A stretch of DNA of 64,000 bases from Yuukianura sp. NJ FZ-2021 (lineage: Eukaryota), in NCBI GenBank assembly GCA_046563655.1, contig CM102286.1, forward strand, positions 11,780,001 through 11,844,000, in the 5' to 3' direction. Below are positions 1-64,000 of the stretch, piece after piece (the stretch's first letter is position 1; the number at the start of each line of letters is the position of its first letter). Under the pieces are notes generated by a model. That model did not search any database, had not been told where the DNA came from, and saw only the letters and a list, made by a program, of their open reading frames with translations. The position numbers and the translations under genes were made by a program.

Positions 1-379
1 AATTAAGCTAACAATTTAATAAAAAAATCATTTAATTTAGGTTTAACAAGTAACTAATAACAGTACAGTCAATTAGGAGAAAGGAACCGCATAGTGTAAC
101 CGAATAGAACGATTAATCTTGGCGTTAATTAGCAAACAGGTGACGGGCTGGGTTAGTATTCGAGGAGTTCCAGAATCCTAACGGGAAAGTCTGAGAATAA
201 CGTAAGTTTAACGTTAGATCAATGGTAAATCGATCTAACGGTTCTGTTTCATGTCCGTAACTGTATCGTCGACTACAGTGTGTGTGTTAGTTATATTAAA
301 TTGACTTTATGTATCATGTAATAGGTTTCGGTAAACGCCTGGACAGCTCAGAGAACGGGACACCACACCGGACTGCACA

Positions 380-1596
380 ATGGACATGAATTTCTTGGAC
401 TTTGGATTGGATTCTGAATCGGAGGGCGAGGACTCTAAAATGGACTGCATGGACAGGTACTGTGAAGCAATTGTGGAATTGAATTGTTCAAGACAGTTAT
501 ACAGTATAACTGTCTTGAACAATTCAATTAACTTATACTTACGATTAGTTGAACGACTGGTTCCCATGCATTTTTCAGTGACGAAGAAGACGAAATCGAG
601 GCAGCGACGTTGCTGAAAATGATGACCAGTAAAATTCCAATGCCACATTCAAAAACCAAAAAGGAGCAGGACCTTGAAAACTTTCAGGCTGAAATGGAAA
701 TGGAACTAAACCGACGAGCACAAGCAGTGGAAACTGAGGGCGGCGTTGAACATCAAAAATCTCTGAGCCGGTCATCATCCACATCATCTCTAAATACTAC
801 ACCTTCGGCTGTCGCTTCCACTTCTAGCATGTTCGGTGACAACGTCGCTGCTGCAACGAAGGCGATGTCGCGAAAATCCAGTATAAAAAAGAAATCAGGC
901 AAAAATGAGACCGAGACCCAAGAAGCAACAGCGAAACAGAGAAGCGTACGTTTTACGGATGATCCAGCAACTGTGACGTCGGAAAAAGTTGTCAGAGACA
1001 AAGCCAAGGAAATGTATGATGAAATTTACTTCGATTCTGACGAGGACCAAGAGGAAGATTCTGAAAGCAAAGAAAAACGCAAGAGTGGCCGTAAATTCCT
1101 TACTAACGATGAGTTATTTTACGACCCAGCAGCGGACGACAAGGATCAGGATTGGGTTGACAATCAACGCACTTCATATTTTTCACCACCACAATCCAAA
1201 CCCAAAGCTGCCGGCGGTAAATCAAAATCTGCTAAACCCGAAATCAAGCCACTACCAAACTCCGATGCTGTTTTAAACTGCGCTGCGTGTTTCACAGTGC
1301 TTTGTCTTGATTGTCAGAAACACGAATTCTACGAAGGCCAGTATCGTGCCATGTTTGTTCGTAACTGTGTTACGAATAAGACTGAAAATAGATACGTTCC
1401 ATCGAAATCTGAACGATTCAAGAACCGGAAACGAAAAGTGAACGGTGAACTACCTGCTGGGAGTGTATCAATGTCAGAACCTGAACCAGCTGACATTTTC
1501 AACCCCGTGAACTGTAAAGTTTGCAATACAGAAGTTGCTGTCATTGACCGTGACGAAGTCTATCACTTCTTCAATGTCCTCTCATCGCATTCCTAG
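380..1596 (+). CDS. EAPP: E2F-associated phosphoprotein (EAPP), 2 exons
   Basis: Exons 380-456 and 579-1596, joined in frame by a GT-AG intron (457-578), give MDMNF...DSDEEDEIEAATLLKMM. The C-terminus has the EAPP-family motifs YDEIYFDSD, LTNDELFYDPAADDKDQDWV, SDAVLNCAACFTVLCLDCQKHE..QYRAMFV and PVNCKVCNTEVAVIDRDEVYHFFNVLSSHS. Confidence 0.93.
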
Positions 1597-2183
1597 GTAA
1601 CTTCACAACGTTTTTTAAATAATACTTTAGCTGTTTCTCTTCTAAACATCAATTAAAAGTAAAATAATTGCTGTAAAGCTCTTCATATTCATTCCGTTTT
1701 TACATTACTGCAAGCATTTTATTGAATTTCAACACTCGCACGGAAACGTAGTTTAGATTCTAAATTTTAGAAAACTGTAAAATCTTCAGGCTAGCTGTAG
1801 AAACACTATTAGGTGATGACACTCAAGTGACAGATAGTAGTGACACAATAACGCATATTTGACATACGCAAACATGAACCAGCTGATGCTACTATTATAA
1901 TTACCGTTAACCGATGTAATGTTAACTCTTGGTGTTGACTTAGCCTGTTAGTGTTACTAACTGTTGGGCTAGTCCTCATGTTCGTAAATCTTTCTTCCTG
2001 CTCCAAACCTCTCCCGGCGAGGATGAACCGATTAATGACACCTAAGTTTTCCTTATCAACTTAAAGTAAACGATTACCTTGGGTATTAAGACAGAAAGCA
2101 AATTCTGTTATGGGATGAGAATAAGAATAACGTTTTCTACCGAATTGATTGGGATACATAAGTAATTTAGGACAGATTCTCCT

Positions 2184-3819
2184 TCATTGAATAAACGTGC
2201 CGAAGCCTAGTGTTCTCTTCATGGCATCCCAGTAATAGCGTTCCCAACCTTCTTTCGTCTTTTCCAAGTCCCTAAAAACGAAAATATCAGTTTTTGAATC
2301 AAAGCGGTAAACTACTTAGGTAGCTACTAAATTTTGAATACTCACTCTTCAGGAACTCCTGTTTGAGTCACGTAGACGCTAGTTGACGATTCTTTCTGCT
2401 CCATGGTGAGTGTCACCTTGGAATACTCTGGCCACTCCTTAAACTTCCAGTGCTGGACAATTTTCTTGTCTGGTTCCAGTTCCAGAATGGTTCCGATTAC
2501 ATTACCACCGAACATTGAGAAGTTCCCGCCAACTTTTCCGTCGATTTTCCCAGAACCGTTGGTAAAAATGCTGAATTCCTGGGTTACATGTTACTAATCT
2601 GAACTCAAATGTCGGTTTATGGTTGTTGTTACAGAAAAGTTTAACTTACGTATTCATTCGTTAGTGCTCGGTACAGTTCTTCCGCTTTGCATTTCATAGA
2701 AGTTGACGTCGTCAGCGTTTGGTATTTCTTGTTAGCTTGATCAGAAGAGGCCGGAGCTTTCGGATTTATGCTGCACTATAATTTGAGAATATATGAACAT
2801 CGTAATAAAATGTTGACATTTACAGGTTGGATCCGAATCCTTACCTTGTTAAATCCACTAGACATTTTGTTGACAGACTGCTTTGACTCCACGTTTCCGT
2901 TCTTGTTTGGCAGGATCATCCCTTGAGTAAATTGGGTCTTCAGAGCATCGACGTAATTTTGAAGTTGGTTTTTCACTGCTTTCACACCATCATGTCGTAA
3001 AGCTTCCTTCAATAGCTCATCTTGTGCGGATGTTCCACTGGGTTTGAACTGAATCTGGATGAATTGAATTAAAGATTTACGTCATTGAGTTAAAGTTGAA
3101 TCAGTGCAAATTCAAATGAATTGCATACATCGAGATCATCGGCGTCATTTTCGTCACTCAAGTTAGGAATTTTGATGGATCCAGTTAGTTCTTTATCAAC
3201 TCCAAACAGTTTGGCTTTGTATTTCAACTTTAGATCCCATTCATAAAAAATAATAATTTTCCCTTTGCGATTATTCGCAGAGGCATCTCCATCACATTTT
3301 TCGATTTCCGTGATTTCGCAATCGCCTGAAATTGTTCAAGTAAGAATCTTTTTTCAACTTAACAACTTAAGTATTACATATTCGAAAAAAAAAGCAATTC
3401 TCAAATTCAAAAATTGATCCGTACCCACTTTGTTCTCGATTTTAAAATTCAGTAATAGTTCGCGTAACTTATCCTTCGACCAGTTTTGTGCATTCTTCTC
3501 TGTCCTGTGAATATTTTAGTAAAACAATGATATTAAGTAAAAGTAATAATCTTACAGTAACTCTATGTAATTGTATAAGCTTGTTTCGGACTCCACAGCT
3601 TCCTTACCAGTGCCAATTGTTGACATTAGTAGCATCAGGTCGCTCTTCAACAATCCACCGTGGGTCACCTTAAAAATAAATTGGAAAAACGTGTTGGCTC
3701 AGTATTCAGTAAACTTATAATCAACCATAGAAATAAATACTCTATGCACTACTATTTTTCTGCGTAACAATGATTGATATCACTATTTCTTTGAATTTAC
3801 CTTCTCCCCATTTTGCCAT
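2184..3819 (-). CDS. AHSA1: Activator of Hsp90 ATPase 1 (Aha1), 8 exons
   Basis: Exons (minus): 3801-3819, 3608-3668, 3425-3504, 3129-3325, 2845-3054, 2650-2775, 2346-2578, 2184-2271. Translation starts MAKWGEGDPRWIVEERPDATNVNNWHWTEKNA, contains NNRKGKIIFFYEW and ends KTKEGWERYYWDAMKRTLGFGTFIQ*. These are diagnostic Aha1 motifs. Confidence 0.96.
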
Positions 3820-4025
3820 TTTGGAGCTTAGTACTTAATTGGACAGAACGGAGGATGTCAAGTTCCAGGTATACTGAAGATCTCTGCCAAATTGGTGGTT
3901 TTGACAGTAATCTAAACTAAGGATTTATTAATTTACTGTAAATTTTTGCATAAAAGTAACTCTCTTTCCTAATGAAATCAAGCGATGATATTGAAGTGCA
4001 ACAGTAGTGCAAGTGAAAGGAGGAA

Positions 4026-4040
4026 TGAAACTTCTAGAAA
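4026..4040. promoter_or_regulatory. Heat-shock element (HSF binding site) upstream of AHSA1
   Basis: tGAAacTTCtaGAAa is a perfect three-unit nGAAnnTTCnnGAAn, about 210 bp upstream of the AHSA1 ATG. Aha1 is an established HSF target. Confidence 0.75.
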
Positions 4041-4379
4041 ATCAGAGGAAAATCTCACTCCTTGAAACGTGAAACCGGGCGAATTCAACCGCCTCACCTT
4101 TAGAAACCTGTGCATAATCATAGCGCACCCAGCCCAGCTTCCCCGCGCAGGGGAACCTCATGCGCCCCCCGGCTTAGTATGAATTATTTCATGCTTGATT
4201 TCATAATTTGATTGTTAATTAATTAATTAATAAGTTTATTTAGAGCTAAGTTTTTCACTATTGATACTAGTAGTACGACTGGATACGAGTAAAATGTAGT
4301 CCAATTATTGGGTAAACCCGGGTTAATGGTAAACGGGTAGCGAGTAGAAATCGGTGCCCCATTGGGAAAAATTTTACTC

Positions 4380-5138
4380 TAGTGGGCAAGCACCGATTTT
4401 TTTCAAATTTTTTTTGTGAACACCCTATGGACCCCTGATAACGAAAATATAATTTTTTTTGAGGGGTCTCAAAAAAAAAATATTTTTTCGAAATTTTGAA
4501 AAAAAAATTTCGAAATTTTTTTTTGTTTCCGATTTGGCTCAAAATCGGTTTTTAGACTAATTTAGGTGTGCTAAACACGAATATGAAAGAATTTTTGTTC
4601 TAGGATGTAAGACAAATAAGTTACGCAATTTCTTAAGAAATCGTACTATGAGAAATGTAAGGGCAACTTATACCCAAAGTTTGCGTATGGGCATCAGTGA
4701 TGCCATAAAACTTGGTACTGAAAGTAATAATCACTGTTGTGAATCTAACCAAACCTAACACCGCGCCTTCGGCGCGGGAAAATACAACTTGATCTAACTA
4801 GAATGAAAGAGTAAATAAGGCTGCCTGTTTGAACCCAACCTACCTCAGCGACCTAACCTATCTAACCTCGTAGAAGGAATAGCTTTAAAAATTCGTAACT
4901 TTTTTGTGTTACATTTTAGAACAAAAATTCTTTCATATTCGTGTTTAGAACACTTAAATTAGTCTAAAAACCAATTTTGAGCCAAATCGGAGACAAAAAA
5001 AAATTTCGAACTATTTTTTCAAAATTTCGAAAAAATATTTTTTTTTTGAGACCCCTCAAAAAAAATTATATTTTCGTTATCAGGGGTCCATAGGGTGTTC
5101 ACAAAAAAAATTTCAAGAAAATCGGTGCTTGCCCACTA
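4380..5138. mobile_element. Non-autonomous DNA transposon (MITE/foldback) with ~250 bp terminal inverted repeats
   Basis: 4380-~4630 (tagtgggcaagcaccgattttt...) is the near-perfect reverse complement of ~4890-5138 (...aaaatcggtgcttgcccacta). The flanks carry a direct repeat: ctc, or tactcta if the terminal TA is counted as part of the TSD. No credible transposase ORF. Confidence 0.9.
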
Positions 5139-6022
5139 CTCTACACTTATACCCCCCATTGCGCATTTCTGTAATTTACTAATGTGGTTACCATCTGGAT
5201 ACATTTGAACGGATTTGTCCGTACTGCAACCAAGAGGAAATGAAGAAAAAAAAAGAAGAGGGTGCGGGGATGATGGAGCTGTCTATTACCTCGTAATCTT
5301 CACCTCCTATGCTGCTATTTGTAGCATAACCCCTCCTGCCGCCGTCCTCTGCTTGTTCTATTCTTTCCCCATTCCAGTTTGATGCTATTCGTTCGTGGTT
5401 CTCTTGAGGTTCGTGTTTATTTCCGAATCCGACCGAGCCGATCCAGTTCGTTTATCACAGTCGTCGTTCGTCGATCGAGACTGGTATCGGTTGCTTTTTC
5501 TTGTTCTGATTCCGAACCGGTCCAAGTCGAGCCGAAACTGAAATACGACCTTATAGATAGTTCTGTAATACAGGAGTAATAAGCAACCGCGAAAGCATCC
5601 ATATTCGATCCGACGATCCGAGAAGAGAAATGATCATCGCTTAATTATTGCTGGAGGCTTCACATCTACCGTGGAGACGAGTAGAGGAACAGATAACGTA
5701 AGGCGACACTTTTCTAGTAGATCATAAAACCTTTGCCGTTAAAACACTGAAAACTTAAGAATCTCTGATCCCACTCACTTTGATTTGTTCCTTCCAGCGC
5801 TGATGACCTTGACGTTTTAGGAGCTGACGGCTCCTTTGCGAATCTCCTTTTTTGTTGGAAGATACGCATTGAAGCGACAAAGGTGTGACGTGACGGAAAC
5901 AAACGTCCTTGAAAGAGCCGAACAGTGTCGTGCAGCGACAGCCATTTACAACACCAACACCGACATCCGGCGGACTATCAGACTTGAACTAACCGTGAAT
6001 CGGTTTCGACGTTGAAGAAAAA

Positions 6023-9000
6023 ATGTCTATACGAACCAACCAGTTCAGCGGAACAATTTTGTGAGTACTAAAACTGAAATTTTAAACTAAAACTAATCAC
6101 AAGTATACAATTATAAGATTCGGTAGCAGTCTTTTATAAAAACTTTTCAAACCTATTTCTCGAACATAGTACATCCTAAATTGGCAACATGACATGGCAA
6201 TTACTAAATATCAGTCAATAAAAAAGTAACCGTATTTCGATTTCTTCAGTTCTGGAGGAACCACAACATCCCGACCTTCACCGGTATCCAATGGCCATCC
6301 TGGAATTTGGCCTGGAAGGACTTCTGTTCCATCGCCATCATCCACGTTAAGCATCGGGACCGCGGGCGACCAACCAACAGTTCCCACAGATGTTTTCCGT
6401 AATCGCGAAGGAGGTAATAATTACGTTTCAATTTATGGATTACTTCAAGGAACTAAATGGAGATAATGTTCCGTTATTATGGTAGGCGGTGGGATGCGGG
6501 TAGGAAAAGATTTCCAAGCACGGATTCCAGCCTGCTGTGCCCAGAATAAAGGTAAGCCAACGCCTACAATCATCAACATCATAGACAAGGTCAAATTCTG
6601 AAAATCAAAAATTGGAATGTGGCCATGAGTCCATCTTCAACTTAAACACGGTAAAGAGGTCTTTCCGTCCGGTTTTAGAATCAAGTCTGTGAATCAAAAG
6701 CTTTATAACTGTTGTACTATTTAATTTTTAAATTTTTATTGCCGATTGTCAGAGTCGTAGAAACATTTGTAAGCAGTAGTACAAATAAGCAAACATCTTA
6801 TCTTTGTTTTTTCTTTAGAAAAACTAATTCATCAAGATGTGGAACGAGCGTTGCTTGTGTGGTGCCCAACGGAGAAAGTTTCTGACGCTGACAGTAAGAA
6901 AATTACAAAAATATTCTTACAAATTCTGCTAATTCACAACCTTGTTGCTGATTTGTTTTTACAGTAAATGGATACCTAAAAGTTGCCAATGAGAAGTTTA
7001 CATACAGTCGGGAACAGGCACTGGGGCTGCTTTACTGGCACAACTACGATATTCCAAAAGCGCTAGAAGACTTGGGCAACTTTACGCCACATCCTGAAGA
7101 GTGGACCATTGAAGACAAAATTCAATTTGAGCAAGCTTTTCAATTCCACGGAAAGGCATTCGACCGTATCCGTCAAATGGTAAGTTACAAGATAGTACAG
7201 TTCGTTATACAATTAATTAATTCCGTAAACTGTTTCAATGTCGGAGTCGGTAGTTTATCAAATTAGCTAAGCAAAAGTTCTTGGTAGTTAATCAAACCTT
7301 ATATTTTTCGTCGTTACGTATCTGTCTCAGTCCTTTAGACATCATATATCTACTCTTCTTGTTTTTGCTATTTCAGCTTCCTGATAAATCCATGTCCAGC
7401 CTCATCCGCTACTACTACAAGTGGAAGAAGACACGGAACAAGTCCAGTGTAATGGACAGACATTCGAAGAGAATTAGTCAGAATAGTGGAACAGAATCTT
7501 GTGCAGCGTCGGTATCTTCATCATCCTGTACAGTCCAAAGGTCTTCATCCTCCAATAATCCAAATTACAGTCTGAACGTGATATCACAGCGTCAGCCTGC
7601 TGCTCAGCTCCCGGACGACGACACCGATGATATTACCGTAATTGAAAATGCCTACTAGCACTTTACCGATTACTTCACAATCCTTTAGGAACATTCAGAA
7701 ATAAGCTATTCAGGAAATTAAGGTCAGTTAACGGTTAACTTCAGGTTGCAAGGATAGAACCATCAACAATGCATTTAGCACCTCATCTTTCATCTCCCCT
7801 AAACAGATTCACGTCACACTTCCGTTTCACACTCTATCCAATATTTTTCTCGTTACAGTTTGATTTCTATCCTTATTTTACTTTCGAAGAGTGCGAATGA
7901 AACGATCTGCTGTCGATTTTTGAACAGTTAATCAATGTCTCTCTATAATCCACTTAAAACAGAGCTGAGCTAAGTATTAACTCATTACAAAAAGCTAATT
8001 TATTTACAACTCCTAGAGTTTAACTTACGCCTCGTGATAGGTTTCAATTAATTATTAAGGAATTGCTTAGGAGAATATATTTTTTAAGGTTTAGAGCAGA
8101 GGGGCAATACTTCCAGTAAGTTACCTGTCGCATTTAATTCATGACTCTCCAAGACTTTGTTCATATGACAGTTAGTTTTTTCCCACCAATACCTTTGCGA
8201 CAACATGCTGCGGCAATATCAGTACACGACGAGTATGCGTGTTCCGTTCATGTAATGCTTTATATTACTTCTGATAGAGAACTTTTTATTTTCACGACGA
8301 TTACTATGATTAATTAATGTTTCGTTGACTAAAAATAAACGGTGACCAGGCGCCTTCGCCTGGTTTTCATTTTTTAAATAATAATTAACTTATAATTATT
8401 TGTTTTAAATACAGAAGAGGCAAAATGGAGAGGCTGAGGGATGTTGCGGGAATTGTGGTGTTCCTTGTACAAATGTTTACGGAGAAGATAATGTTTGCAA
8501 AACCTGCTATTTATACTGGAAGTAGGTACCCAAATATTCCAAATTAGAATTCATGCATGAAAATGTACACAAACGTACATTTAGCGTTAGCATTTCAAAA
8601 TTTCAAAAAAATTTGGGAAACTTTTTGATATTGATTGGTAGGAAAACGGGAAACATTCGCCCCTTGACGGGTCCCTTGAAGCGAGGAGATAAGCAAATCC
8701 TGGGAGTTTTTCGTCAGAAACGTAACCCTCCTTCGGGCATGTACATTAATCACGGTACGTAAAAATCATGCAAGATTAAGGATTAACGATTAGCGTTGTT
8801 AGCGTTGATCCATCTCCAGTATATCCAAAGATGTTTCTCTATTTGAAGTTGATTAGTTTCCCGCAATGTTAAAAATTTTCCAGATGACCTCACTATACTC
8901 GCTTCGGCTCCTCCTCAGGCTGAAAATATTGTGATCGAAGGGCTCGAAAAAGATCTGCTCGATTCCAAGTACTCGGTAGGGCTATTCATGTTCAATTTGT

Positions 9001-9679
9001 TCTGCTCATCCTTCATGTACTAGCGAAATCCAGCATTCAAGTTAGGTTAGGCCGGCAAACCTAACATTAACCTGGCCTCGCATGTTCAGCTTACTCGCTT
9101 CCTACATTTGCGTAGCAGTACTTGTCTACCGCAGCAGAACTAGCACATTCTCTATCTTTCATTTGTTCACTACGTTGTCCGTCGCTTCATCTCAGGCATT
9201 TGCCGCTTGACGTAACTTTTTCAGATTCAGAACGTGAAGCAACAAATTGACATACTCAAGCGACGAATTCCTGCTGATGGCGACATTGACAAGCTAAAAC
9301 TGGGGCCAGTTGTAGCCAATCCACGGGTGAATGCAAGATGGACTCACGAGGAGCTTTTCCTGGCAGCACAAGGTAAGGTCATTGACCCCATGACAATATT
9401 TAGTTCAGAAGTTTAGGCATTAACAATATCGCGTATTCCTAATTGATTGAATTAATGGATACCACAATAAGGTTGTGGTTCTGATTCAACATAGGCGTAA
9501 GGTTATACGGTAAAGACTTGAGCAAAATAGCAGAAGTCATTCCAACAAAATCAGAGGCTCATATCAAATCCTTCTACGTCAACCACCAACACAACCGTAG
9601 ATTTGGACTGGATGACCTTGTCAAGGAACAGCAAATGGAAATGGTAGAGGAAGTTGAACCAAATCTCTCGCCTTCCTAA
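6023..9679 (+). CDS. CoRest: REST corepressor (CoREST/RCOR): ELM2-SANT1-Cys4 motif-linker-SANT2, 11 coding exons
   Basis: Exons about 6023-6060, 6250-6413, 6486-6551, 6819-6893, 6965-7179, 7377-7637, 8415-8521, 8642-8754, 8884-8975, 9225-9372, 9495-9679. Motifs: ELM2 GMRVGKDFQARIP and ERALLVWCP; EQALGLLYWH; SANT1 [63 protein letters not shown]; SANT2 NARWTHEELFLAAQGVRLYGKDLSKIAEVIPTKSEAHIKSFY. The start exon is less certain than the rest. Confidence 0.92.
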
Positions 9680-9990
9680 AAACGGCAGCTACAAATATTT
9701 AGTTTTTCCAAAAACTTTGATATTAATGTTATAAATTACAAAGGTAAATCAAAGTACCTTACTCGTTATACTTATAAGAAATTGTTAAGATAAGTTCCAG
9801 ATTTTTCAAGAAAAGAACTTCCTACAACTCCAAAAACGATTCCAGTAAAAGCGCAGGGCCAAGTACGTTACTACACAATTTGTTAAGGTTTCCTTTATCT
9901 CATTTTCAGTAGCACATGAAACACAAAGTAGCGGTTAAAATGTTAAGTTATCTGAAGCTGTTTAGTAACAGTGTGCGGTGTCGTACTGGC

Positions 9991-12900
9991 TTACTCGTGT
10001 TCTTGACAGGAGAAATGGACGATTGAACCGTCGGGGTATCGAGCAAAGGCACTGTAAAATGAAGTAGGGATTTCATTAGACTAATTAAGTATTAGTTGGA
10101 GCTTATCGAATACTCGAATATTATATTTTACATAAGATGTGAAGGAATAAATTAGTTACATAAGTACCTTTGATTGGTGAAGCGTTTACGACAGACATCA
10201 CAGACAGTATTTTCAGAGACTCTGAAAAGTTCAGACTCACGACGAGATTTTTCAGCGGACGCCTGAGTAGAACAGAACCGTTTTTCAACAAATCTTTAGT
10301 ATGCTTTGATCTACTTCGATTTTACTTACCCTCAGAAACTCCGATTTTGTTAGTCCTTTTTGAATGAGTAGTTTACGTCGTTCTGAGAAATGGTTTTGAA
10401 CACTAGTCTTTAAAAAGTTCTGGATTTGATTGACTTCGATATCATCGGGTAAACATTTGAGAGCCTGTAAAAGCAGCAAGTATACATTTAAGTTGTGTCT
10501 AACACTGACCTAACACCGTTTAGGAAGTGACATAGTTTGGTTTGACTTACACGAAATGGTTCAATGCATGGAGCATAGTCATGTAAAAGTTTTAGTGCAC
10601 TTGGGAGGTCTGGAGTTTCTCTTTCTTTTCCTTCGTCTTCAGCGTCAGCATCACTCGGTGGGCTTAGCAGCATCTTCATCAGAAGCGTAAAAACCTTACA
10701 GAGAAAAAAACAGTGGCTAACATTATATAATGCCGTACATGCCGTACAAATCATGTGAAGATACAACAGTTTCTGAGACTTACTTCTTTCTTGGCAGGAT
10801 GTGTACGTTCGTAGACCTTCTTGCAGTACTCGAGTGCTTTGGTTTTGTCTTTCAACTTCGTGATGTAGATTTGAAGAGCATTATCATGACGACCAATTCG
10901 AGCATTCAGTAGAGCTCGTTCTTCGTACATGCCTGTTGATAATTAGTATAACGTCAGGACATCAATTAATTATAATCTAATGCAATCACGCATTGACTTC
11001 AAGTTGACACTTTTACTCGCCTGTGTATGGAAAGTGGACTAGAACGTGTTCAGCTGTGTAGTATTTGGAGTTTTGCAGAAATTCAAGCATCTTCGCCTGA
11101 AGCTCTTCACGTTTTGGATCCTTGTCAGCATCGGGGTTGCAGAGCCTCTCTCGGTACTGAATAATTAGCGCATTGTGGAAAATTGCGTTTTTGTCTCCCC
11201 AAACATGTATGATGTGCTCCAGATATGGAATGACAAGCGGTAAAAAGTTGTTGGCTAGAAAGTCGTAGACCCTTGCCCTTGGTAGAGATTCCACTTCTTG
11301 AATATCCCTGAGAACAAGGAAATAGGAAGTTAATTATAAAGCTTTATAGTTCATATTTGCAATAGAAACTCAACAATAGTTGCCCTTACTCTGTGAATAT
11401 GCGAAGTCCATCTTCCAGAGGGCGCTCCATCAAAACTTGCTTTGAGAATTCTAGAATAAGATCCATGTGAGTTGGGCCCAAATGCTGGAGGTACTGGATG
11501 ATCCTCTCATAGTTCTTTTCGCGAATAAGGAGTTCCAGTGCCTTCTTATGCAGTCCCCTCGTTTCATACAGAATCACTAACTCTTTTAGCTTCCCATGCC
11601 TTTTCAATGCTCGTTCGGTCTCCTCCAGATGACAGTAGTTTTTCAGTCTCACAAGAGATGCGATGAGAGACTCGTTGATCTAGATAGTAAATTGGTTTCA
11701 CATAATTCCGAAGTCTAATATGAGTAAACGCAATTGATTGCTTCAACTTTCGTACCTGTAAGTAGCATTTGAGCAACGTTGTGTCAATTATCTGAAGTAA
11801 TTGATTCTTCGTGCGAACTGTAGAAGTTCCTTCACCAAGAGCTAGTGCGCTAGTTTTGTACTTGGACTTAGCGTCAGGTAAAGGTATTAGCCCTCTGCGA
11901 ACCTAAGGAAAGCAAATGAATAAAAAAAATTGTCGATTTTGCGTAAAGCGGTTATCATAAAAACAGTTTTTGCAAAATACTAACCTCTATTAAGAATTTG
12001 ACCAAAGCACTGAGTCCGTCCTCCAGATCCTTTCCTTGTAACTCGGGAATACGAGAAGGATATTCTAGCTTGTTACGCTGCTCAGGAGGTAAGAGTCCAG
12101 GAAATAATCCAATGACATGAGACGCATCTGAAAAATTACACAACGCCAATAACAACCTTCACCTCAAATATTTAGTCCCGTTTCACCAATCACCAACACC
12201 AAAAACAGTAACTAACCAGCTTCTAATTCAGAGAAAATATCCATTGCTCCGACGAAGTCCTTGTTGCAAAATAGATTGATAGCATGAAATTTCTGAATTC
12301 GTTCAATCTGTTCCTGCCGCTGTTCTTCTGGCAGACCATCCCAAAGTCTCTGCAAATACAAATTCAGCAACGATTGTAATTCAGCTTTGCTAGTAAGCAG
12401 TACTTTACAGTTTCATTCGTATGCATGCATCACCTACCGCCAAACTGAGAGCCACTTCAAACTGCTTTTCTTCCAGAAATGATGCAATTTGTGTCTCAAC
12501 GGGGCAAGACTTCAGACACCAAATGGAATTTGAAGAAGCTACATAAATGTGACCTCGCTTCGTGCGTGTCATGAGTTTGGCACCCGGCAGAGGAAACGAG
12601 TCAATCTGAAGCTTAGGTTGAATTGTTCGGATCTCCACATTCTTTCCACAAATAGCAATCAAGTACGGCTCGTCATAAACTGAAAGTAAACGACAAATTA
12701 CTATGAAATACCTTCAAATTAAATACGCAAATGTTGTACCGAGTGCTGAAGGGACATCGCTCCATTCTACTCCTTGTATCTTGCCTTTACTGCTCCTATC
12801 GCCGCAAATTAGAATTGACTTCCGGTCTTGAACCAAGGCGAAAACGAACATATCTGTTGTAACTGGGGAAATTATAGGCTCGCCTTGCTTGCTTGTTGCA

Positions 12901-13791
12901 AATAGATCTTCTTGTTCACCGGTAAGATGCTAAGAAAGGAATTTTCGGATTAGCAAACGACAACCTGGGCGAATCTAAACTTTTGCTCACGTTTATCAAA
13001 CAGTATTCCGTCTTGAAAGCCAAACACAATGTATCTTTACTCCATGCCACTGCTCTTGGGATGTCCGGTACCGCCAGATCCTCCTGCAAGTCATGGAAGT
13101 TTCTGTTCTTCCAGTAAAAGAGCTGAAGACGCTTTCCTACTACAACACACATGCGCACAGTAATCGAAGGATCTCCTGTCAGTGATGTCTGTCTCTAAAT
13201 GAACAAAAGTGAGAATACAAAAATCAGTGAAAATTGATGATGAATTATCTCGCATCAGCACTCACCACAATATCCAACGCGAACAAAGTGGCACCTCTCG
13301 TTCTCTCAATAGTTCTTATGGCTGGACAATTGAATTGGCTCATATCATGCACAGAAATTCCATTGTCTAAGACATACAAGGAGTCAAACAAATAATCAAT
13401 TGGCAATTTCTACCTTGTCATAATTCTAGAATGACTTACCAACAGTTAGGCTAATCAGTATCTTATGTTCAGGAATGACATCCAGCTGGAGAATTGGCTT
13501 TTTCGAAAAATATTTATTGGAGTGCGTCAAATTAATTTCTGCTGGCGAGGTTGGTAAGTTGAAGCATATTTTGTAGATGAGAAGATGTCCTTTATTTGTA
13601 CCAACCAAAATTTGGTCATCTGTAACAATTAACAAAAACCCTTGTGACAATTGAGACATGCATTTTTTTTTGAAAGATAAGCAATTACCGTAGCCAGTTA
13701 TACATTCCACTTGTAATGGAAGATTACTGAAAATGGAAACAGTGCTATAGGCACTGAAGCGAGTTGACTTTCCTTGTGATGACCCCGACAT
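9991..13791 (-). CDS. Vps39: Vam6/Vps39-like HOPS subunit, ~16 exons
   Basis: CNH-domain N-terminus (ILVGTNKGHLLIY, SNKYFSKKPILQLDVIPE, MCVVVGKRLQLFYWKNRNF), IIDTTLLKCY, LVRLKNYCHLEETERALK, a CHCR region (LVIPYLEHIIHVWGD..FHNAL), and a C-terminal zinc-finger-like segment CDVCRKRFTNQSAFARYPDGSIVHFSCQEHE*. The stop codon lies at 9991-9993. Confidence 0.94.
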
Positions 13792-14299
13792 TGTTCTGTA
13801 CCCTTAATCGTTTGCTATTTAATCATAGATTTTATTAATTTATACTTATTGACTGTAATATCAAATAGTCAGCTGATTGATGTTTGCCGCAACTTCTATG
13901 GACCAATTTATGCAAATTTCGTAAACAAACAAAATGAGATAAAAGTTCAAAAATTAGACAATTCGAATTACGCGGGGCTTCGGTCAGGTGTTTTTAAGAG
14001 TAATTGCAATTCTTATACTACATAAGTTAAATGCCATTGCAAAAAAAGCAAAATACAAAAAAATTATTCTTTTCCACTGCTTGTTTCTAATACATGCAAC
14101 ACTTCTTTGAAATTAAATGTATTGAAATTGATATAGATTATTTTTAAATAATATAATTAAACTATTTAGTTATAATCAAACTATAACTTTGTTTTTCTTT
14201 GAAAAAAACAAGAGTTAAGTGTTGAAAAGTTTTGCCATTTCGCCATCAAATTGGAAATGCCATTTGCCATTCCATTTGCGAAATGATAAAAAGTACAGT

Positions 14300-14873
14300 T
14301 GATCTATTGATAACGTTAGTGATAGGGTGGAGGATACGGTCTAGGTGTGTCCCTGTGTTCGTCCGTGTGTGTCTGGTTGTCTGGTGGGTGGACTCGTACG
14401 TATATACATAGACTCTTGTATCCGGGATACCCAAAGTGTGTCCAAGTGGGTCCTGTTGTTGGATATGTTGGATACTTGGATACTTGGAGTGAGTCAGTAG
14501 GGTGAAGTCTGATCTGGGCTTGGTCTCTGTCTGGCTGGATCACTGTAGCCTCAAAACCAATAGTAACAATGGCGTTTTGCGGTATATTTCACCAACTTTA
14601 AAGTCTTCACACCTACCGCTCACATCGATTGTTCACTTGCAGCTAAATCAATTAACCCAACCCTTGGCAGGATCTGATAGTGTTGTACCAAAATACCTGG
14701 ATTCAAGACTCCAAAAGCAGCTCATTCCTACAATTTGGGGCAGTTCAATTTATCAATTTAGTCATTTAGTTCTAGTGTGAGCAGTGTAATTAGCTTTAGT
14801 GCTGTACATACACCGGGATCTCCGCCCCATTCTTGAAGCTTCAATTCTTCGGATTCGGAGAGGAATTTTTAAC
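14300..14873 (+). promoter_or_regulatory. Probable non-coding first exon / promoter of beta-spectrin, head-to-head with Vps39
   Basis: GT-rich leader ending in a consensus donor AAC|GTAAGT at 14874. A matching acceptor (ttttgcgtag|) lies at 18630, 40 nt before the beta-spectrin ATG. The 5' boundary is approximate. Confidence 0.45.
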
Positions 14874-17800
14874 GTAAGTTTTTTTATTTAACCTTTTAGT
14901 AAGCAGGAGAGAGGAGGCTGCGACATTTATAATATAAATTATATAAATTTTATTACTAGCTAAAGCTGTGTTGTAAGTACTAGTTCTTTGAAATTGACAT
15001 ACTGTGGGGATATTGTCGTTTATTTATCGTTTTCGGACCTCGGAGACTTACAAAAAGCGATAGATCCGCTGTTACGATATTGGAATTACCCCTTTAGTGA
15101 GATACTGTACTGCTATTTTGTTGTTGTTTATATTTTATTTCTGAGGATTTATGGCTTTCCTGACCGCTGTTACCGCTATGTGGTTTTAAATACCGGCTTA
15201 ATTTGTTTTTAGTTTGCCATTCATGCATTAGCGTATGCGTTAATATCCCGAGCAGATGAGCAAAACCTGATGCACCGTCGTCGCCGTCCAGCAAAGCTGA
15301 ACGTAAAGCACTTAAATTACATTACATCTGAAACATTATTCCTCGTCCACTATACTGTACTGTACGCTGTCGCAAAAGCACCTTTTCTGCCATTTTTAAC
15401 GTGTAAATATGTCGAAACGATTAGGACAACCATAATTGTTCGTTTCAGTTTAGGTAAATGCTGTTCGAAAAAAAAAGTGAGTCGAATCTAATCTGGGGTG
15501 TAAAGGAGCTAACGCCAATATTGGAATTCATGTTTTTAGCAGCAGACCGTGATAAGTGAATATGAAGGACGACTGCTTGCCGAGTCACTTGGATTTGGTA
15601 GAACGTACTCATCTTTTGCAGTTTTTAGTTGGACTGGGCGTGTAGGGCATGAATAGCAGAAAATGAGAAGCTGCTCTAGCGCTGTCATGTCAATTTTGCA
15701 TGCAAACTTTTACACTAACTGCTGGAAGGACACTGTAGATTTTGTCAGAGCAGAGCTATTTAATCGTGACCCATTTTTCTTTTCAGCTAAAGTTACCGCT
15801 AGACCATAAAAAGCCTCAAATTTCTTAAGTAGACTTCGCTTCATCGATAATCGAATCATGGCGCAAGAGATGCGTGGCGAAAGCAAAAGTGTAATTAGAA
15901 CTTCATTTGTAAAATTTTTAGTCCTATAGTATTTGCACTGCATTTCAATTCATTGTGGTTTAGGATAAACAAGGAAGTGGAGATTTGTCATTGTCAGCAG
16001 GGAGGGATCAGGGATAGTCTTAAGTTATTTTCAGTGATGCGTAATGCTAGTTGTCTCAAAAATGCCAAATCTTTAGCCGTTTTTGTTAAAGATGTTAACG
16101 CTTGTAAAGTTGCGTTTGAAGCAATGAGGACGAGAGAAATGAAATGGCTTGATTTGGGTGATTCATAATTCACTGTAAAATATAGTTCCGGTGAAACTTA
16201 TCTCTGTTTTCAAGCCGGCAAAGACTTGCGCGTCATTAGGTTATGTAATAATAGTTATTACGTTAAATGTTAAAAATGCCATAATTTTAACGTTAAACAT
16301 GCCGTCATCAGTTTTAGACTTATCTATCTGAGAACAAGGGTTGGGCTGTCCAGCTTGGACTTGGACTGGACTTTTTGGGAATTGCAAACTCGTTCTCATC
16401 TCCAATTCATCTTCATTCTTTAGCCTTTAACGTCAGTCAGCATGAACAAAAAATACTCAAATTGCTTTTTTTGCTTTGGTTCTTTTATGGTTTTGGCATT
16501 CATTCGCATTGTATTCCTAACCTTGCACCTCGTTGAATTTAATTAGAAAGACTCGCAATTTGCAATGAGCGGTTTTCAAGTTAGCAATTTGGAGCTCTTG
16601 GGAAAATGGGAGTTTGCGAACGTTTCTTTTTCTGCTTTTATTTTGTGCTAGTGCTGAATAATTGAGAACCGCAGGGAATGAAGATGAGAGTGCGCTTTAT
16701 AACTAGTGAATACGACAAGAGGAAAGTAACTAACTTACGTTCTATAGTAAATTCAAACTGTAATTATCTACTTCTGTAATCTTCTACTGAATTAGATGCA
16801 GATTTACTTTGTAGCCCCGCCCATTTAATTTCAGCAGAAGATGATTTGATACGATTCGCGGTGAAGCTCGCGGGTGCGTGCCCTCCTCAAGCCATTCGCA
16901 TTTTTGAGTTCACAAAGCTACTAAAGTTAAAAATGTGGAAACTTGTCTTGGTAGAATGCCGGAGGAAGCCGTTTAAAATCAACTGAAAAGTAATTGATCA
17001 AACGCAGCACTTAAGTTTAAGTGAACCATTTTTTACAACTGCAACGGCATGGAAGGAAGCCGTTGAAGAAGTGTTTCGCAGTTTTAGGTTTGATAGTAAA
17101 GGAATGTTTTGTTCATAGTTTATTTCGTTTGAGCAATTTTCGAATGCTCTGACATTGAATTTTTGTTAAAATGTTAACGTCAGGAGATTAGTTATTGAAC
17201 AAGATTCGTCCCAGAATAGAACACAGCATGGATCTATGGATGGATGGCACTTGGCACAGGGGAGGGTGCATCAGCATCACGATATGTTATTCAAAAGACT
17301 AACAACGCTAAAAAGTTAAAAAAAAGTTTGAAGTTTGAATTGAACTTTGGGTGCTGGTAAGCACGGAGAGAGAGTCTGGTGAATTTTTGAGTGAAAAATT
17401 TTCAAGTGGCATTGACTTGTAAGTTTAGGTTTTATGCTTCAATTCGCCGGTTAAAAATTACGACAAGCAGAAACTTACTAGAAACAGTGGCAGTGTGTGC
17501 TTTAGTTTGTGTGTACAGAACGGAAAAACTGTTTGCTGAGTTTGCAGTGATTGATTGCTGAATTGAAAAGTAATTGAGCGAAGAGGTAGCGAAGCGAAGT
17601 TTGAAAAGGAAAATCGATGAAATCCGAAGTGAACTTTAGTGATAGTAATTTTTTTTATTTGTTTTCTGCAGTACGGTCTGCGTTAGAAGAGATTTCTCCT
17701 TTGGTTTTGCTTTTTTTAACATGACATCATCAAAATTGACCTTCATCTAAAGAGCACTTTATTAAAAAAAATCTTCAATTTAGTTTTACACTACAGGGAT

Positions 17801-18670
17801 CGGCTGTAGGCAGTAGTAAGGTGGAGTGGCTACAGTTTTTTTTTGCTTCATCTTGCTCTTTTTAATGATTCTCTTCCTTTTTTTTTATTGAGTTTTGTGT
17901 GTAAAAACCAAATGATTTAAGCCGAGGACGCATAGGCAGACGTGTTTTCAACAATGCGTTTTTGGTAAATTTATTTAACATGCTACATGAGAGGAAACGC
18001 AAAACTAAACTTCCTGGGCATCATTAGTGCTAAGTGTAGCCTAAAAGTTAACGTTTAATATCTTCTTCACCTTTTACAACAGTACTTTTCACGGTTTTTG
18101 GGTTTGTTTCCTGCTGAGTTGATGTATTTTTGAAAAACTAAATTTTTGTCGCGTTTAGCTAGTTGAAGCATGTACGACTTTGTTTATGAATTCCAGCACA
18201 GTAGAATTTTTTGGAAGCGGAGGAAAAAACAAATTTCATGTTCAACATCACTCTTGTCGAAATGTCGCAAGTTTCGACGAAGAATTTAAAAAAAAATTCG
18301 GTTTCCGGACGTAATCGTTTAAACAAGTCGCGCTAACAGTTAGCAGCGAAGGATTTTTAGGAGTTCTAGTTAGAAAATGCTTAAGCCAAATACTAAGTCG
18401 CGGATAATGCCAAATGGGGCGTGGTCTAAGAAATTTTTGATGACAGAACGAAACGTCAATTTTAGTAATTAAGAATGATTTTCGATATGGCAGCGGAGAA
18501 AGCGAAGCTTTCACCCACTTGTGAAGAGGGCATTGCCATTTTGTGTTAATAAGTGGTGTGTCTCTTTCCTTTTCGTCTCGGTTGTCCAATAAAGTCCGTT
18601 ATTTATTGACTCTCTTTTGTTTTTGCGTAGGAGTTGTGTGACAAGTCAACGTCCATTCGTCGGCTGAAAG

Positions 18671-21600
18671 ATGACCACAGACATCAGTGTCAACGTCCGC
18701 TGGGACCCACAACTTCAACAAGACATAATTGAAGACGTGGAATATGACGGTGGAAATGCTTCATCTCGCCTCTTCGAACGATCTCGAATCAAAGCTCTTT
18801 CCGGTACGTTTACTTTCCTAACATTTTTGTCCAATAAATCTTACATTCGACGAGCTGCTGGTGACATTTAGGTTTTAAGTGGGCCTCATTTAGGCGGGAA
18901 AAGAAAAAAGACATCCTGAAGTGAATTTCAAAATTTTGGTGTAGGCGAACCAATCATGGCTCTTGGTCGGTTCGCTTTCTAATTCCAAAGACTATTGATA
19001 TTTTTGGTTCCAGGTCATTAGCGCGAAAACAACAAACCCGAATTCCACAAGTTGGCAACACTGAAAGGACATTACCATTGAAACTTTCACCTTACGCCAA
19101 AATATGGTTAAGTTGCACTGTTGCTAACTTGCCGAATTCGCGAATTATTGCTTTAGCGCTAATGCCTTGCTACGAAGTTTTGAAATTTTCTCCTGGATGA
19201 CTTGTCACTTTCTAAAGATCTTAAAATCTGAAGTTTTGCTAATTTTTTGTCTGAAGAGGCGGAGTCTATTTAGTATGGTACATTTTCGGATGTTTCCGTG
19301 TTGAAACGAAAGTACGAATTATTCAATTGAATTGCTGTTGGAATGAATGGTGATGATGGCGAAGAGTGTTAGATGATGGTGGGGTGGTAAGGTTCAATTT
19401 AGTCAAACAATTTGAAGATCACAGTAACTACGGTATCTCCTAGGCTTTGTTGGAATAGCCTCGACTTGAATTTATTGACACTTAAATGCCACTTGGTAGA
19501 GGATTAGCACACTCCAGTCTATCGAATTTGGAACAAGGCAACAACGCTTTTGCGTAGGCCTATTCCAATTTAGAACTTGAAAAGTTGAGTGTTCAAAGAA
19601 GATGAAGATGACTAAAATCATCAATATTTGCAGACTTTAAAACCAATAAAGTACTGATTGAACGGTGAACAGCTTCTTCTTGTGTGCTAAGCATCAGATA
19701 CCACTATCGTGCTGAAGTACGTACAGAATAAATTATAACGATGTAGCTTTTTACACTTTTGCTGGATTTGTTTATCTTTATGATTTTTATGATGATATTA
19801 CTTTACCGTTACATTTTCGCCATTTTTTTCTTTTAGCGGTTTTGGTTGTGGTGTCATGGTCAAAGTATATATTTGGAATTCTTTTGAATTTTGTGTCGAT
19901 TTCTTTTGAAAATTGAAATAGTAAGGAACCGGATATGTATTTGTCCGAAAATTGTTTTTTTTTCTGGTTGAAATGTGCCTTTGAAGTTGTAAATATAAGT
20001 ATTGGGTACACTTGTATTTAGGATAATTAATGATTAATGAAAAGGGGTTAACTTCCGCTGGGTAGCTAGCTGGTATGTTCCAGAATTAAAATGATGTCAC
20101 CAGAGACCAACTATTGGAGTTGTTCCACTGATGAAGTTACAATAAACTAACATTTGTTGGAATCAGGCAAAAAAACCGCAGACCGTGAGGGAAACCGCAA
20201 GTATTAGTTTACTGGAGCACAGAGAGCTAAAAGTTGTTAAGTTACTCTAGTATTCAGTTTAAAGTTAGTGCTGAAGTCTGCGTGAGTTAGTGGTAACGCC
20301 ATTTATTGTGGCGGACTAGAAAGGGAGACTGGAACTAATCTTATCGGTGACTTCTCGGATCCATTTGTAACCTCTAGAGACCAAAATCAATACGTCTTTT
20401 GGTATTTGTGTCCGTGTCGGTGTCAGGGTACTCCGTCTTATAAGGAGTTGTGGAACCAATAGTCTAAGCCCTTGAGAATCGTTACAGTGTCACCTTTGTG
20501 TTTTGTGTTCTGGAAGTGCTTTAGTATTTGTGTAGTTTAAAAAAACCGAAACTATGGTGGACGAAATCGGGTCACCGTCGGCCGTTACCCCAATTTTCCG
20601 CCCACCCCCGAAACAGTCATTTTTCCGAGCGTTTTCTTTTGACTTTGAGTTTGAAAATGGTGGAACGGAGGTCATGCACAAAGAGGCTATTAGGAATATG
20701 GAAAATTTGGTTTTTGAACGATATATTTTAGAACTCCAAGGTAATAAATCATACTTAAAGTTTCATTTTAGGGCGTTTTTGTAGGACGCGAGAGACACAT
20801 CATGGTGAAGATTCTTGTGCTTCGAATGTAACACAAGAATCTTCATGCTTAGCTACAGATTCTGCTGCAGAATGCAGAGTTCACAAGCACTCGTGTGTAA
20901 AATGTCTAGTCGCTAATCGATGAACGGAATTGTGGCTGAGAATTGGCTAGGGAAATTCCTGAAGTTAAATTAATTTAAGATGTGCTTTTTGATGTAGTAA
21001 AAGTGGGATAAAGTTTTGCGGTGGAGTAGGTTTTGTTGGCGAAAACAAAAGTAGGACTTCCTGTGTCCTGCTGGGGCTGCTGATGGGCGTGGTTTTCTCG
21101 CGTGCTGTGTCACATTATGTGTTTGTTACTTTTGTTATTATTAAAGTTTCCATTTATAATAAGAAATTGAATACTACATATGTTTGGATGTTGAAATCTG
21201 CTACTTTTACTAGCGAAAACGATGTATCTTATGTCATGTTTTTCTGTTTTTGCAGACGAGCGAGAAAATGTACAAAAGAAGACTTTCACGAAATGGATCA
21301 ATTCTCACTTGGTCCGCGTTTCCTGTAGAATTGGCGACTTGTACATCGATCTTCGTGATGGAAAGATGCTTATAAAGTTACTGGAAGTGTTATCTGGCGA
21401 ACGATTAGTAAGTTTTTGTTGTACTCTGCTATAGCTTTTGGATGGAGTTCCCGGGTTTTTATGAAGTTCTCACGTAACTGCTGTTTTTATGTCAGAAATT
21501 GTGTTGATGGAAACTTAATCTTCCATCTTTTGTTTTTATTACAGCCGAGACCAACGAAAGGAAAAATGAGAATCCATTGCCTTGAAAATGTCGACAAAGC

Positions 21601-24600
21601 TTTGACTTTCCTCAAGGAACAGCGTGTTCATTTAGAGAATATGGGATCCCATGACATCGTAGACGGAAGCCCACGTCTCACGTTGGGCCTTATCTGGACC
21701 ATTATTCTCCGTTTCCAGGTGAGATTTCACACTTTATGAGGCTTTTGAGCAGTTTCTGGCGGTGTGTGGGAACTTAACTTTCACATCACCTTTAGGAATT
21801 TCCGATGAAATGAAATGAAAATGGGGTAATGTATTACGTACTTTTTAGATTCAAGATATTACAATAGAAGAGGTGGATAACAAGGAAACCAAGTCGGCCA
21901 AGGACGCTCTGCTCCTGTGGTGTCAGATGAAGACAGCTGGATATGGGAATGTTAACATTCGGAACTTTACGACGTCCTGGAGAGATGGTCTGGCGTTTAA
22001 TGCAATAATTCACAAGCATCGACCTGACCTCATCAACTACGAGAAACTGGGTCATAATCCGATACACAATTTGAACAATGCTTTTAACGTGGCTGACTCG
22101 AAGCTTGGACTCACAAAACTGTTGGACGCTGAAGATGTGGCTGTGGAACAACCGGATGAGAAATCGATCATAACGTAATTCAAGAAATAGTTGTTGCTTT
22201 TGTGGGAGTATGTTTGCTGTTTTGCAGCGAAAGACTCATTATTGTGGTTTTCTAGGTATGTCGTCACTTACTATCATTACTTTTCCAAGTTGAAGCAAGA
22301 AACTGTCCAAGGAAAGCGTATTAGCAAGGTTAGTCTCGCAAAAAAAGAGAGAAGAAAAAACTAAATTCATCTCTTGGGAATTAAGTTCGTTTCTTTTTCC
22401 TAGAAAGGAAATGTTTTGTGGAGAAAATGCCAATAAAAAGTTTTTTTTTGTCTGGACATGCCATTAGGTCGTCGGAATTGCAATGGACAACGATCGAATG
22501 ATTCGGGAGTACGAGACGTTGACCTCAGACTTGTTGAAATGGATTGAAGTTACGATCGACCAATTGGGAGACAGGAATTTTGCCAACTCTCTTGTTGGCG
22601 TTCAACAGCAATTGACTCAATTCAATAACTACCGAACCGTAGAAAAACCACCCAAGTTTGATGAAAAAGGAAATCTGGAAGTTCTTCTTTTTACACTCCA
22701 ATCAAAGATGAGAGCAAACAACCAAAAACCATACACTCCAAAGGAAGGGAAGTTAATTTCGGATATTAACAAGGCCTGGGAACGACTTGAAAAGGCAGAG
22801 CATGAAAGAGAGTTGGCTCTTCGGGAGGAGTTGATTCGACAGGAGAAACTGGAACAACTCGCTGCTCGATTCAACCGAAAAGCAAGCATGCGTGAAACTT
22901 GGCTCAGTGAAAATCAACGGCTTGTATCTCAGGATAACTTTGGATATGATTTGCCTGCTGTGGAAGCTGCTGCTAAGAAGCATGAAGCAATCGAGACGGA
23001 TATCTTTGCTTATGAAGAACGCGTTTCAGCAGTGGTTTCTGTTGCACATGAATTGGAAGCTGAGAACTACCACGACATTGAAAGAATCAACTTGCGAAAG
23101 GAAAATGTGCTGCGACTCTGGGAGTATCTTCTGGAATTGTTGCGAGCAAGAAGACTCCGTTTGGAAGCGGCTCTTCAACTTCATCAAAGCTTTCAAGTAA
23201 GTTGTTGAGCAAAATTGTGTTTATCTGTCAACATTTTTTAACGTGATGTTTGTCTTTTTAGGAAATGCTGTACATACTGGATTCAATGGAAGAGATTAAA
23301 CTGCGACTTTTGTCTGATGACTACGGCAAGCATTTGATGGGTGTCGAAGACTTGCTCCAGAAGCACTCACTTGTTGAGGCAGACATCAATGTTCTTGGAG
23401 ACCGAGTCAAGTCTGTTGTACAAAATTCTCAACGTTTCATTGGAGAAGAACAAGAACCAGGAATTGAAGGATTCAAACCAGCTGATCCATCGGCTGTTCT
23501 CGAACGAGTGACGCAGTTGGAAGAAGCTTATGCTGAACTTGTGAAGCTCGCTGTGGAAAGAAGGAACCGATTGGAAGAAAGCAAGAAATTGTGGCAATTC
23601 TACTGGGACTCGGCAGAAGAAGAAAACTGGATCAAGGAGAAGGAAAATATTCTGTCACAGGGAGACATTGGTCATGATTTGACAACTGTGCATCTCCTAC
23701 TTGCCAAGCAGAAGGTAATTAGCACCGCTCGATTTAGAAACATTGGCGTAATTTTGTTTATGTTCTGTCTGACATTGGTAATTATTGTGTAGGCGTTGGA
23801 GACTGAAATTAACGCACATGAGCCGCAGTTGATGAGCGTTGTTAGCGTGGGGCAAGATTTGATTGACGAAGAGCAGTTTGGAGCAGAGAAAGTCCAAACA
23901 AGACTCCAAGAGATTATGGGATTGTGGCAAAACTTGCGAGATCGTGCGGAAAGCCGGAAGACAAGACTTACGGAGGCCGTTGATTACCATCAGGTAGACA
24001 AAAATTTAATTACAACAAGTTATTACTCAAGAGTGACATAGATTCTAATAAAACCGATGTGTTTGCGTGTCTATTTCCAGTTCTTCGCTGATGCCGATGA
24101 TGTGGACACTTGGATGCTGGATATGCTTCGCCTTGTATCAAGCGAAGATGTTGGTCGGGATGAAGCCAATGTCCTTTCTCTACTGAAGAAACACGATGAT
24201 GTCACTGAGGAATTGAAGAACTACGCCAGTACAATCGATGCTCTACATAAACAAGCTCAGGAACTTGGTGAACAAGATCGCGAACACCCTGATGTCGTTG
24301 AGCGATTGGCCAGCATTGATAGACGATACAAGGAACTCACTGAACTTGCCAAGTTGAGGAAGCAGCGACTCATGGATGCTCTTTCTTTGTACAAACTTTT
24401 GTCTGAATCGGAAGGAGTTGAGCAATGGGTTGCAGAGAAGGTGCGTTTATCTCTCCTGAACTTATTAAAACGTGTCCAAGATAGGGCAGCTTATTGATTC
24501 TTTTTTAATTTCAGGAACGAATGCTGCAAACCATGGTTCCAGCCAAGGATATCGAGGATGTCGAAATTCTCAAACACCGTTATGATGGATTCGAGAAGGA

Positions 24601-27600
24601 AATGAACTCCAATGCCTCACGAGTGGCAGTTGTCAACCAATTGGCTCGTCAGTTATTGCATGTGGAGCATCCAAACTCTGGAGAAATTGTGGCTCGCCAA
24701 AACATGTTGAACACCAAATGGACAGATTTACGAGACAAGGCAGAGGCAAAGCGAGATGAACTCAATTCGGCCCACGGTGTACAGACGTTCCATATTGAGT
24801 GCAGAGAAACAATTGCTTGGATTGAAGACAAGAAGAGAATTCTGGAGGAAACTGCCAACTTGGAAATGGATTTGACTGGAATCATGACGCTACAGGTAAA
24901 TCATAAAAAATGATGTAAAACTACGTTAATTTTTAAATTTGCAATGTTATTTCCAATTGCAGCGTCGTTTGTCTGGAATGGAACGAGATTTAGCAGCTAT
25001 CCAAGCCAAGCTAGATGCCCTTGAGAAAGAAGCTGAAAGAATTGGCGAAGATCATCCAGAGGAAGCTGCAGTTATCAATGAGCGTATTGATCAACTTCGA
25101 GCATCATGGGAGCAGTTGAATCAAATGGTAGGAAGTTGCGTGATGAAGCATTTTGTATGAGTTAGAAGTAGAAAATAATCTGTGTTTTGCCTATAGCTCA
25201 AGGATCGGGATGCTAAACTGGAAGAGGCGGGTGACCTTCACCGCTTCCTTCGCGACTTGGACCACTTCCAAGCCTGGCTTACAAAGACTCAAACGGAAAT
25301 TGCCAACGAAGATGAACCTGTCAGCCTTCAAGATGCAGAGAAATTGCTCACGCAGCACCAAAATATCAAGGAGGAGATTGAGAACTATGTGGACGACTAT
25401 GAGAAGATGATGGATTATGGCGAGCGAATATTTACTGTAAGAAGTCAAAAGTTGTGTCATGCCTTTTACTTCTTTTATGCAAAAAACTTTAACGTCTTTC
25501 TTTACTTGTCGTTTAGGAACCAGCCACTCAGGACGATCCACAATACATGTTCTTGCGAGAGAGACTCAAGGCACTCAAAGATGGATGGGAGGAACTACGA
25601 CAAATGTGGGATAATCGCCAGGAACTACTTTCACAGTCAATGAATCTGCAAATATTCATGAGAGATGCACGACAGGCTGAAGTTCTCCTTTCACAACAGG
25701 AAACCATTTTGGCCAAGGATGAAACTCCAGTGAGTATTTCACATTTTTGGAATAGAGTTTGGTGCGGCAGTTCAACTGACTTAAATTCTGACCTTGTTTT
25801 TAGTCCAACTTGGAGCAAGCGGAAAGTCTCATCAAGCGACATGAAGCTCTACTCACAACAATGGATGCCAACGATGAGAAGATTAACGGCGTCATTCAAT
25901 TCGGTACGGCTTTGCAAAACGATGGACACGGACAAGCCGATAAGATTGGCAAAAAGACGGACAGCATCAAAGAGCGTCGGGATGCCAACAAGAGGAAAGC
26001 TTTGGAACAAATGGAGAAACTGCGAGATCAGCTTCAATTGCACCAATTCCTCCAAGACTGCGAAGAACTTGAAGAATGGGTCCAAGAGAAGAGCATGATT
26101 GCACAGGATGAAACTTACAGGAGCGCTAAGACCGTTCACAGCAAATGGACTCGTCACCAAGCCTTCGAAGCTGAAATTGCATCAAATAAGGATCGGCTGA
26201 TTGCTATTGAAGAAGCTGCCAAAGGACTTCTCGATGAAAAACCAGAGTACGATCCATTTATTACACCGAAAGTCAACGAACTTGCTTCTCATTTCCGAGA
26301 ATTGGAAGAAAGCACCAAAGAAAAGGTATTGACACTGCAATTGTGCACTAATGGAGCTTACTTACTCATTTGTTTCGAATTTTAGGGTGAGCGATTGTTT
26401 GATGCCAATCGTCAAGTACTCTACGAACAAACTGTGGACGATATTGATGGCTGGATGAATGACTTGGAGAACCAGATTGAGAACGAAAATTATGAGCAAG
26501 TTGGAGACTTGGCATCAGTAAACATTTTGATGCAGAAACAACAGATGATCGAGACTCAAATGGCTGTAAAGGCAAGACAGGTCACGGAATTGGAAAGCCA
26601 GGCTAACCATCTCCAGCAAATGGACCCAGACAAGGGAGAGGAAATTGTGGCCAAGAAGTCAATTGTTGAGAATCGATTTGGAAAGCTTAAAGCGCCTTTG
26701 GAAGCAAGGTAACGATTTGCTCAGTAATGTTCTGTTTCGGCAGTTTGTAAAAACTCAACAAATTCACTCCGTTTTGTTACAAAGGAAACTCCAATTGCTG
26801 AAGAAGAAAGAAGCGTACCAATTCCGACGTGATGTTGAAGACGAGAAGCTGTGGATTGCCGAGAAGATGCCGCAAGCTACTTCTAAAGACTTTGGAAATA
26901 GCGTATGCAGTAGAATTTTAACAATCATATGGCATTATTCTTCGAAAGTTTATTAACCGTCTATTCACGATATTTGTTGTAATTATAGCTTTACAACGTT
27001 CACATTCTCAAGAAAAAGAACCAATCACTCCGAAATGAAATCGAACATCATGAGCCAAGAATTGACACTGTCATTGGAAATGGACTTAAGCTTATCAGTG
27101 AGGAGCATGAAGATTCCGAAGAGTTTGACCGCCTTTGCAATGAACTGAAACGTGACTGGGAGGAATTGAAAGATGCTGTTGACAACCGTCGTGAGAAGCT
27201 TCTCCAGTCCGAGAAGGCTCAGCAGTATCTGTTTGATGCTTCTGAGGCTGAGGCCTGGATGTCAGAACAAGAACTGTACATGATGTCAGAGGAACGCGGA
27301 AAAGATGAGATTTCAGCTCAGAATTTGATCAAGAAACACGAGGCGTTGGAGAATGGTACGTTTGGATTCTCATTGTAGAAACTTTTTTAAGGAAATTCTA
27401 CTCGATCCACTAAAAATATTAATTTTTGCAAAAGATGTTAGCGACTATGCAGATACCGTGAGAGAACTGGGGGAAACAGCAAGGCAGCTGATTATGCAAG
27501 AACATCCAGAGAGTGACAACATCGGAGTCAAACAATCCCAAGTAGACAAATTGTACGCTGGACTCACGGATTTGTCACTTGAGAGAAGATCCAAACTTGA

Positions 27601-30600
27601 GGAAGCCATGAAACTGTTTATGTTGAACCGTGAAGTTGATGACTTGGAACAATGGATTGCAGAACGAGAAGTTGTGGCTAGTTCGCATGAACTTGGACAG
27701 GATTACGACCATGTGACGATGTTGTTGGAGAGATTTAAGGAATTTGCTCGCGACACCGAGTCTATTGGAAATGAGAGAGTCACTGTGGTGAATGAAATAG
27801 CTGATGGACTCATTGCTTCCAAACATTCAGACGCAGCTACAATTGCTGAGTACAAGGATGGACTGAATGAAGCTTGGGCAGATCTTCTGGAATTGATTGA
27901 CACCAGAATGCAGATGCTAACGGCGTCTCGCGAACTCCATAAATTCTTCCATGATTGCAAGGACGTGCTGGGAAGAATTTCAGAGAAGTCCAACGCAGTT
28001 CCGGATGAAGTTGGACGTGATGCCAGTTCAGTATCGGCTCTTCAGCGAAAGCACATTCAATTTCTCCAGGATTTACAGACTCTCCAATCACAGGTACTGA
28101 CAAGCATCGGACTATTACTCTAAAATACTTTACCAGTTTGTCATTGGCAACTTAAAACTTTTTACACTAATACTTGTTTCTTTTGATTTAGGTCGAACAA
28201 ATTCAAGAAGACTCAAAGAAGTTGCAAGCAGCTTATGCTGGTGAAAAGGCCAAGGAAATTACCAACCGTGAAGCAGAAGTTGTCAATGCTTGGTTGAATC
28301 TTCAAAGTAATTTTTTTTGAAATGAAAGTTTTAAGGTTTTTGAACTATTTTTACATGGATCTGTTTTTGTTACCAGATAACTGCGAGGCCAGGAGAATGA
28401 AGTTGGGTGACACTGGAGACTTGTTCAAATTCTATATTATGGTTAGAACGCTGATGCTTTGGATGGATGATGTCATTATTCAAATGAATACGTCGGAGAA
28501 ACCACGGTAAAGAACCCAAAGCTGATTCTTACGCTTGAAGTGTCTCTTACACTGGTGGTTGTTGTTTTTGATTTAGTGACGTGAGCGGAGTGGAACTGCT
28601 GATGAATAATCATCAAAGTCTCAAGGCAGAAATTGACACGCGAGAGGATAACTTCTCTGCCTGCTTCCAACTTGGCAAGGAACTTCTCTCCAGACAGCAT
28701 TATGCTTCAGAAGAGGTCAGCAATTCTTAATTGAAAAAATTGAAAAACTAAAAACGGTGGAGGGATCTTTGCTAATGTACGCTTGAAATTGTCTGATTTA
28801 TGACGCTTATAGATCAAAGAAAAAATCAAAGGCCTCACTGCACAGAGAAATGCGATGTCACACAGATGGGAAGAGCGCTGGGAACACTTACAATTGAGTA
28901 AGGCGAACTCTGGCACAACTAGAGTGATGTTCTGAACTTATGACTAACGTTGTTGGCTTATTGTAGTTTTGGAGGTGTACCAGTTTGCCCGCGACGCAGC
29001 AGTTGCCGAGGCGTGGTTAGTTGCCCAGGAGCCGTATCTTCTGTAAGTAAATCCAAGAGTTCAAGTATTACTGTAAAATGTACGCAAAATCTGTAAAGTA
29101 CAAAGTCTGATGTTACGTTGTTCCATTTTTAAATGATTTGTGACTTTGTGCAGGAGCATGGAACTTGGTCACACAATTGATGAGGTCGAAAACCTAATCA
29201 AGAAGCACGAAGCATTCGAAAAGTCAGCCACTGCCCAAGAGGAGAGATTCACAGCGCTTGAGCGTCTTACGACGGTAGGTTTTTCTTCACACAGTAAATT
29301 CGTAGTTGCCATTTGTATATACGCTTAAATTCAAAGTTGTCAAAAAATTAGAGCTATCAGTATAGGTGCTGTCTTCTTTAACTTTCTTAATTTGATTTCT
29401 TTCGTTTCAATTTCTTTTTTCCTTTGATCTCTTCAAAATTTTAAGCTGGAATTACGAGAGCAAGCCAAGCGTCTAGGGCAAGCGGACAGTTTCGGTTTCT
29501 ATCCATACGAGACAATGGTGACTCGTTATACATTCCTTTTCTAATGAGTTTCGCTGCATTCATTAATTCGGCGGTTGATTTAATGCCAGTGCCATTGACT
29601 GAGCTCCTTCCAAGCTCATGATTTTTTCTCTTCTGTTTTCCATAACTCTGTTTTGTTTGTTTTTGCGGGCTCACTGTTTGTAAACATGCTAAGTGTTAAA
29701 GTGTTGATGAAAATGTTGGTAACATTCAGTGATTTTGTTGAACTAACCAATTTCTGATTTGGTTTCAGTTTGAGCTCCGAGATCGCGAGAGGATTCAGCG
29801 TGAAGAAGAAGAGCGCCGGCGTCAAGAAGAATTGGCCAAGAAGACACCACCACCAAAATCACCCGAGCAAGATCGTCCAGACGGATCCAGATCCCCAGAA
29901 CCCACCTCTGAAAAGGAAACTGTCAGTCAGCGTGAAGGTACGTTGCATAGCTACAGCTTGTTATCGTCGTTTTGCATGTTGTGTGTTGTGTTGTCCCTAA
30001 ATTATTAAGCTACAACTTCAGAAACTGCATGGCCTTTTTTTAAAAATCTTTTTGAAAACTTTTGAAATCTCATTTCTAACTCTTTTTTATTTCTTTGCAT
30101 GATCTTTATTCAATTCTCGAATGCTCAATCGCTTTAAATTCAGCTTCTCCGCCAGTTCCATCACAACATCAAAGTCAGAGTGAGACTCCTGGTCCAAGTC
30201 AAAGTCAAACCCCGCCAGTAACTCCAGGAAAGTCACCAGACAAAAGAAAGCCAGGTATGGTAATTTCTCCGCTGAGGGCTCTCCGTCCAATGCTCGTTTT
30301 AACCCTAAATTAACCCCACATATTTTTTCCACTTTACTTGATTTTCTTTTGATCTCAATTTAATTTTTGCATGCATGATTTCTAATCTAATCTCACATGT
30401 TATTTTATTTTTACTTTTTTTTTGCTTTTTTTTGGTGATGGCCACTTTCACTTTTTACTAACTCAGGATCATTTCGGTTGCCTTCTTTTTCTTCTTCATC
30501 TTCACCTAAAACACCAAAGCTTCCAAAATCTCCCTCTAAATCCACCAAAAGTAACAAAAGTGGCAGAAGCGTAGACTCCGAAGCTTATGGTGATGGCGCT

Positions 30601-32214
30601 GACGACGTTTTTGTTGAACAATGTGAGTGCATCCTTATTTTGGACGAAACAATCATCGTAGGAGTAATTAACAAAGTGTTGTTAATAGTTATCCTGCATA
30701 TGCAATTCGCGGTTGTGTTACTTCGGAATTTGGTGTAATTTGCTATTTGCTGGCTTTTTGGTAGTTTCGATGTCGGTTGCTTTGAGTTGCTTTGCTTCTA
30801 CTTTTGCTAAGAGAAATGGAATTCAGTAGAAATTCCCGGAGTGTATGTGCGAATGATTAAGAATCATTTAAATCAAATGGGGCTCAAAGGTCGGGGGGTT
30901 AGTGGAATAATATAAATATATAAATATAAAAAATCCGGTCAATCTCAATCTCATAGCGGAGGAGGCAGCTAAGGTATCAAGTCGATCCAGGTCAAAGTCA
31001 CCTTTCCGAAGTTTTCGATGGAAGAAGTCCAAATCTTCAACATTGGAGGCAATTCCAGGCGGTAGTGCCTCTGATGATGAGTCAAATATTCAGAAAATGA
31101 AAGGTAACGTGTTCTCAGTATTGATTTTTTTTAGGAGTCACCGCCAACTTTCTCTTTAATCTTCAAAGCGGTCCTGCTCCTTTCTTTCCCAATTTCCAAG
31201 TCTACCCCACTTGTAACGCTATTCTCCGTGTATTCGGTGAACTTAATTTGATTACGAATGGGTTTGGTGGGCTAATGATGGTTGGTAAAGGGAATTATGC
31301 TACGCTGGAACTCATTTCCGGAAGGGAATTGATTTAGGTACGATGGTAAATGGCAAGGCTTCTTACGGTTTTGAAATGCCGTGAATTTCACTGGTTTGTT
31401 TTACTAAATTACATAATGGCGGGCATGTTAATGCTTTCTGCATGTGCTAAACTGATCAGCACGCTTTTTGTAAAGTGACTAATTTTTGTGATGTTGATGT
31501 TGGTGATTTTTGTTCTAAATGTCTAATATGAGGTTGTTCTTAAATTGTTGTAGATCGACCTGGCCCGAGCGAGGAAGGTGTCTTGGAAAGTCTTTTGAGT
31601 AGGAAGCACGAGTGGGAGTCAACTACAAAGAAGGCATCTAATAGGTAATTTCAACTGTTTATGTAGAATAATACATTTTAAGAAGTTTTTTTTAAGAAGA
31701 AATATTTCGAAATTCCACAAACTGAATGTCTTTTTTTTTCGTCACAGGTCTTGGGACAAAGTGTACGTAGTCCTTCGTGGTAACACTTTACTGTTCTACA
31801 AAGATCAAAAGAACTTCAGGACTCAGAAAGAGGCGTACTTCAGAGGTGAGAATCCCAGTGACCTTCAAGGGGCTTCCGCCGAAGTTGCCGCTGACTATAC
31901 GAAGAAGAAGCACGTTTTCCGACTCAAGTAATTACAAAATGCGGAAACTTAATTTAATTTGATCCTGAAACTTTTTTGGTGTGGAGATTCGTCAATTGGA
32001 ACTTTTGTTTTCATGTAGGTTGGCAAGTGGCGGAGAGTTTTTATTCCAAGCAAAGGACGATGAAGAAGTAAATCAGTGGGTACGTGGAATTCAAGACGTG
32101 AGTCATGCGGAAGGTGCTGGATCATCGGCAGCATCCAGGGCTCAAACTCTTCCAGCCTCCAGTCAGAGAGAAGAGCCCAAGAAGAGAAGCTTCTTCACGC
32201 TGAAGAAGAAATAA
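18671..32214 (+). CDS. beta-Spec: Spectrin beta chain (conventional beta-spectrin): 2 CH domains, spectrin repeats, PH domain; ~30 exons
   Basis: Starts [13 protein letters not shown]...[35 protein letters not shown] domains include [16 protein letters not shown] and [17 protein letters not shown]. Spectrin repeats run from about 22468 to 29274. PH domain exons 31554-31644, 31748-31927 and 32019-32214 give [22 protein letters not shown]...[21 protein letters not shown]...[11 protein letters not shown]. The introns I checked are GT-AG and keep the frame. Confidence 0.98.
20554..20740 (+). CDS. beta-Spec: Putative alternative first coding exon of beta-spectrin
   Basis: ATG-initiated ORF ending CAA G|GTAATA (phase 1), the same phase as exon 1a (TCC G|GTACG). 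It therefore splices in frame to 21256 and gives ...[20 protein letters not shown], which parallels [15 protein letters not shown]. Confidence 0.65.
29446..29544 (+). CDS. beta-Spec: Putative alternative terminal (or mutually exclusive) exon of beta-spectrin, giving a PH-less isoform
   Basis: A pyrimidine tract plus AAG acceptor at 29445, in phase 0 after ...ERLTT|, reads [32 protein letters not shown]. Its start resembles the main exon at 29769 (FELRDRER). Confidence 0.55.
   Translation: MELREQAKRLGQADSFGFYPYETMVTRYTFLF
30144..31103 (+). CDS. beta-Spec: Three symmetric phase-1 cassette exons of beta-spectrin before the PH domain (30144-30254, 30467-30622, 30957-31103)
   Basis: Lengths are 111, 156 and 147 nt (all multiples of 3), each flanked by AG and GT. 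They encode S/P/K-rich peptides, including [23 protein letters not shown] branch point lies directly before 30467. Confidence 0.7.
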
Positions 32215-34233
32215 TGACGTTTTTCATTTTTAAACGACAATGCCAGCTTTGCAATAGGTTTTCCTAACTTCGTCATATAAGAATCATGCAGAACATGAAA
32301 CACAAAATTCAGTTTTAAGTCAATATGAATGGAAATTATAGGCTTTTTATGTATTGCAGCAGATTGGTCGTATATGGTAGAAGGGCGCGAGTAATAGCAG
32401 AACAGACACACTTAAAAAGACAGAAGAAATTGTTCTGGCTTTCATTTACAAAATTAACACTAATCTAATAACGTACCTTAGCCAAAGCTTAGGACAGGAT
32501 AAATATTAGGATCCACAGAAGCACCAAAACAAGTTTTTAGAAATATCTTGAAATCAAAGTTAGATTTGAACTTAAGAATTCTGCTTTTTTCATTCGAAGA
32601 TTTTGACGATGTTCTAATCTCTGTTGCTCACAGGATATGTGACTATTCCTCAAAATGATTACTGCCAACATTGTTATTTACATTGACAAAACACTTAAAC
32701 TGGACACACTTGATTTTTAGAGTACTAATTTACACTATCCTTGTTAATAGGTTTAGTTTCTTCTAATTTCACTTTCTCTTCTTTGACAATTATGACAACT
32801 CGAGTTTGTAACCACTTATTGACAAGTATCTCTTCAAAATGAAAAAAATATGCTGCCACTAATTACAGATAAACTTTACGTAACTCGTAACTACTTTAAC
32901 TGTGCTATTCATCTGCTCTTTTGCTATTTAGATTCGATTTTAACCTTCCTTTCGGAAGTTAAAAAGAATTTAGGAGATGGTATGGGAAATATGGCTAATA
33001 GGTGAAAGCTTGGATTCTTCCTATTTGATTTGATGTTTAAATTTGGTAGTGGATTATAGTTATAGTTTCGTTGGGATTTTATGCCATTACTATGTGCAGA
33101 TATATTTTAATTCGTGGGTTCAGAATTTAGGTTTAAAATATTGATTAATCTCGGAAGTTTAAGCAGAACTTGGTTGTATTGTTTCTGGATTCATCATTGG
33201 AAAAAGTTAAGTTTGCTTTAAAATTCAAATGTTACCGTTAACTTTACTTACAGTTTAGAAATTGTGTTTTCTTCTTTTGATTAACTGGACTCAAATTTAT
33301 GGGAAACTGAAATAGTAGTGAAAGTTTTAATTGTTATTTCCGTTAAGCTTCCATGTAAGATTTTGTAACTCAATATTCTCTAAGAACACCTCCTTACCTT
33401 AACCATTGTCAGTTTGGAAGGAATTGAGTGAATGTGTTACAGGAGCAAATTATAGCATAAAACTGCTTTATACGAAAACGTATCTGGGCCTCCTATTTCA
33501 TTGTATTTTTATTAATTTAGGGATGTTAGGCATATTTACGTTTTGGCGAGGTGGTTGGTTGATCTTGGCTCCAATGAATTGTGGATTGTTAGGTTGTGCT
33601 TTATGCAAGCCATGTCAGAAACTTCCCTAATAATGTGTTCCGAAACTTTTAGGTAGACATTGAATTCTTAATTCTTTGCGGGAGAGTTAGGTAAGAAATT
33701 GTAGGTGGTTTGGAGTTAAGTATGGTTTGACTTTCTCAGATTTTTCTAGTACTTAAGAGAAATCGATAAGTTTGACGGAGCGTGTGGAAAGCATAGAGCG
33801 AGCAGTAACCTTCAAGGACTGGAAAAAGTTCAAATGGGATAATGGGAATACTGTTTCTCATACTTTTTGGTGTCAGTTGGCGGCATTATTTTGCCAGACT
33901 TTCCCTTACTAACTTTTCCCTATAACTTTCTTTTTCTTCGTGTTCTACCGACTTTTTTGTGCTCAGCACATTGCATGAGTTTTCAAATTCTGAACTCTGA
34001 TTTCAAACACAGCGGAGATTTAGGAATATGAATTGAAGGGAAAGTTAAGTTTATGCTTGAAGAAAATCTTTTTCTTTCTAAGGTTATTTTCATGAAACAC
34101 TTTTCAAAACTTTTAGACCTCACTCAAACCCTTCAGAAATTCAGAGAATTTTGGTTTGAAAAAGAATTGTAAACTTACCCGTTCACCCCAATTGCATTTT
34201 GTTCAGAAATCGAAGACGTTTTCGTTATCGAAG

Positions 34234-34924
34234 AAAATTTTGAAAATTTATATCTCAGGAATGGAAAGCGATAGAGACCTAATCTCTTCGCGATAAACTT
34301 TCAATAAATATGAAGAATTTTTTAAAACTTTGAAAACTCCAAAATCGAACACCAAGTTTTTCGTCAAATTTTGAAAACAACCATGGATTTTTTCGAAATT
34401 TGGTCAAAATCTGATGGTACCTTTTTATAATTTCTAAAAATACTATATATTTTTGTGAATTCATGAGTGAAGAGTTTTCCTTTCTATCACTTTCCGTTCC
34501 CGAGTTATGAATTTCTAAAGTTTTTGAAAATTAAAATGAAATTTTGAAAATTTATTTCTCGTGAACGGAAAGCAATAGAGACCTAATCTCTTCGCGATAA
34601 ACTTTCAAATAATATGAAGAATTTTTTAAAATTTTGAAAACTCCAAAATGGAACATCAAGTTTTTCGTCAAATTTTGAAAAAAACCATGGACTATAGTCC
34701 ATGGATTTTTTCGAAATTTGGTCAAAATCTGATGGTACCTTTTTATAATTTCTAAAACTACTATATATTTTTGTGAATTCATGAGTGAAGAGTTTTCCTT
34801 TCTATCACTTTCCGTTCCCGAGTTATGAATTTCTAAAGTTTTTGAGAAATAAAATAAAATTTTGAAAATTTATATCTCAGGATCGGAAAGCGATAGAGAC
34901 CTAATCTCGGTTGAGGTAAACTTT
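34234..34924. repeat. Tandem array of ~305-320 bp units (2 full + 1 partial), each internally palindromic; probably transposon-derived
   Basis: Units start at about 34234, 34539 and 34857 (aaattttgaaaatttatatctcagga..ggaaagcgatagagacctaatctc). Each full unit ends with tctatcactttccgttcccgagttatgaattt, an approximate reverse complement of its own start. The duplicated ORFs 34279-34464 and 34552-34782 reflect the repeat. Confidence 0.85.
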
Positions 34925-37900
34925 AACGGAACATCATTGTAGCCGCACAGTGTAGCCGCCGGCGGCCATCTTCGAGTGGCTACAATGGGTGGCTACGCTT
35001 GCAAAAGGCTCTAATAGTCTGCCCATGTTTTCAGATTTCTTCAAAATTTTGAAGGAATGTAGAATTTTTGGAAAATTATGAATCCAAATGATACGAGCAA
35101 CACCAATTGATTCATTTGTCTGGGGGTGGGGACGGGGAGGCAGAAACGGTTCTTGTAAATCTGGAATTTTAACATCTTCAAATGAAACTGCATCATTTGC
35201 ATTTGAATTTTTCGCGGGTTGTGACAAACTGCAAACAAAACGTCCGCAAATCCGGAAGACAAGGAACTTACTGGTGCTCTGGGAAACTGGTTTGGCAGCA
35301 GCACGAGTCTTCTGGTTTTGCGTAATTTTCGGCGATGGTATAGCCTTAATTCTAGTCCTAGAACTTGTATAGGCCTGGGCGCTTTTACTTTTAGAGAAAG
35401 CAGAACACCGTTCCAGAATCAATACTTTCCACGCATCTACAAATGCAATCGTCTAAAGTACTTTCACCAAGGTAAATTGAAGCGAGATTGAATACGATTC
35501 CACCTACGACATACCCGTTTCTCTCAATTTAGTTGGAAGGAACTTAAGCTATGTGTTTTATTTATGTTTGCCATTTCACGTGTTTGAAAAATATACATGT
35601 ATACTACTAACTAAGTTTTACATCTACATTTAATTTTTGGATAAGTCAATAAGTTATTCAGCTGGGAATGGCTTAATAACAAGTTTAGAAAGCGTGCCTC
35701 AGGAATACAAAACAGTGTGCTCGCCATATTCGTTTCAGAGTATGATACATCTCATGCTTTAAAAAATGGTTAGCGTTCTAAACATTTTACGAAAAGCGAA
35801 GCTGTTGTACTAGGTATGTTGATGTACTTTTATACCATAGGATTGGAAGTATGAATAGCAGTGTGAAGAAAACGATACTTGGTTACAAAACGCCATTTTT
35901 CGATACTTTCTCGTTTTTCATAGCAAAAGGGAATATGACTACTACAATCTTGTCATTTTTCACGTCTTCCGAATGTTGTGTCTGCTAATGTCTTGATATT
36001 CGAAAAGTGTTTTGAAAGGTTAGGGCGTTGAATGTTGATAGGAACGATGATGTGTCTAGCTTAATGTGCGAAGTGGATTACAAGAGCATATAGTGAAAGA
36101 ATGTTCTTAAGTAACGTTGCCCAGTACACTATTATTTTTATTACCCATCTACGGGTTCTGACTCCTTTCGGAAGAACAGGAGCTGGAGATTCCAATGTTC
36201 CTGGATGTTGGAATACGGTTATAACAACCGTGGAAAAAGAAGCGGGTAGCTATAATACAGAAATGTTTGCCAGAAGGAGAAGTCTCGAAAGTGTTATAAC
36301 CTTCCTAGAAAGTACATGAAAAGGCGACTAGGATTCTAACAGTTCCTCTAGACATGCTCCCAAGGTTCGCGGATGGAGAAAACGGAGAAAGCGGCAGGGA
36401 GATCCACCTTGGCAAAGAGTTGCTCCTGCCACAATTCCAGCAGCCTCCAACGATCCCACGGTGGCTCAGTTCCATTCAGCCGCCCCACCAAAGTGCTCCA
36501 TCATCAAAAATCAGCTCAAACTCAAAGGCTTGTCACCAATTAGTGACTTTCGGAGTCCTTGTGTTTTCCACGCCCTTGTCATACAATGCTTTATCTTCCC
36601 ACGGAATCCGGAAATCGATCTTCCTGGAAATCTGCAGCTGAAGCCAAATTGAAAAACACCATCGTCATCAGAGCTCTAACGAACAAAACACTTCAGCCAA
36701 GCCAACGCAGTTAGTAAATCACTTAAATTTCCATTAAATTCTCCCGCAGAATTTTCAACTAACAAAATGCCAAATAATACGTCAAGTGATACTGATCTAA
36801 ATTGCAAGGTCAATCATTCAACCATGCTCTGCTGATGATCATCATTAGATCGTATTCAGCAGCAAAAGCAGTTGGATTTAGAGTGCTTCGTTGGAACTTC
36901 CATTGTAATAGTTCCCACACAATGGAAAAATGCTTACTCCAAACTTCGTACGCCACGCTACGCCTCACTAGCGAATACCAAATTGCAAAAGAAAAAAAAA
37001 CCTACGTGTGAATAATTAAAAAAGTAAGGGAGGCTCCCGGTGTGTTTTGAAGTGTGGATTTTCTAGTGGCGACGCGGAAAGTGAAAAACTTGGTTAGTTT
37101 TAATGAAGACGGATCATTTGTGGTTACGAAAATTTGGGATTTTTAACATTATCAACGGAAAAATTTCGTCTTTACCGTGAACATGCAGAAAGAAAGTCAC
37201 ATTCGTTGGTGTTTTCGCATTACTGCATACAGTTCTATCTTGAATCATCAATAAATTCAAGGTTGCTGAACAAAGAAATTATGTTTCTTTAGAATGATTT
37301 TTTTCTTATAACAAGCAATAACTCGGCTACTGAGGTCTTTAAGCACATTTTTCGAAAATGAGTTCACAATTTGAACGTAAAAAAGGTCCGGAAGATCAAA
37401 ATTGTTAAGCCAATAGACATTATTAGACGTTGGTTAAACAGAATTCGTTGAAAAAATCTGTCTAATGAACGTTTAATTGAAACTGGTTTTTTAATTATTA
37501 GTCAATCTAATTAAAAATTAATTAATTAATTAACTATTGGTTCCAAATTGGTTCCACTATTTTGTTTTTTGGGGGGATTTTTTTTAAAGATCGAGTTATT
37601 GCCTTAACCTGTTAAAGAAAAACTCGTTGTGAAGCCACCTTGAATAAATTGGTTGGTTGTTCTGTTCCTGTGATCAATACAGGGAGCTCATTCCCAAACT
37701 AGGCGTACACTTACATTTGAACATTCACGTCGCTGGGTTTTGGATTGTGAAAGTTATATTATAAGAACATGAACACTTCTCCAGCCCCTGCCCTTCCGTC
37801 ACTATCCACTTTCACCAGTTCCAAGTACAAGTGAAAGTTCTGAATAACCTTTAGGCCACTCTTCAGCTCCAATACAAAAACAGTGAAAGTTTGAATAGGT

Positions 37901-38370
37901 GAACTGAATACGAAAACAGGAAGAGGTTTTATACGGTTTCTGGAGGAGGAGATTCTTTAAGTTCATAGTACAACAGCATATTACCGACTTGGAATATAAA
38001 TGGTGCTGGTTCCTGGTTAAAACCGTGGTGGAGCTCCCTAAACTAACTCCCTACGACTTTTAGATTGTCCACTGGAACTGATTTGCAGCAGTACGTTCTA
38101 ACTAAAAGGAAAGCATTCGATTTACCCAAGCATCGCATCCGTGCGCTCACCGTTGAGAAAGTGCTGCTCAGAAAATCGATTCCTTCGTTTCCTCTACATT
38201 CCCGTGGCAAATTCTGAGAAAAAAAAAGTAATTAATGGCCTATCTACTCAGGACGAGGAGAAAAGTGGTGGTCGTAGTTGACAGTAGTTCGTGTTGTTGG
38301 TGGACCTAAAGAAGAACAATCGTTTATGGGTAAATTCAAACTATTTGGGTCAGGATCATCAGAAAAGAGA

Positions 38371-41300
38371 ATGGGTTGTGCTGGAAGTAAGGATGAGAGA
38401 GCAGGAGATGGGAGCGGTGGTGGGGCAAATAAAAGTGGTGATCGAAACAATACTGCTGGTGGACCGTCCGGAAGTACTTCGACTGCAGCATATGCTGATC
38501 CCAGGATTCCAATGACTGCTAAACAAAAGTACAGTATTGTTGCGTCATGGAAAGGTATTAGTCGAGCTATTGAGCCCACTGGGATCTGCATGTTTGTCAA
38601 GTAAGTCAAATCAATCGACATCAAAAATATACACCGTATTTCCTCGCATATAAAACACACGTATAAAACCTGTTCAATACACACTTTCCGCACCAATTTC
38701 ATTTGCCAAGCGCCAGAACCACGGAATTTCACTAAGACGCGTATTATAGGCGAGAAAGTACGGTAAAATGTGTATAATATTTCTGCTTTATCTACAAATA
38801 CTAAGCTAAAATAAGTAATCATCCGGCGATAGCCTTAAGCAGTGCTAACAAAGATGTGGAAACTAGATATTTGTCGGTAGCTTTTCTCCGAAAGATAACC
38901 TTTGAGTTATTCCCGCCTGATAAACTAGAAAAAAATTGAAATTAAGCAGCGTTTACACAGGTATCCACCTTTTACTTTCTCCTGCAACTTTCACTATCAT
39001 CACCGCTTAAACCAGCGTAATGACCCACTCCAAATCCAAATATCATAAAATATTCAATGACTCACTCCTTTCTTTCCCACTAGCAAACCACATACCTACT
39101 TTCCGTCGTAATTTTCGAGTGGAAGGGAGAACGTGAACGTGAGGTCGAATCCGGAGAAAGGGCAACAGGTCAACAAACTCCTATAAGTTTTAGTAGTAGT
39201 TAGTATAAAAAGCTCCGCGAATAACTCGTTAGTGTTAGTTTCCAAATCATGCAAAGTGGTATTTTGAAACCATTTGACATGGGTACCGCAAGTGTTGACG
39301 AGTGTTCCACTTCTACGGTCATGTGAAATGTTTCCACAAGTATTTGAACAAAGATATGCGCGTGGTTTGTACCTCCCGATATTTAAAAAAATGGAGAAGC
39401 AAGCATAGTATTACAAGTTTGGGAGTCCATTTCGCGTAAAGTGTATACGTTTATTGATCAGGTTTGTTGGTAATATTTTCTGAGTCTGACGTTTGATAAT
39501 CGTATGATGACAAACGATGCAAACTGGCTTCATTGATCAAATTGTGTGAGCGGAAATTATATCAAATTTCATTAGAGCTTATTAATAAAATTTCGCCTAG
39601 AGCTTACATGAACATATAGCCCTTTTCGACGGCTGGCTCTTGTTCTTTCAGTCGTAAAATGAAATACTCGGAGATGATTAATTGAGTAGTAAAAGATTGG
39701 AAGATCACGATACAGATACGATACAACTCAATTTGTACCGCATCATATCGAAAATTTGTTTCTACTGCTATGCTGCGGAACTTAACTGAACATTAACGAT
39801 TGCTTAAATAATGTAGCGAGGCAGAAAGGCATGCGTAACTTTGGCTTCGGAATTTTTGAATAGACGCGGGACAGAATAAATTTTTAATAAACGCGTGTTA
39901 TGAGCGTTATTTTTACGACGCAACGCAGCAAATGAGAAACGAGGGCGGATATAGAAGAATTAATCGTGCGGAATTTCCGAAATAAACATCGATTAAGTTC
40001 AAAACACTATCAATGACCGAAAACCAGTTGATTGAACAAAACCAAGATACGGAAACAATGAGAAGAGGTGGGTGCAGACAAGGAAGTTTTGAACTATAGT
40101 ATTTGCTGTTCAATTTGTTCTAATTGAAGGAAACCCTCAACCTACTAATTAAAACGATTAATTTTTAAGGAATAACAAATATGTCGCAAATTTTCGCAGT
40201 GAGCGCCCCTATCCCTCGTCGACAAAGTATTTTCCCGAATTAATCATTAATTTTCGACTATGAAACCTAGTTGATAGAAAGGTGCTGTTCACGTTATAAT
40301 TTGTTAAAATAATTCTGCCAATTAATACAGGGAGGGACAAAAATAAAACAAAGAATCACTCCGTCATTGTGCCATTTCAAATATTTTTGCAAAACCGTAG
40401 CCGTCAATTGTTATGAAACCATAAAACCTGTTTATTTCGTCACCCAGAAGTGCAAGATTGTGTAACATTGTTAATTAATATTAATTAATAATTTTAAGTA
40501 AGTCAGTGATGTCACAAATATAAGTAGTATATAAATTAAATTAAGTAACAAAGGATTGGTTATGCCGGCGTAATTAACCTTCGTAATGAGTCCTGTCATA
40601 CAAAAATGATCCTCGAGAAGCTTATTTAATTCAATGAGAGATCTATTCTTTCTTTTTAGATTGTTCGAAGAAAATGCCGAGCTCCTGGACTTATTTGAAA
40701 AATTCCAAAGCCTAAAGACTCGTCAACTTCAAGAAGAAAGTACAGAGCTGGCAGAACATGCCACAATGGTCATGGGCACGCTGGACCAGGCCATTCGTTC
40801 ATTAGACAATCCAGACGGTTTCGTCCAACAGTTGGAGCGCGTCGGCTCCACGCATAGAAGGATACAAGGATTCAATCCTGACTTTTTTTGGGTAAGGAAT
40901 TACTTTTACTAAAAGTATTAGCATTTACATCAATAGTTTATATTATACTTATAATCAATGCTCATTTTTAAACAAAAATAACATATTCAACATGAAAATA
41001 TGACCCGGCGCTCTGTGCACCGAACAAACATGCAAAAGTTCAAACGAACTTTCAATTCCTTACCAACATAAGTCTGGGTACATGAAACACTCATGCATAT
41101 TAATTACTCTCTAAGAAAAATATAAATCACTCACGTTCGCCCCGAATCCGCCTGGCTAGCATAATGTCCTTGGGAGTTAGGGTAACTCTACCCCTGTGAA
41201 GTGTGAGCATGTACGAATCTTCAAACAATCCGATGAGATAGTACTCCGCAGCGATCTGTAAAGCTTCAAGTGATGACCGTTTGTATCTGATGTCTGGCAC

Positions 41301-42673
41301 ACGCAAGTCCTGTGTAATTTCGCGTACCAACCGGGCAAACGGTCCTCTCAGAATAAGAAGGTCTGTGGTGCTTTGGTAATGCTTGATCTCAAGAAGAGCC
41401 CGACTGTCCGGTTTGTAGCGACCTGAGCCCCCTCTGGTCTTTGATTTATTCTTCTCGTTTTCCTTGGCAGTAGAACGTCGGCTGTCTTTCCTCTTAGCAG
41501 TACCTTGAAGTCGTGGTGTTACGGTTGTCCTCCTCGGAGATCCTCTTGCAGTAGCGGGACGAGATTCGGAAGCGGGTGCGTTTCCTCGTGTCGGCGTCTT
41601 AGGGGGTGATCGTTCCGGTTCTTTAGACTTCCGTCCACGTCTACTTTCTGTGGTTTTCCTTCTTGGAGGCGATCTAGCCGGACTTTCATCATCTGAGCTC
41701 GATGGAGACCCGGACGTATCCGCATATCCAGATTGTGCAGTTCGGACCATGTTTAACTAGTAGCGATGTAGAAAATTGTTTTACAGAGAAGGGAGGCTAA
41801 AATTAAAAAAAAAGCATTAATTAGCAAATGGCAATCAGGTGATACCATACTTCAATAGTTACATATTCCCCCCAGTAACTTCGTTAACATAAGACAACCA
41901 AAGGCCCGGTCCTTTCCCGTCCATCCATCCATCCTTAAGGAGCGCAAGCGTAATACTGGCTTAGGTACTACGCTGAATACCCTCACATCGTCAAATCAAT
42001 CCGATTTTTTAAGGTAGGACTGAAAAGCGATTAAGGGAAACGAGAAGTTCATGTCTTGTTAATCAAAATACTCAAACTACAAATCTTACCCAATCGGTTT
42101 CGTTCGGAGGATTTCTTGAATCTTCATGTACCCAATCCCGAATAGCTTGTCTTGTGCTTCGTACTGTGACGTTTCACTACTTAAATTTGAATGTAGTAAA
42201 TAGTAGTTAACGAAAAGATAATTAACTAATAAATCAACGAAACATAAACAACGAGAACGAGGATTTCCCGACACCAATAATGAATGAATGAATGACGAAG
42301 GCCGAAAATGGAAAGGATTTCATGCCCGCCTTTACAAAAAAAAAAATAAATAAGAATCTCTTCCCTCTCTTTATGAATTTGGCGCTAAATTTTCCGAAAG
42401 CGTCGTCTCATTATTATAAATATACCGTGCACTTATTTTTAGCACCTAGATGCATTTTTCTTAACTTTTAATTAACTTTAACCGTGTTTGAGTAATTAAT
42501 CATACTGATGTCGGCATTTGAATTTGTATTTTCAGAAAATTGAGAAACCCTTCCTATCCGCCGTGAAGACGACACTAGAAGACCGTTACACGGAAAACAT
42601 AGAGTCTATTTACAAAATTGTGATTCGACTAATAATAGAAAGCCTCGTCAAGGGCTACAATGGAAGCACTTAA
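38371..42673 (+). CDS. Globin X-like (GbXL / neuroglobin-like) N-acylated globin, 3 coding exons
   Basis: Exons 38371-38600, 40660-40891 and 42536-42673 give MGCAGSK...DPRIPMTAKQKYSIVASWKGISRAIEPTGICMFVK|LFEENAELLDLFEKF...ELAEHATMVM...VGSTHRRIQGFNPDFFW|KIEKPFLSAV...YKIVIRLIIESLVKGYNGST*. CD1 Phe, E7 His and F8 His are present, and the introns sit at the ancestral B12.2 and G7.0 positions. MGC is a myristoylation/palmitoylation motif. An upstream in-frame ATG lies at 38326. Confidence 0.92.
41127..41750 (-). CDS. CenH3: Centromeric histone H3 variant (CenH3/CENP-A), nested antisense in globin intron 2
   Basis: 207 aa intronless ORF with an H3-type histone fold (RYKPDSRALLEIKHYQSTTDLLILRGPFARLVREITQD...GLFEDSYMLTLHRGRVTLTPKDIMLARRIRGERE). 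CenH3 hallmarks versus canonical H3: Q68 to A, F84 to Y, T107 to S, loop 1 one residue longer (DLRVPDIR vs DFKTDLR), and a ~110 aa R/S/K/P-rich tail that does not align to H3. A probable 5'UTR intron spans 41797-42089. Confidence 0.88.
   Translation of the reverse strand: MVRTAQSGYADTSGSPSSSDDESPARSPPRRKTTESRRGRKSKEPERSPPKTPTRGNAPASESRPATARGSPRRTTVTPRLQGTAKRKDSRRSTAKENEKNKSKTRGGSGRYKPDSRALLEIKHYQSTTDLLILRGPFARLVREITQDLRVPDIRYKRSSLEALQIAAEYYLIGLFEDSYMLTLHRGRVTLTPKDIMLARRIRGERE
42378..42385. promoter_or_regulatory. E2F consensus site (TTTGGCGC) in the putative CenH3 promoter
   Basis: Exact TTTSSCGC match about 290 bp upstream (minus-strand sense) of the putative CenH3 5'UTR splice donor. This fits the cell-cycle regulation known for CENP-A genes. 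Confidence 0.45.
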
Positions 42674-45552
42674 TTAAGCCCTACAGTGCCAGTGTCACTT
42701 TTACAGAATATTCTTAACACTTATCGTCTAATCTTTGACATCCAACGTCAACTCTAGCCCTAAACGTCCATAACGAAGAAACTCCGAAAGATAGGCACAC
42801 TTTTACAGTATGACTAACATAAGTTAAATCTGAAGATTAATCATAATTAGTAAATTACTGTACGTACTATGCATTTTCTTAAACTTACAATCCGTAAAAT
42901 CAGCATCATCCTCCCATTTACTTTTGATTACTATAAGAAATTGGTCCATTGAGTATATGGCAAAAACAATTATTGTGGATCATAAGTTACGTTTAGGAGC
43001 ACAAATCTGCAGTTTGGCCAAAAGGTTCCCGAATGTTTTGCACCCTTGGAGTTATTTAAGAGCTCCATGCAGTTAATTGTTCCTCAATTATTTTGATTTT
43101 GAGGAAGTAAAAGCAATTCTTGTTTAGAAATTCAAACATTGTATTCGACTTTGACCGAAAACGAGAATTATTTTAAAGTCCACGTTAAGTAATGGATGTT
43201 CGGAGTTGAAGAAAATACGTAAGCCATAATGTAATCGTTTTGAAAAATCGCCTAAGTTCCCACGATAAAATTCTAAATCCGTTTTTTTAACTTTCTCGTT
43301 ATACACGTCATTATTGATGAGATTTGGTTAAAACAAATTCATTAACGAGGGCTAGTAACATAAATCTGTGATGTAGGTCTGTCTAAACAAAAAAAAAGTT
43401 AAGTAGATTTAACTAAATTCCAATTAAATAAGTTAGGATTCCTTAACATATTTACATATTGTCCACACCTCCGTCTACAGTTACTGATTTGCCATAGCTA
43501 AAAGTACCTTTGAAAGTACTCTGGAGAAAATCCTGCAGCAACTCATTGAAAATATTGGATGCTTTGAGTGCTGGGTTAACCTATACTGGTATTTTGTTGA
43601 AAAATTACAGTAAAAATTAAAACTAACTACACCAAAATAATCTTACCCATAGAAATTGTAATAGCAATTATCTGCAACCTGAGATTTACGTTTAAACCGA
43701 CTCTAAACGTTTTCAAAGCATCTCTTTTTCAGTTCCGAATTTCATTTTCTACCCAATTGGGAATGAAATTTAAGTTGACGTTCCGGAAGATACGTTTCAG
43801 TTCAAGTGAAAGTGAAGACATCATAAAATCAATCCAATACAAAGGGAAAGCGTCGTCCATCCGCCAAATCCCCCAATTGTTCTTGCCTCCCTCGACGCCA
43901 TTCAAGTCCTCCCCAGAATGAATAATGCTGAAAAAAAGTCTAAAGAAAATTCAAAATTGTACAATTTTGTCCCGAACATGACGAAACTGCGGAAACTTTA
44001 ACAAGGAAGAACAAAAAACATCATGTCAAGAATTTTAAGACTGAATGAAAATTACCTTGTTAGGATCACCAAGCGCAAAAATTCGGCAGTTCTTGTGTTC
44101 CAAAGTTCATCCAAAATCCGAAAAATGTGCTAAAACCTAAGAACTTAAAAACATAATGAAGGAAAAAGTTAAGCTATGAAAGGTTTGATGTAAATGAAAA
44201 AAAGCCAAAGACATGTTTAGCTCTGTGAAATCAGCAAAATATGTTCTGGATCTTCACAAAACATGTACAAGTTGAATGGAGCCTAAATTTAATAAAAAAC
44301 TGTTTGGTTAATTACATTCTGCTCTCAGTTAAAATGATTAACTCAGAGTCCTACTTTTAGCAAGACTTTTACTTTAGAAGGTTTTTAGGGTTGCTAGAAT
44401 TCGGTTTTATTGTAATTTGGCCTAAGTGCGTGGGTTTTTTAAAAAGAGCTCTTAAGAGCAACTCTCCTTAATTGAGTGGGAATTAATTTATAAAATATAA
44501 ATGTCGAAAGGGAATTACACTTTGCACTTTTAAGTGGGACTTTCACTTTTCCTTTCCCTTTGAACCCGCTGCCAAGAAACATTAACGATTCGGCAAACGG
44601 AGAGACACAGGAAACGAGAATCTGTCAACCAGGGAATACTTCCTACTCGTCTTCATAGTGTGTCTCACACTAACGTAAAAACCGAAAAAAAAATCTTTCC
44701 TAACGTTCCAACACGAAAACTTTAACATTTAAGTTCTCGCCCCCTTTTGTTACTTTCTCTCACAATACTTTTGCCCTTAGAACATAAATCATCATCACCA
44801 TCATCTTCTTTTTCAACGTCATCATCTTCCTTCTCAGCAACTTTCACTGTCGCGCCATGCCGCCACTGCGCCAAAACCCCCTCCTCTTCCCCAGATTGAA
44901 CTTTACATAAAAAAAAAGTGCTACGGCTCAGATTACTTTACGCCAGAATTTCCAGTAGTAGCTAGCGGATCCGGATGGCGTCTTAACATAAAAAAATAAA
45001 AGTCTTTTCTAAACGCTCACACCACTTAATCCGCAATATAACATGTTAAAAATACCCATTCTGAATTACATTCTAAACCCTCTCTTATTATAATACAATA
45101 TTCTAATAACAAATATAAGTTTTGTTACATACCCCTTAATTTAACAGGTTTCCGTACCATAGCTGAATGGACAGCTGAATTCTTTATAATTGCAGTTAAA
45201 TTTGCTAATCAAAATGCACCAATACTTGATATTTACGTTCACTTAACCTACCTTTTCAAACTTAGACTTAATCTACAAATTAACTTTTAACAAACTTCAT
45301 TTTAAAACCTACCTTTCGTCACAACCTTAATAGCTAAGAGGAATGGAGCGACATAATATTTTATACTGAATTGACATTTCTAAATCCTAAGTTATTTCTT
45401 TGCTGGTGGGAGACATGTCGCGCATAACTCCAATAAATAAACTAAAAAATCTCGAGTTAACACTTTCTAAAAGAATTATTGATCATTTGGCCTACAGCTT
45501 ATTTAGATTCGCGCTGATCTCATCATACAGCCTTATTTCCATAATCTTTTCC

Positions 45553-48500
45553 TTAAGGTTTGGGATTCAAGATATCCTTGAGAATTGAATTACTCCTATC
45601 TGCCTGATTCAGTACGGGTAGTGACATGGAGATTTGCGGCATACTTCTACTTCCCACACTTTCTTCTGAAGCAGTCGCAGGACTTTCTCTGCCTGGTGTG
45701 CCTTCAGACGGCGTCATCATAGCCGAAGATGGAGAACTCGAACCCTGAGAGTAGAAAAAAGTAAAATCAAATTGAGATTGACAGTGACATTAACTTTTTA
45801 ATGAAATCAAGGAAGCACTTTTAGCTGTTCATTAACTAACAGTTAATTAGTTCATTATTAGTTCATTTTTTCGACTTTCACCTGTCCTTCAAATCAGTTT
45901 TAAAACGTTATTAAATTACTTTCGAAAAAGTTTCCAAAATAAAAGACGTTTTCAGAATTTCCGAGATTCGCTGACACTGCGTAGCTGAGTTAGCTCAAAC
46001 CAGAGCCTTTTGGTTCAGCTTTCAACTTAAAAACTTACTTGAGAATTTCTTGTTACTTCATCAACACTCATTCGCAGTTCTACTTTTGGCTTTGACTCCT
46101 TTTCCAGAAATTGAATGAAGGCTTCAGACAGGGACTGAATAGAAAAACAAGACAATCAACTCCAACTTCCAACAACACTCAAATTAAAAGTTAGGATTTC
46201 AATTATCCTTTACCTGTTTTTCAGCTGTAGCAGTCGACGTCCTTCGTCCAATAGGCCACAATGAAAATCCTGATTCAAGTCCTGTCTTTTGTCGATCCTC
46301 TCTATTGAAGTCGAGGACTGTCGCCAGGAGACGAAGTACTTCGCTTCTCTTGTCGTCAGGAGTCGAGAAATAGCCAACGACAAGATTCTTGATTAAATAT
46401 CTAGGAATACAAAAAAAGGAAGTTGGTCTTTTCAGTTTTCAAAGAAAAAATTCCTCCATTTCTGGTATTAGATTCACAGCGAACATGTTACAACCGTCAC
46501 AACAGGAATGCGGTGACAGAAGTGATGACAAGGTAGACGGTAGTCATATAATAATAATCCGAAATTCGGGAAATCTTAGACGTGCAGAGTATATTGATCA
46601 ATCACAAAAGCATTACAATGTTCTGTCACATCCAACGGAATGACAAAAGGATTCCTCCAAAAGAGTACCAAAAATCACCTTTTCCCTACAACGTTGGAGA
46701 AATGCGTGGCTGGATTACCTACAGAGTTAACATCCACAAATTTTAGTAAAAGGTGAAAGTACTTTCTACAAAGATGTCAAAAAGATGCTGCTGAAACTGC
46801 AACTATTAATCACTCTTTTTGACTATAATCAATTTAATTTCGAAAGTGTAGCCCAACCTCCTTCCAGAATTCAAACCACGTCATCTGAAATTTGAACTCT
46901 GACAAGTACCAATTTCGAGTGGAACACAGCAGCAGTACATTCGGTTTTTTTGACCAATCTGCTTCTGCAGTAGCAAGAGTGGATTTAGAACAAGTCTTTT
47001 CCGAGATCCCACATTTGATAGGCATTTTGGTTTTAACTCTTCCACTTTCATAGCAATTTAATATCTTGGTTCAAAATCCCTAGGGATTTCTTCCAGGCCC
47101 CAATTTCCAGCACTACAAAGCATCCGCGTCAACCATCATCCTACCTTTTACTCTCTTCCTAATGCAAATGCTTTACATTTTCTACTTCAACAAGACCAAC
47201 TTCCGTAATATCACTTCGGAAGTTAGGCTGCATGGAGAAATACGGGAGAGAAAATGGCAAATCAAAATTCATCAAGGACAAACCACTTCTAGATAGTTGA
47301 GAGGCGCTTTGAAGCGTTTAGCCAACCGGAAACCGTTTCCACAGTGCCAAACCAATTCCAGAAGGTAACAACTTTTTCCTTCCAACAAACAGCGACTCTT
47401 CCCACTTCAGAGGCGGAGACTAACGGCAGGCTGCTAATTCGAAAACTTCTGAAAACTACAAAGTCGCGGACACCCTCAGTCCTTAAACTTCTTTTGAAAA
47501 AAAGTTCCAAAGCACTCCTGCGGAGACACAATTTCACTTTCTTCCTGTTCAACAAAAGACCAAACATTGCTTTCCATTTTCCATCAATTTACGACACTTT
47601 CATTCTTCATTTCTTTTTCCAACAGATTCTAGATCGTATTGATCAGGTTGTCAAAAAGTGTATAAATTTTAAAAATAAAAGAAACGTGTTTCCGACAACT
47701 TCAAAAGCGAAGATTGCTAAGAATGCATAAAGCGTGCAAGCTTAACTTAACCTAACAAAAATGTTAGCCTTTGTACGACACAAGGTTACAAAACATGCTC
47801 TAAACAACATAACTTTAGATTCTCATAGTTGAACAAAGTTTAAAACGACCGAAACCAAGTGGACAAACGCCTTGTTATACGTTTTGAACAAGAAAAAGAT
47901 TGCCGAACAGAAGCTAACGTTGAGTTTTCCAAGCGTTGAGGGATCCAAAAATCAAAAAAGTTGATCGTTTATTCTAAGCGTGTAGTGTAGCCCAAAAATA
48001 TACGCAAATTCCCCAAAGACTTTCTTTCTTCTTTTTTTTTTTTTTATAAAGGTGCACGTTACAATTTTTGTACCGTAAGAAAAACATGGACTTATATACT
48101 TCAAACTTTATTTCATTTCGGCTCCATCGTCTATCTCATCTCTGATCCCACTTTCTCCTTGGGATTGAAAAAAGAAGAAGGACTAGAGCAGTTTCTCTTT
48201 TTCTTCTTTAAAAAAACAAGAATCGAAAAACTTTTCCCATGTCATGCGTGTAGGTTGAAAAATCTTTGAGGTTTCACTTGACTTTCACTTTCTAAACGAG
48301 GCCACCCCTGCTACGGCGGATCAAAAAAGTAACGTGTACTGCCTTAAACTTTTCCATTTTCAAAAAAAAGCTTCCCAAAGCCCTCCAGAGGAGCAGGAAA
48401 GCTATGTGAAATCCTAATACAAAAAAAAATACAAAAGAAGAGAAAGAGAAGACAAAAGGGAAGTTGCAGCGGAGATGATGCGGAAGCTCCGCTTTCTTCA

Positions 48501-51500
48501 TATCCCATTTTCTTCGTGAACCCATTTCCACTTGCTCACCTTACTTTTTTCTAGTCTTTCCCGTTTGAACAAAGAAGATATAGTAACCATCTATGTCCAA
48601 AATTTAACCTTAACACTATCATTCCTTTGCAAAACTGCGGTAGGCTTTGGGAAAATGTAGCAGGAAGCGTAGGAAAAGTGGAGCGCAGCGGAACTCAGAC
48701 TTTGTCTAACGTCTACATCTCCATAGCCCTAGGCCTTCAAATTTTACGACTATATTCTGGAAGACTTATAAAATTTATGGGAAATGAAAAGGAAGATCTC
48801 TCAGCCGAAAACCAATTACTCGCACACACAGTTTACATCTTCCTGTCCCTTAGCTTTGGCTTACTACGTTCCCTGTGCCGTTTCTTCCAAAACCACCTCC
48901 ACCTATTACAAGATCAATTTGCCTGCTTCTCCTTGTCTTTACATAAGTTCACTGCTCCTTTGGCTCTTCTCCGTTGATCTTCCCGCCAATTCCACCCGCG
49001 CCCGAGAATCTGCGGGACACGGAATGGAGACGTCTCCAGGAAAAGTAACATTTAGGTTAGGTTGTTTCTTGGACTTATTGCAACCATAACTTAATTTTAG
49101 CCAAAAGGAAACAACAAATCACGGTTAAGGATCAAATCAAATTATATAATTTATGACTCCATTCAAAACCTATTCAATTGCATATACGCGACAATCGAAT
49201 GCCACGTGTGGGAGGAATTTTTTCAAGGTTTTTTTTTTCCCCTAGAAATCAGATTCCAGGTTCTTAAAAAAATTTCAGTGTTAGATATTTTTTGTACTGA
49301 TGAAAGACTTACCGGTCAATTTTTCCGTCAAGCGTATTTGCCACTTCGTCCATTTTGGATTTCAGTTTCTGGATTTCCATTTCCTTCTCTTGAACTATTC
49401 AAAACCAAAATTAAGAGATTAGTGAACAAATCAGAGTTAAAATAAAAATTGAAAGTTGGAAAATAAAATAATATCAATAAAAGAAGTAAAAGCCTTCAAA
49501 TTTCATCCGGTGACAAAAAAAAAGTCTACAAAAAGTATAACAATTTACCGCGCTTCTAACTTATTTCAAGCTATTGAATTTTCGTTTTGTGCAATCAAAG
49601 TAACTCTTGCGGAAGAATTTCAATGGAGTTTCCTTCCGCTTTCTTCTTACATAGAATTAGGAAATCAAAAAGTAAAATCATTTTATCACAAGTTTTGCCA
49701 CTTTTAGTCAACATCGCCCGCTCACTTCTAGACACCCAGCTTTACATTTTTAACGTATAACGTAGGCGCGTGTCGCTACTTAGGTCTACATCCGGCTTTC
49801 TTTCCTCCAGCACTAAACTGATCACAACAAAAAATTTGTCATTTCTCAACATAAGATTTTGAAACGCCCTGAGCAAGACTGTTAAGTCTTATTCCGATAG
49901 CCACAAACCACTAAAAAGCTTAAGTCACTCAAATTACATAACTTAATCTTATTACATCATCATGCCATTGTTGGAACTGGAAGCTTTACAAGATGCTAAA
50001 ATCATCAACGCATCAACGATATGAAGTCTATTGCTAGAGGGAAGGAATTTCAATCAGGGCTTTTGAACTTAATTCAGTCAGGGATTAAATCCAACGTCCA
50101 TGACATGTCATGCACTGGAGAGTCTCGACGTAGAAGAAGGCAGGTTTGATCCGCTGATCTTTGTTTTCATGCCAAGGGAGAAGAAGAAGCCAGTTCCAGC
50201 GTAACCCGAGTAGGAAGCATTAGACAGGAACTGATTGATCAATTACAAACCAGTACCTGACATAATACTCACAACCCAGGGGAACTCAAAACAAAATGGC
50301 AGAAGGCGATGGTTAGCTTCTGTAGTATTAAAGGTCAAAAGCTCGTAGGTCAACTTGCTATGATTATGGTCATGCGAAGAAATTTCTTCAAAATTCCAGG
50401 GTACAAAAAACTAATAAACTATAATTATAAATTATAATTGTTATAAATCACAATACTAAATCACTATAAATCACATGCAAAATTTAATTATAAAAGGTTT
50501 TTAACCTACCTTAACATAATGTATTTTCACCAAACTGTTTATTAAGTAGCGAAGCTTCGCTATTTCACATACACACCCACCCTGTCAATTCAAACTAAAA
50601 CAAAAAAAATTGGCAACTCAGAAAGCCCATCATTTCAAAAAAAAATCCAGAAAAGTGTCTAATTTCAAAAAAAAAGTACAAGAAAGCTCGCGTTTTGGTA
50701 TAATTTTCCAACGCTAATTTATTAATCAAGCAAAAAGACTGCATAGAAGCACAGCAGAATTATGTTAAAGTTCCATAATAATTAAAAGAGAAAAAATGTA
50801 GCGGAATTTTTTTTTAGACTTGGCTGGAACAGTAGCACAAAGGCGGGAGAAATTTCTTTCCGACCGACATTAAAATGTAATTACCGCCATTTGGAACCAG
50901 TCAAACAAGAATTTTGATTTGAAAAACAAAAATGGCGGGACTCGCAAAATTCTTAATTCTTATCTCCCAATTTCAGCCGCACGAAGAAAGCTTATCAGAA
51001 ATGGCTTTCAACATTGATGAAATCATCATAGTGAAGCTATCCAGGAGAAAGCAAAAAAGCACCATTTTAATTACAAACTTTCTTTCTAAAATTCCACGGT
51101 GGTAAACCACAAAAAAGAAGAGAGAAAGCTATTACCCATGTTATTGAAACGTAACTTTTTTAGTGCCCTTACAAAAACCAAAAAGAAAAAGTGTTTTATG
51201 AAACCTCTAAACCCAACCCATTATTCCATGGTTATGCAAACACAAACCCTGGGAAAAACACTGAAAAAGGAAAAGACATGCCACTGTGCTATAAAAAAAA
51301 GAAAGTCGTATATTCAGCAGAATGAAGACAATTTTAACTTATTTAAAAGAAAGGAAAAGACAAAGTCAGGTCTTTTGCTTTCTCCAATCAATACAAATGA
51401 GATATTCCAAACAAAATTTCTGTTTTATATTTTTGAAAAAAAATGAAACTAGCAACTACCTTTACATCAAAAACTTTCGACTTCCTAGAACATGAAATTT

Positions 51501-54500
51501 GAGAATATGAAATACTGTGCTTATCATTTTTATCATTTTGAAGTAGGAGTTTTATTAGGTAGCAACTTCACAAAAACTAAACATGATTCTTCCATTTCTA
51601 AATGAATCAAATACCGAAAAATTGAGGAAAATTATATTTACTTTTCATAAGAAAACAAGAATTTCCTTGCAAATAAACCAAACATCAATCTTCATTTTCT
51701 TACATTTCCGCTCCAACATTGTTTTCAAAATCTCCTAAATCTAATCACTTTGTCTAATCATTAACCAAACCAAAAAGTATTTTCAAAAAGCTGCCAGCTA
51801 CAACACGACTTTCTTTCCAAAAATTTTCTCAGAAAATTTTGTAGTAAACGTAATAAGAAGAAGCAAAAAATCCAAAGTTATGTTAAGTTAAAGGTTAGTT
51901 AAGATTAGATTAGACCTTTGCAAGCAAAAAAAAACAGTTTGAATTTTTTCAAAAACTTCCGCAATGAAAATCACTCAACCAGAAAACTCCGTAATTTCGA
52001 ATTTCTCCCATTTCAAAATGCATCAAAAATGTCAATTCTGGCGAATTTTTGTTAAGTTTATTAGGCAAAAGCAGATATAAATTTAGGTCAGTCACGCGGC
52101 GGAAAGTTTTTATTCTAATAAAAATATGAAAGCAGCTACTAAAGTTATTACATTCACCAAACCACAACTCCAAGTCAATTAGATCTTTAAATAATGTTAG
52201 CAATGCACTACCACTCTTTTAAAAGTATATGTTAGGTTTCAAAAAAGTATCACAGTACATGCATTCTATCGACATTTTAGCTTACAAAAACTAAATGTAA
52301 AGTGTCCTTAGAGTCACTAGACAGTAAAGAGCTGACACCAGAAGAACTTTTATAGATCAAAGAGAAAGTATGGACGAGCGAGAAAGTTGAAAGGATTCTG
52401 CATCTCTAAAAAGGGGTTAATACAATGACTGTGGGAATAATAATTTAATTTCATTAGTAAGACTAAGACTAGAGACAGACTAAAAGACATAGGCGAAAAG
52501 AAAGTTCCAAGGAATCTAGCCCAAGTAAACTACTCAAGTCACACTAAATTTCAAGTCTAAGGGCACTTCTACAAAAGTGACTTCGTTCCAGAACAAAAGC
52601 CATGGAGTCAGCAAACCCACACCAGAACTTAAAATGGCCGACATTATTTTTTCAAAAATACCGCCAACCAAGGGAATACAAAATCTTGTTTTTCTTATAG
52701 CAGAGAAGGCAGGAGTTTTTGAATCAGCCAGCAGCAGGAGCAGGATGAGTTTAAGAAGAATTGCATTAGGCGTGGGCCAAATCTCACTAAGCAACCCGAG
52801 ACCATTTCAAAATTTCCTTCAGTTTCTGAAGGATTTTTCGTCTCTGAGTTACCAAATGAGATTAGTCCAAGCAACTAATATATTTTTTAGTAATTCAGCT
52901 TTTTAGAAAACAGTTTTAGAAAAACGACACAGCCGACACACTCGAGAGCCGTTGACCTCTGGTCTTATGAAAAGCAACTTTTTTTTTAATTTTTCCGCTA
53001 AACGTCTTGATTGTCTGACCCCAACGAAGCGACTGACTTTCACCAAACTTAAATTGTCTATAAATAGGTATTTAGAACTTGGCTCCGGCGGAAAGTTCTT
53101 TCCAGCCCCAAAATCCCTGGAAATTTTCAAAACCCAGAAATTTTGAGTCGTCACTTTGACAGGTTATAGTTATTGAGCCAATGGAGGAGTATCGATGATA
53201 CCCCCTTGAAAAAGGGAACCTATTGACAAGTCCAACAGTCCAATGTTCAAACCATGCGCGTCCCCCTTGTCCGCAATCATTTAAAAATTACAATTTCATT
53301 TTCCCCGCAAAAAGTGGCCAAAATTCTCTACTTCCCCTGGAACAAAGGTATTAGTTGTGCATAGTAAATTATTCCAAAGTGGAAGGAAAACTATCCACAA
53401 AGGTCTTCAAATATTTACGTCTATCTCTCTCCTGTGTCTCTCTCTCTCCGCAAACCCGGGCTTTTTGGTTTAAACGCCCCGAAATTCAGGTTAGGTGGAA
53501 AGACCTTTAAATGGACTTTGACAGGGAGCGTGAATCTTTAATTCTAAACCATCACCACCACTTTCGCCACCTTAAAACAAACATCATCCCTAACATTCTG
53601 GAACTTAAAAAATGTGTAAGCGCATAAGCTGCTGGAATATAGTTCAAATGTTATGTTCTCAACTCAAGAACTTCCGATTTACACAAAACCTCCAAAATTC
53701 AACATACTTAGCACTTCTGTCTGGGAAAGCAAAACAGAGGATATAGAGCCAATTGAGATCAAACCTCAAGATAAGTATACTTGAGATTGACAACTTTCTG
53801 CCACTTTGTATATTCAGAGCTACTTTTCACGGTTCCTCGAAAGATACAGCGCAACCCATTTTTCAAAAGAAATAAAAAATGATGGGAAAAAAGAAAAAGG
53901 AAAAAGAATCTTCCACTTTCTCCTAACTTTTAAAAAGAAAAAAACTCGTCCAAGCGTAGACCAATTGTTTACAAAAGCAGCTAAAAAAAGGAGAAAAAGC
54001 ACAACAGACAACAGAAATATAAAAATTCACTCTCAAAATTTTTCAAATGAGACAGGGCGAAACTAGTTTGCCTGGGAGAAAGCAAAGAAAGCATGCTAGA
54101 AAACGGAGAATTCCTACTGAAAAATGATAAATTATACTTCCAAAACAAGGAAAGTGGAGATATTTCAAACAGATTATGTGGTAGCATAGCCTCTCGGTTT
54201 TCTCCTTAGCAAGTCAAGTTCTTATTACGTCCATTTTACTAACTCAGGAAGGAACTTTTAGCAGAAGAAATTGCAAAAGAGAAAGCAAACAAACGGAAAG
54301 ATTGGTAGGCAAATAAGTTGATGACTTTAGTTGGTTTGTTGTTTTTGCTAAGGTTCGTAAAAGAGTTCAAACTGCGGAGAAACTTAACTCTGCGGCCTTC
54401 TGTTAAGAACATTTGACCAAAAACTATTATTTCTCTTTCTTCCTCTGCTCCTCTTAAAAGGCTATCCCCACAGACTACAGATTAACTTTCTCTTTTCAAA

Positions 54501-57500
54501 CTTCATCCTAACGGGTTAGTAGCCAGTGAGAGGACTAACAAAAGAGAAAACGGAGAAATACAGCAAATCTTGGCAAATAATAACAGTAAATAGACTAAGC
54601 TTACAGGGTTTAACCACAGACTCAAAAGTTACAAAAAAGCTCTTAAAAACTTATGAAACCAGCCAATCTTCACAGCAAATAAAAAAAAACTTTCTAAACT
54701 CAAAATTTCAAAAATAAAATATAATCGTATAACTTTGCAACTGAATGAGGCACAGGATATTTGGTTGTGCCATACCAGAAAGTAACTTGGGTGTCAACCA
54801 CGTCAAAATTTGCCCAAATTACCAACTGATATTTCTCAACCAAACACATGCAATGGATCACAAGCTAAATTAACTTAAAAGTTAAAACTTAAAAAACTAA
54901 AAACAATCACATCTTTGCAAACAATCAAAATCTTAAAACAAAATAAATATAAATCAAAAACATAAAATATTATTTTGAAAACTCAATGTAAATCAGAAAA
55001 TTTTGATAAACTTTTGTGTTGAAAAACTGCTCTTTTACCGCAATTTGCATAAATTGTCTTTTTAAAAAGTTGAAAACAGGAAAAACAACAGAAAAAAACA
55101 GAGCCGAAGAAACTAATCCTGCTCAAAATCGCTTGATCCCAGTGCGAGTATTAGTACAGCCAAAATCACCCGAAAAAAAACTTTTTGTAGTTTCGAGTTT
55201 CTCAAGGAGCTTTTCCACAAGCTTCTCAAAGTTACTTCAGTTCCATTTATGCGGTAGCTTAAATTTCAAATCTTTTACTAATACTCTGCTCCGTTCAGGA
55301 AGGCACTGAAGCCTCTTCCAGTTCCGGTAAGCAAAGCAAAGCTTAAAAAAAGTTATACGTACCTTGAGCTTTGAGGCTGAGGATAGATTTTGTCTTGTCT
55401 TCAATCTGTGCATTCAGTTGATGAGCAGCATCCAGTCCTGATTTGGCTCTTTCCAGCAGCATCCTCTCCTTTTCTAATTCCTTTCCCAGCACCTCATTCT
55501 TCTGCTCTAATTGCCTCATTTCAAGTCCAAGTCGCTTCTCAACGCTCCTAACCTCCAAGTCTTTTTCTGGAAAAAAAGAAAAAACGGAAAACCAATTTGA
55601 GCCAGAAGTTCATTCCTTCGTTTCCAACTGCCAGCCAACTCTCTTTCGAGAGACGAAAAGTTCTGGCTGCCATATTTGGCTTCTTAAGCCTCGCATCTCT
55701 CACTCCCTTTCTCCTGCCAGGTAACGGGAAAAGAGAAAACTTTGGTTTAATTAGATCCACAAGTACAGGTAAAGGCGAGGTCGTTCCACTTTCCACTTTC
55801 TCCGCCATTTCCAAACTTACTTTTCAAACTCATTCTAGAAAGAAACCTGTCTTAATTTATGCCTTCATTTAGTTTGGGAAAACAAAGCAGAAGGTTTGCA
55901 GAGAAAGTCGGCACTCCAAAACCCACAGCACACCCTGTACTTATGAAAAACTAAAAAGAGAAAAGACTCACCTCTCTGAAACTGCTCCAAAACAAAATGA
56001 AGATTTTGTAACTGTGCATTTAGTTTTGAAACCTGATCTTCTAGGTTGGAATTAGCGTTACGATATGAGTTTCGTTCTTGACTTAACTTTGTAATTTCTT
56101 CTCGAACATCCAGACTCGGTTCACTGAAAAGCAAAATAACACAAACATATGTCAAAATTGGAACCAAAAACAAACTCAAATGCGAGATACAGTGTAAGAT
56201 TAATCTAGATTTTGAAATCTACTCTGTAGAACTAAGCCTTCGAAATTCGATTTATTTCAAAAAAGAACCTCAAAAGCCCAATTTCGATTTCATTTTGGAA
56301 ACAAGTAAAACTCAAATTCATTTTGCATCTCAAAAGACCAGGAATTAGTTACGGCCATTTCTGCATGTAAAAGTGAACTTTCTCCTAGCATTCTAAAAAG
56401 TCTACAGACTGGTACTACAACATTATTAAAATACCAGCAACCCGAAAATTGGCTTTACACAACCGACCGGGTAAATAAGACAACATTCTCCGCTTCCTTT
56501 CTCTCTCGTTTTTTAAAAAAGGTCATCACTTAAATTATTAAAGTATAATAACAGAGAGAGAAAGCGGAGAATAATAATCGAGTCTTCTCTATTATGCATC
56601 AGAGACCCGCCTTTACAATGTTCGTCTAATCCCAAGGACTTTTTCCTAACATCAATTTCTCTCCCGTGTGTCCCCTTCCTTTGCCATTGGTCGAAAATCG
56701 ATCTGAACTCCTCTTTATAAAGAAGGTGGAGTGGAAGAAAGCTTTTTGTTTTAACAGTTTCCACTCGTTCCCCTTCAGTTTTCCAAATTATCTATTCAGA
56801 AGTCATTGCCTCACTCTTAGCTTTCTCCTCGAGCATGCAAAATCAATCAATAACACCCCTATTTTCAAGAGGGTTCTCAGCTCTGCTGTCCTTTCCTCCC
56901 TAGACTCAACTTATCATCCAGTCCATGTCACTTCTGGACGGTAACATTTTGACCAGTATCTCCCGAACGGACATTGGTAGATCGCACTCTCATGGAACAG
57001 CAACTCAAAGTAGCTGAAATGCACCAATCGCTGTCCACAGAGTACGATCCACAACTATCGTCCAGAAAATACTGCCGGTAAATAAATGTCCGTCCAGAAA
57101 CTCCAAGTTCCGAACTTAAAGAAGCATCGAGGAGAAAGGACGAGGTGAAAGTTGAGAAGTAGGTTACGCTTATGCCCTCTCTCTTCAAATGCGAACTTTG
57201 GAGGGGAACTGCTGGGAGTCCCTAGGATTTTCGGAGACTCATCACAAGAAAAAAGTAGCTAAACCTCTTCCTGAAAAAAATCAATAGAAATATGGACACG
57301 ACTTCTGTTTTTTTTTCTATCCGAATGACGACAGATAAAATAATAGGAAAGACTGTAAAAACTTTTACTTTTGTTGTAATGTCCGTGAAAGCTCATTTTT
57401 GAGTTGTCTCAGTTGAATCTGAAGTTGTTCTTCTCTCTTGGCACTTAGCAAGGCCTCTCCATTCGTCTGCTCTTCTAAATCAACAAGATGACTTCGAAGG

Positions 57501-58917
57501 CGTCCCAAATCCAACTCCAGCCTTCCAATCCGCACATTTCGTTCCTCCAACTGTCAAATTCATTACAAAAGAATCAAAGTTAGTCAACCGAATGCAGAAG
57601 TTGGGTAGAAAAGCACTCCAAGAGAGAGACGGTTCCATTGTTTTATACATGTCGGAGCAATGAAACCCCTCGTAAACTTTTAGTTCCTCAGTTACGGACT
57701 ATAAAAAAAAATATTTAAACTCTCAGTACTTACTAAATGTACAAACTTTTGTAAAGTTTAAAGTTTAGAACAAACATCACGAAATTAATTAGTTAAAAAC
57801 GGGCAACAGACTGGAAAATTTTGATGTTTACATTAAAAACAAGATTGATTAGATGGTGAGTTCAGATCAATGCTTACTTTTGCCACCAGTTCAGCCTCTG
57901 TTTGCTTCCACTGCTCTGCCTTTTCTTGAAATACTGCCAATTCATTTGCTTGAGATGTTAAAAGGGAAGTGACTCCTGACTCCTTGTCACTCGTCGGCTC
58001 TTCAAGCTCTTCATCTCCGTCCGTTTGGGTTGAGCAGTTTGATGAAATTGTTGTAGTCGCAGGACTTGGTGTTCCTTTTCGTCGCACAAAGTGACTTGTC
58101 CCGCCACTGCCGCCACCGTGACCATAGCCTTCTTCGTAGATCAAGTCTGCAGAGGGTTCTTCGCATCGTGAGGGCTCTTCGTCTCCACGATCCTCCTCCA
58201 GTATTGTTTCCAGACCGAATGAATCAATTTTCGGTGGAAAGAAAGGTTCATTGAAGAGATCGATGATATTCGTTGTATTGGAAGAATGTGGTGATTGACC
58301 GCCAGTTGGAATCACGGAAGGCTGACTAGTGCTACTGGACTGGACATGAGACGGAATACTGAGCTTGGTGACTGTTCTCTCCAGAGTTGACTTCTTTTCA
58401 ACCAAGTCCTTCCATTGGAACGCCAGTTCTCTTAATTTGGAGAGGATCAAGGCGTTTCCATCGGTTGATTGTTGATGACTTGACTTGAAGATTGATTGTC
58501 CATCCAAATTGAAGTCTGAGTGAAGCATTACTGTAACGTCTTCACAGAATTTGGCATTCCGCTCTTCAGCCTGATCAGCCTCCCGCTGAAGATTCATCAA
58601 TTCATTTCTTATGATATAGAGGTCATTTTGATATGAACTGCACCGTTCCTCCAACTCCTATAAAAATGACAGATCATGAAAAACGAAATAAGAAATTTTC
58701 AAATTTTAGTGTAACAATTTTGAAACTTTTAAAAGTTTACCTTGACGAACAGTTGATCATCATGCGTCTGGCTCTCCGTTTCGGTTTCGGTGGCTTCATC
58801 TTTCGTTTGAAGCGGACCCCGCTTTTCTTCAAACTCCAATAAATTATTTGACTCTCTCCTTCTTTCTTCAGCGTCTCCAGTTTCATCTTGCCTTTCAACT
58901 TCAGTTTTAGTTTCATT
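45553..58917 (-). CDS. Gmap: Golgin GMAP-210/TRIP11 (Gmap), 3' portion; 5' exons not identified in the window
   Basis: Exons (minus): 58741-58917, 57878-58657, 57369-57550, 55972-56123, 55363-55566, 49313-49394, 46214-46400, 46039-46134, 45553-45744; phases are consistent. Coiled coil (LQNLHFVLEQFQRE, GLDAAHQLNAQIEDK), GRAB domain (DGKIDRYLIKNLVVGYFSTPDDKRSEVLRLLATVLDFNREDRQKTGL), GA1 motif SLSEAFIQFLEKES, and C-terminal ILKDILNPKP*. Confidence 0.92.
50205..50280 (-). ncRNA. mir-12: pre-miR-12 (mature 5p about 50249-50271, UGAGUAUUAUGUCAGGUACUGGU)
   Basis: Matches insect miR-12 (UGAGUAUUACAUCAGGUACUGGU, from memory) except at two central positions. It pairs with the arm AUCAGUUCCUGUCUAAUGCUUC and lies in a Gmap intron on the host strand. 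Confidence 0.93.
52773..52869 (-). ncRNA. mir-3477: pre-miR-3477 / miR-304 (miR-216 family; mature 5p about 52843-52864, UAAUCUCAUUUGGUAACUCAGA)
   Basis: Seed AAUCUCA of the miR-216/304/3477 family. It pairs with UCUCGGGUUGCUUAGUGAGAUUUGG and lies between miR-283 and miR-12, as in the known cluster order. Confidence 0.88.
54758..54846 (-). ncRNA. mir-283: pre-miR-283 (mature 5p about 54813-54834, AAAUAUCAGUUGGUAAUUUGGG)
   Basis: Close to insect miR-283 (AAAUAUCAGCUGGUAAUUCUGG, from memory). Forms a hairpin with the arm CCCAAGUUACUUUCUGGUAU and a basal stem UGUUUGGUUG/CAACCAAAUA. Confidence 0.92.
56932..57099 (-). ncRNA. Long imperfect RNA hairpin in a Gmap intron (unassigned)
   Basis: The minus strand folds into roughly 60 bp of stem: UUCUGGACGG/CCGUCCAGAA, ACAUUU/AAAUGU, CAGUAUUUUCUGGACG/CGUUCGGGAGAUACUG, GUGGAUCGUACUCU/AGAGUGCGAUCUAC and GUGGACAGCGAUU/AGUUGCUGUUCCAU, with a ~20 nt loop. 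Confidence 0.55.
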
Positions 58918-61900
58918 CTGTTCAAAAAACAAATCAACCATTAGAAAAGCTGAAAAGCATCAACTAAATTCGAGACGCTTCAAAACTTCCACCAGTCATG
59001 GAACCAAAATACCAAAAAAAAACAGCCTTTAGTTCAAGACCTCAAATTAACACAATTCGAGTATCATATTGCACAATTGACACTTTAACAAAAACGTTTT
59101 GAAAAGAGAACCTCGTGAATGCAATAATAGCAATTCACCCTTCCTTCAGTCGCTTAAAAAAGCTATCAAATTTAAATTCGAAAATGAACTTATGTGCATA
59201 TAACCGTTAACAGATTTATTAACCTAAACTCATAAAAATTATTATCCCACTCTGTGAGAAGAAGAAAAGACTGCGATGAATAGCCTCATAAACACAAGTG
59301 TCGGTTCCATATTCAACTTTTTAAAAAACTAACAATTGAAAAACGATGACTGGAAAATTCAAAAACGCGTCACATTCCCTCCTACGCTAATAATCCATTG
59401 TTCAAAAAGAATCCAGTTGCAGTCGAAAAATTGCAAATCCATCCGTTTAGTTCAAAATTTCCAAAACTACATGTACATTTCCTGTACATGGAAATTATCA
59501 ATTTAACGACGCGTGCAGAGTTGCAAAAAACCTTAACATTCTGAAATTACTTTTTTAGTGCGCACACTACATCCTCCTCCGTCTCCCATCAAGGGATTTT
59601 GCAATCATAATTTTCGCAAATTACAAGCAAAGCGTCCCTTCACCTTTCAAGTGACTCCGAAAACGGCGTGGGAAAATAACTTGTTCAAAAATTCAGCACA
59701 AATGGGCGTCAATATTGCCAGTACATGAGGTTCTGAGGTTCATGACCTCCTTGACCTTTTTTTAGATTCAAAACACATAAAAACCATATTTCCCGTACTA
59801 TTTTTCTCTGTCATAAATTTTTTTCAAACTCGCCACCCAGAAACCGAAAAAGCAACTAATATTTAGAGTCCTTCTGCTAAATTTGATCCACTTGCCAAAA
59901 ATTAATTTAAACAATAGAGTAATTAAATGCCACAAAACAATTAAACTTAATTTCCACCTCCATGACTTACTAACAACCGCAACCGCTTTTAGGCGGATTC
60001 GTCATCCATTTCAACTCGACATCACTCACTCTTTTCAGTGAGTCATCGCTTACATAAACAATTCACTTCAAATTGAAAACCGACACATCAAACAGCTTCA
60101 TTATTTCTCAAAATTTCAATATTCTATTATTGGTTGTTCCAATTTTCCTACTTTTTCATGCCCAGCCCACCAACCTCAAAAAACAAAACGTAATTCATCT
60201 TTTCGCTCCCAATAGGCTTCGAACCATGCCAAATTTTAAAATGATGGCTGTTGACTCTGTAATTAGCACAACCATCTCAACTTTTAAGAGAAATACTAAA
60301 GCACTAGGTTGAATTTTTTGCTTTTGACGTTTGGACTTACACACTGAAGTGCCATTTTTGGTAAGTTTCAAAATAATTGTCGTCACTCTAAACTCTCTGC
60401 GTGTGACCATTTCAGTTCAAATTCAAACACGGTTTTTACCACAACGACACAGAGAGGTACCAAAGACATAGACTTCAGACAAAGACGCATGCTGGCATAA
60501 TGATTTACCTATAGTACGTTGAGTGGTTCTCAAAATTATGAAGGAGAGACAATACTTCATATTTCTCCCGTGGTAAAAAACATTGTACAAGACTCTGCAT
60601 GTTAAGATTTGTTAATTAAGGCTGACGAGAATAATTCACCACAAGCTCTATAAAACACGGCAAACAACCACTTACGACTCTAAGAAGAACCTCTTCGAAT
60701 TCATTAATTCTCCTTCAACCGAAGCAAGCACAATTCTATACCTTGGAGTTATTGGCAGGTTTTGCCTTTCGTTGAAAAAAGTCACTTTGAGAGACACACG
60801 AGACGGTAAAAGCAAACGTTGAAAGCATTTCTTTAACATGAAAAATTTTATGGACGGTAAACACAAGTCTTACAAGAGCAAAGACGCATCAAAAACCATG
60901 TTTGAAGTCTTCCTAAACTTTTTTTTAGTTCAACTTCCACTCTTTCACGGTCCTTAGAATATGAAAAGTCTTTTTAACAAATCCATATCTCACCTAGGTT
61001 TCATTTTTCTTCCATTTACAAGTTTACTTTATGTCGTAGCCAACAGTGCTCATATTTCCAAAAGATTTCCAAATCGGAAAATTTTCAAATCCTTAGAAAA
61101 ATTTTCGCACAGTCTTTCATTTTCTGCCTCTCAAGAAACCACTTTGTGTTTAACAAAATTTTGACATATACAGAAATTTTTTCCAGAATTACGAAACTTT
61201 GCTGAGCTAATTGAGCATTTCCTTGGACAAATTTCGACTTAAAACATACACAAAATATTTTTAATTTCGGAAATTTTTCTCCTAAAATGAAATTGTGACT
61301 TTAACTTCAGAAACTTCTTTTCTGAAACTAAATTTTGACTTTCTCCCTAAAGAAACCCAGCAAGAAAAAGCAGAGAAACGCGGAATTGAACTTTCCGCTT
61401 GAACCAACGTCTAAAGTACAATTTTCAGGTTAGGTTAACCGGGAAAGCACACAAAACCGCTTTCACTTGTCCTCTACAGCCACCTCCACCGCGGCGGCGA
61501 GACAGATGACGGGCATTGACCGTAACATGAAATCCACTAGGAAATAATAGCTTATTTATTATTTGCACCTGTCTCAAGCCCAGCCAGAACAAGCACCAAC
61601 ATTTAACTCCAACCACCGCCGCCTCCTGTTTCACTTAAATTTGAAACAGTGGTGCTGTCATGTCAGGCTCCTCAACCGCATGCGCAAACCACTCCGTTCG
61701 TCAACCCTGAGTCACTCCACTCCATTAACTCACCTCGAGAGACCTCCAGGAACCATTGTAAAGTCTAAACTAAACCAAAATTAAAATCACCATTAGAATA
61801 TTCATGAGCACCACTTTCCATCACATCAACTTAACAATAGGACCTCTCAAGTTAGTATAGTACCAAAGTACAACACAGAATTCCCGTTCCATTTTAAACC

Positions 61901-64000
61901 ACCACCGTCTCTTTTCCCCTATCCATTTCAATTTCAAAATTTTCAAAAGACCATGACTGCCTGCCACGCCGGACTCCAAATTCTCCACAGTCGGCACCAA
62001 ACGAACCAACCTAAAAAAGTACAGCGCCACCAACTACTTAAATCGAAATTTCAAAACGATTTTTGGTCTTCCTCAATCATTATTCCACCTCACAAAAATT
62101 CCAGTCAACGGAAGAACGTGCTTATCCATATTAAACTCTTGTCAAAAAGGAACAAACGCCAGGGGTGGAACACCTTAAAACTTTATTCTCTCCCGGAAAA
62201 AAGAACAGCGTCATGCTAAAGTCTAATGTCAACAAAATAAGGCTTTTATTCCCATCCTGCCTGTTGGCTTCAGGGAGAATTTGAGAAGTGTACAGGTAGA
62301 ATAGAAAAAGAACAAAATGGCTACACCATTACTAAACAGCATAAATACACAAGGGGCAACAAGAGGGAAATGACTCGGAGACTTCTGTAAAACTTCGCAT
62401 TTTAATAATTCACACCACAAATGGAATGCCTACAACCATACTAATTTCCTTGAAAAAAATATCTTAACCTTGCTGTATGCAGCGCTTTAAATTCATTGGC
62501 AACCTAAGATAGACATTTTTACAATTTTCGCCTACGCCTGAGCATCTTAAAAAAATTAAGAAGGAAAATTTTTATTCTGCAAAGCATTTCGGGAAAAGAA
62601 GATTTTGCCCAAAAACGTTCGAAAATTGTTTGAAACTTTCAAAATGTGAAATGGACAACCAAATTTTAAAGCAATTTAAAAAAAAAATTTCGTAATTTTA
62701 TACTACGTTGGACACTTAGGTTAGAAAGGGTTAGGTCCAGAAAAAAAAATTCTGATTTCCCGTATGTTAAGCAACTTCAAAAAAAATGGGACGCACGAAA
62801 TATTTTTTTCAACTTTCATGTAGAAAAAAAATAGTGGGAGGGAGTTTTTTTTTAGGCTGCTTTAATTCTAAATTTCTTTTTCTCTTTCTTTTTCTACACT
62901 CCGTATTTTAAGAAAGTGAAATTTTTAAAAGTTTGGACGAATTTTTTTGTCAACATTTATTTCCACAACATATACCTTAATTGGATTAGTTTTAAAATGC
63001 ACAAAAGCCTAAAATGGTTCCCACATTTTGAAAAGCTCCAAAATGAACTAAAGATACCAACTTTCACCAATTCCCTCACACTATTCGTACTTTCTCCGAT
63101 TCAACGCACCTACATACGCCTTCCAGTTGTTCCTCCATGCATCACTGCGCATTCTCCCCCAAAATCCCTGAATATTTCAGTAACAACATAACACACCTCC
63201 TTTGACAAATTCTAAACGCCCCATTGCCCAAAAATTTCTCAACTCAAAAATTAGCCAACAAACATTCCCACATTCAGCGGAAATTCTCAAACCAAACTCT
63301 CCACACTTTCTGTGTAAAAAATTGTAAAGAAAGTTACCAAATTCCAATTCTGCGCTTCTTGTACTTCCTTACTGCAAACAGGACGTAATTCAGGTAACTT
63401 CTGTACTACCTAAAAACTGGACTTCTAGCTAACGTTAGGCGTAGTTTTCGAGTTTTCCTTCAGCCAAAGTCTTGTCTGTCGGTGAGCTTGACATGCTAAG
63501 AGCTCACTAAACTTTCATGTGACAAGCCGAATTGTGTCTGAAGACACAGCACTACGAAAACGAAGCCCACCCTCTCCTCCTGTCATTGTGTCTTAAGTCC
63601 CATCTCATTACCATTATATCAAATGGATTGCATGCTCAAGATATTTCAATTGGCCCTTACGGATCTTAAGGGAGAAAGTAAGGGGATGAGATAGTGGTCT
63701 AAAAAGTTAAGAAAGACAAGGAGCATCATCATCGATTGTCAATCAATCATTTATTGACTTCACCCTTGGCAACGACCAAACTCACAACAAACTGCACAGT
63801 CCACGAATACCCCAAGCAAGTCCCACTGGCCCCCACCTTCCATGTCACTCTAACAGATACAAATGCCCGGTTCTTTCCAATTTCACCACGCAAAGATAAC
63901 CGGACAAACCTAGCCTACTACTCCTCACAAACATGAGACAGAAGAAAGACATCCTTGCGTAAATTTACATCACTCACGAACTGGCTCATATAAAGCACTT

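Follow-up and report, generated by a model that had tools for sequence, protein, structure and literature searches.

What is the small gene that lies in reverse orientation within the last intron of a globin gene in the springtail Yuukianura sp. NJ FZ-2021? We examined a window of 64,000 nucleotides that contains it (GenBank assembly GCA_046563655.1, contig CM102286.1, positions 11,780,001 to 11,844,000 of the forward strand; all coordinates below are those of the window). Judged from its sequence, the open reading frame at 41127–41750 is probably the springtail's centromeric histone H3 (CenH3/CENP-A). The original prediction, whose coordinates were all confirmed, had set the gene against CenH3 evolution in insects; the organism is a springtail, which is not an insect in the strict sense.

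The host gene comprises three exons on the plus strand. Exon 1 (38371–38600), counted from an MGCAGSK start, ends AA|GTAAGT in phase 2 at a B12.2-like position. Exon 2 (40660–40891) encodes helices B to G6, with the distal histidine in EHATMV, and has a globin fold by its match to Pfam Globin PF00042 (E=3.2e-11, 44.2 bits against a cut-off of 22). Exon 3 (42536–42673) is assigned from its translation (KIEKPFLSAV...GYNGST plus stop); its 45 amino acids on their own gave no Pfam match. The globin introns in the window thus fall in phase 2 after CMFV-K and in phase 0 after FFW, and the central exon is uninterrupted, with no E10.2 intron. Globin intron 2 (40892–42535, plus strand; G7.0, phase 0, GT..AG) is the host intron: exon 2 closes with TTT TTT TGG at 40891, 1,644 nt run from GTAAGG at 40892 to TTCAG at 42535, and exon 3 opens with AAA ATT GAG at 42536.

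This is the layout of arthropod GbXL globins, for which the available text of Prothmann et al. 2020 (PMC7457136) describes three exons, introns at B12.2 (phase 2) and G7.0 (phase 0) and none at E10.2, together with slow evolution and an MGC N terminus that supplies Gly2 for myristoylation and Cys3 for palmitoylation. The window globin has MGC at its second ATG, and in its exon structure it is GbXL-type. That it is acylated is less certain. The motif itself is present and conserved, reading MGCAGSK in the window and MGCTGSK in L001, a metagenome contig from a divergent relative, but another ATG in the same frame precedes MGC by 15 codons, at 38326 (MGKFKLFGSGSSEKR), and is kept in L001, the two stretches from this ATG differing at two synonymous and two replacement sites. 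The L001 globin is also interrupted in the E helix by an additional intron of 130 nt, between E17 and E18 and not at E10.2.

Antisense to the globin, the frame at 41127–41750 (minus strand) is open throughout, has an in-frame stop two codons upstream of its ATG and encodes, without introns, a protein of 207 amino acids plus stop (P0001). The coding sequence with 785 nt upstream and 235 nt downstream fits within the host intron. P0001 has an H3-type fold, matching Pfam Histone PF00125 with E=1.7e-28 (99.8 bits; cut-off 26.4) and canonical H3 chains in the PDB at about 1e-29, so its assignment as a histone is far beyond chance. The PDB search returned 176 sequences at E up to 0.001, and all 60 of those listed are H3-type, one being an H3.1/CENP-A chimera. 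The frame, the Pfam and PDB matches and the alignments therefore bear out the claim of a complete CenH3-like H3 variant, with an intronless coding sequence, antisense in the G7.0 intron. No replication-dependent histone 3′ stem-loop was detected between 36000 and 46000 (0 Rfam matches at E up to 1).

The exact P0001 sequence was absent from a collection of 15 billion proteins. At the DNA level, Logan contigs from two runs that may come from the assembly's own sample match the locus: a 608-nt contig (run X2, record 11; 40653–41256) joins globin exon 2 to the 3′ end portion of the histone coding sequence, and a 732-nt contig (run X1, record 6; 41026–41757) covers the whole histone coding sequence with one difference. 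Another run, X3, has zero depth across 41480–41847, to which we attach no meaning. Four population variants are listed within the coding sequence, two synonymous and two Arg-to-Lys, with no frameshift or stop variants among the Logan contigs. Tblastn located no H3-fold locus other than that of P0001 within the 64-kb window; a CenH3 is as a rule the one strongly divergent H3 of its genome. Elsewhere in the window, a beta-spectrin exon is 94% identical to Orchesella cincta, which marks the DNA as that of a springtail.

P0001 divides into a long N-terminal tail (residues 1–111; 41418–41750, minus strand) and a histone-fold domain (residues 112–207; 41130–41417, minus strand). The tail, about 110 residues by alignment, is basic (pI 11.6) and rich in Arg, Ser, Thr and Pro. 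Past its first residues (MVRTAQ) it is unlike the H3 tail and has no ARTKQTARKS motif. Instead it carries the conserved motif GYADTSGSP (residues 8–16; 41703–41729, minus strand), recovered by blastn and in alignments. The region around this motif is the sole stretch of the coding sequence that blastn still aligns with L001 (80.8% over 52 nt), and a similar motif, SFADTSS, occurs in the protein P0263.

The fold is 52–58% identical to that of canonical H3. In HMMER and MAFFT alignments loop 1 shows a small extension of one residue (DLRVPDIRY versus DFKT-DLRF), and A139, Y156 and S179 replace H3 Q68, F84 and T107, respectively, with T190 (equivalent to T118, in RVTL) retained. The criteria for CenH3 quoted in the available text of Drinnenberg et al. 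2014 (PMC4359364) are an N-terminal tail unrelated to that of H3, an extended loop 1 and absence of H3 Gln68(69), Phe84(85) and Thr118. Two of these three residues, Q68 and F84, are absent from P0001 and the third, T118, is kept. The two halves of the fold lean in different directions. The α2–α3 half (residues 160–207; 41130–41273, minus strand) has the CENP-A-like residues LFEDsYmLTLHrGRVTLtPKD, and its best 10 of 60 listed distinct PDB sequences are CENP-A (8) or H3/CENP-A chimeras (2), scoring 57.3–59.1 bits versus 53.4 bits for the best H3 among those listed, a margin of only 4–6 bits. The αN–α1–loop 1 half is closer to H3, with 59 of its 60 listed matches H3 and one Cse4 at rank 35. The C terminus (GERE) is also H3-like.

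Searches of protein libraries of 5.8 billion and 1.84 billion sequences returned only one strongly divergent H3 family among the close relatives of P0001 (P0002 and P0003, taken as its orthologs). The one-residue extension of loop 1 (RVPD versus KT-D), the replacement of Q68 by Ala or Ser (Ser in L001) and that of F84 by Tyr are common to all three springtail-type proteins. In a tree of hand-picked sequences, from which P0333 was dropped, the three form a clade (support 100/98) on a stem of 0.66, with branch lengths of 0–0.003 for the canonical H3 sequences; two of the three likewise group together in the other tree (100/99). The trio is thus separated from H3/H3.3, with the proviso that the trees gave no resolution of its grouping with the automatically named CenH3s of Exaiptasia ('cnp1') and Cardiosporidium ('CSE4'). 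A sister position of P0263 to the trio is weak (96/74 in one tree, 88/38 in the other).

The names carried by these sequences are of little help. Among 29 divergent H3 variants there is one 'cnp1' (Exaiptasia), one 'CSE4' (Cardiosporidium), one Perkinsus 'histone H3, putative' and two JGI labels ('histone H3' and 'histone H3/H4'); the names from Caligus, Eukaryota sp. GEM-RC1 and Allacma are uninformative. A profile built from six CenH3-like proteins gave 120 listed matches, all of about 350 bits and 274–431 amino acids and many automatically named 'centromeric protein CSE4', which we read as gene models containing at least two H3 folds; none of the 120 is a springtail protein. In a protein atlas, P0001 falls nearest (0.92) to an arthropod 'H3.3 type 2' cluster, which serves as a lead only.

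The contig L001 allowed the age of the gene and the selection on it to be assessed. It carries an ortholog of the histone gene in the same antisense position and orientation beside the same globin exons 1 and 2. Selection is given as raw pN and pS, since pS exceeds the saturation limit and dN/dS of corrected distances is not computable. Between window and L001 the fold has a pN of 0.174 and a pS of 0.892, a raw ratio of about 0.2 at saturated pS and not near 1. The tail has a pN of 0.49 and is 38% identical over its aligned part, and the host globin has a pN of 0.076 and a pS of 0.605 at 88% identity. Saturated synonymous sites with a low fold pN show that the histone gene is under purifying selection. 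Moreover, an ortholog at the same site after such synonymous divergence means that the arrangement is old and stable, common to at least two divergent species, and makes the recent relocation or retroposition that had been suggested unlikely. L001 ends 573 nt upstream of the ortholog, and the last globin exon was not found within that stretch. Hence, the window displays enclosure within the intron and L001 the antisense position beside the G7.0 donor, with full enclosure presumed there. L002 and L003 gave 34% matches.

Could P0001 be a divergent H3 variant without a centromeric role, for example one that packages germline or sperm chromatin, the real CenH3 lying elsewhere in the genome? On sequence grounds, its loop 1 just one residue longer, retained T118, H3-like GERE and H3-leaning N-terminal half of the fold count against a CenH3 identity and would suit such a variant. 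Yet the α2–α3 half is CENP-A-like, and the combination of a conserved ortholog, a constrained fold and a fast tail is the usual CenH3 pattern. To our knowledge the fold of non-CenH3 variants in animals differs little from that of H3; the only other springtail H3 variant that we saw, P0114 from Allacma, is 87.5% identical to H3, versus 58% for P0001. The protein libraries searched held no other related divergent H3 family. We therefore consider a non-centromeric variant unlikely.

A second possibility is that P0001 is one of two or more CenH3 paralogs divided between soma and germline, as described for the Cid paralogs of Drosophila, and that the globin intron is where this copy settled. Duplicated CenH3 genes have been described in flies (PMC8200288). 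P0003 is rather distant from the other two springtail-type proteins (fold identity 67% and 64%) and has no GYADTS motif, and so could be a paralog and not the ortholog of a third species. Against this, the 64-kb window contains no second copy and the protein searches show no two copies from one source, leaving a division of labour between paralogs with only a slender chance of being correct.

The flanks of the gene bear on how it might be expressed. The splice-like motifs anticipated upstream of the coding sequence are present at their predicted positions: a donor-like GG|GTAAG with its GT at 42089–42088, a polypyrimidine tract with a TAG acceptor whose AG ends at 41797, and a branch-like TGCTAAT about 30 nt upstream of the acceptor. 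Together they would define a putative 5′UTR intron of 293 nt (41797–42089, minus strand), within which a 35-nt indel polymorphism (41913–41949) fits non-coding sequence. About 290 nt upstream of the putative donor lies an E2F-like palindrome, TTTGGCGCTAAA (42378–42389), containing the E2F-type match TTTGGCGC (42378–42385). The predicted E2F consensus is therefore there, but it is weak evidence alone because TTTSGCGC occurs at chance frequency (3 matches in the window versus 3.11 expected from shuffles, with 64 of 100 shuffles reaching 3). Read by eye, the 573 nt upstream of the L001 ortholog contain no visible TTTSGCGC, and a comparison of the promoter regions of window and L001 found only chance-level matches of 7–14 nt.

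Downstream, the 235 nt up to the globin donor (40892–41126, minus strand) are the probable 3′UTR. A hexamer scan of this segment found no AATAAA or ATTAAA; variant hexamers are AATATA/TATAAA (starting at 40944/40942) and AGTAAA (starting at 40910). L001 has an AATAAA about 24 nt before the globin exon edge. The predicted histone 3′ end may extend a few bases into globin exon 2.

The nesting might also be functional, as the original prediction proposed: transcription of one gene would interfere with its partner, confining the histone to dividing cells and the globin to post-mitotic (neural) ones. In favour of this, two divergent species share the arrangement, the histone 3′ end in each having to lie no more than a few tens of bases from the donor of globin exon 2, and PMC7457136 reports mainly brain expression of GbXL in the honeybee and a midge. 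A nested gene is nevertheless expected to stay in place in any case, since only a rare rearrangement could free it, and the non-coding sequence is not conserved between the window and L001. Nested antisense genes are, moreover, common in arthropod genomes, and we know of no interference between them. Mutual interference thus seems improbable. Still less probable is the full proposal, in which a CenH3 has lain antisense in a neural GbXL intron since before the split of divergent springtails, its poly(A) site abutting the donor, and convergent transcription acts as a conserved either/or switch between proliferation and the post-mitotic state; if true, it would be a conserved natural transcriptional-interference switch involving CenH3. 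A decaying retrocopy or pseudogene, to which an intronless coding sequence within an intron and the lack of a canonical AATAAA in the window copy might point, can be dismissed as extremely improbable given the intact frames in the window, L001 and P0003, the fold pN/pS of about 0.2 at saturated pS, the conserved position and the Logan contigs free of disabling variants.

As the springtail's CenH3, P0001 would replace H3 in centromeric nucleosomes, where a dedicated chaperone would recognize it by loop 1 plus α2 of the fold, and its fast-evolving tail would contribute to kinetochore recruitment. We infer that its gene, antisense in the final (G7.0) intron of the GbXL-type globin, is transcribed independently from a promoter of its own inside that intron and has a 3′ end that reaches the globin exon-2 donor. 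The simplest view of the nesting is that it is neutral and serves no regulatory purpose. A histone gene in a globin intron is one more ordinary nested gene pair, with no reason so far to think it regulatory; it makes for a neat annotation and a curiosity, and reveals no new kind of biology.

The interest of the locus lies in the histone. P0001 is a candidate CenH3 for the Collembola, early-branching hexapods, for which our literature searches found no CenH3 described; the available text of Drinnenberg et al. 2014 (PMC4359364) makes no mention of springtails. The mapping of centromeres by ChIP or CUT&Tag in new chromosome-level springtail assemblies usually begins from such a candidate, which also carries the account of CenH3 loss and holocentricity in insects down to the base of the hexapods. 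The conserved nesting in GbXL further provides an easy syntenic landmark for locating this fast-evolving histone gene in other springtails, in which similarity searches on their own may not recover it and genes inside introns may be overlooked by annotation pipelines.

Among known systems, the closest likeness is to CENP-A/CenH3 (human structures 3nqj, 3an2 and 3nqu), with which P0001 shares an H3-type fold, a long unrelated N-terminal tail, a longer loop 1, the loss of H3 Q68 and F84, a fast tail over a constrained fold, and α2–L2–α3 residues that match CENP-A better than H3 (LFEDAYLLTLHAGRVTLFPKD in the alignment). Unlike CENP-A, its loop 1 is only one residue longer, T118 and GERE are kept, the αN–α1 segment is nearer H3 and the tail carries its own GYADTSGSP motif. 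The springtail belongs to a hexapod lineage that is presumably monocentric. The Drosophila cid coding sequence is intronless, as is that of P0001. Cid genes have moved and duplicated in Drosophila, whereas the location of the springtail histone gene is stable between species. The diagnostic criteria applied to the CenH3s of Diptera, Hymenoptera and Coleoptera in the accessible text of PMC4359364 are also those against which P0001 was judged. The host globin shares with GbXL its intron positions, slow evolution (88% identity between two species) and, if the second ATG is the start, an N-terminal MGC, and is by its structure a candidate member of the GbXL rather than the GbX clade; it differs in the conserved in-frame ATG 15 codons upstream of MGC and, in L001, in the extra 130-nt intron. 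Prothmann et al. 2020 (PMC7457136), in its available text, does not mention Collembola. A literature search found no report of a CenH3 nested in an intron. The arrangement itself is that of other nested antisense genes of arthropods: a small intronless gene, here with its whole coding sequence inside an intron, that runs opposite to a larger host gene and has long been retained.

A complete CenH3-like histone coding sequence lies antisense within an intron of a globin gene. This is the arrangement of the original prediction, whose coordinates were all exact on re-reading the sequence, and it is confirmed by the open reading frame, the splice borders and a Pfam Histone match. The globin has three exons on the plus strand. 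Exon 1 runs from its MGCAGSK start at 38371 to 38600 and ends AA before GTAAGT, in phase 2; exon 2 (40660–40891) follows the acceptor ttctttttag, ends ...FFW and by itself matches Pfam Globin (E 3.2e-11, exceeding the curated cut-off); the last exon, from 42536, encodes KIEKPFLSAV...GYNGST and the stop. Intron 2 (40892–42535, 1644 nt, phase 0) starts GTAAGG and ends TTCAG. On its minus strand is the 207-codon histone frame (41127–41750), preceded by an in-frame stop, with a Pfam Histone E of 1.7e-28 and matches to PDB chains of canonical H3 at ~1e-29. Contiguity of globin exon 2 and the histone coding sequence is supported by Logan DNA contigs: a 608-nt contig of run X2 (40653–41256) joins exon 2 to the 3' portion of the histone, and a 732-nt contig of run X1 holds the entire coding sequence with one difference, although these sequencing runs may derive from the assembly's own sample. 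Four coding variants are listed among the Logan contigs, two synonymous and two Arg-to-Lys.

Insect CenH3 proteins are recognized, as cited in Drinnenberg et al. (2014, PMC4359364), by a divergent N-terminal tail, an extended loop 1, lack of H3 residues Q69, F85 and T118, and separate phylogenetic grouping. The window histone has a basic tail of 110 residues (pI 11.6) that is rich in Arg, Ser, Thr and Pro and unrelated to the H3 tail, and its loop 1 has one extra residue (DLRVPDIRY versus DFKT-DLRF). Its fold is 58% identical to that of canonical H3; Q68 is replaced by Ala, F84 by Tyr and T107 by Ser, and T118 is kept. Searched against PDB sequences as two halves, the fold gave an outcome that cuts both ways. 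For the α2–α3 half (residues 160–207), the best 10 of the 60 PDB sequences listed are eight CENP-A and two H3 with the CENP-A targeting domain, and among these 60 the CENP-A-type scores are 57.3–59.1 bits versus at most 53.4 bits for H3; the residues LFED-Y-LTLH-GRVTL-PKD are common to this half and CENP-A. The αN–α1–loop 1 half instead prefers H3, which accounts for 59 of the 60 matches listed, with one Cse4 at rank 35. We consider it likely that the gene encodes the springtail CenH3, which would be transcribed from its own promoter inside the globin intron, the nesting being a neutral, frozen arrangement. That the protein is a divergent H3 variant acting away from centromeres agrees with the preference of the αN–α1–loop 1 half, sits poorly with that of the α2–α3 half, and is unlikely.

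In a search of 5.8 billion clustered proteins, the canonical H3 background is exceeded by only two. These are the ortholog P0002 (180 aa; E 2.8e-44; 49% identity across 95% of the query) and P0003, a third member of the same CenH3-like family (182 aa; 61% identity over 57% of the query; E 2.8e-36). Both lead again when 1.84 billion representatives are searched with a profile, multi-copy H3 fusions aside, and the exact window protein is absent from the protein collection searched. Trees were built from hand-picked divergent H3 variants and canonical H3. With 35 rows (P0333, which has no anchor, dropped) the three springtail proteins stand together as a clade (100/98) whose stem measures 0.66 changes per column, against branches of 0–0.003 for the rows of canonical H3; with 34 rows (five dropped, P0003 among them) the window histone and P0002 group at 100/99. 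The nearest row outside the clade, the variant P0263, is weakly joined (96/74 in the 34-row and 88/38 in the 35-row tree) and has the tail motif [GS][YF]ADTS in common with the window histone and P0002. The position of Exaiptasia 'cnp1' and Cardiosporidium 'CSE4', both automatic names, relative to the springtail clade is not resolved in these trees. The tail of P0003 holds an internal direct repeat at residues 20–55 (…KPSREKSHDVTQKSPQK / RHREKSHDLTQKSPKK…) and is missing the GYADTS motif; either its N terminus is mispredicted or the tails have been rebuilt through repeat expansion.

Other H3-like models are of a different kind. P0114 of another springtail, Allacma fusca (140 aa), starts canonically, but its tail is altered (…KSTTPFVYNQLATK…) and its fold shares 87.5% identity with H3; it is a separate, mildly divergent H3 variant that has no relation to the CenH3-like family. 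Many public gene models of 275–430 aa (P0392–P0511) bear automatic names like 'histone H3-like centromeric protein CSE4'; judged by scores about twice as high, they contain two or more H3 folds, and such names give no evidence of CenH3 identity. Within the 64-kb window no H3-fold locus was found besides 41127–41750. The gene could be one of several CenH3 paralogs; this would be compatible with its being a springtail CenH3, and we regard it as rather improbable.

The arrangement recurs, in the same gene order and orientation, on L001, the 8473-nt metagenome contig of a divergent relative that encodes P0002. The histone coding sequence occupies 574–1116; the opposite strand carries, ~120 nt downstream in the histone's orientation, a globin exon ending ...DFFW before GT, then, beyond an extra 130-nt intron, the remainder of the central globin exon, and next exon 1 (MGCTGSK...). 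The contig stops 573 nt upstream of the histone, and this stretch does not hold the last globin exon; we infer full enclosure because the globin needs its last exon. The extra phase-0 intron (1339–1468, minus strand) splits the central exon between TLDQ and AIRS (E17/E18), where the window globin has none; an intron has thus been gained or lost in a class of globins whose structure is described as highly stable.

The two species have diverged deeply. Globin gives pN 0.076 and pS 0.605 (88% amino-acid identity), the histone fold pN 0.174 and a saturated pS of 0.892 (75%), and the histone tail pN 0.49 and pS 0.91 (38%). The histone gene evolves faster than its host, the tail much faster still, and from this pN/pS pattern it is therefore maintained by selection. 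Its place in the globin predates the split of the two lineages, which, with the saturated pS, argues against the originally proposed relocation or retroposition as a recent event. Functional transcriptional interference between histone and globin, an addition to the CenH3 reading, has the conserved nesting in its favour, the sole evidence either way, and is doubtful. A pseudogene is scarcely credible given selection on the fold and a position shared with L001 from before the lineages split.

The 5'UTR intron predicted for the histone gene (donor GT 42089, acceptor AG 41797), in which TGCTAAT precedes a T-rich tract, is plausible from the sequence; a T-rich tract and CAG also precede the ATG of the L001 histone by 73 nt. 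A 35-nt deletion allele (41913–41949) in Logan contigs from runs X1 and X2 falls inside this putative intron. The predicted E2F consensus upstream of the histone is present as the palindrome TTTGGCGCTAAA at 42378–42389, but its 8-mer occurs three times in the window versus 3.11 expected, and no TTTSGCGC was seen by eye in the 573 nt upstream of the L001 histone. Non-coding sequence is generally not alignable between window and L001. Poly(A) hexamers 3' of the window histone stop are variant forms only (AATATA/TATAAA at 40944/40942, AGTAAA at 40910), and L001 has AATAAA ~24 nt before the edge of the globin exon; the histone transcript of either species probably stops at the antisense globin exon or reaches a few bases into it. 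A search of 36000–46000 against Rfam gave no histone 3' stem-loop and no other family; absence of the stem-loop is expected of a replication-independent variant.

Neighbouring genes are an E2F-associated phosphoprotein homolog (553–1596, plus strand; Pfam Eapp_C, E 1.6e-44), a CNH-domain gene, Vam6/Vps39-like by eye (10400–13800, minus strand; weak Pfam match, E 3.5e-4, below cut-off), and beta-spectrin (21000–32000, plus strand), one 246-aa exon of which shares 94% identity with Orchesella cincta and at most 89% with other named organisms among the matches listed; the window is therefore from a springtail (Collembola) other than O. cincta. A 274-codon frame (57833–58657, minus strand) has no Pfam match. 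Logan contigs with loose ends and approximately doubled depth accumulate at 38720–38900 (globin intron 1) and 42950–43300 (downstream of the globin), which are probably dispersed repeats.

The globin has an in-frame ATG 15 codons upstream of its MGC (MGKFKLFGSGSSEKR; window 38326–38370, plus strand; L001 ~2887–2931, minus strand). The alignment block of this stretch has four differences between window and L001, two synonymous and two replacement, and its conservation exceeds that of the coding sequence after it. Sequence context is weak around the first ATG (T at −3) and strong around the second (A at −3, with G at +4). The upstream ATG could serve as an alternative start, burying the acylation motif, or the stretch could be a conserved element of the 5'UTR; use of this ATG would make the MGC motif internal, a caveat on the label 'membrane-anchored'.

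The openly available papers searched describe neither a CenH3 from springtails nor one lying inside an intron of a globin. One more CenH3, in a gene arrangement of a common type, would not surprise a specialist; the histone-in-globin nesting is useful for annotation and as a syntenic landmark. Prothmann et al. (2020, PMC7457136), where springtails are unmentioned, report for arthropod GbXL, as distinct from GbX, introns B12.2 and G7.0, no E10.2 intron and an MGC start. The host resembles arthropod GbXL in its three exons, phase-2 B12.2 and phase-0 G7.0 introns, lack of an E10.2 intron and candidate MGC start, features that fit its predicted assignment as a GbXL-type globin.
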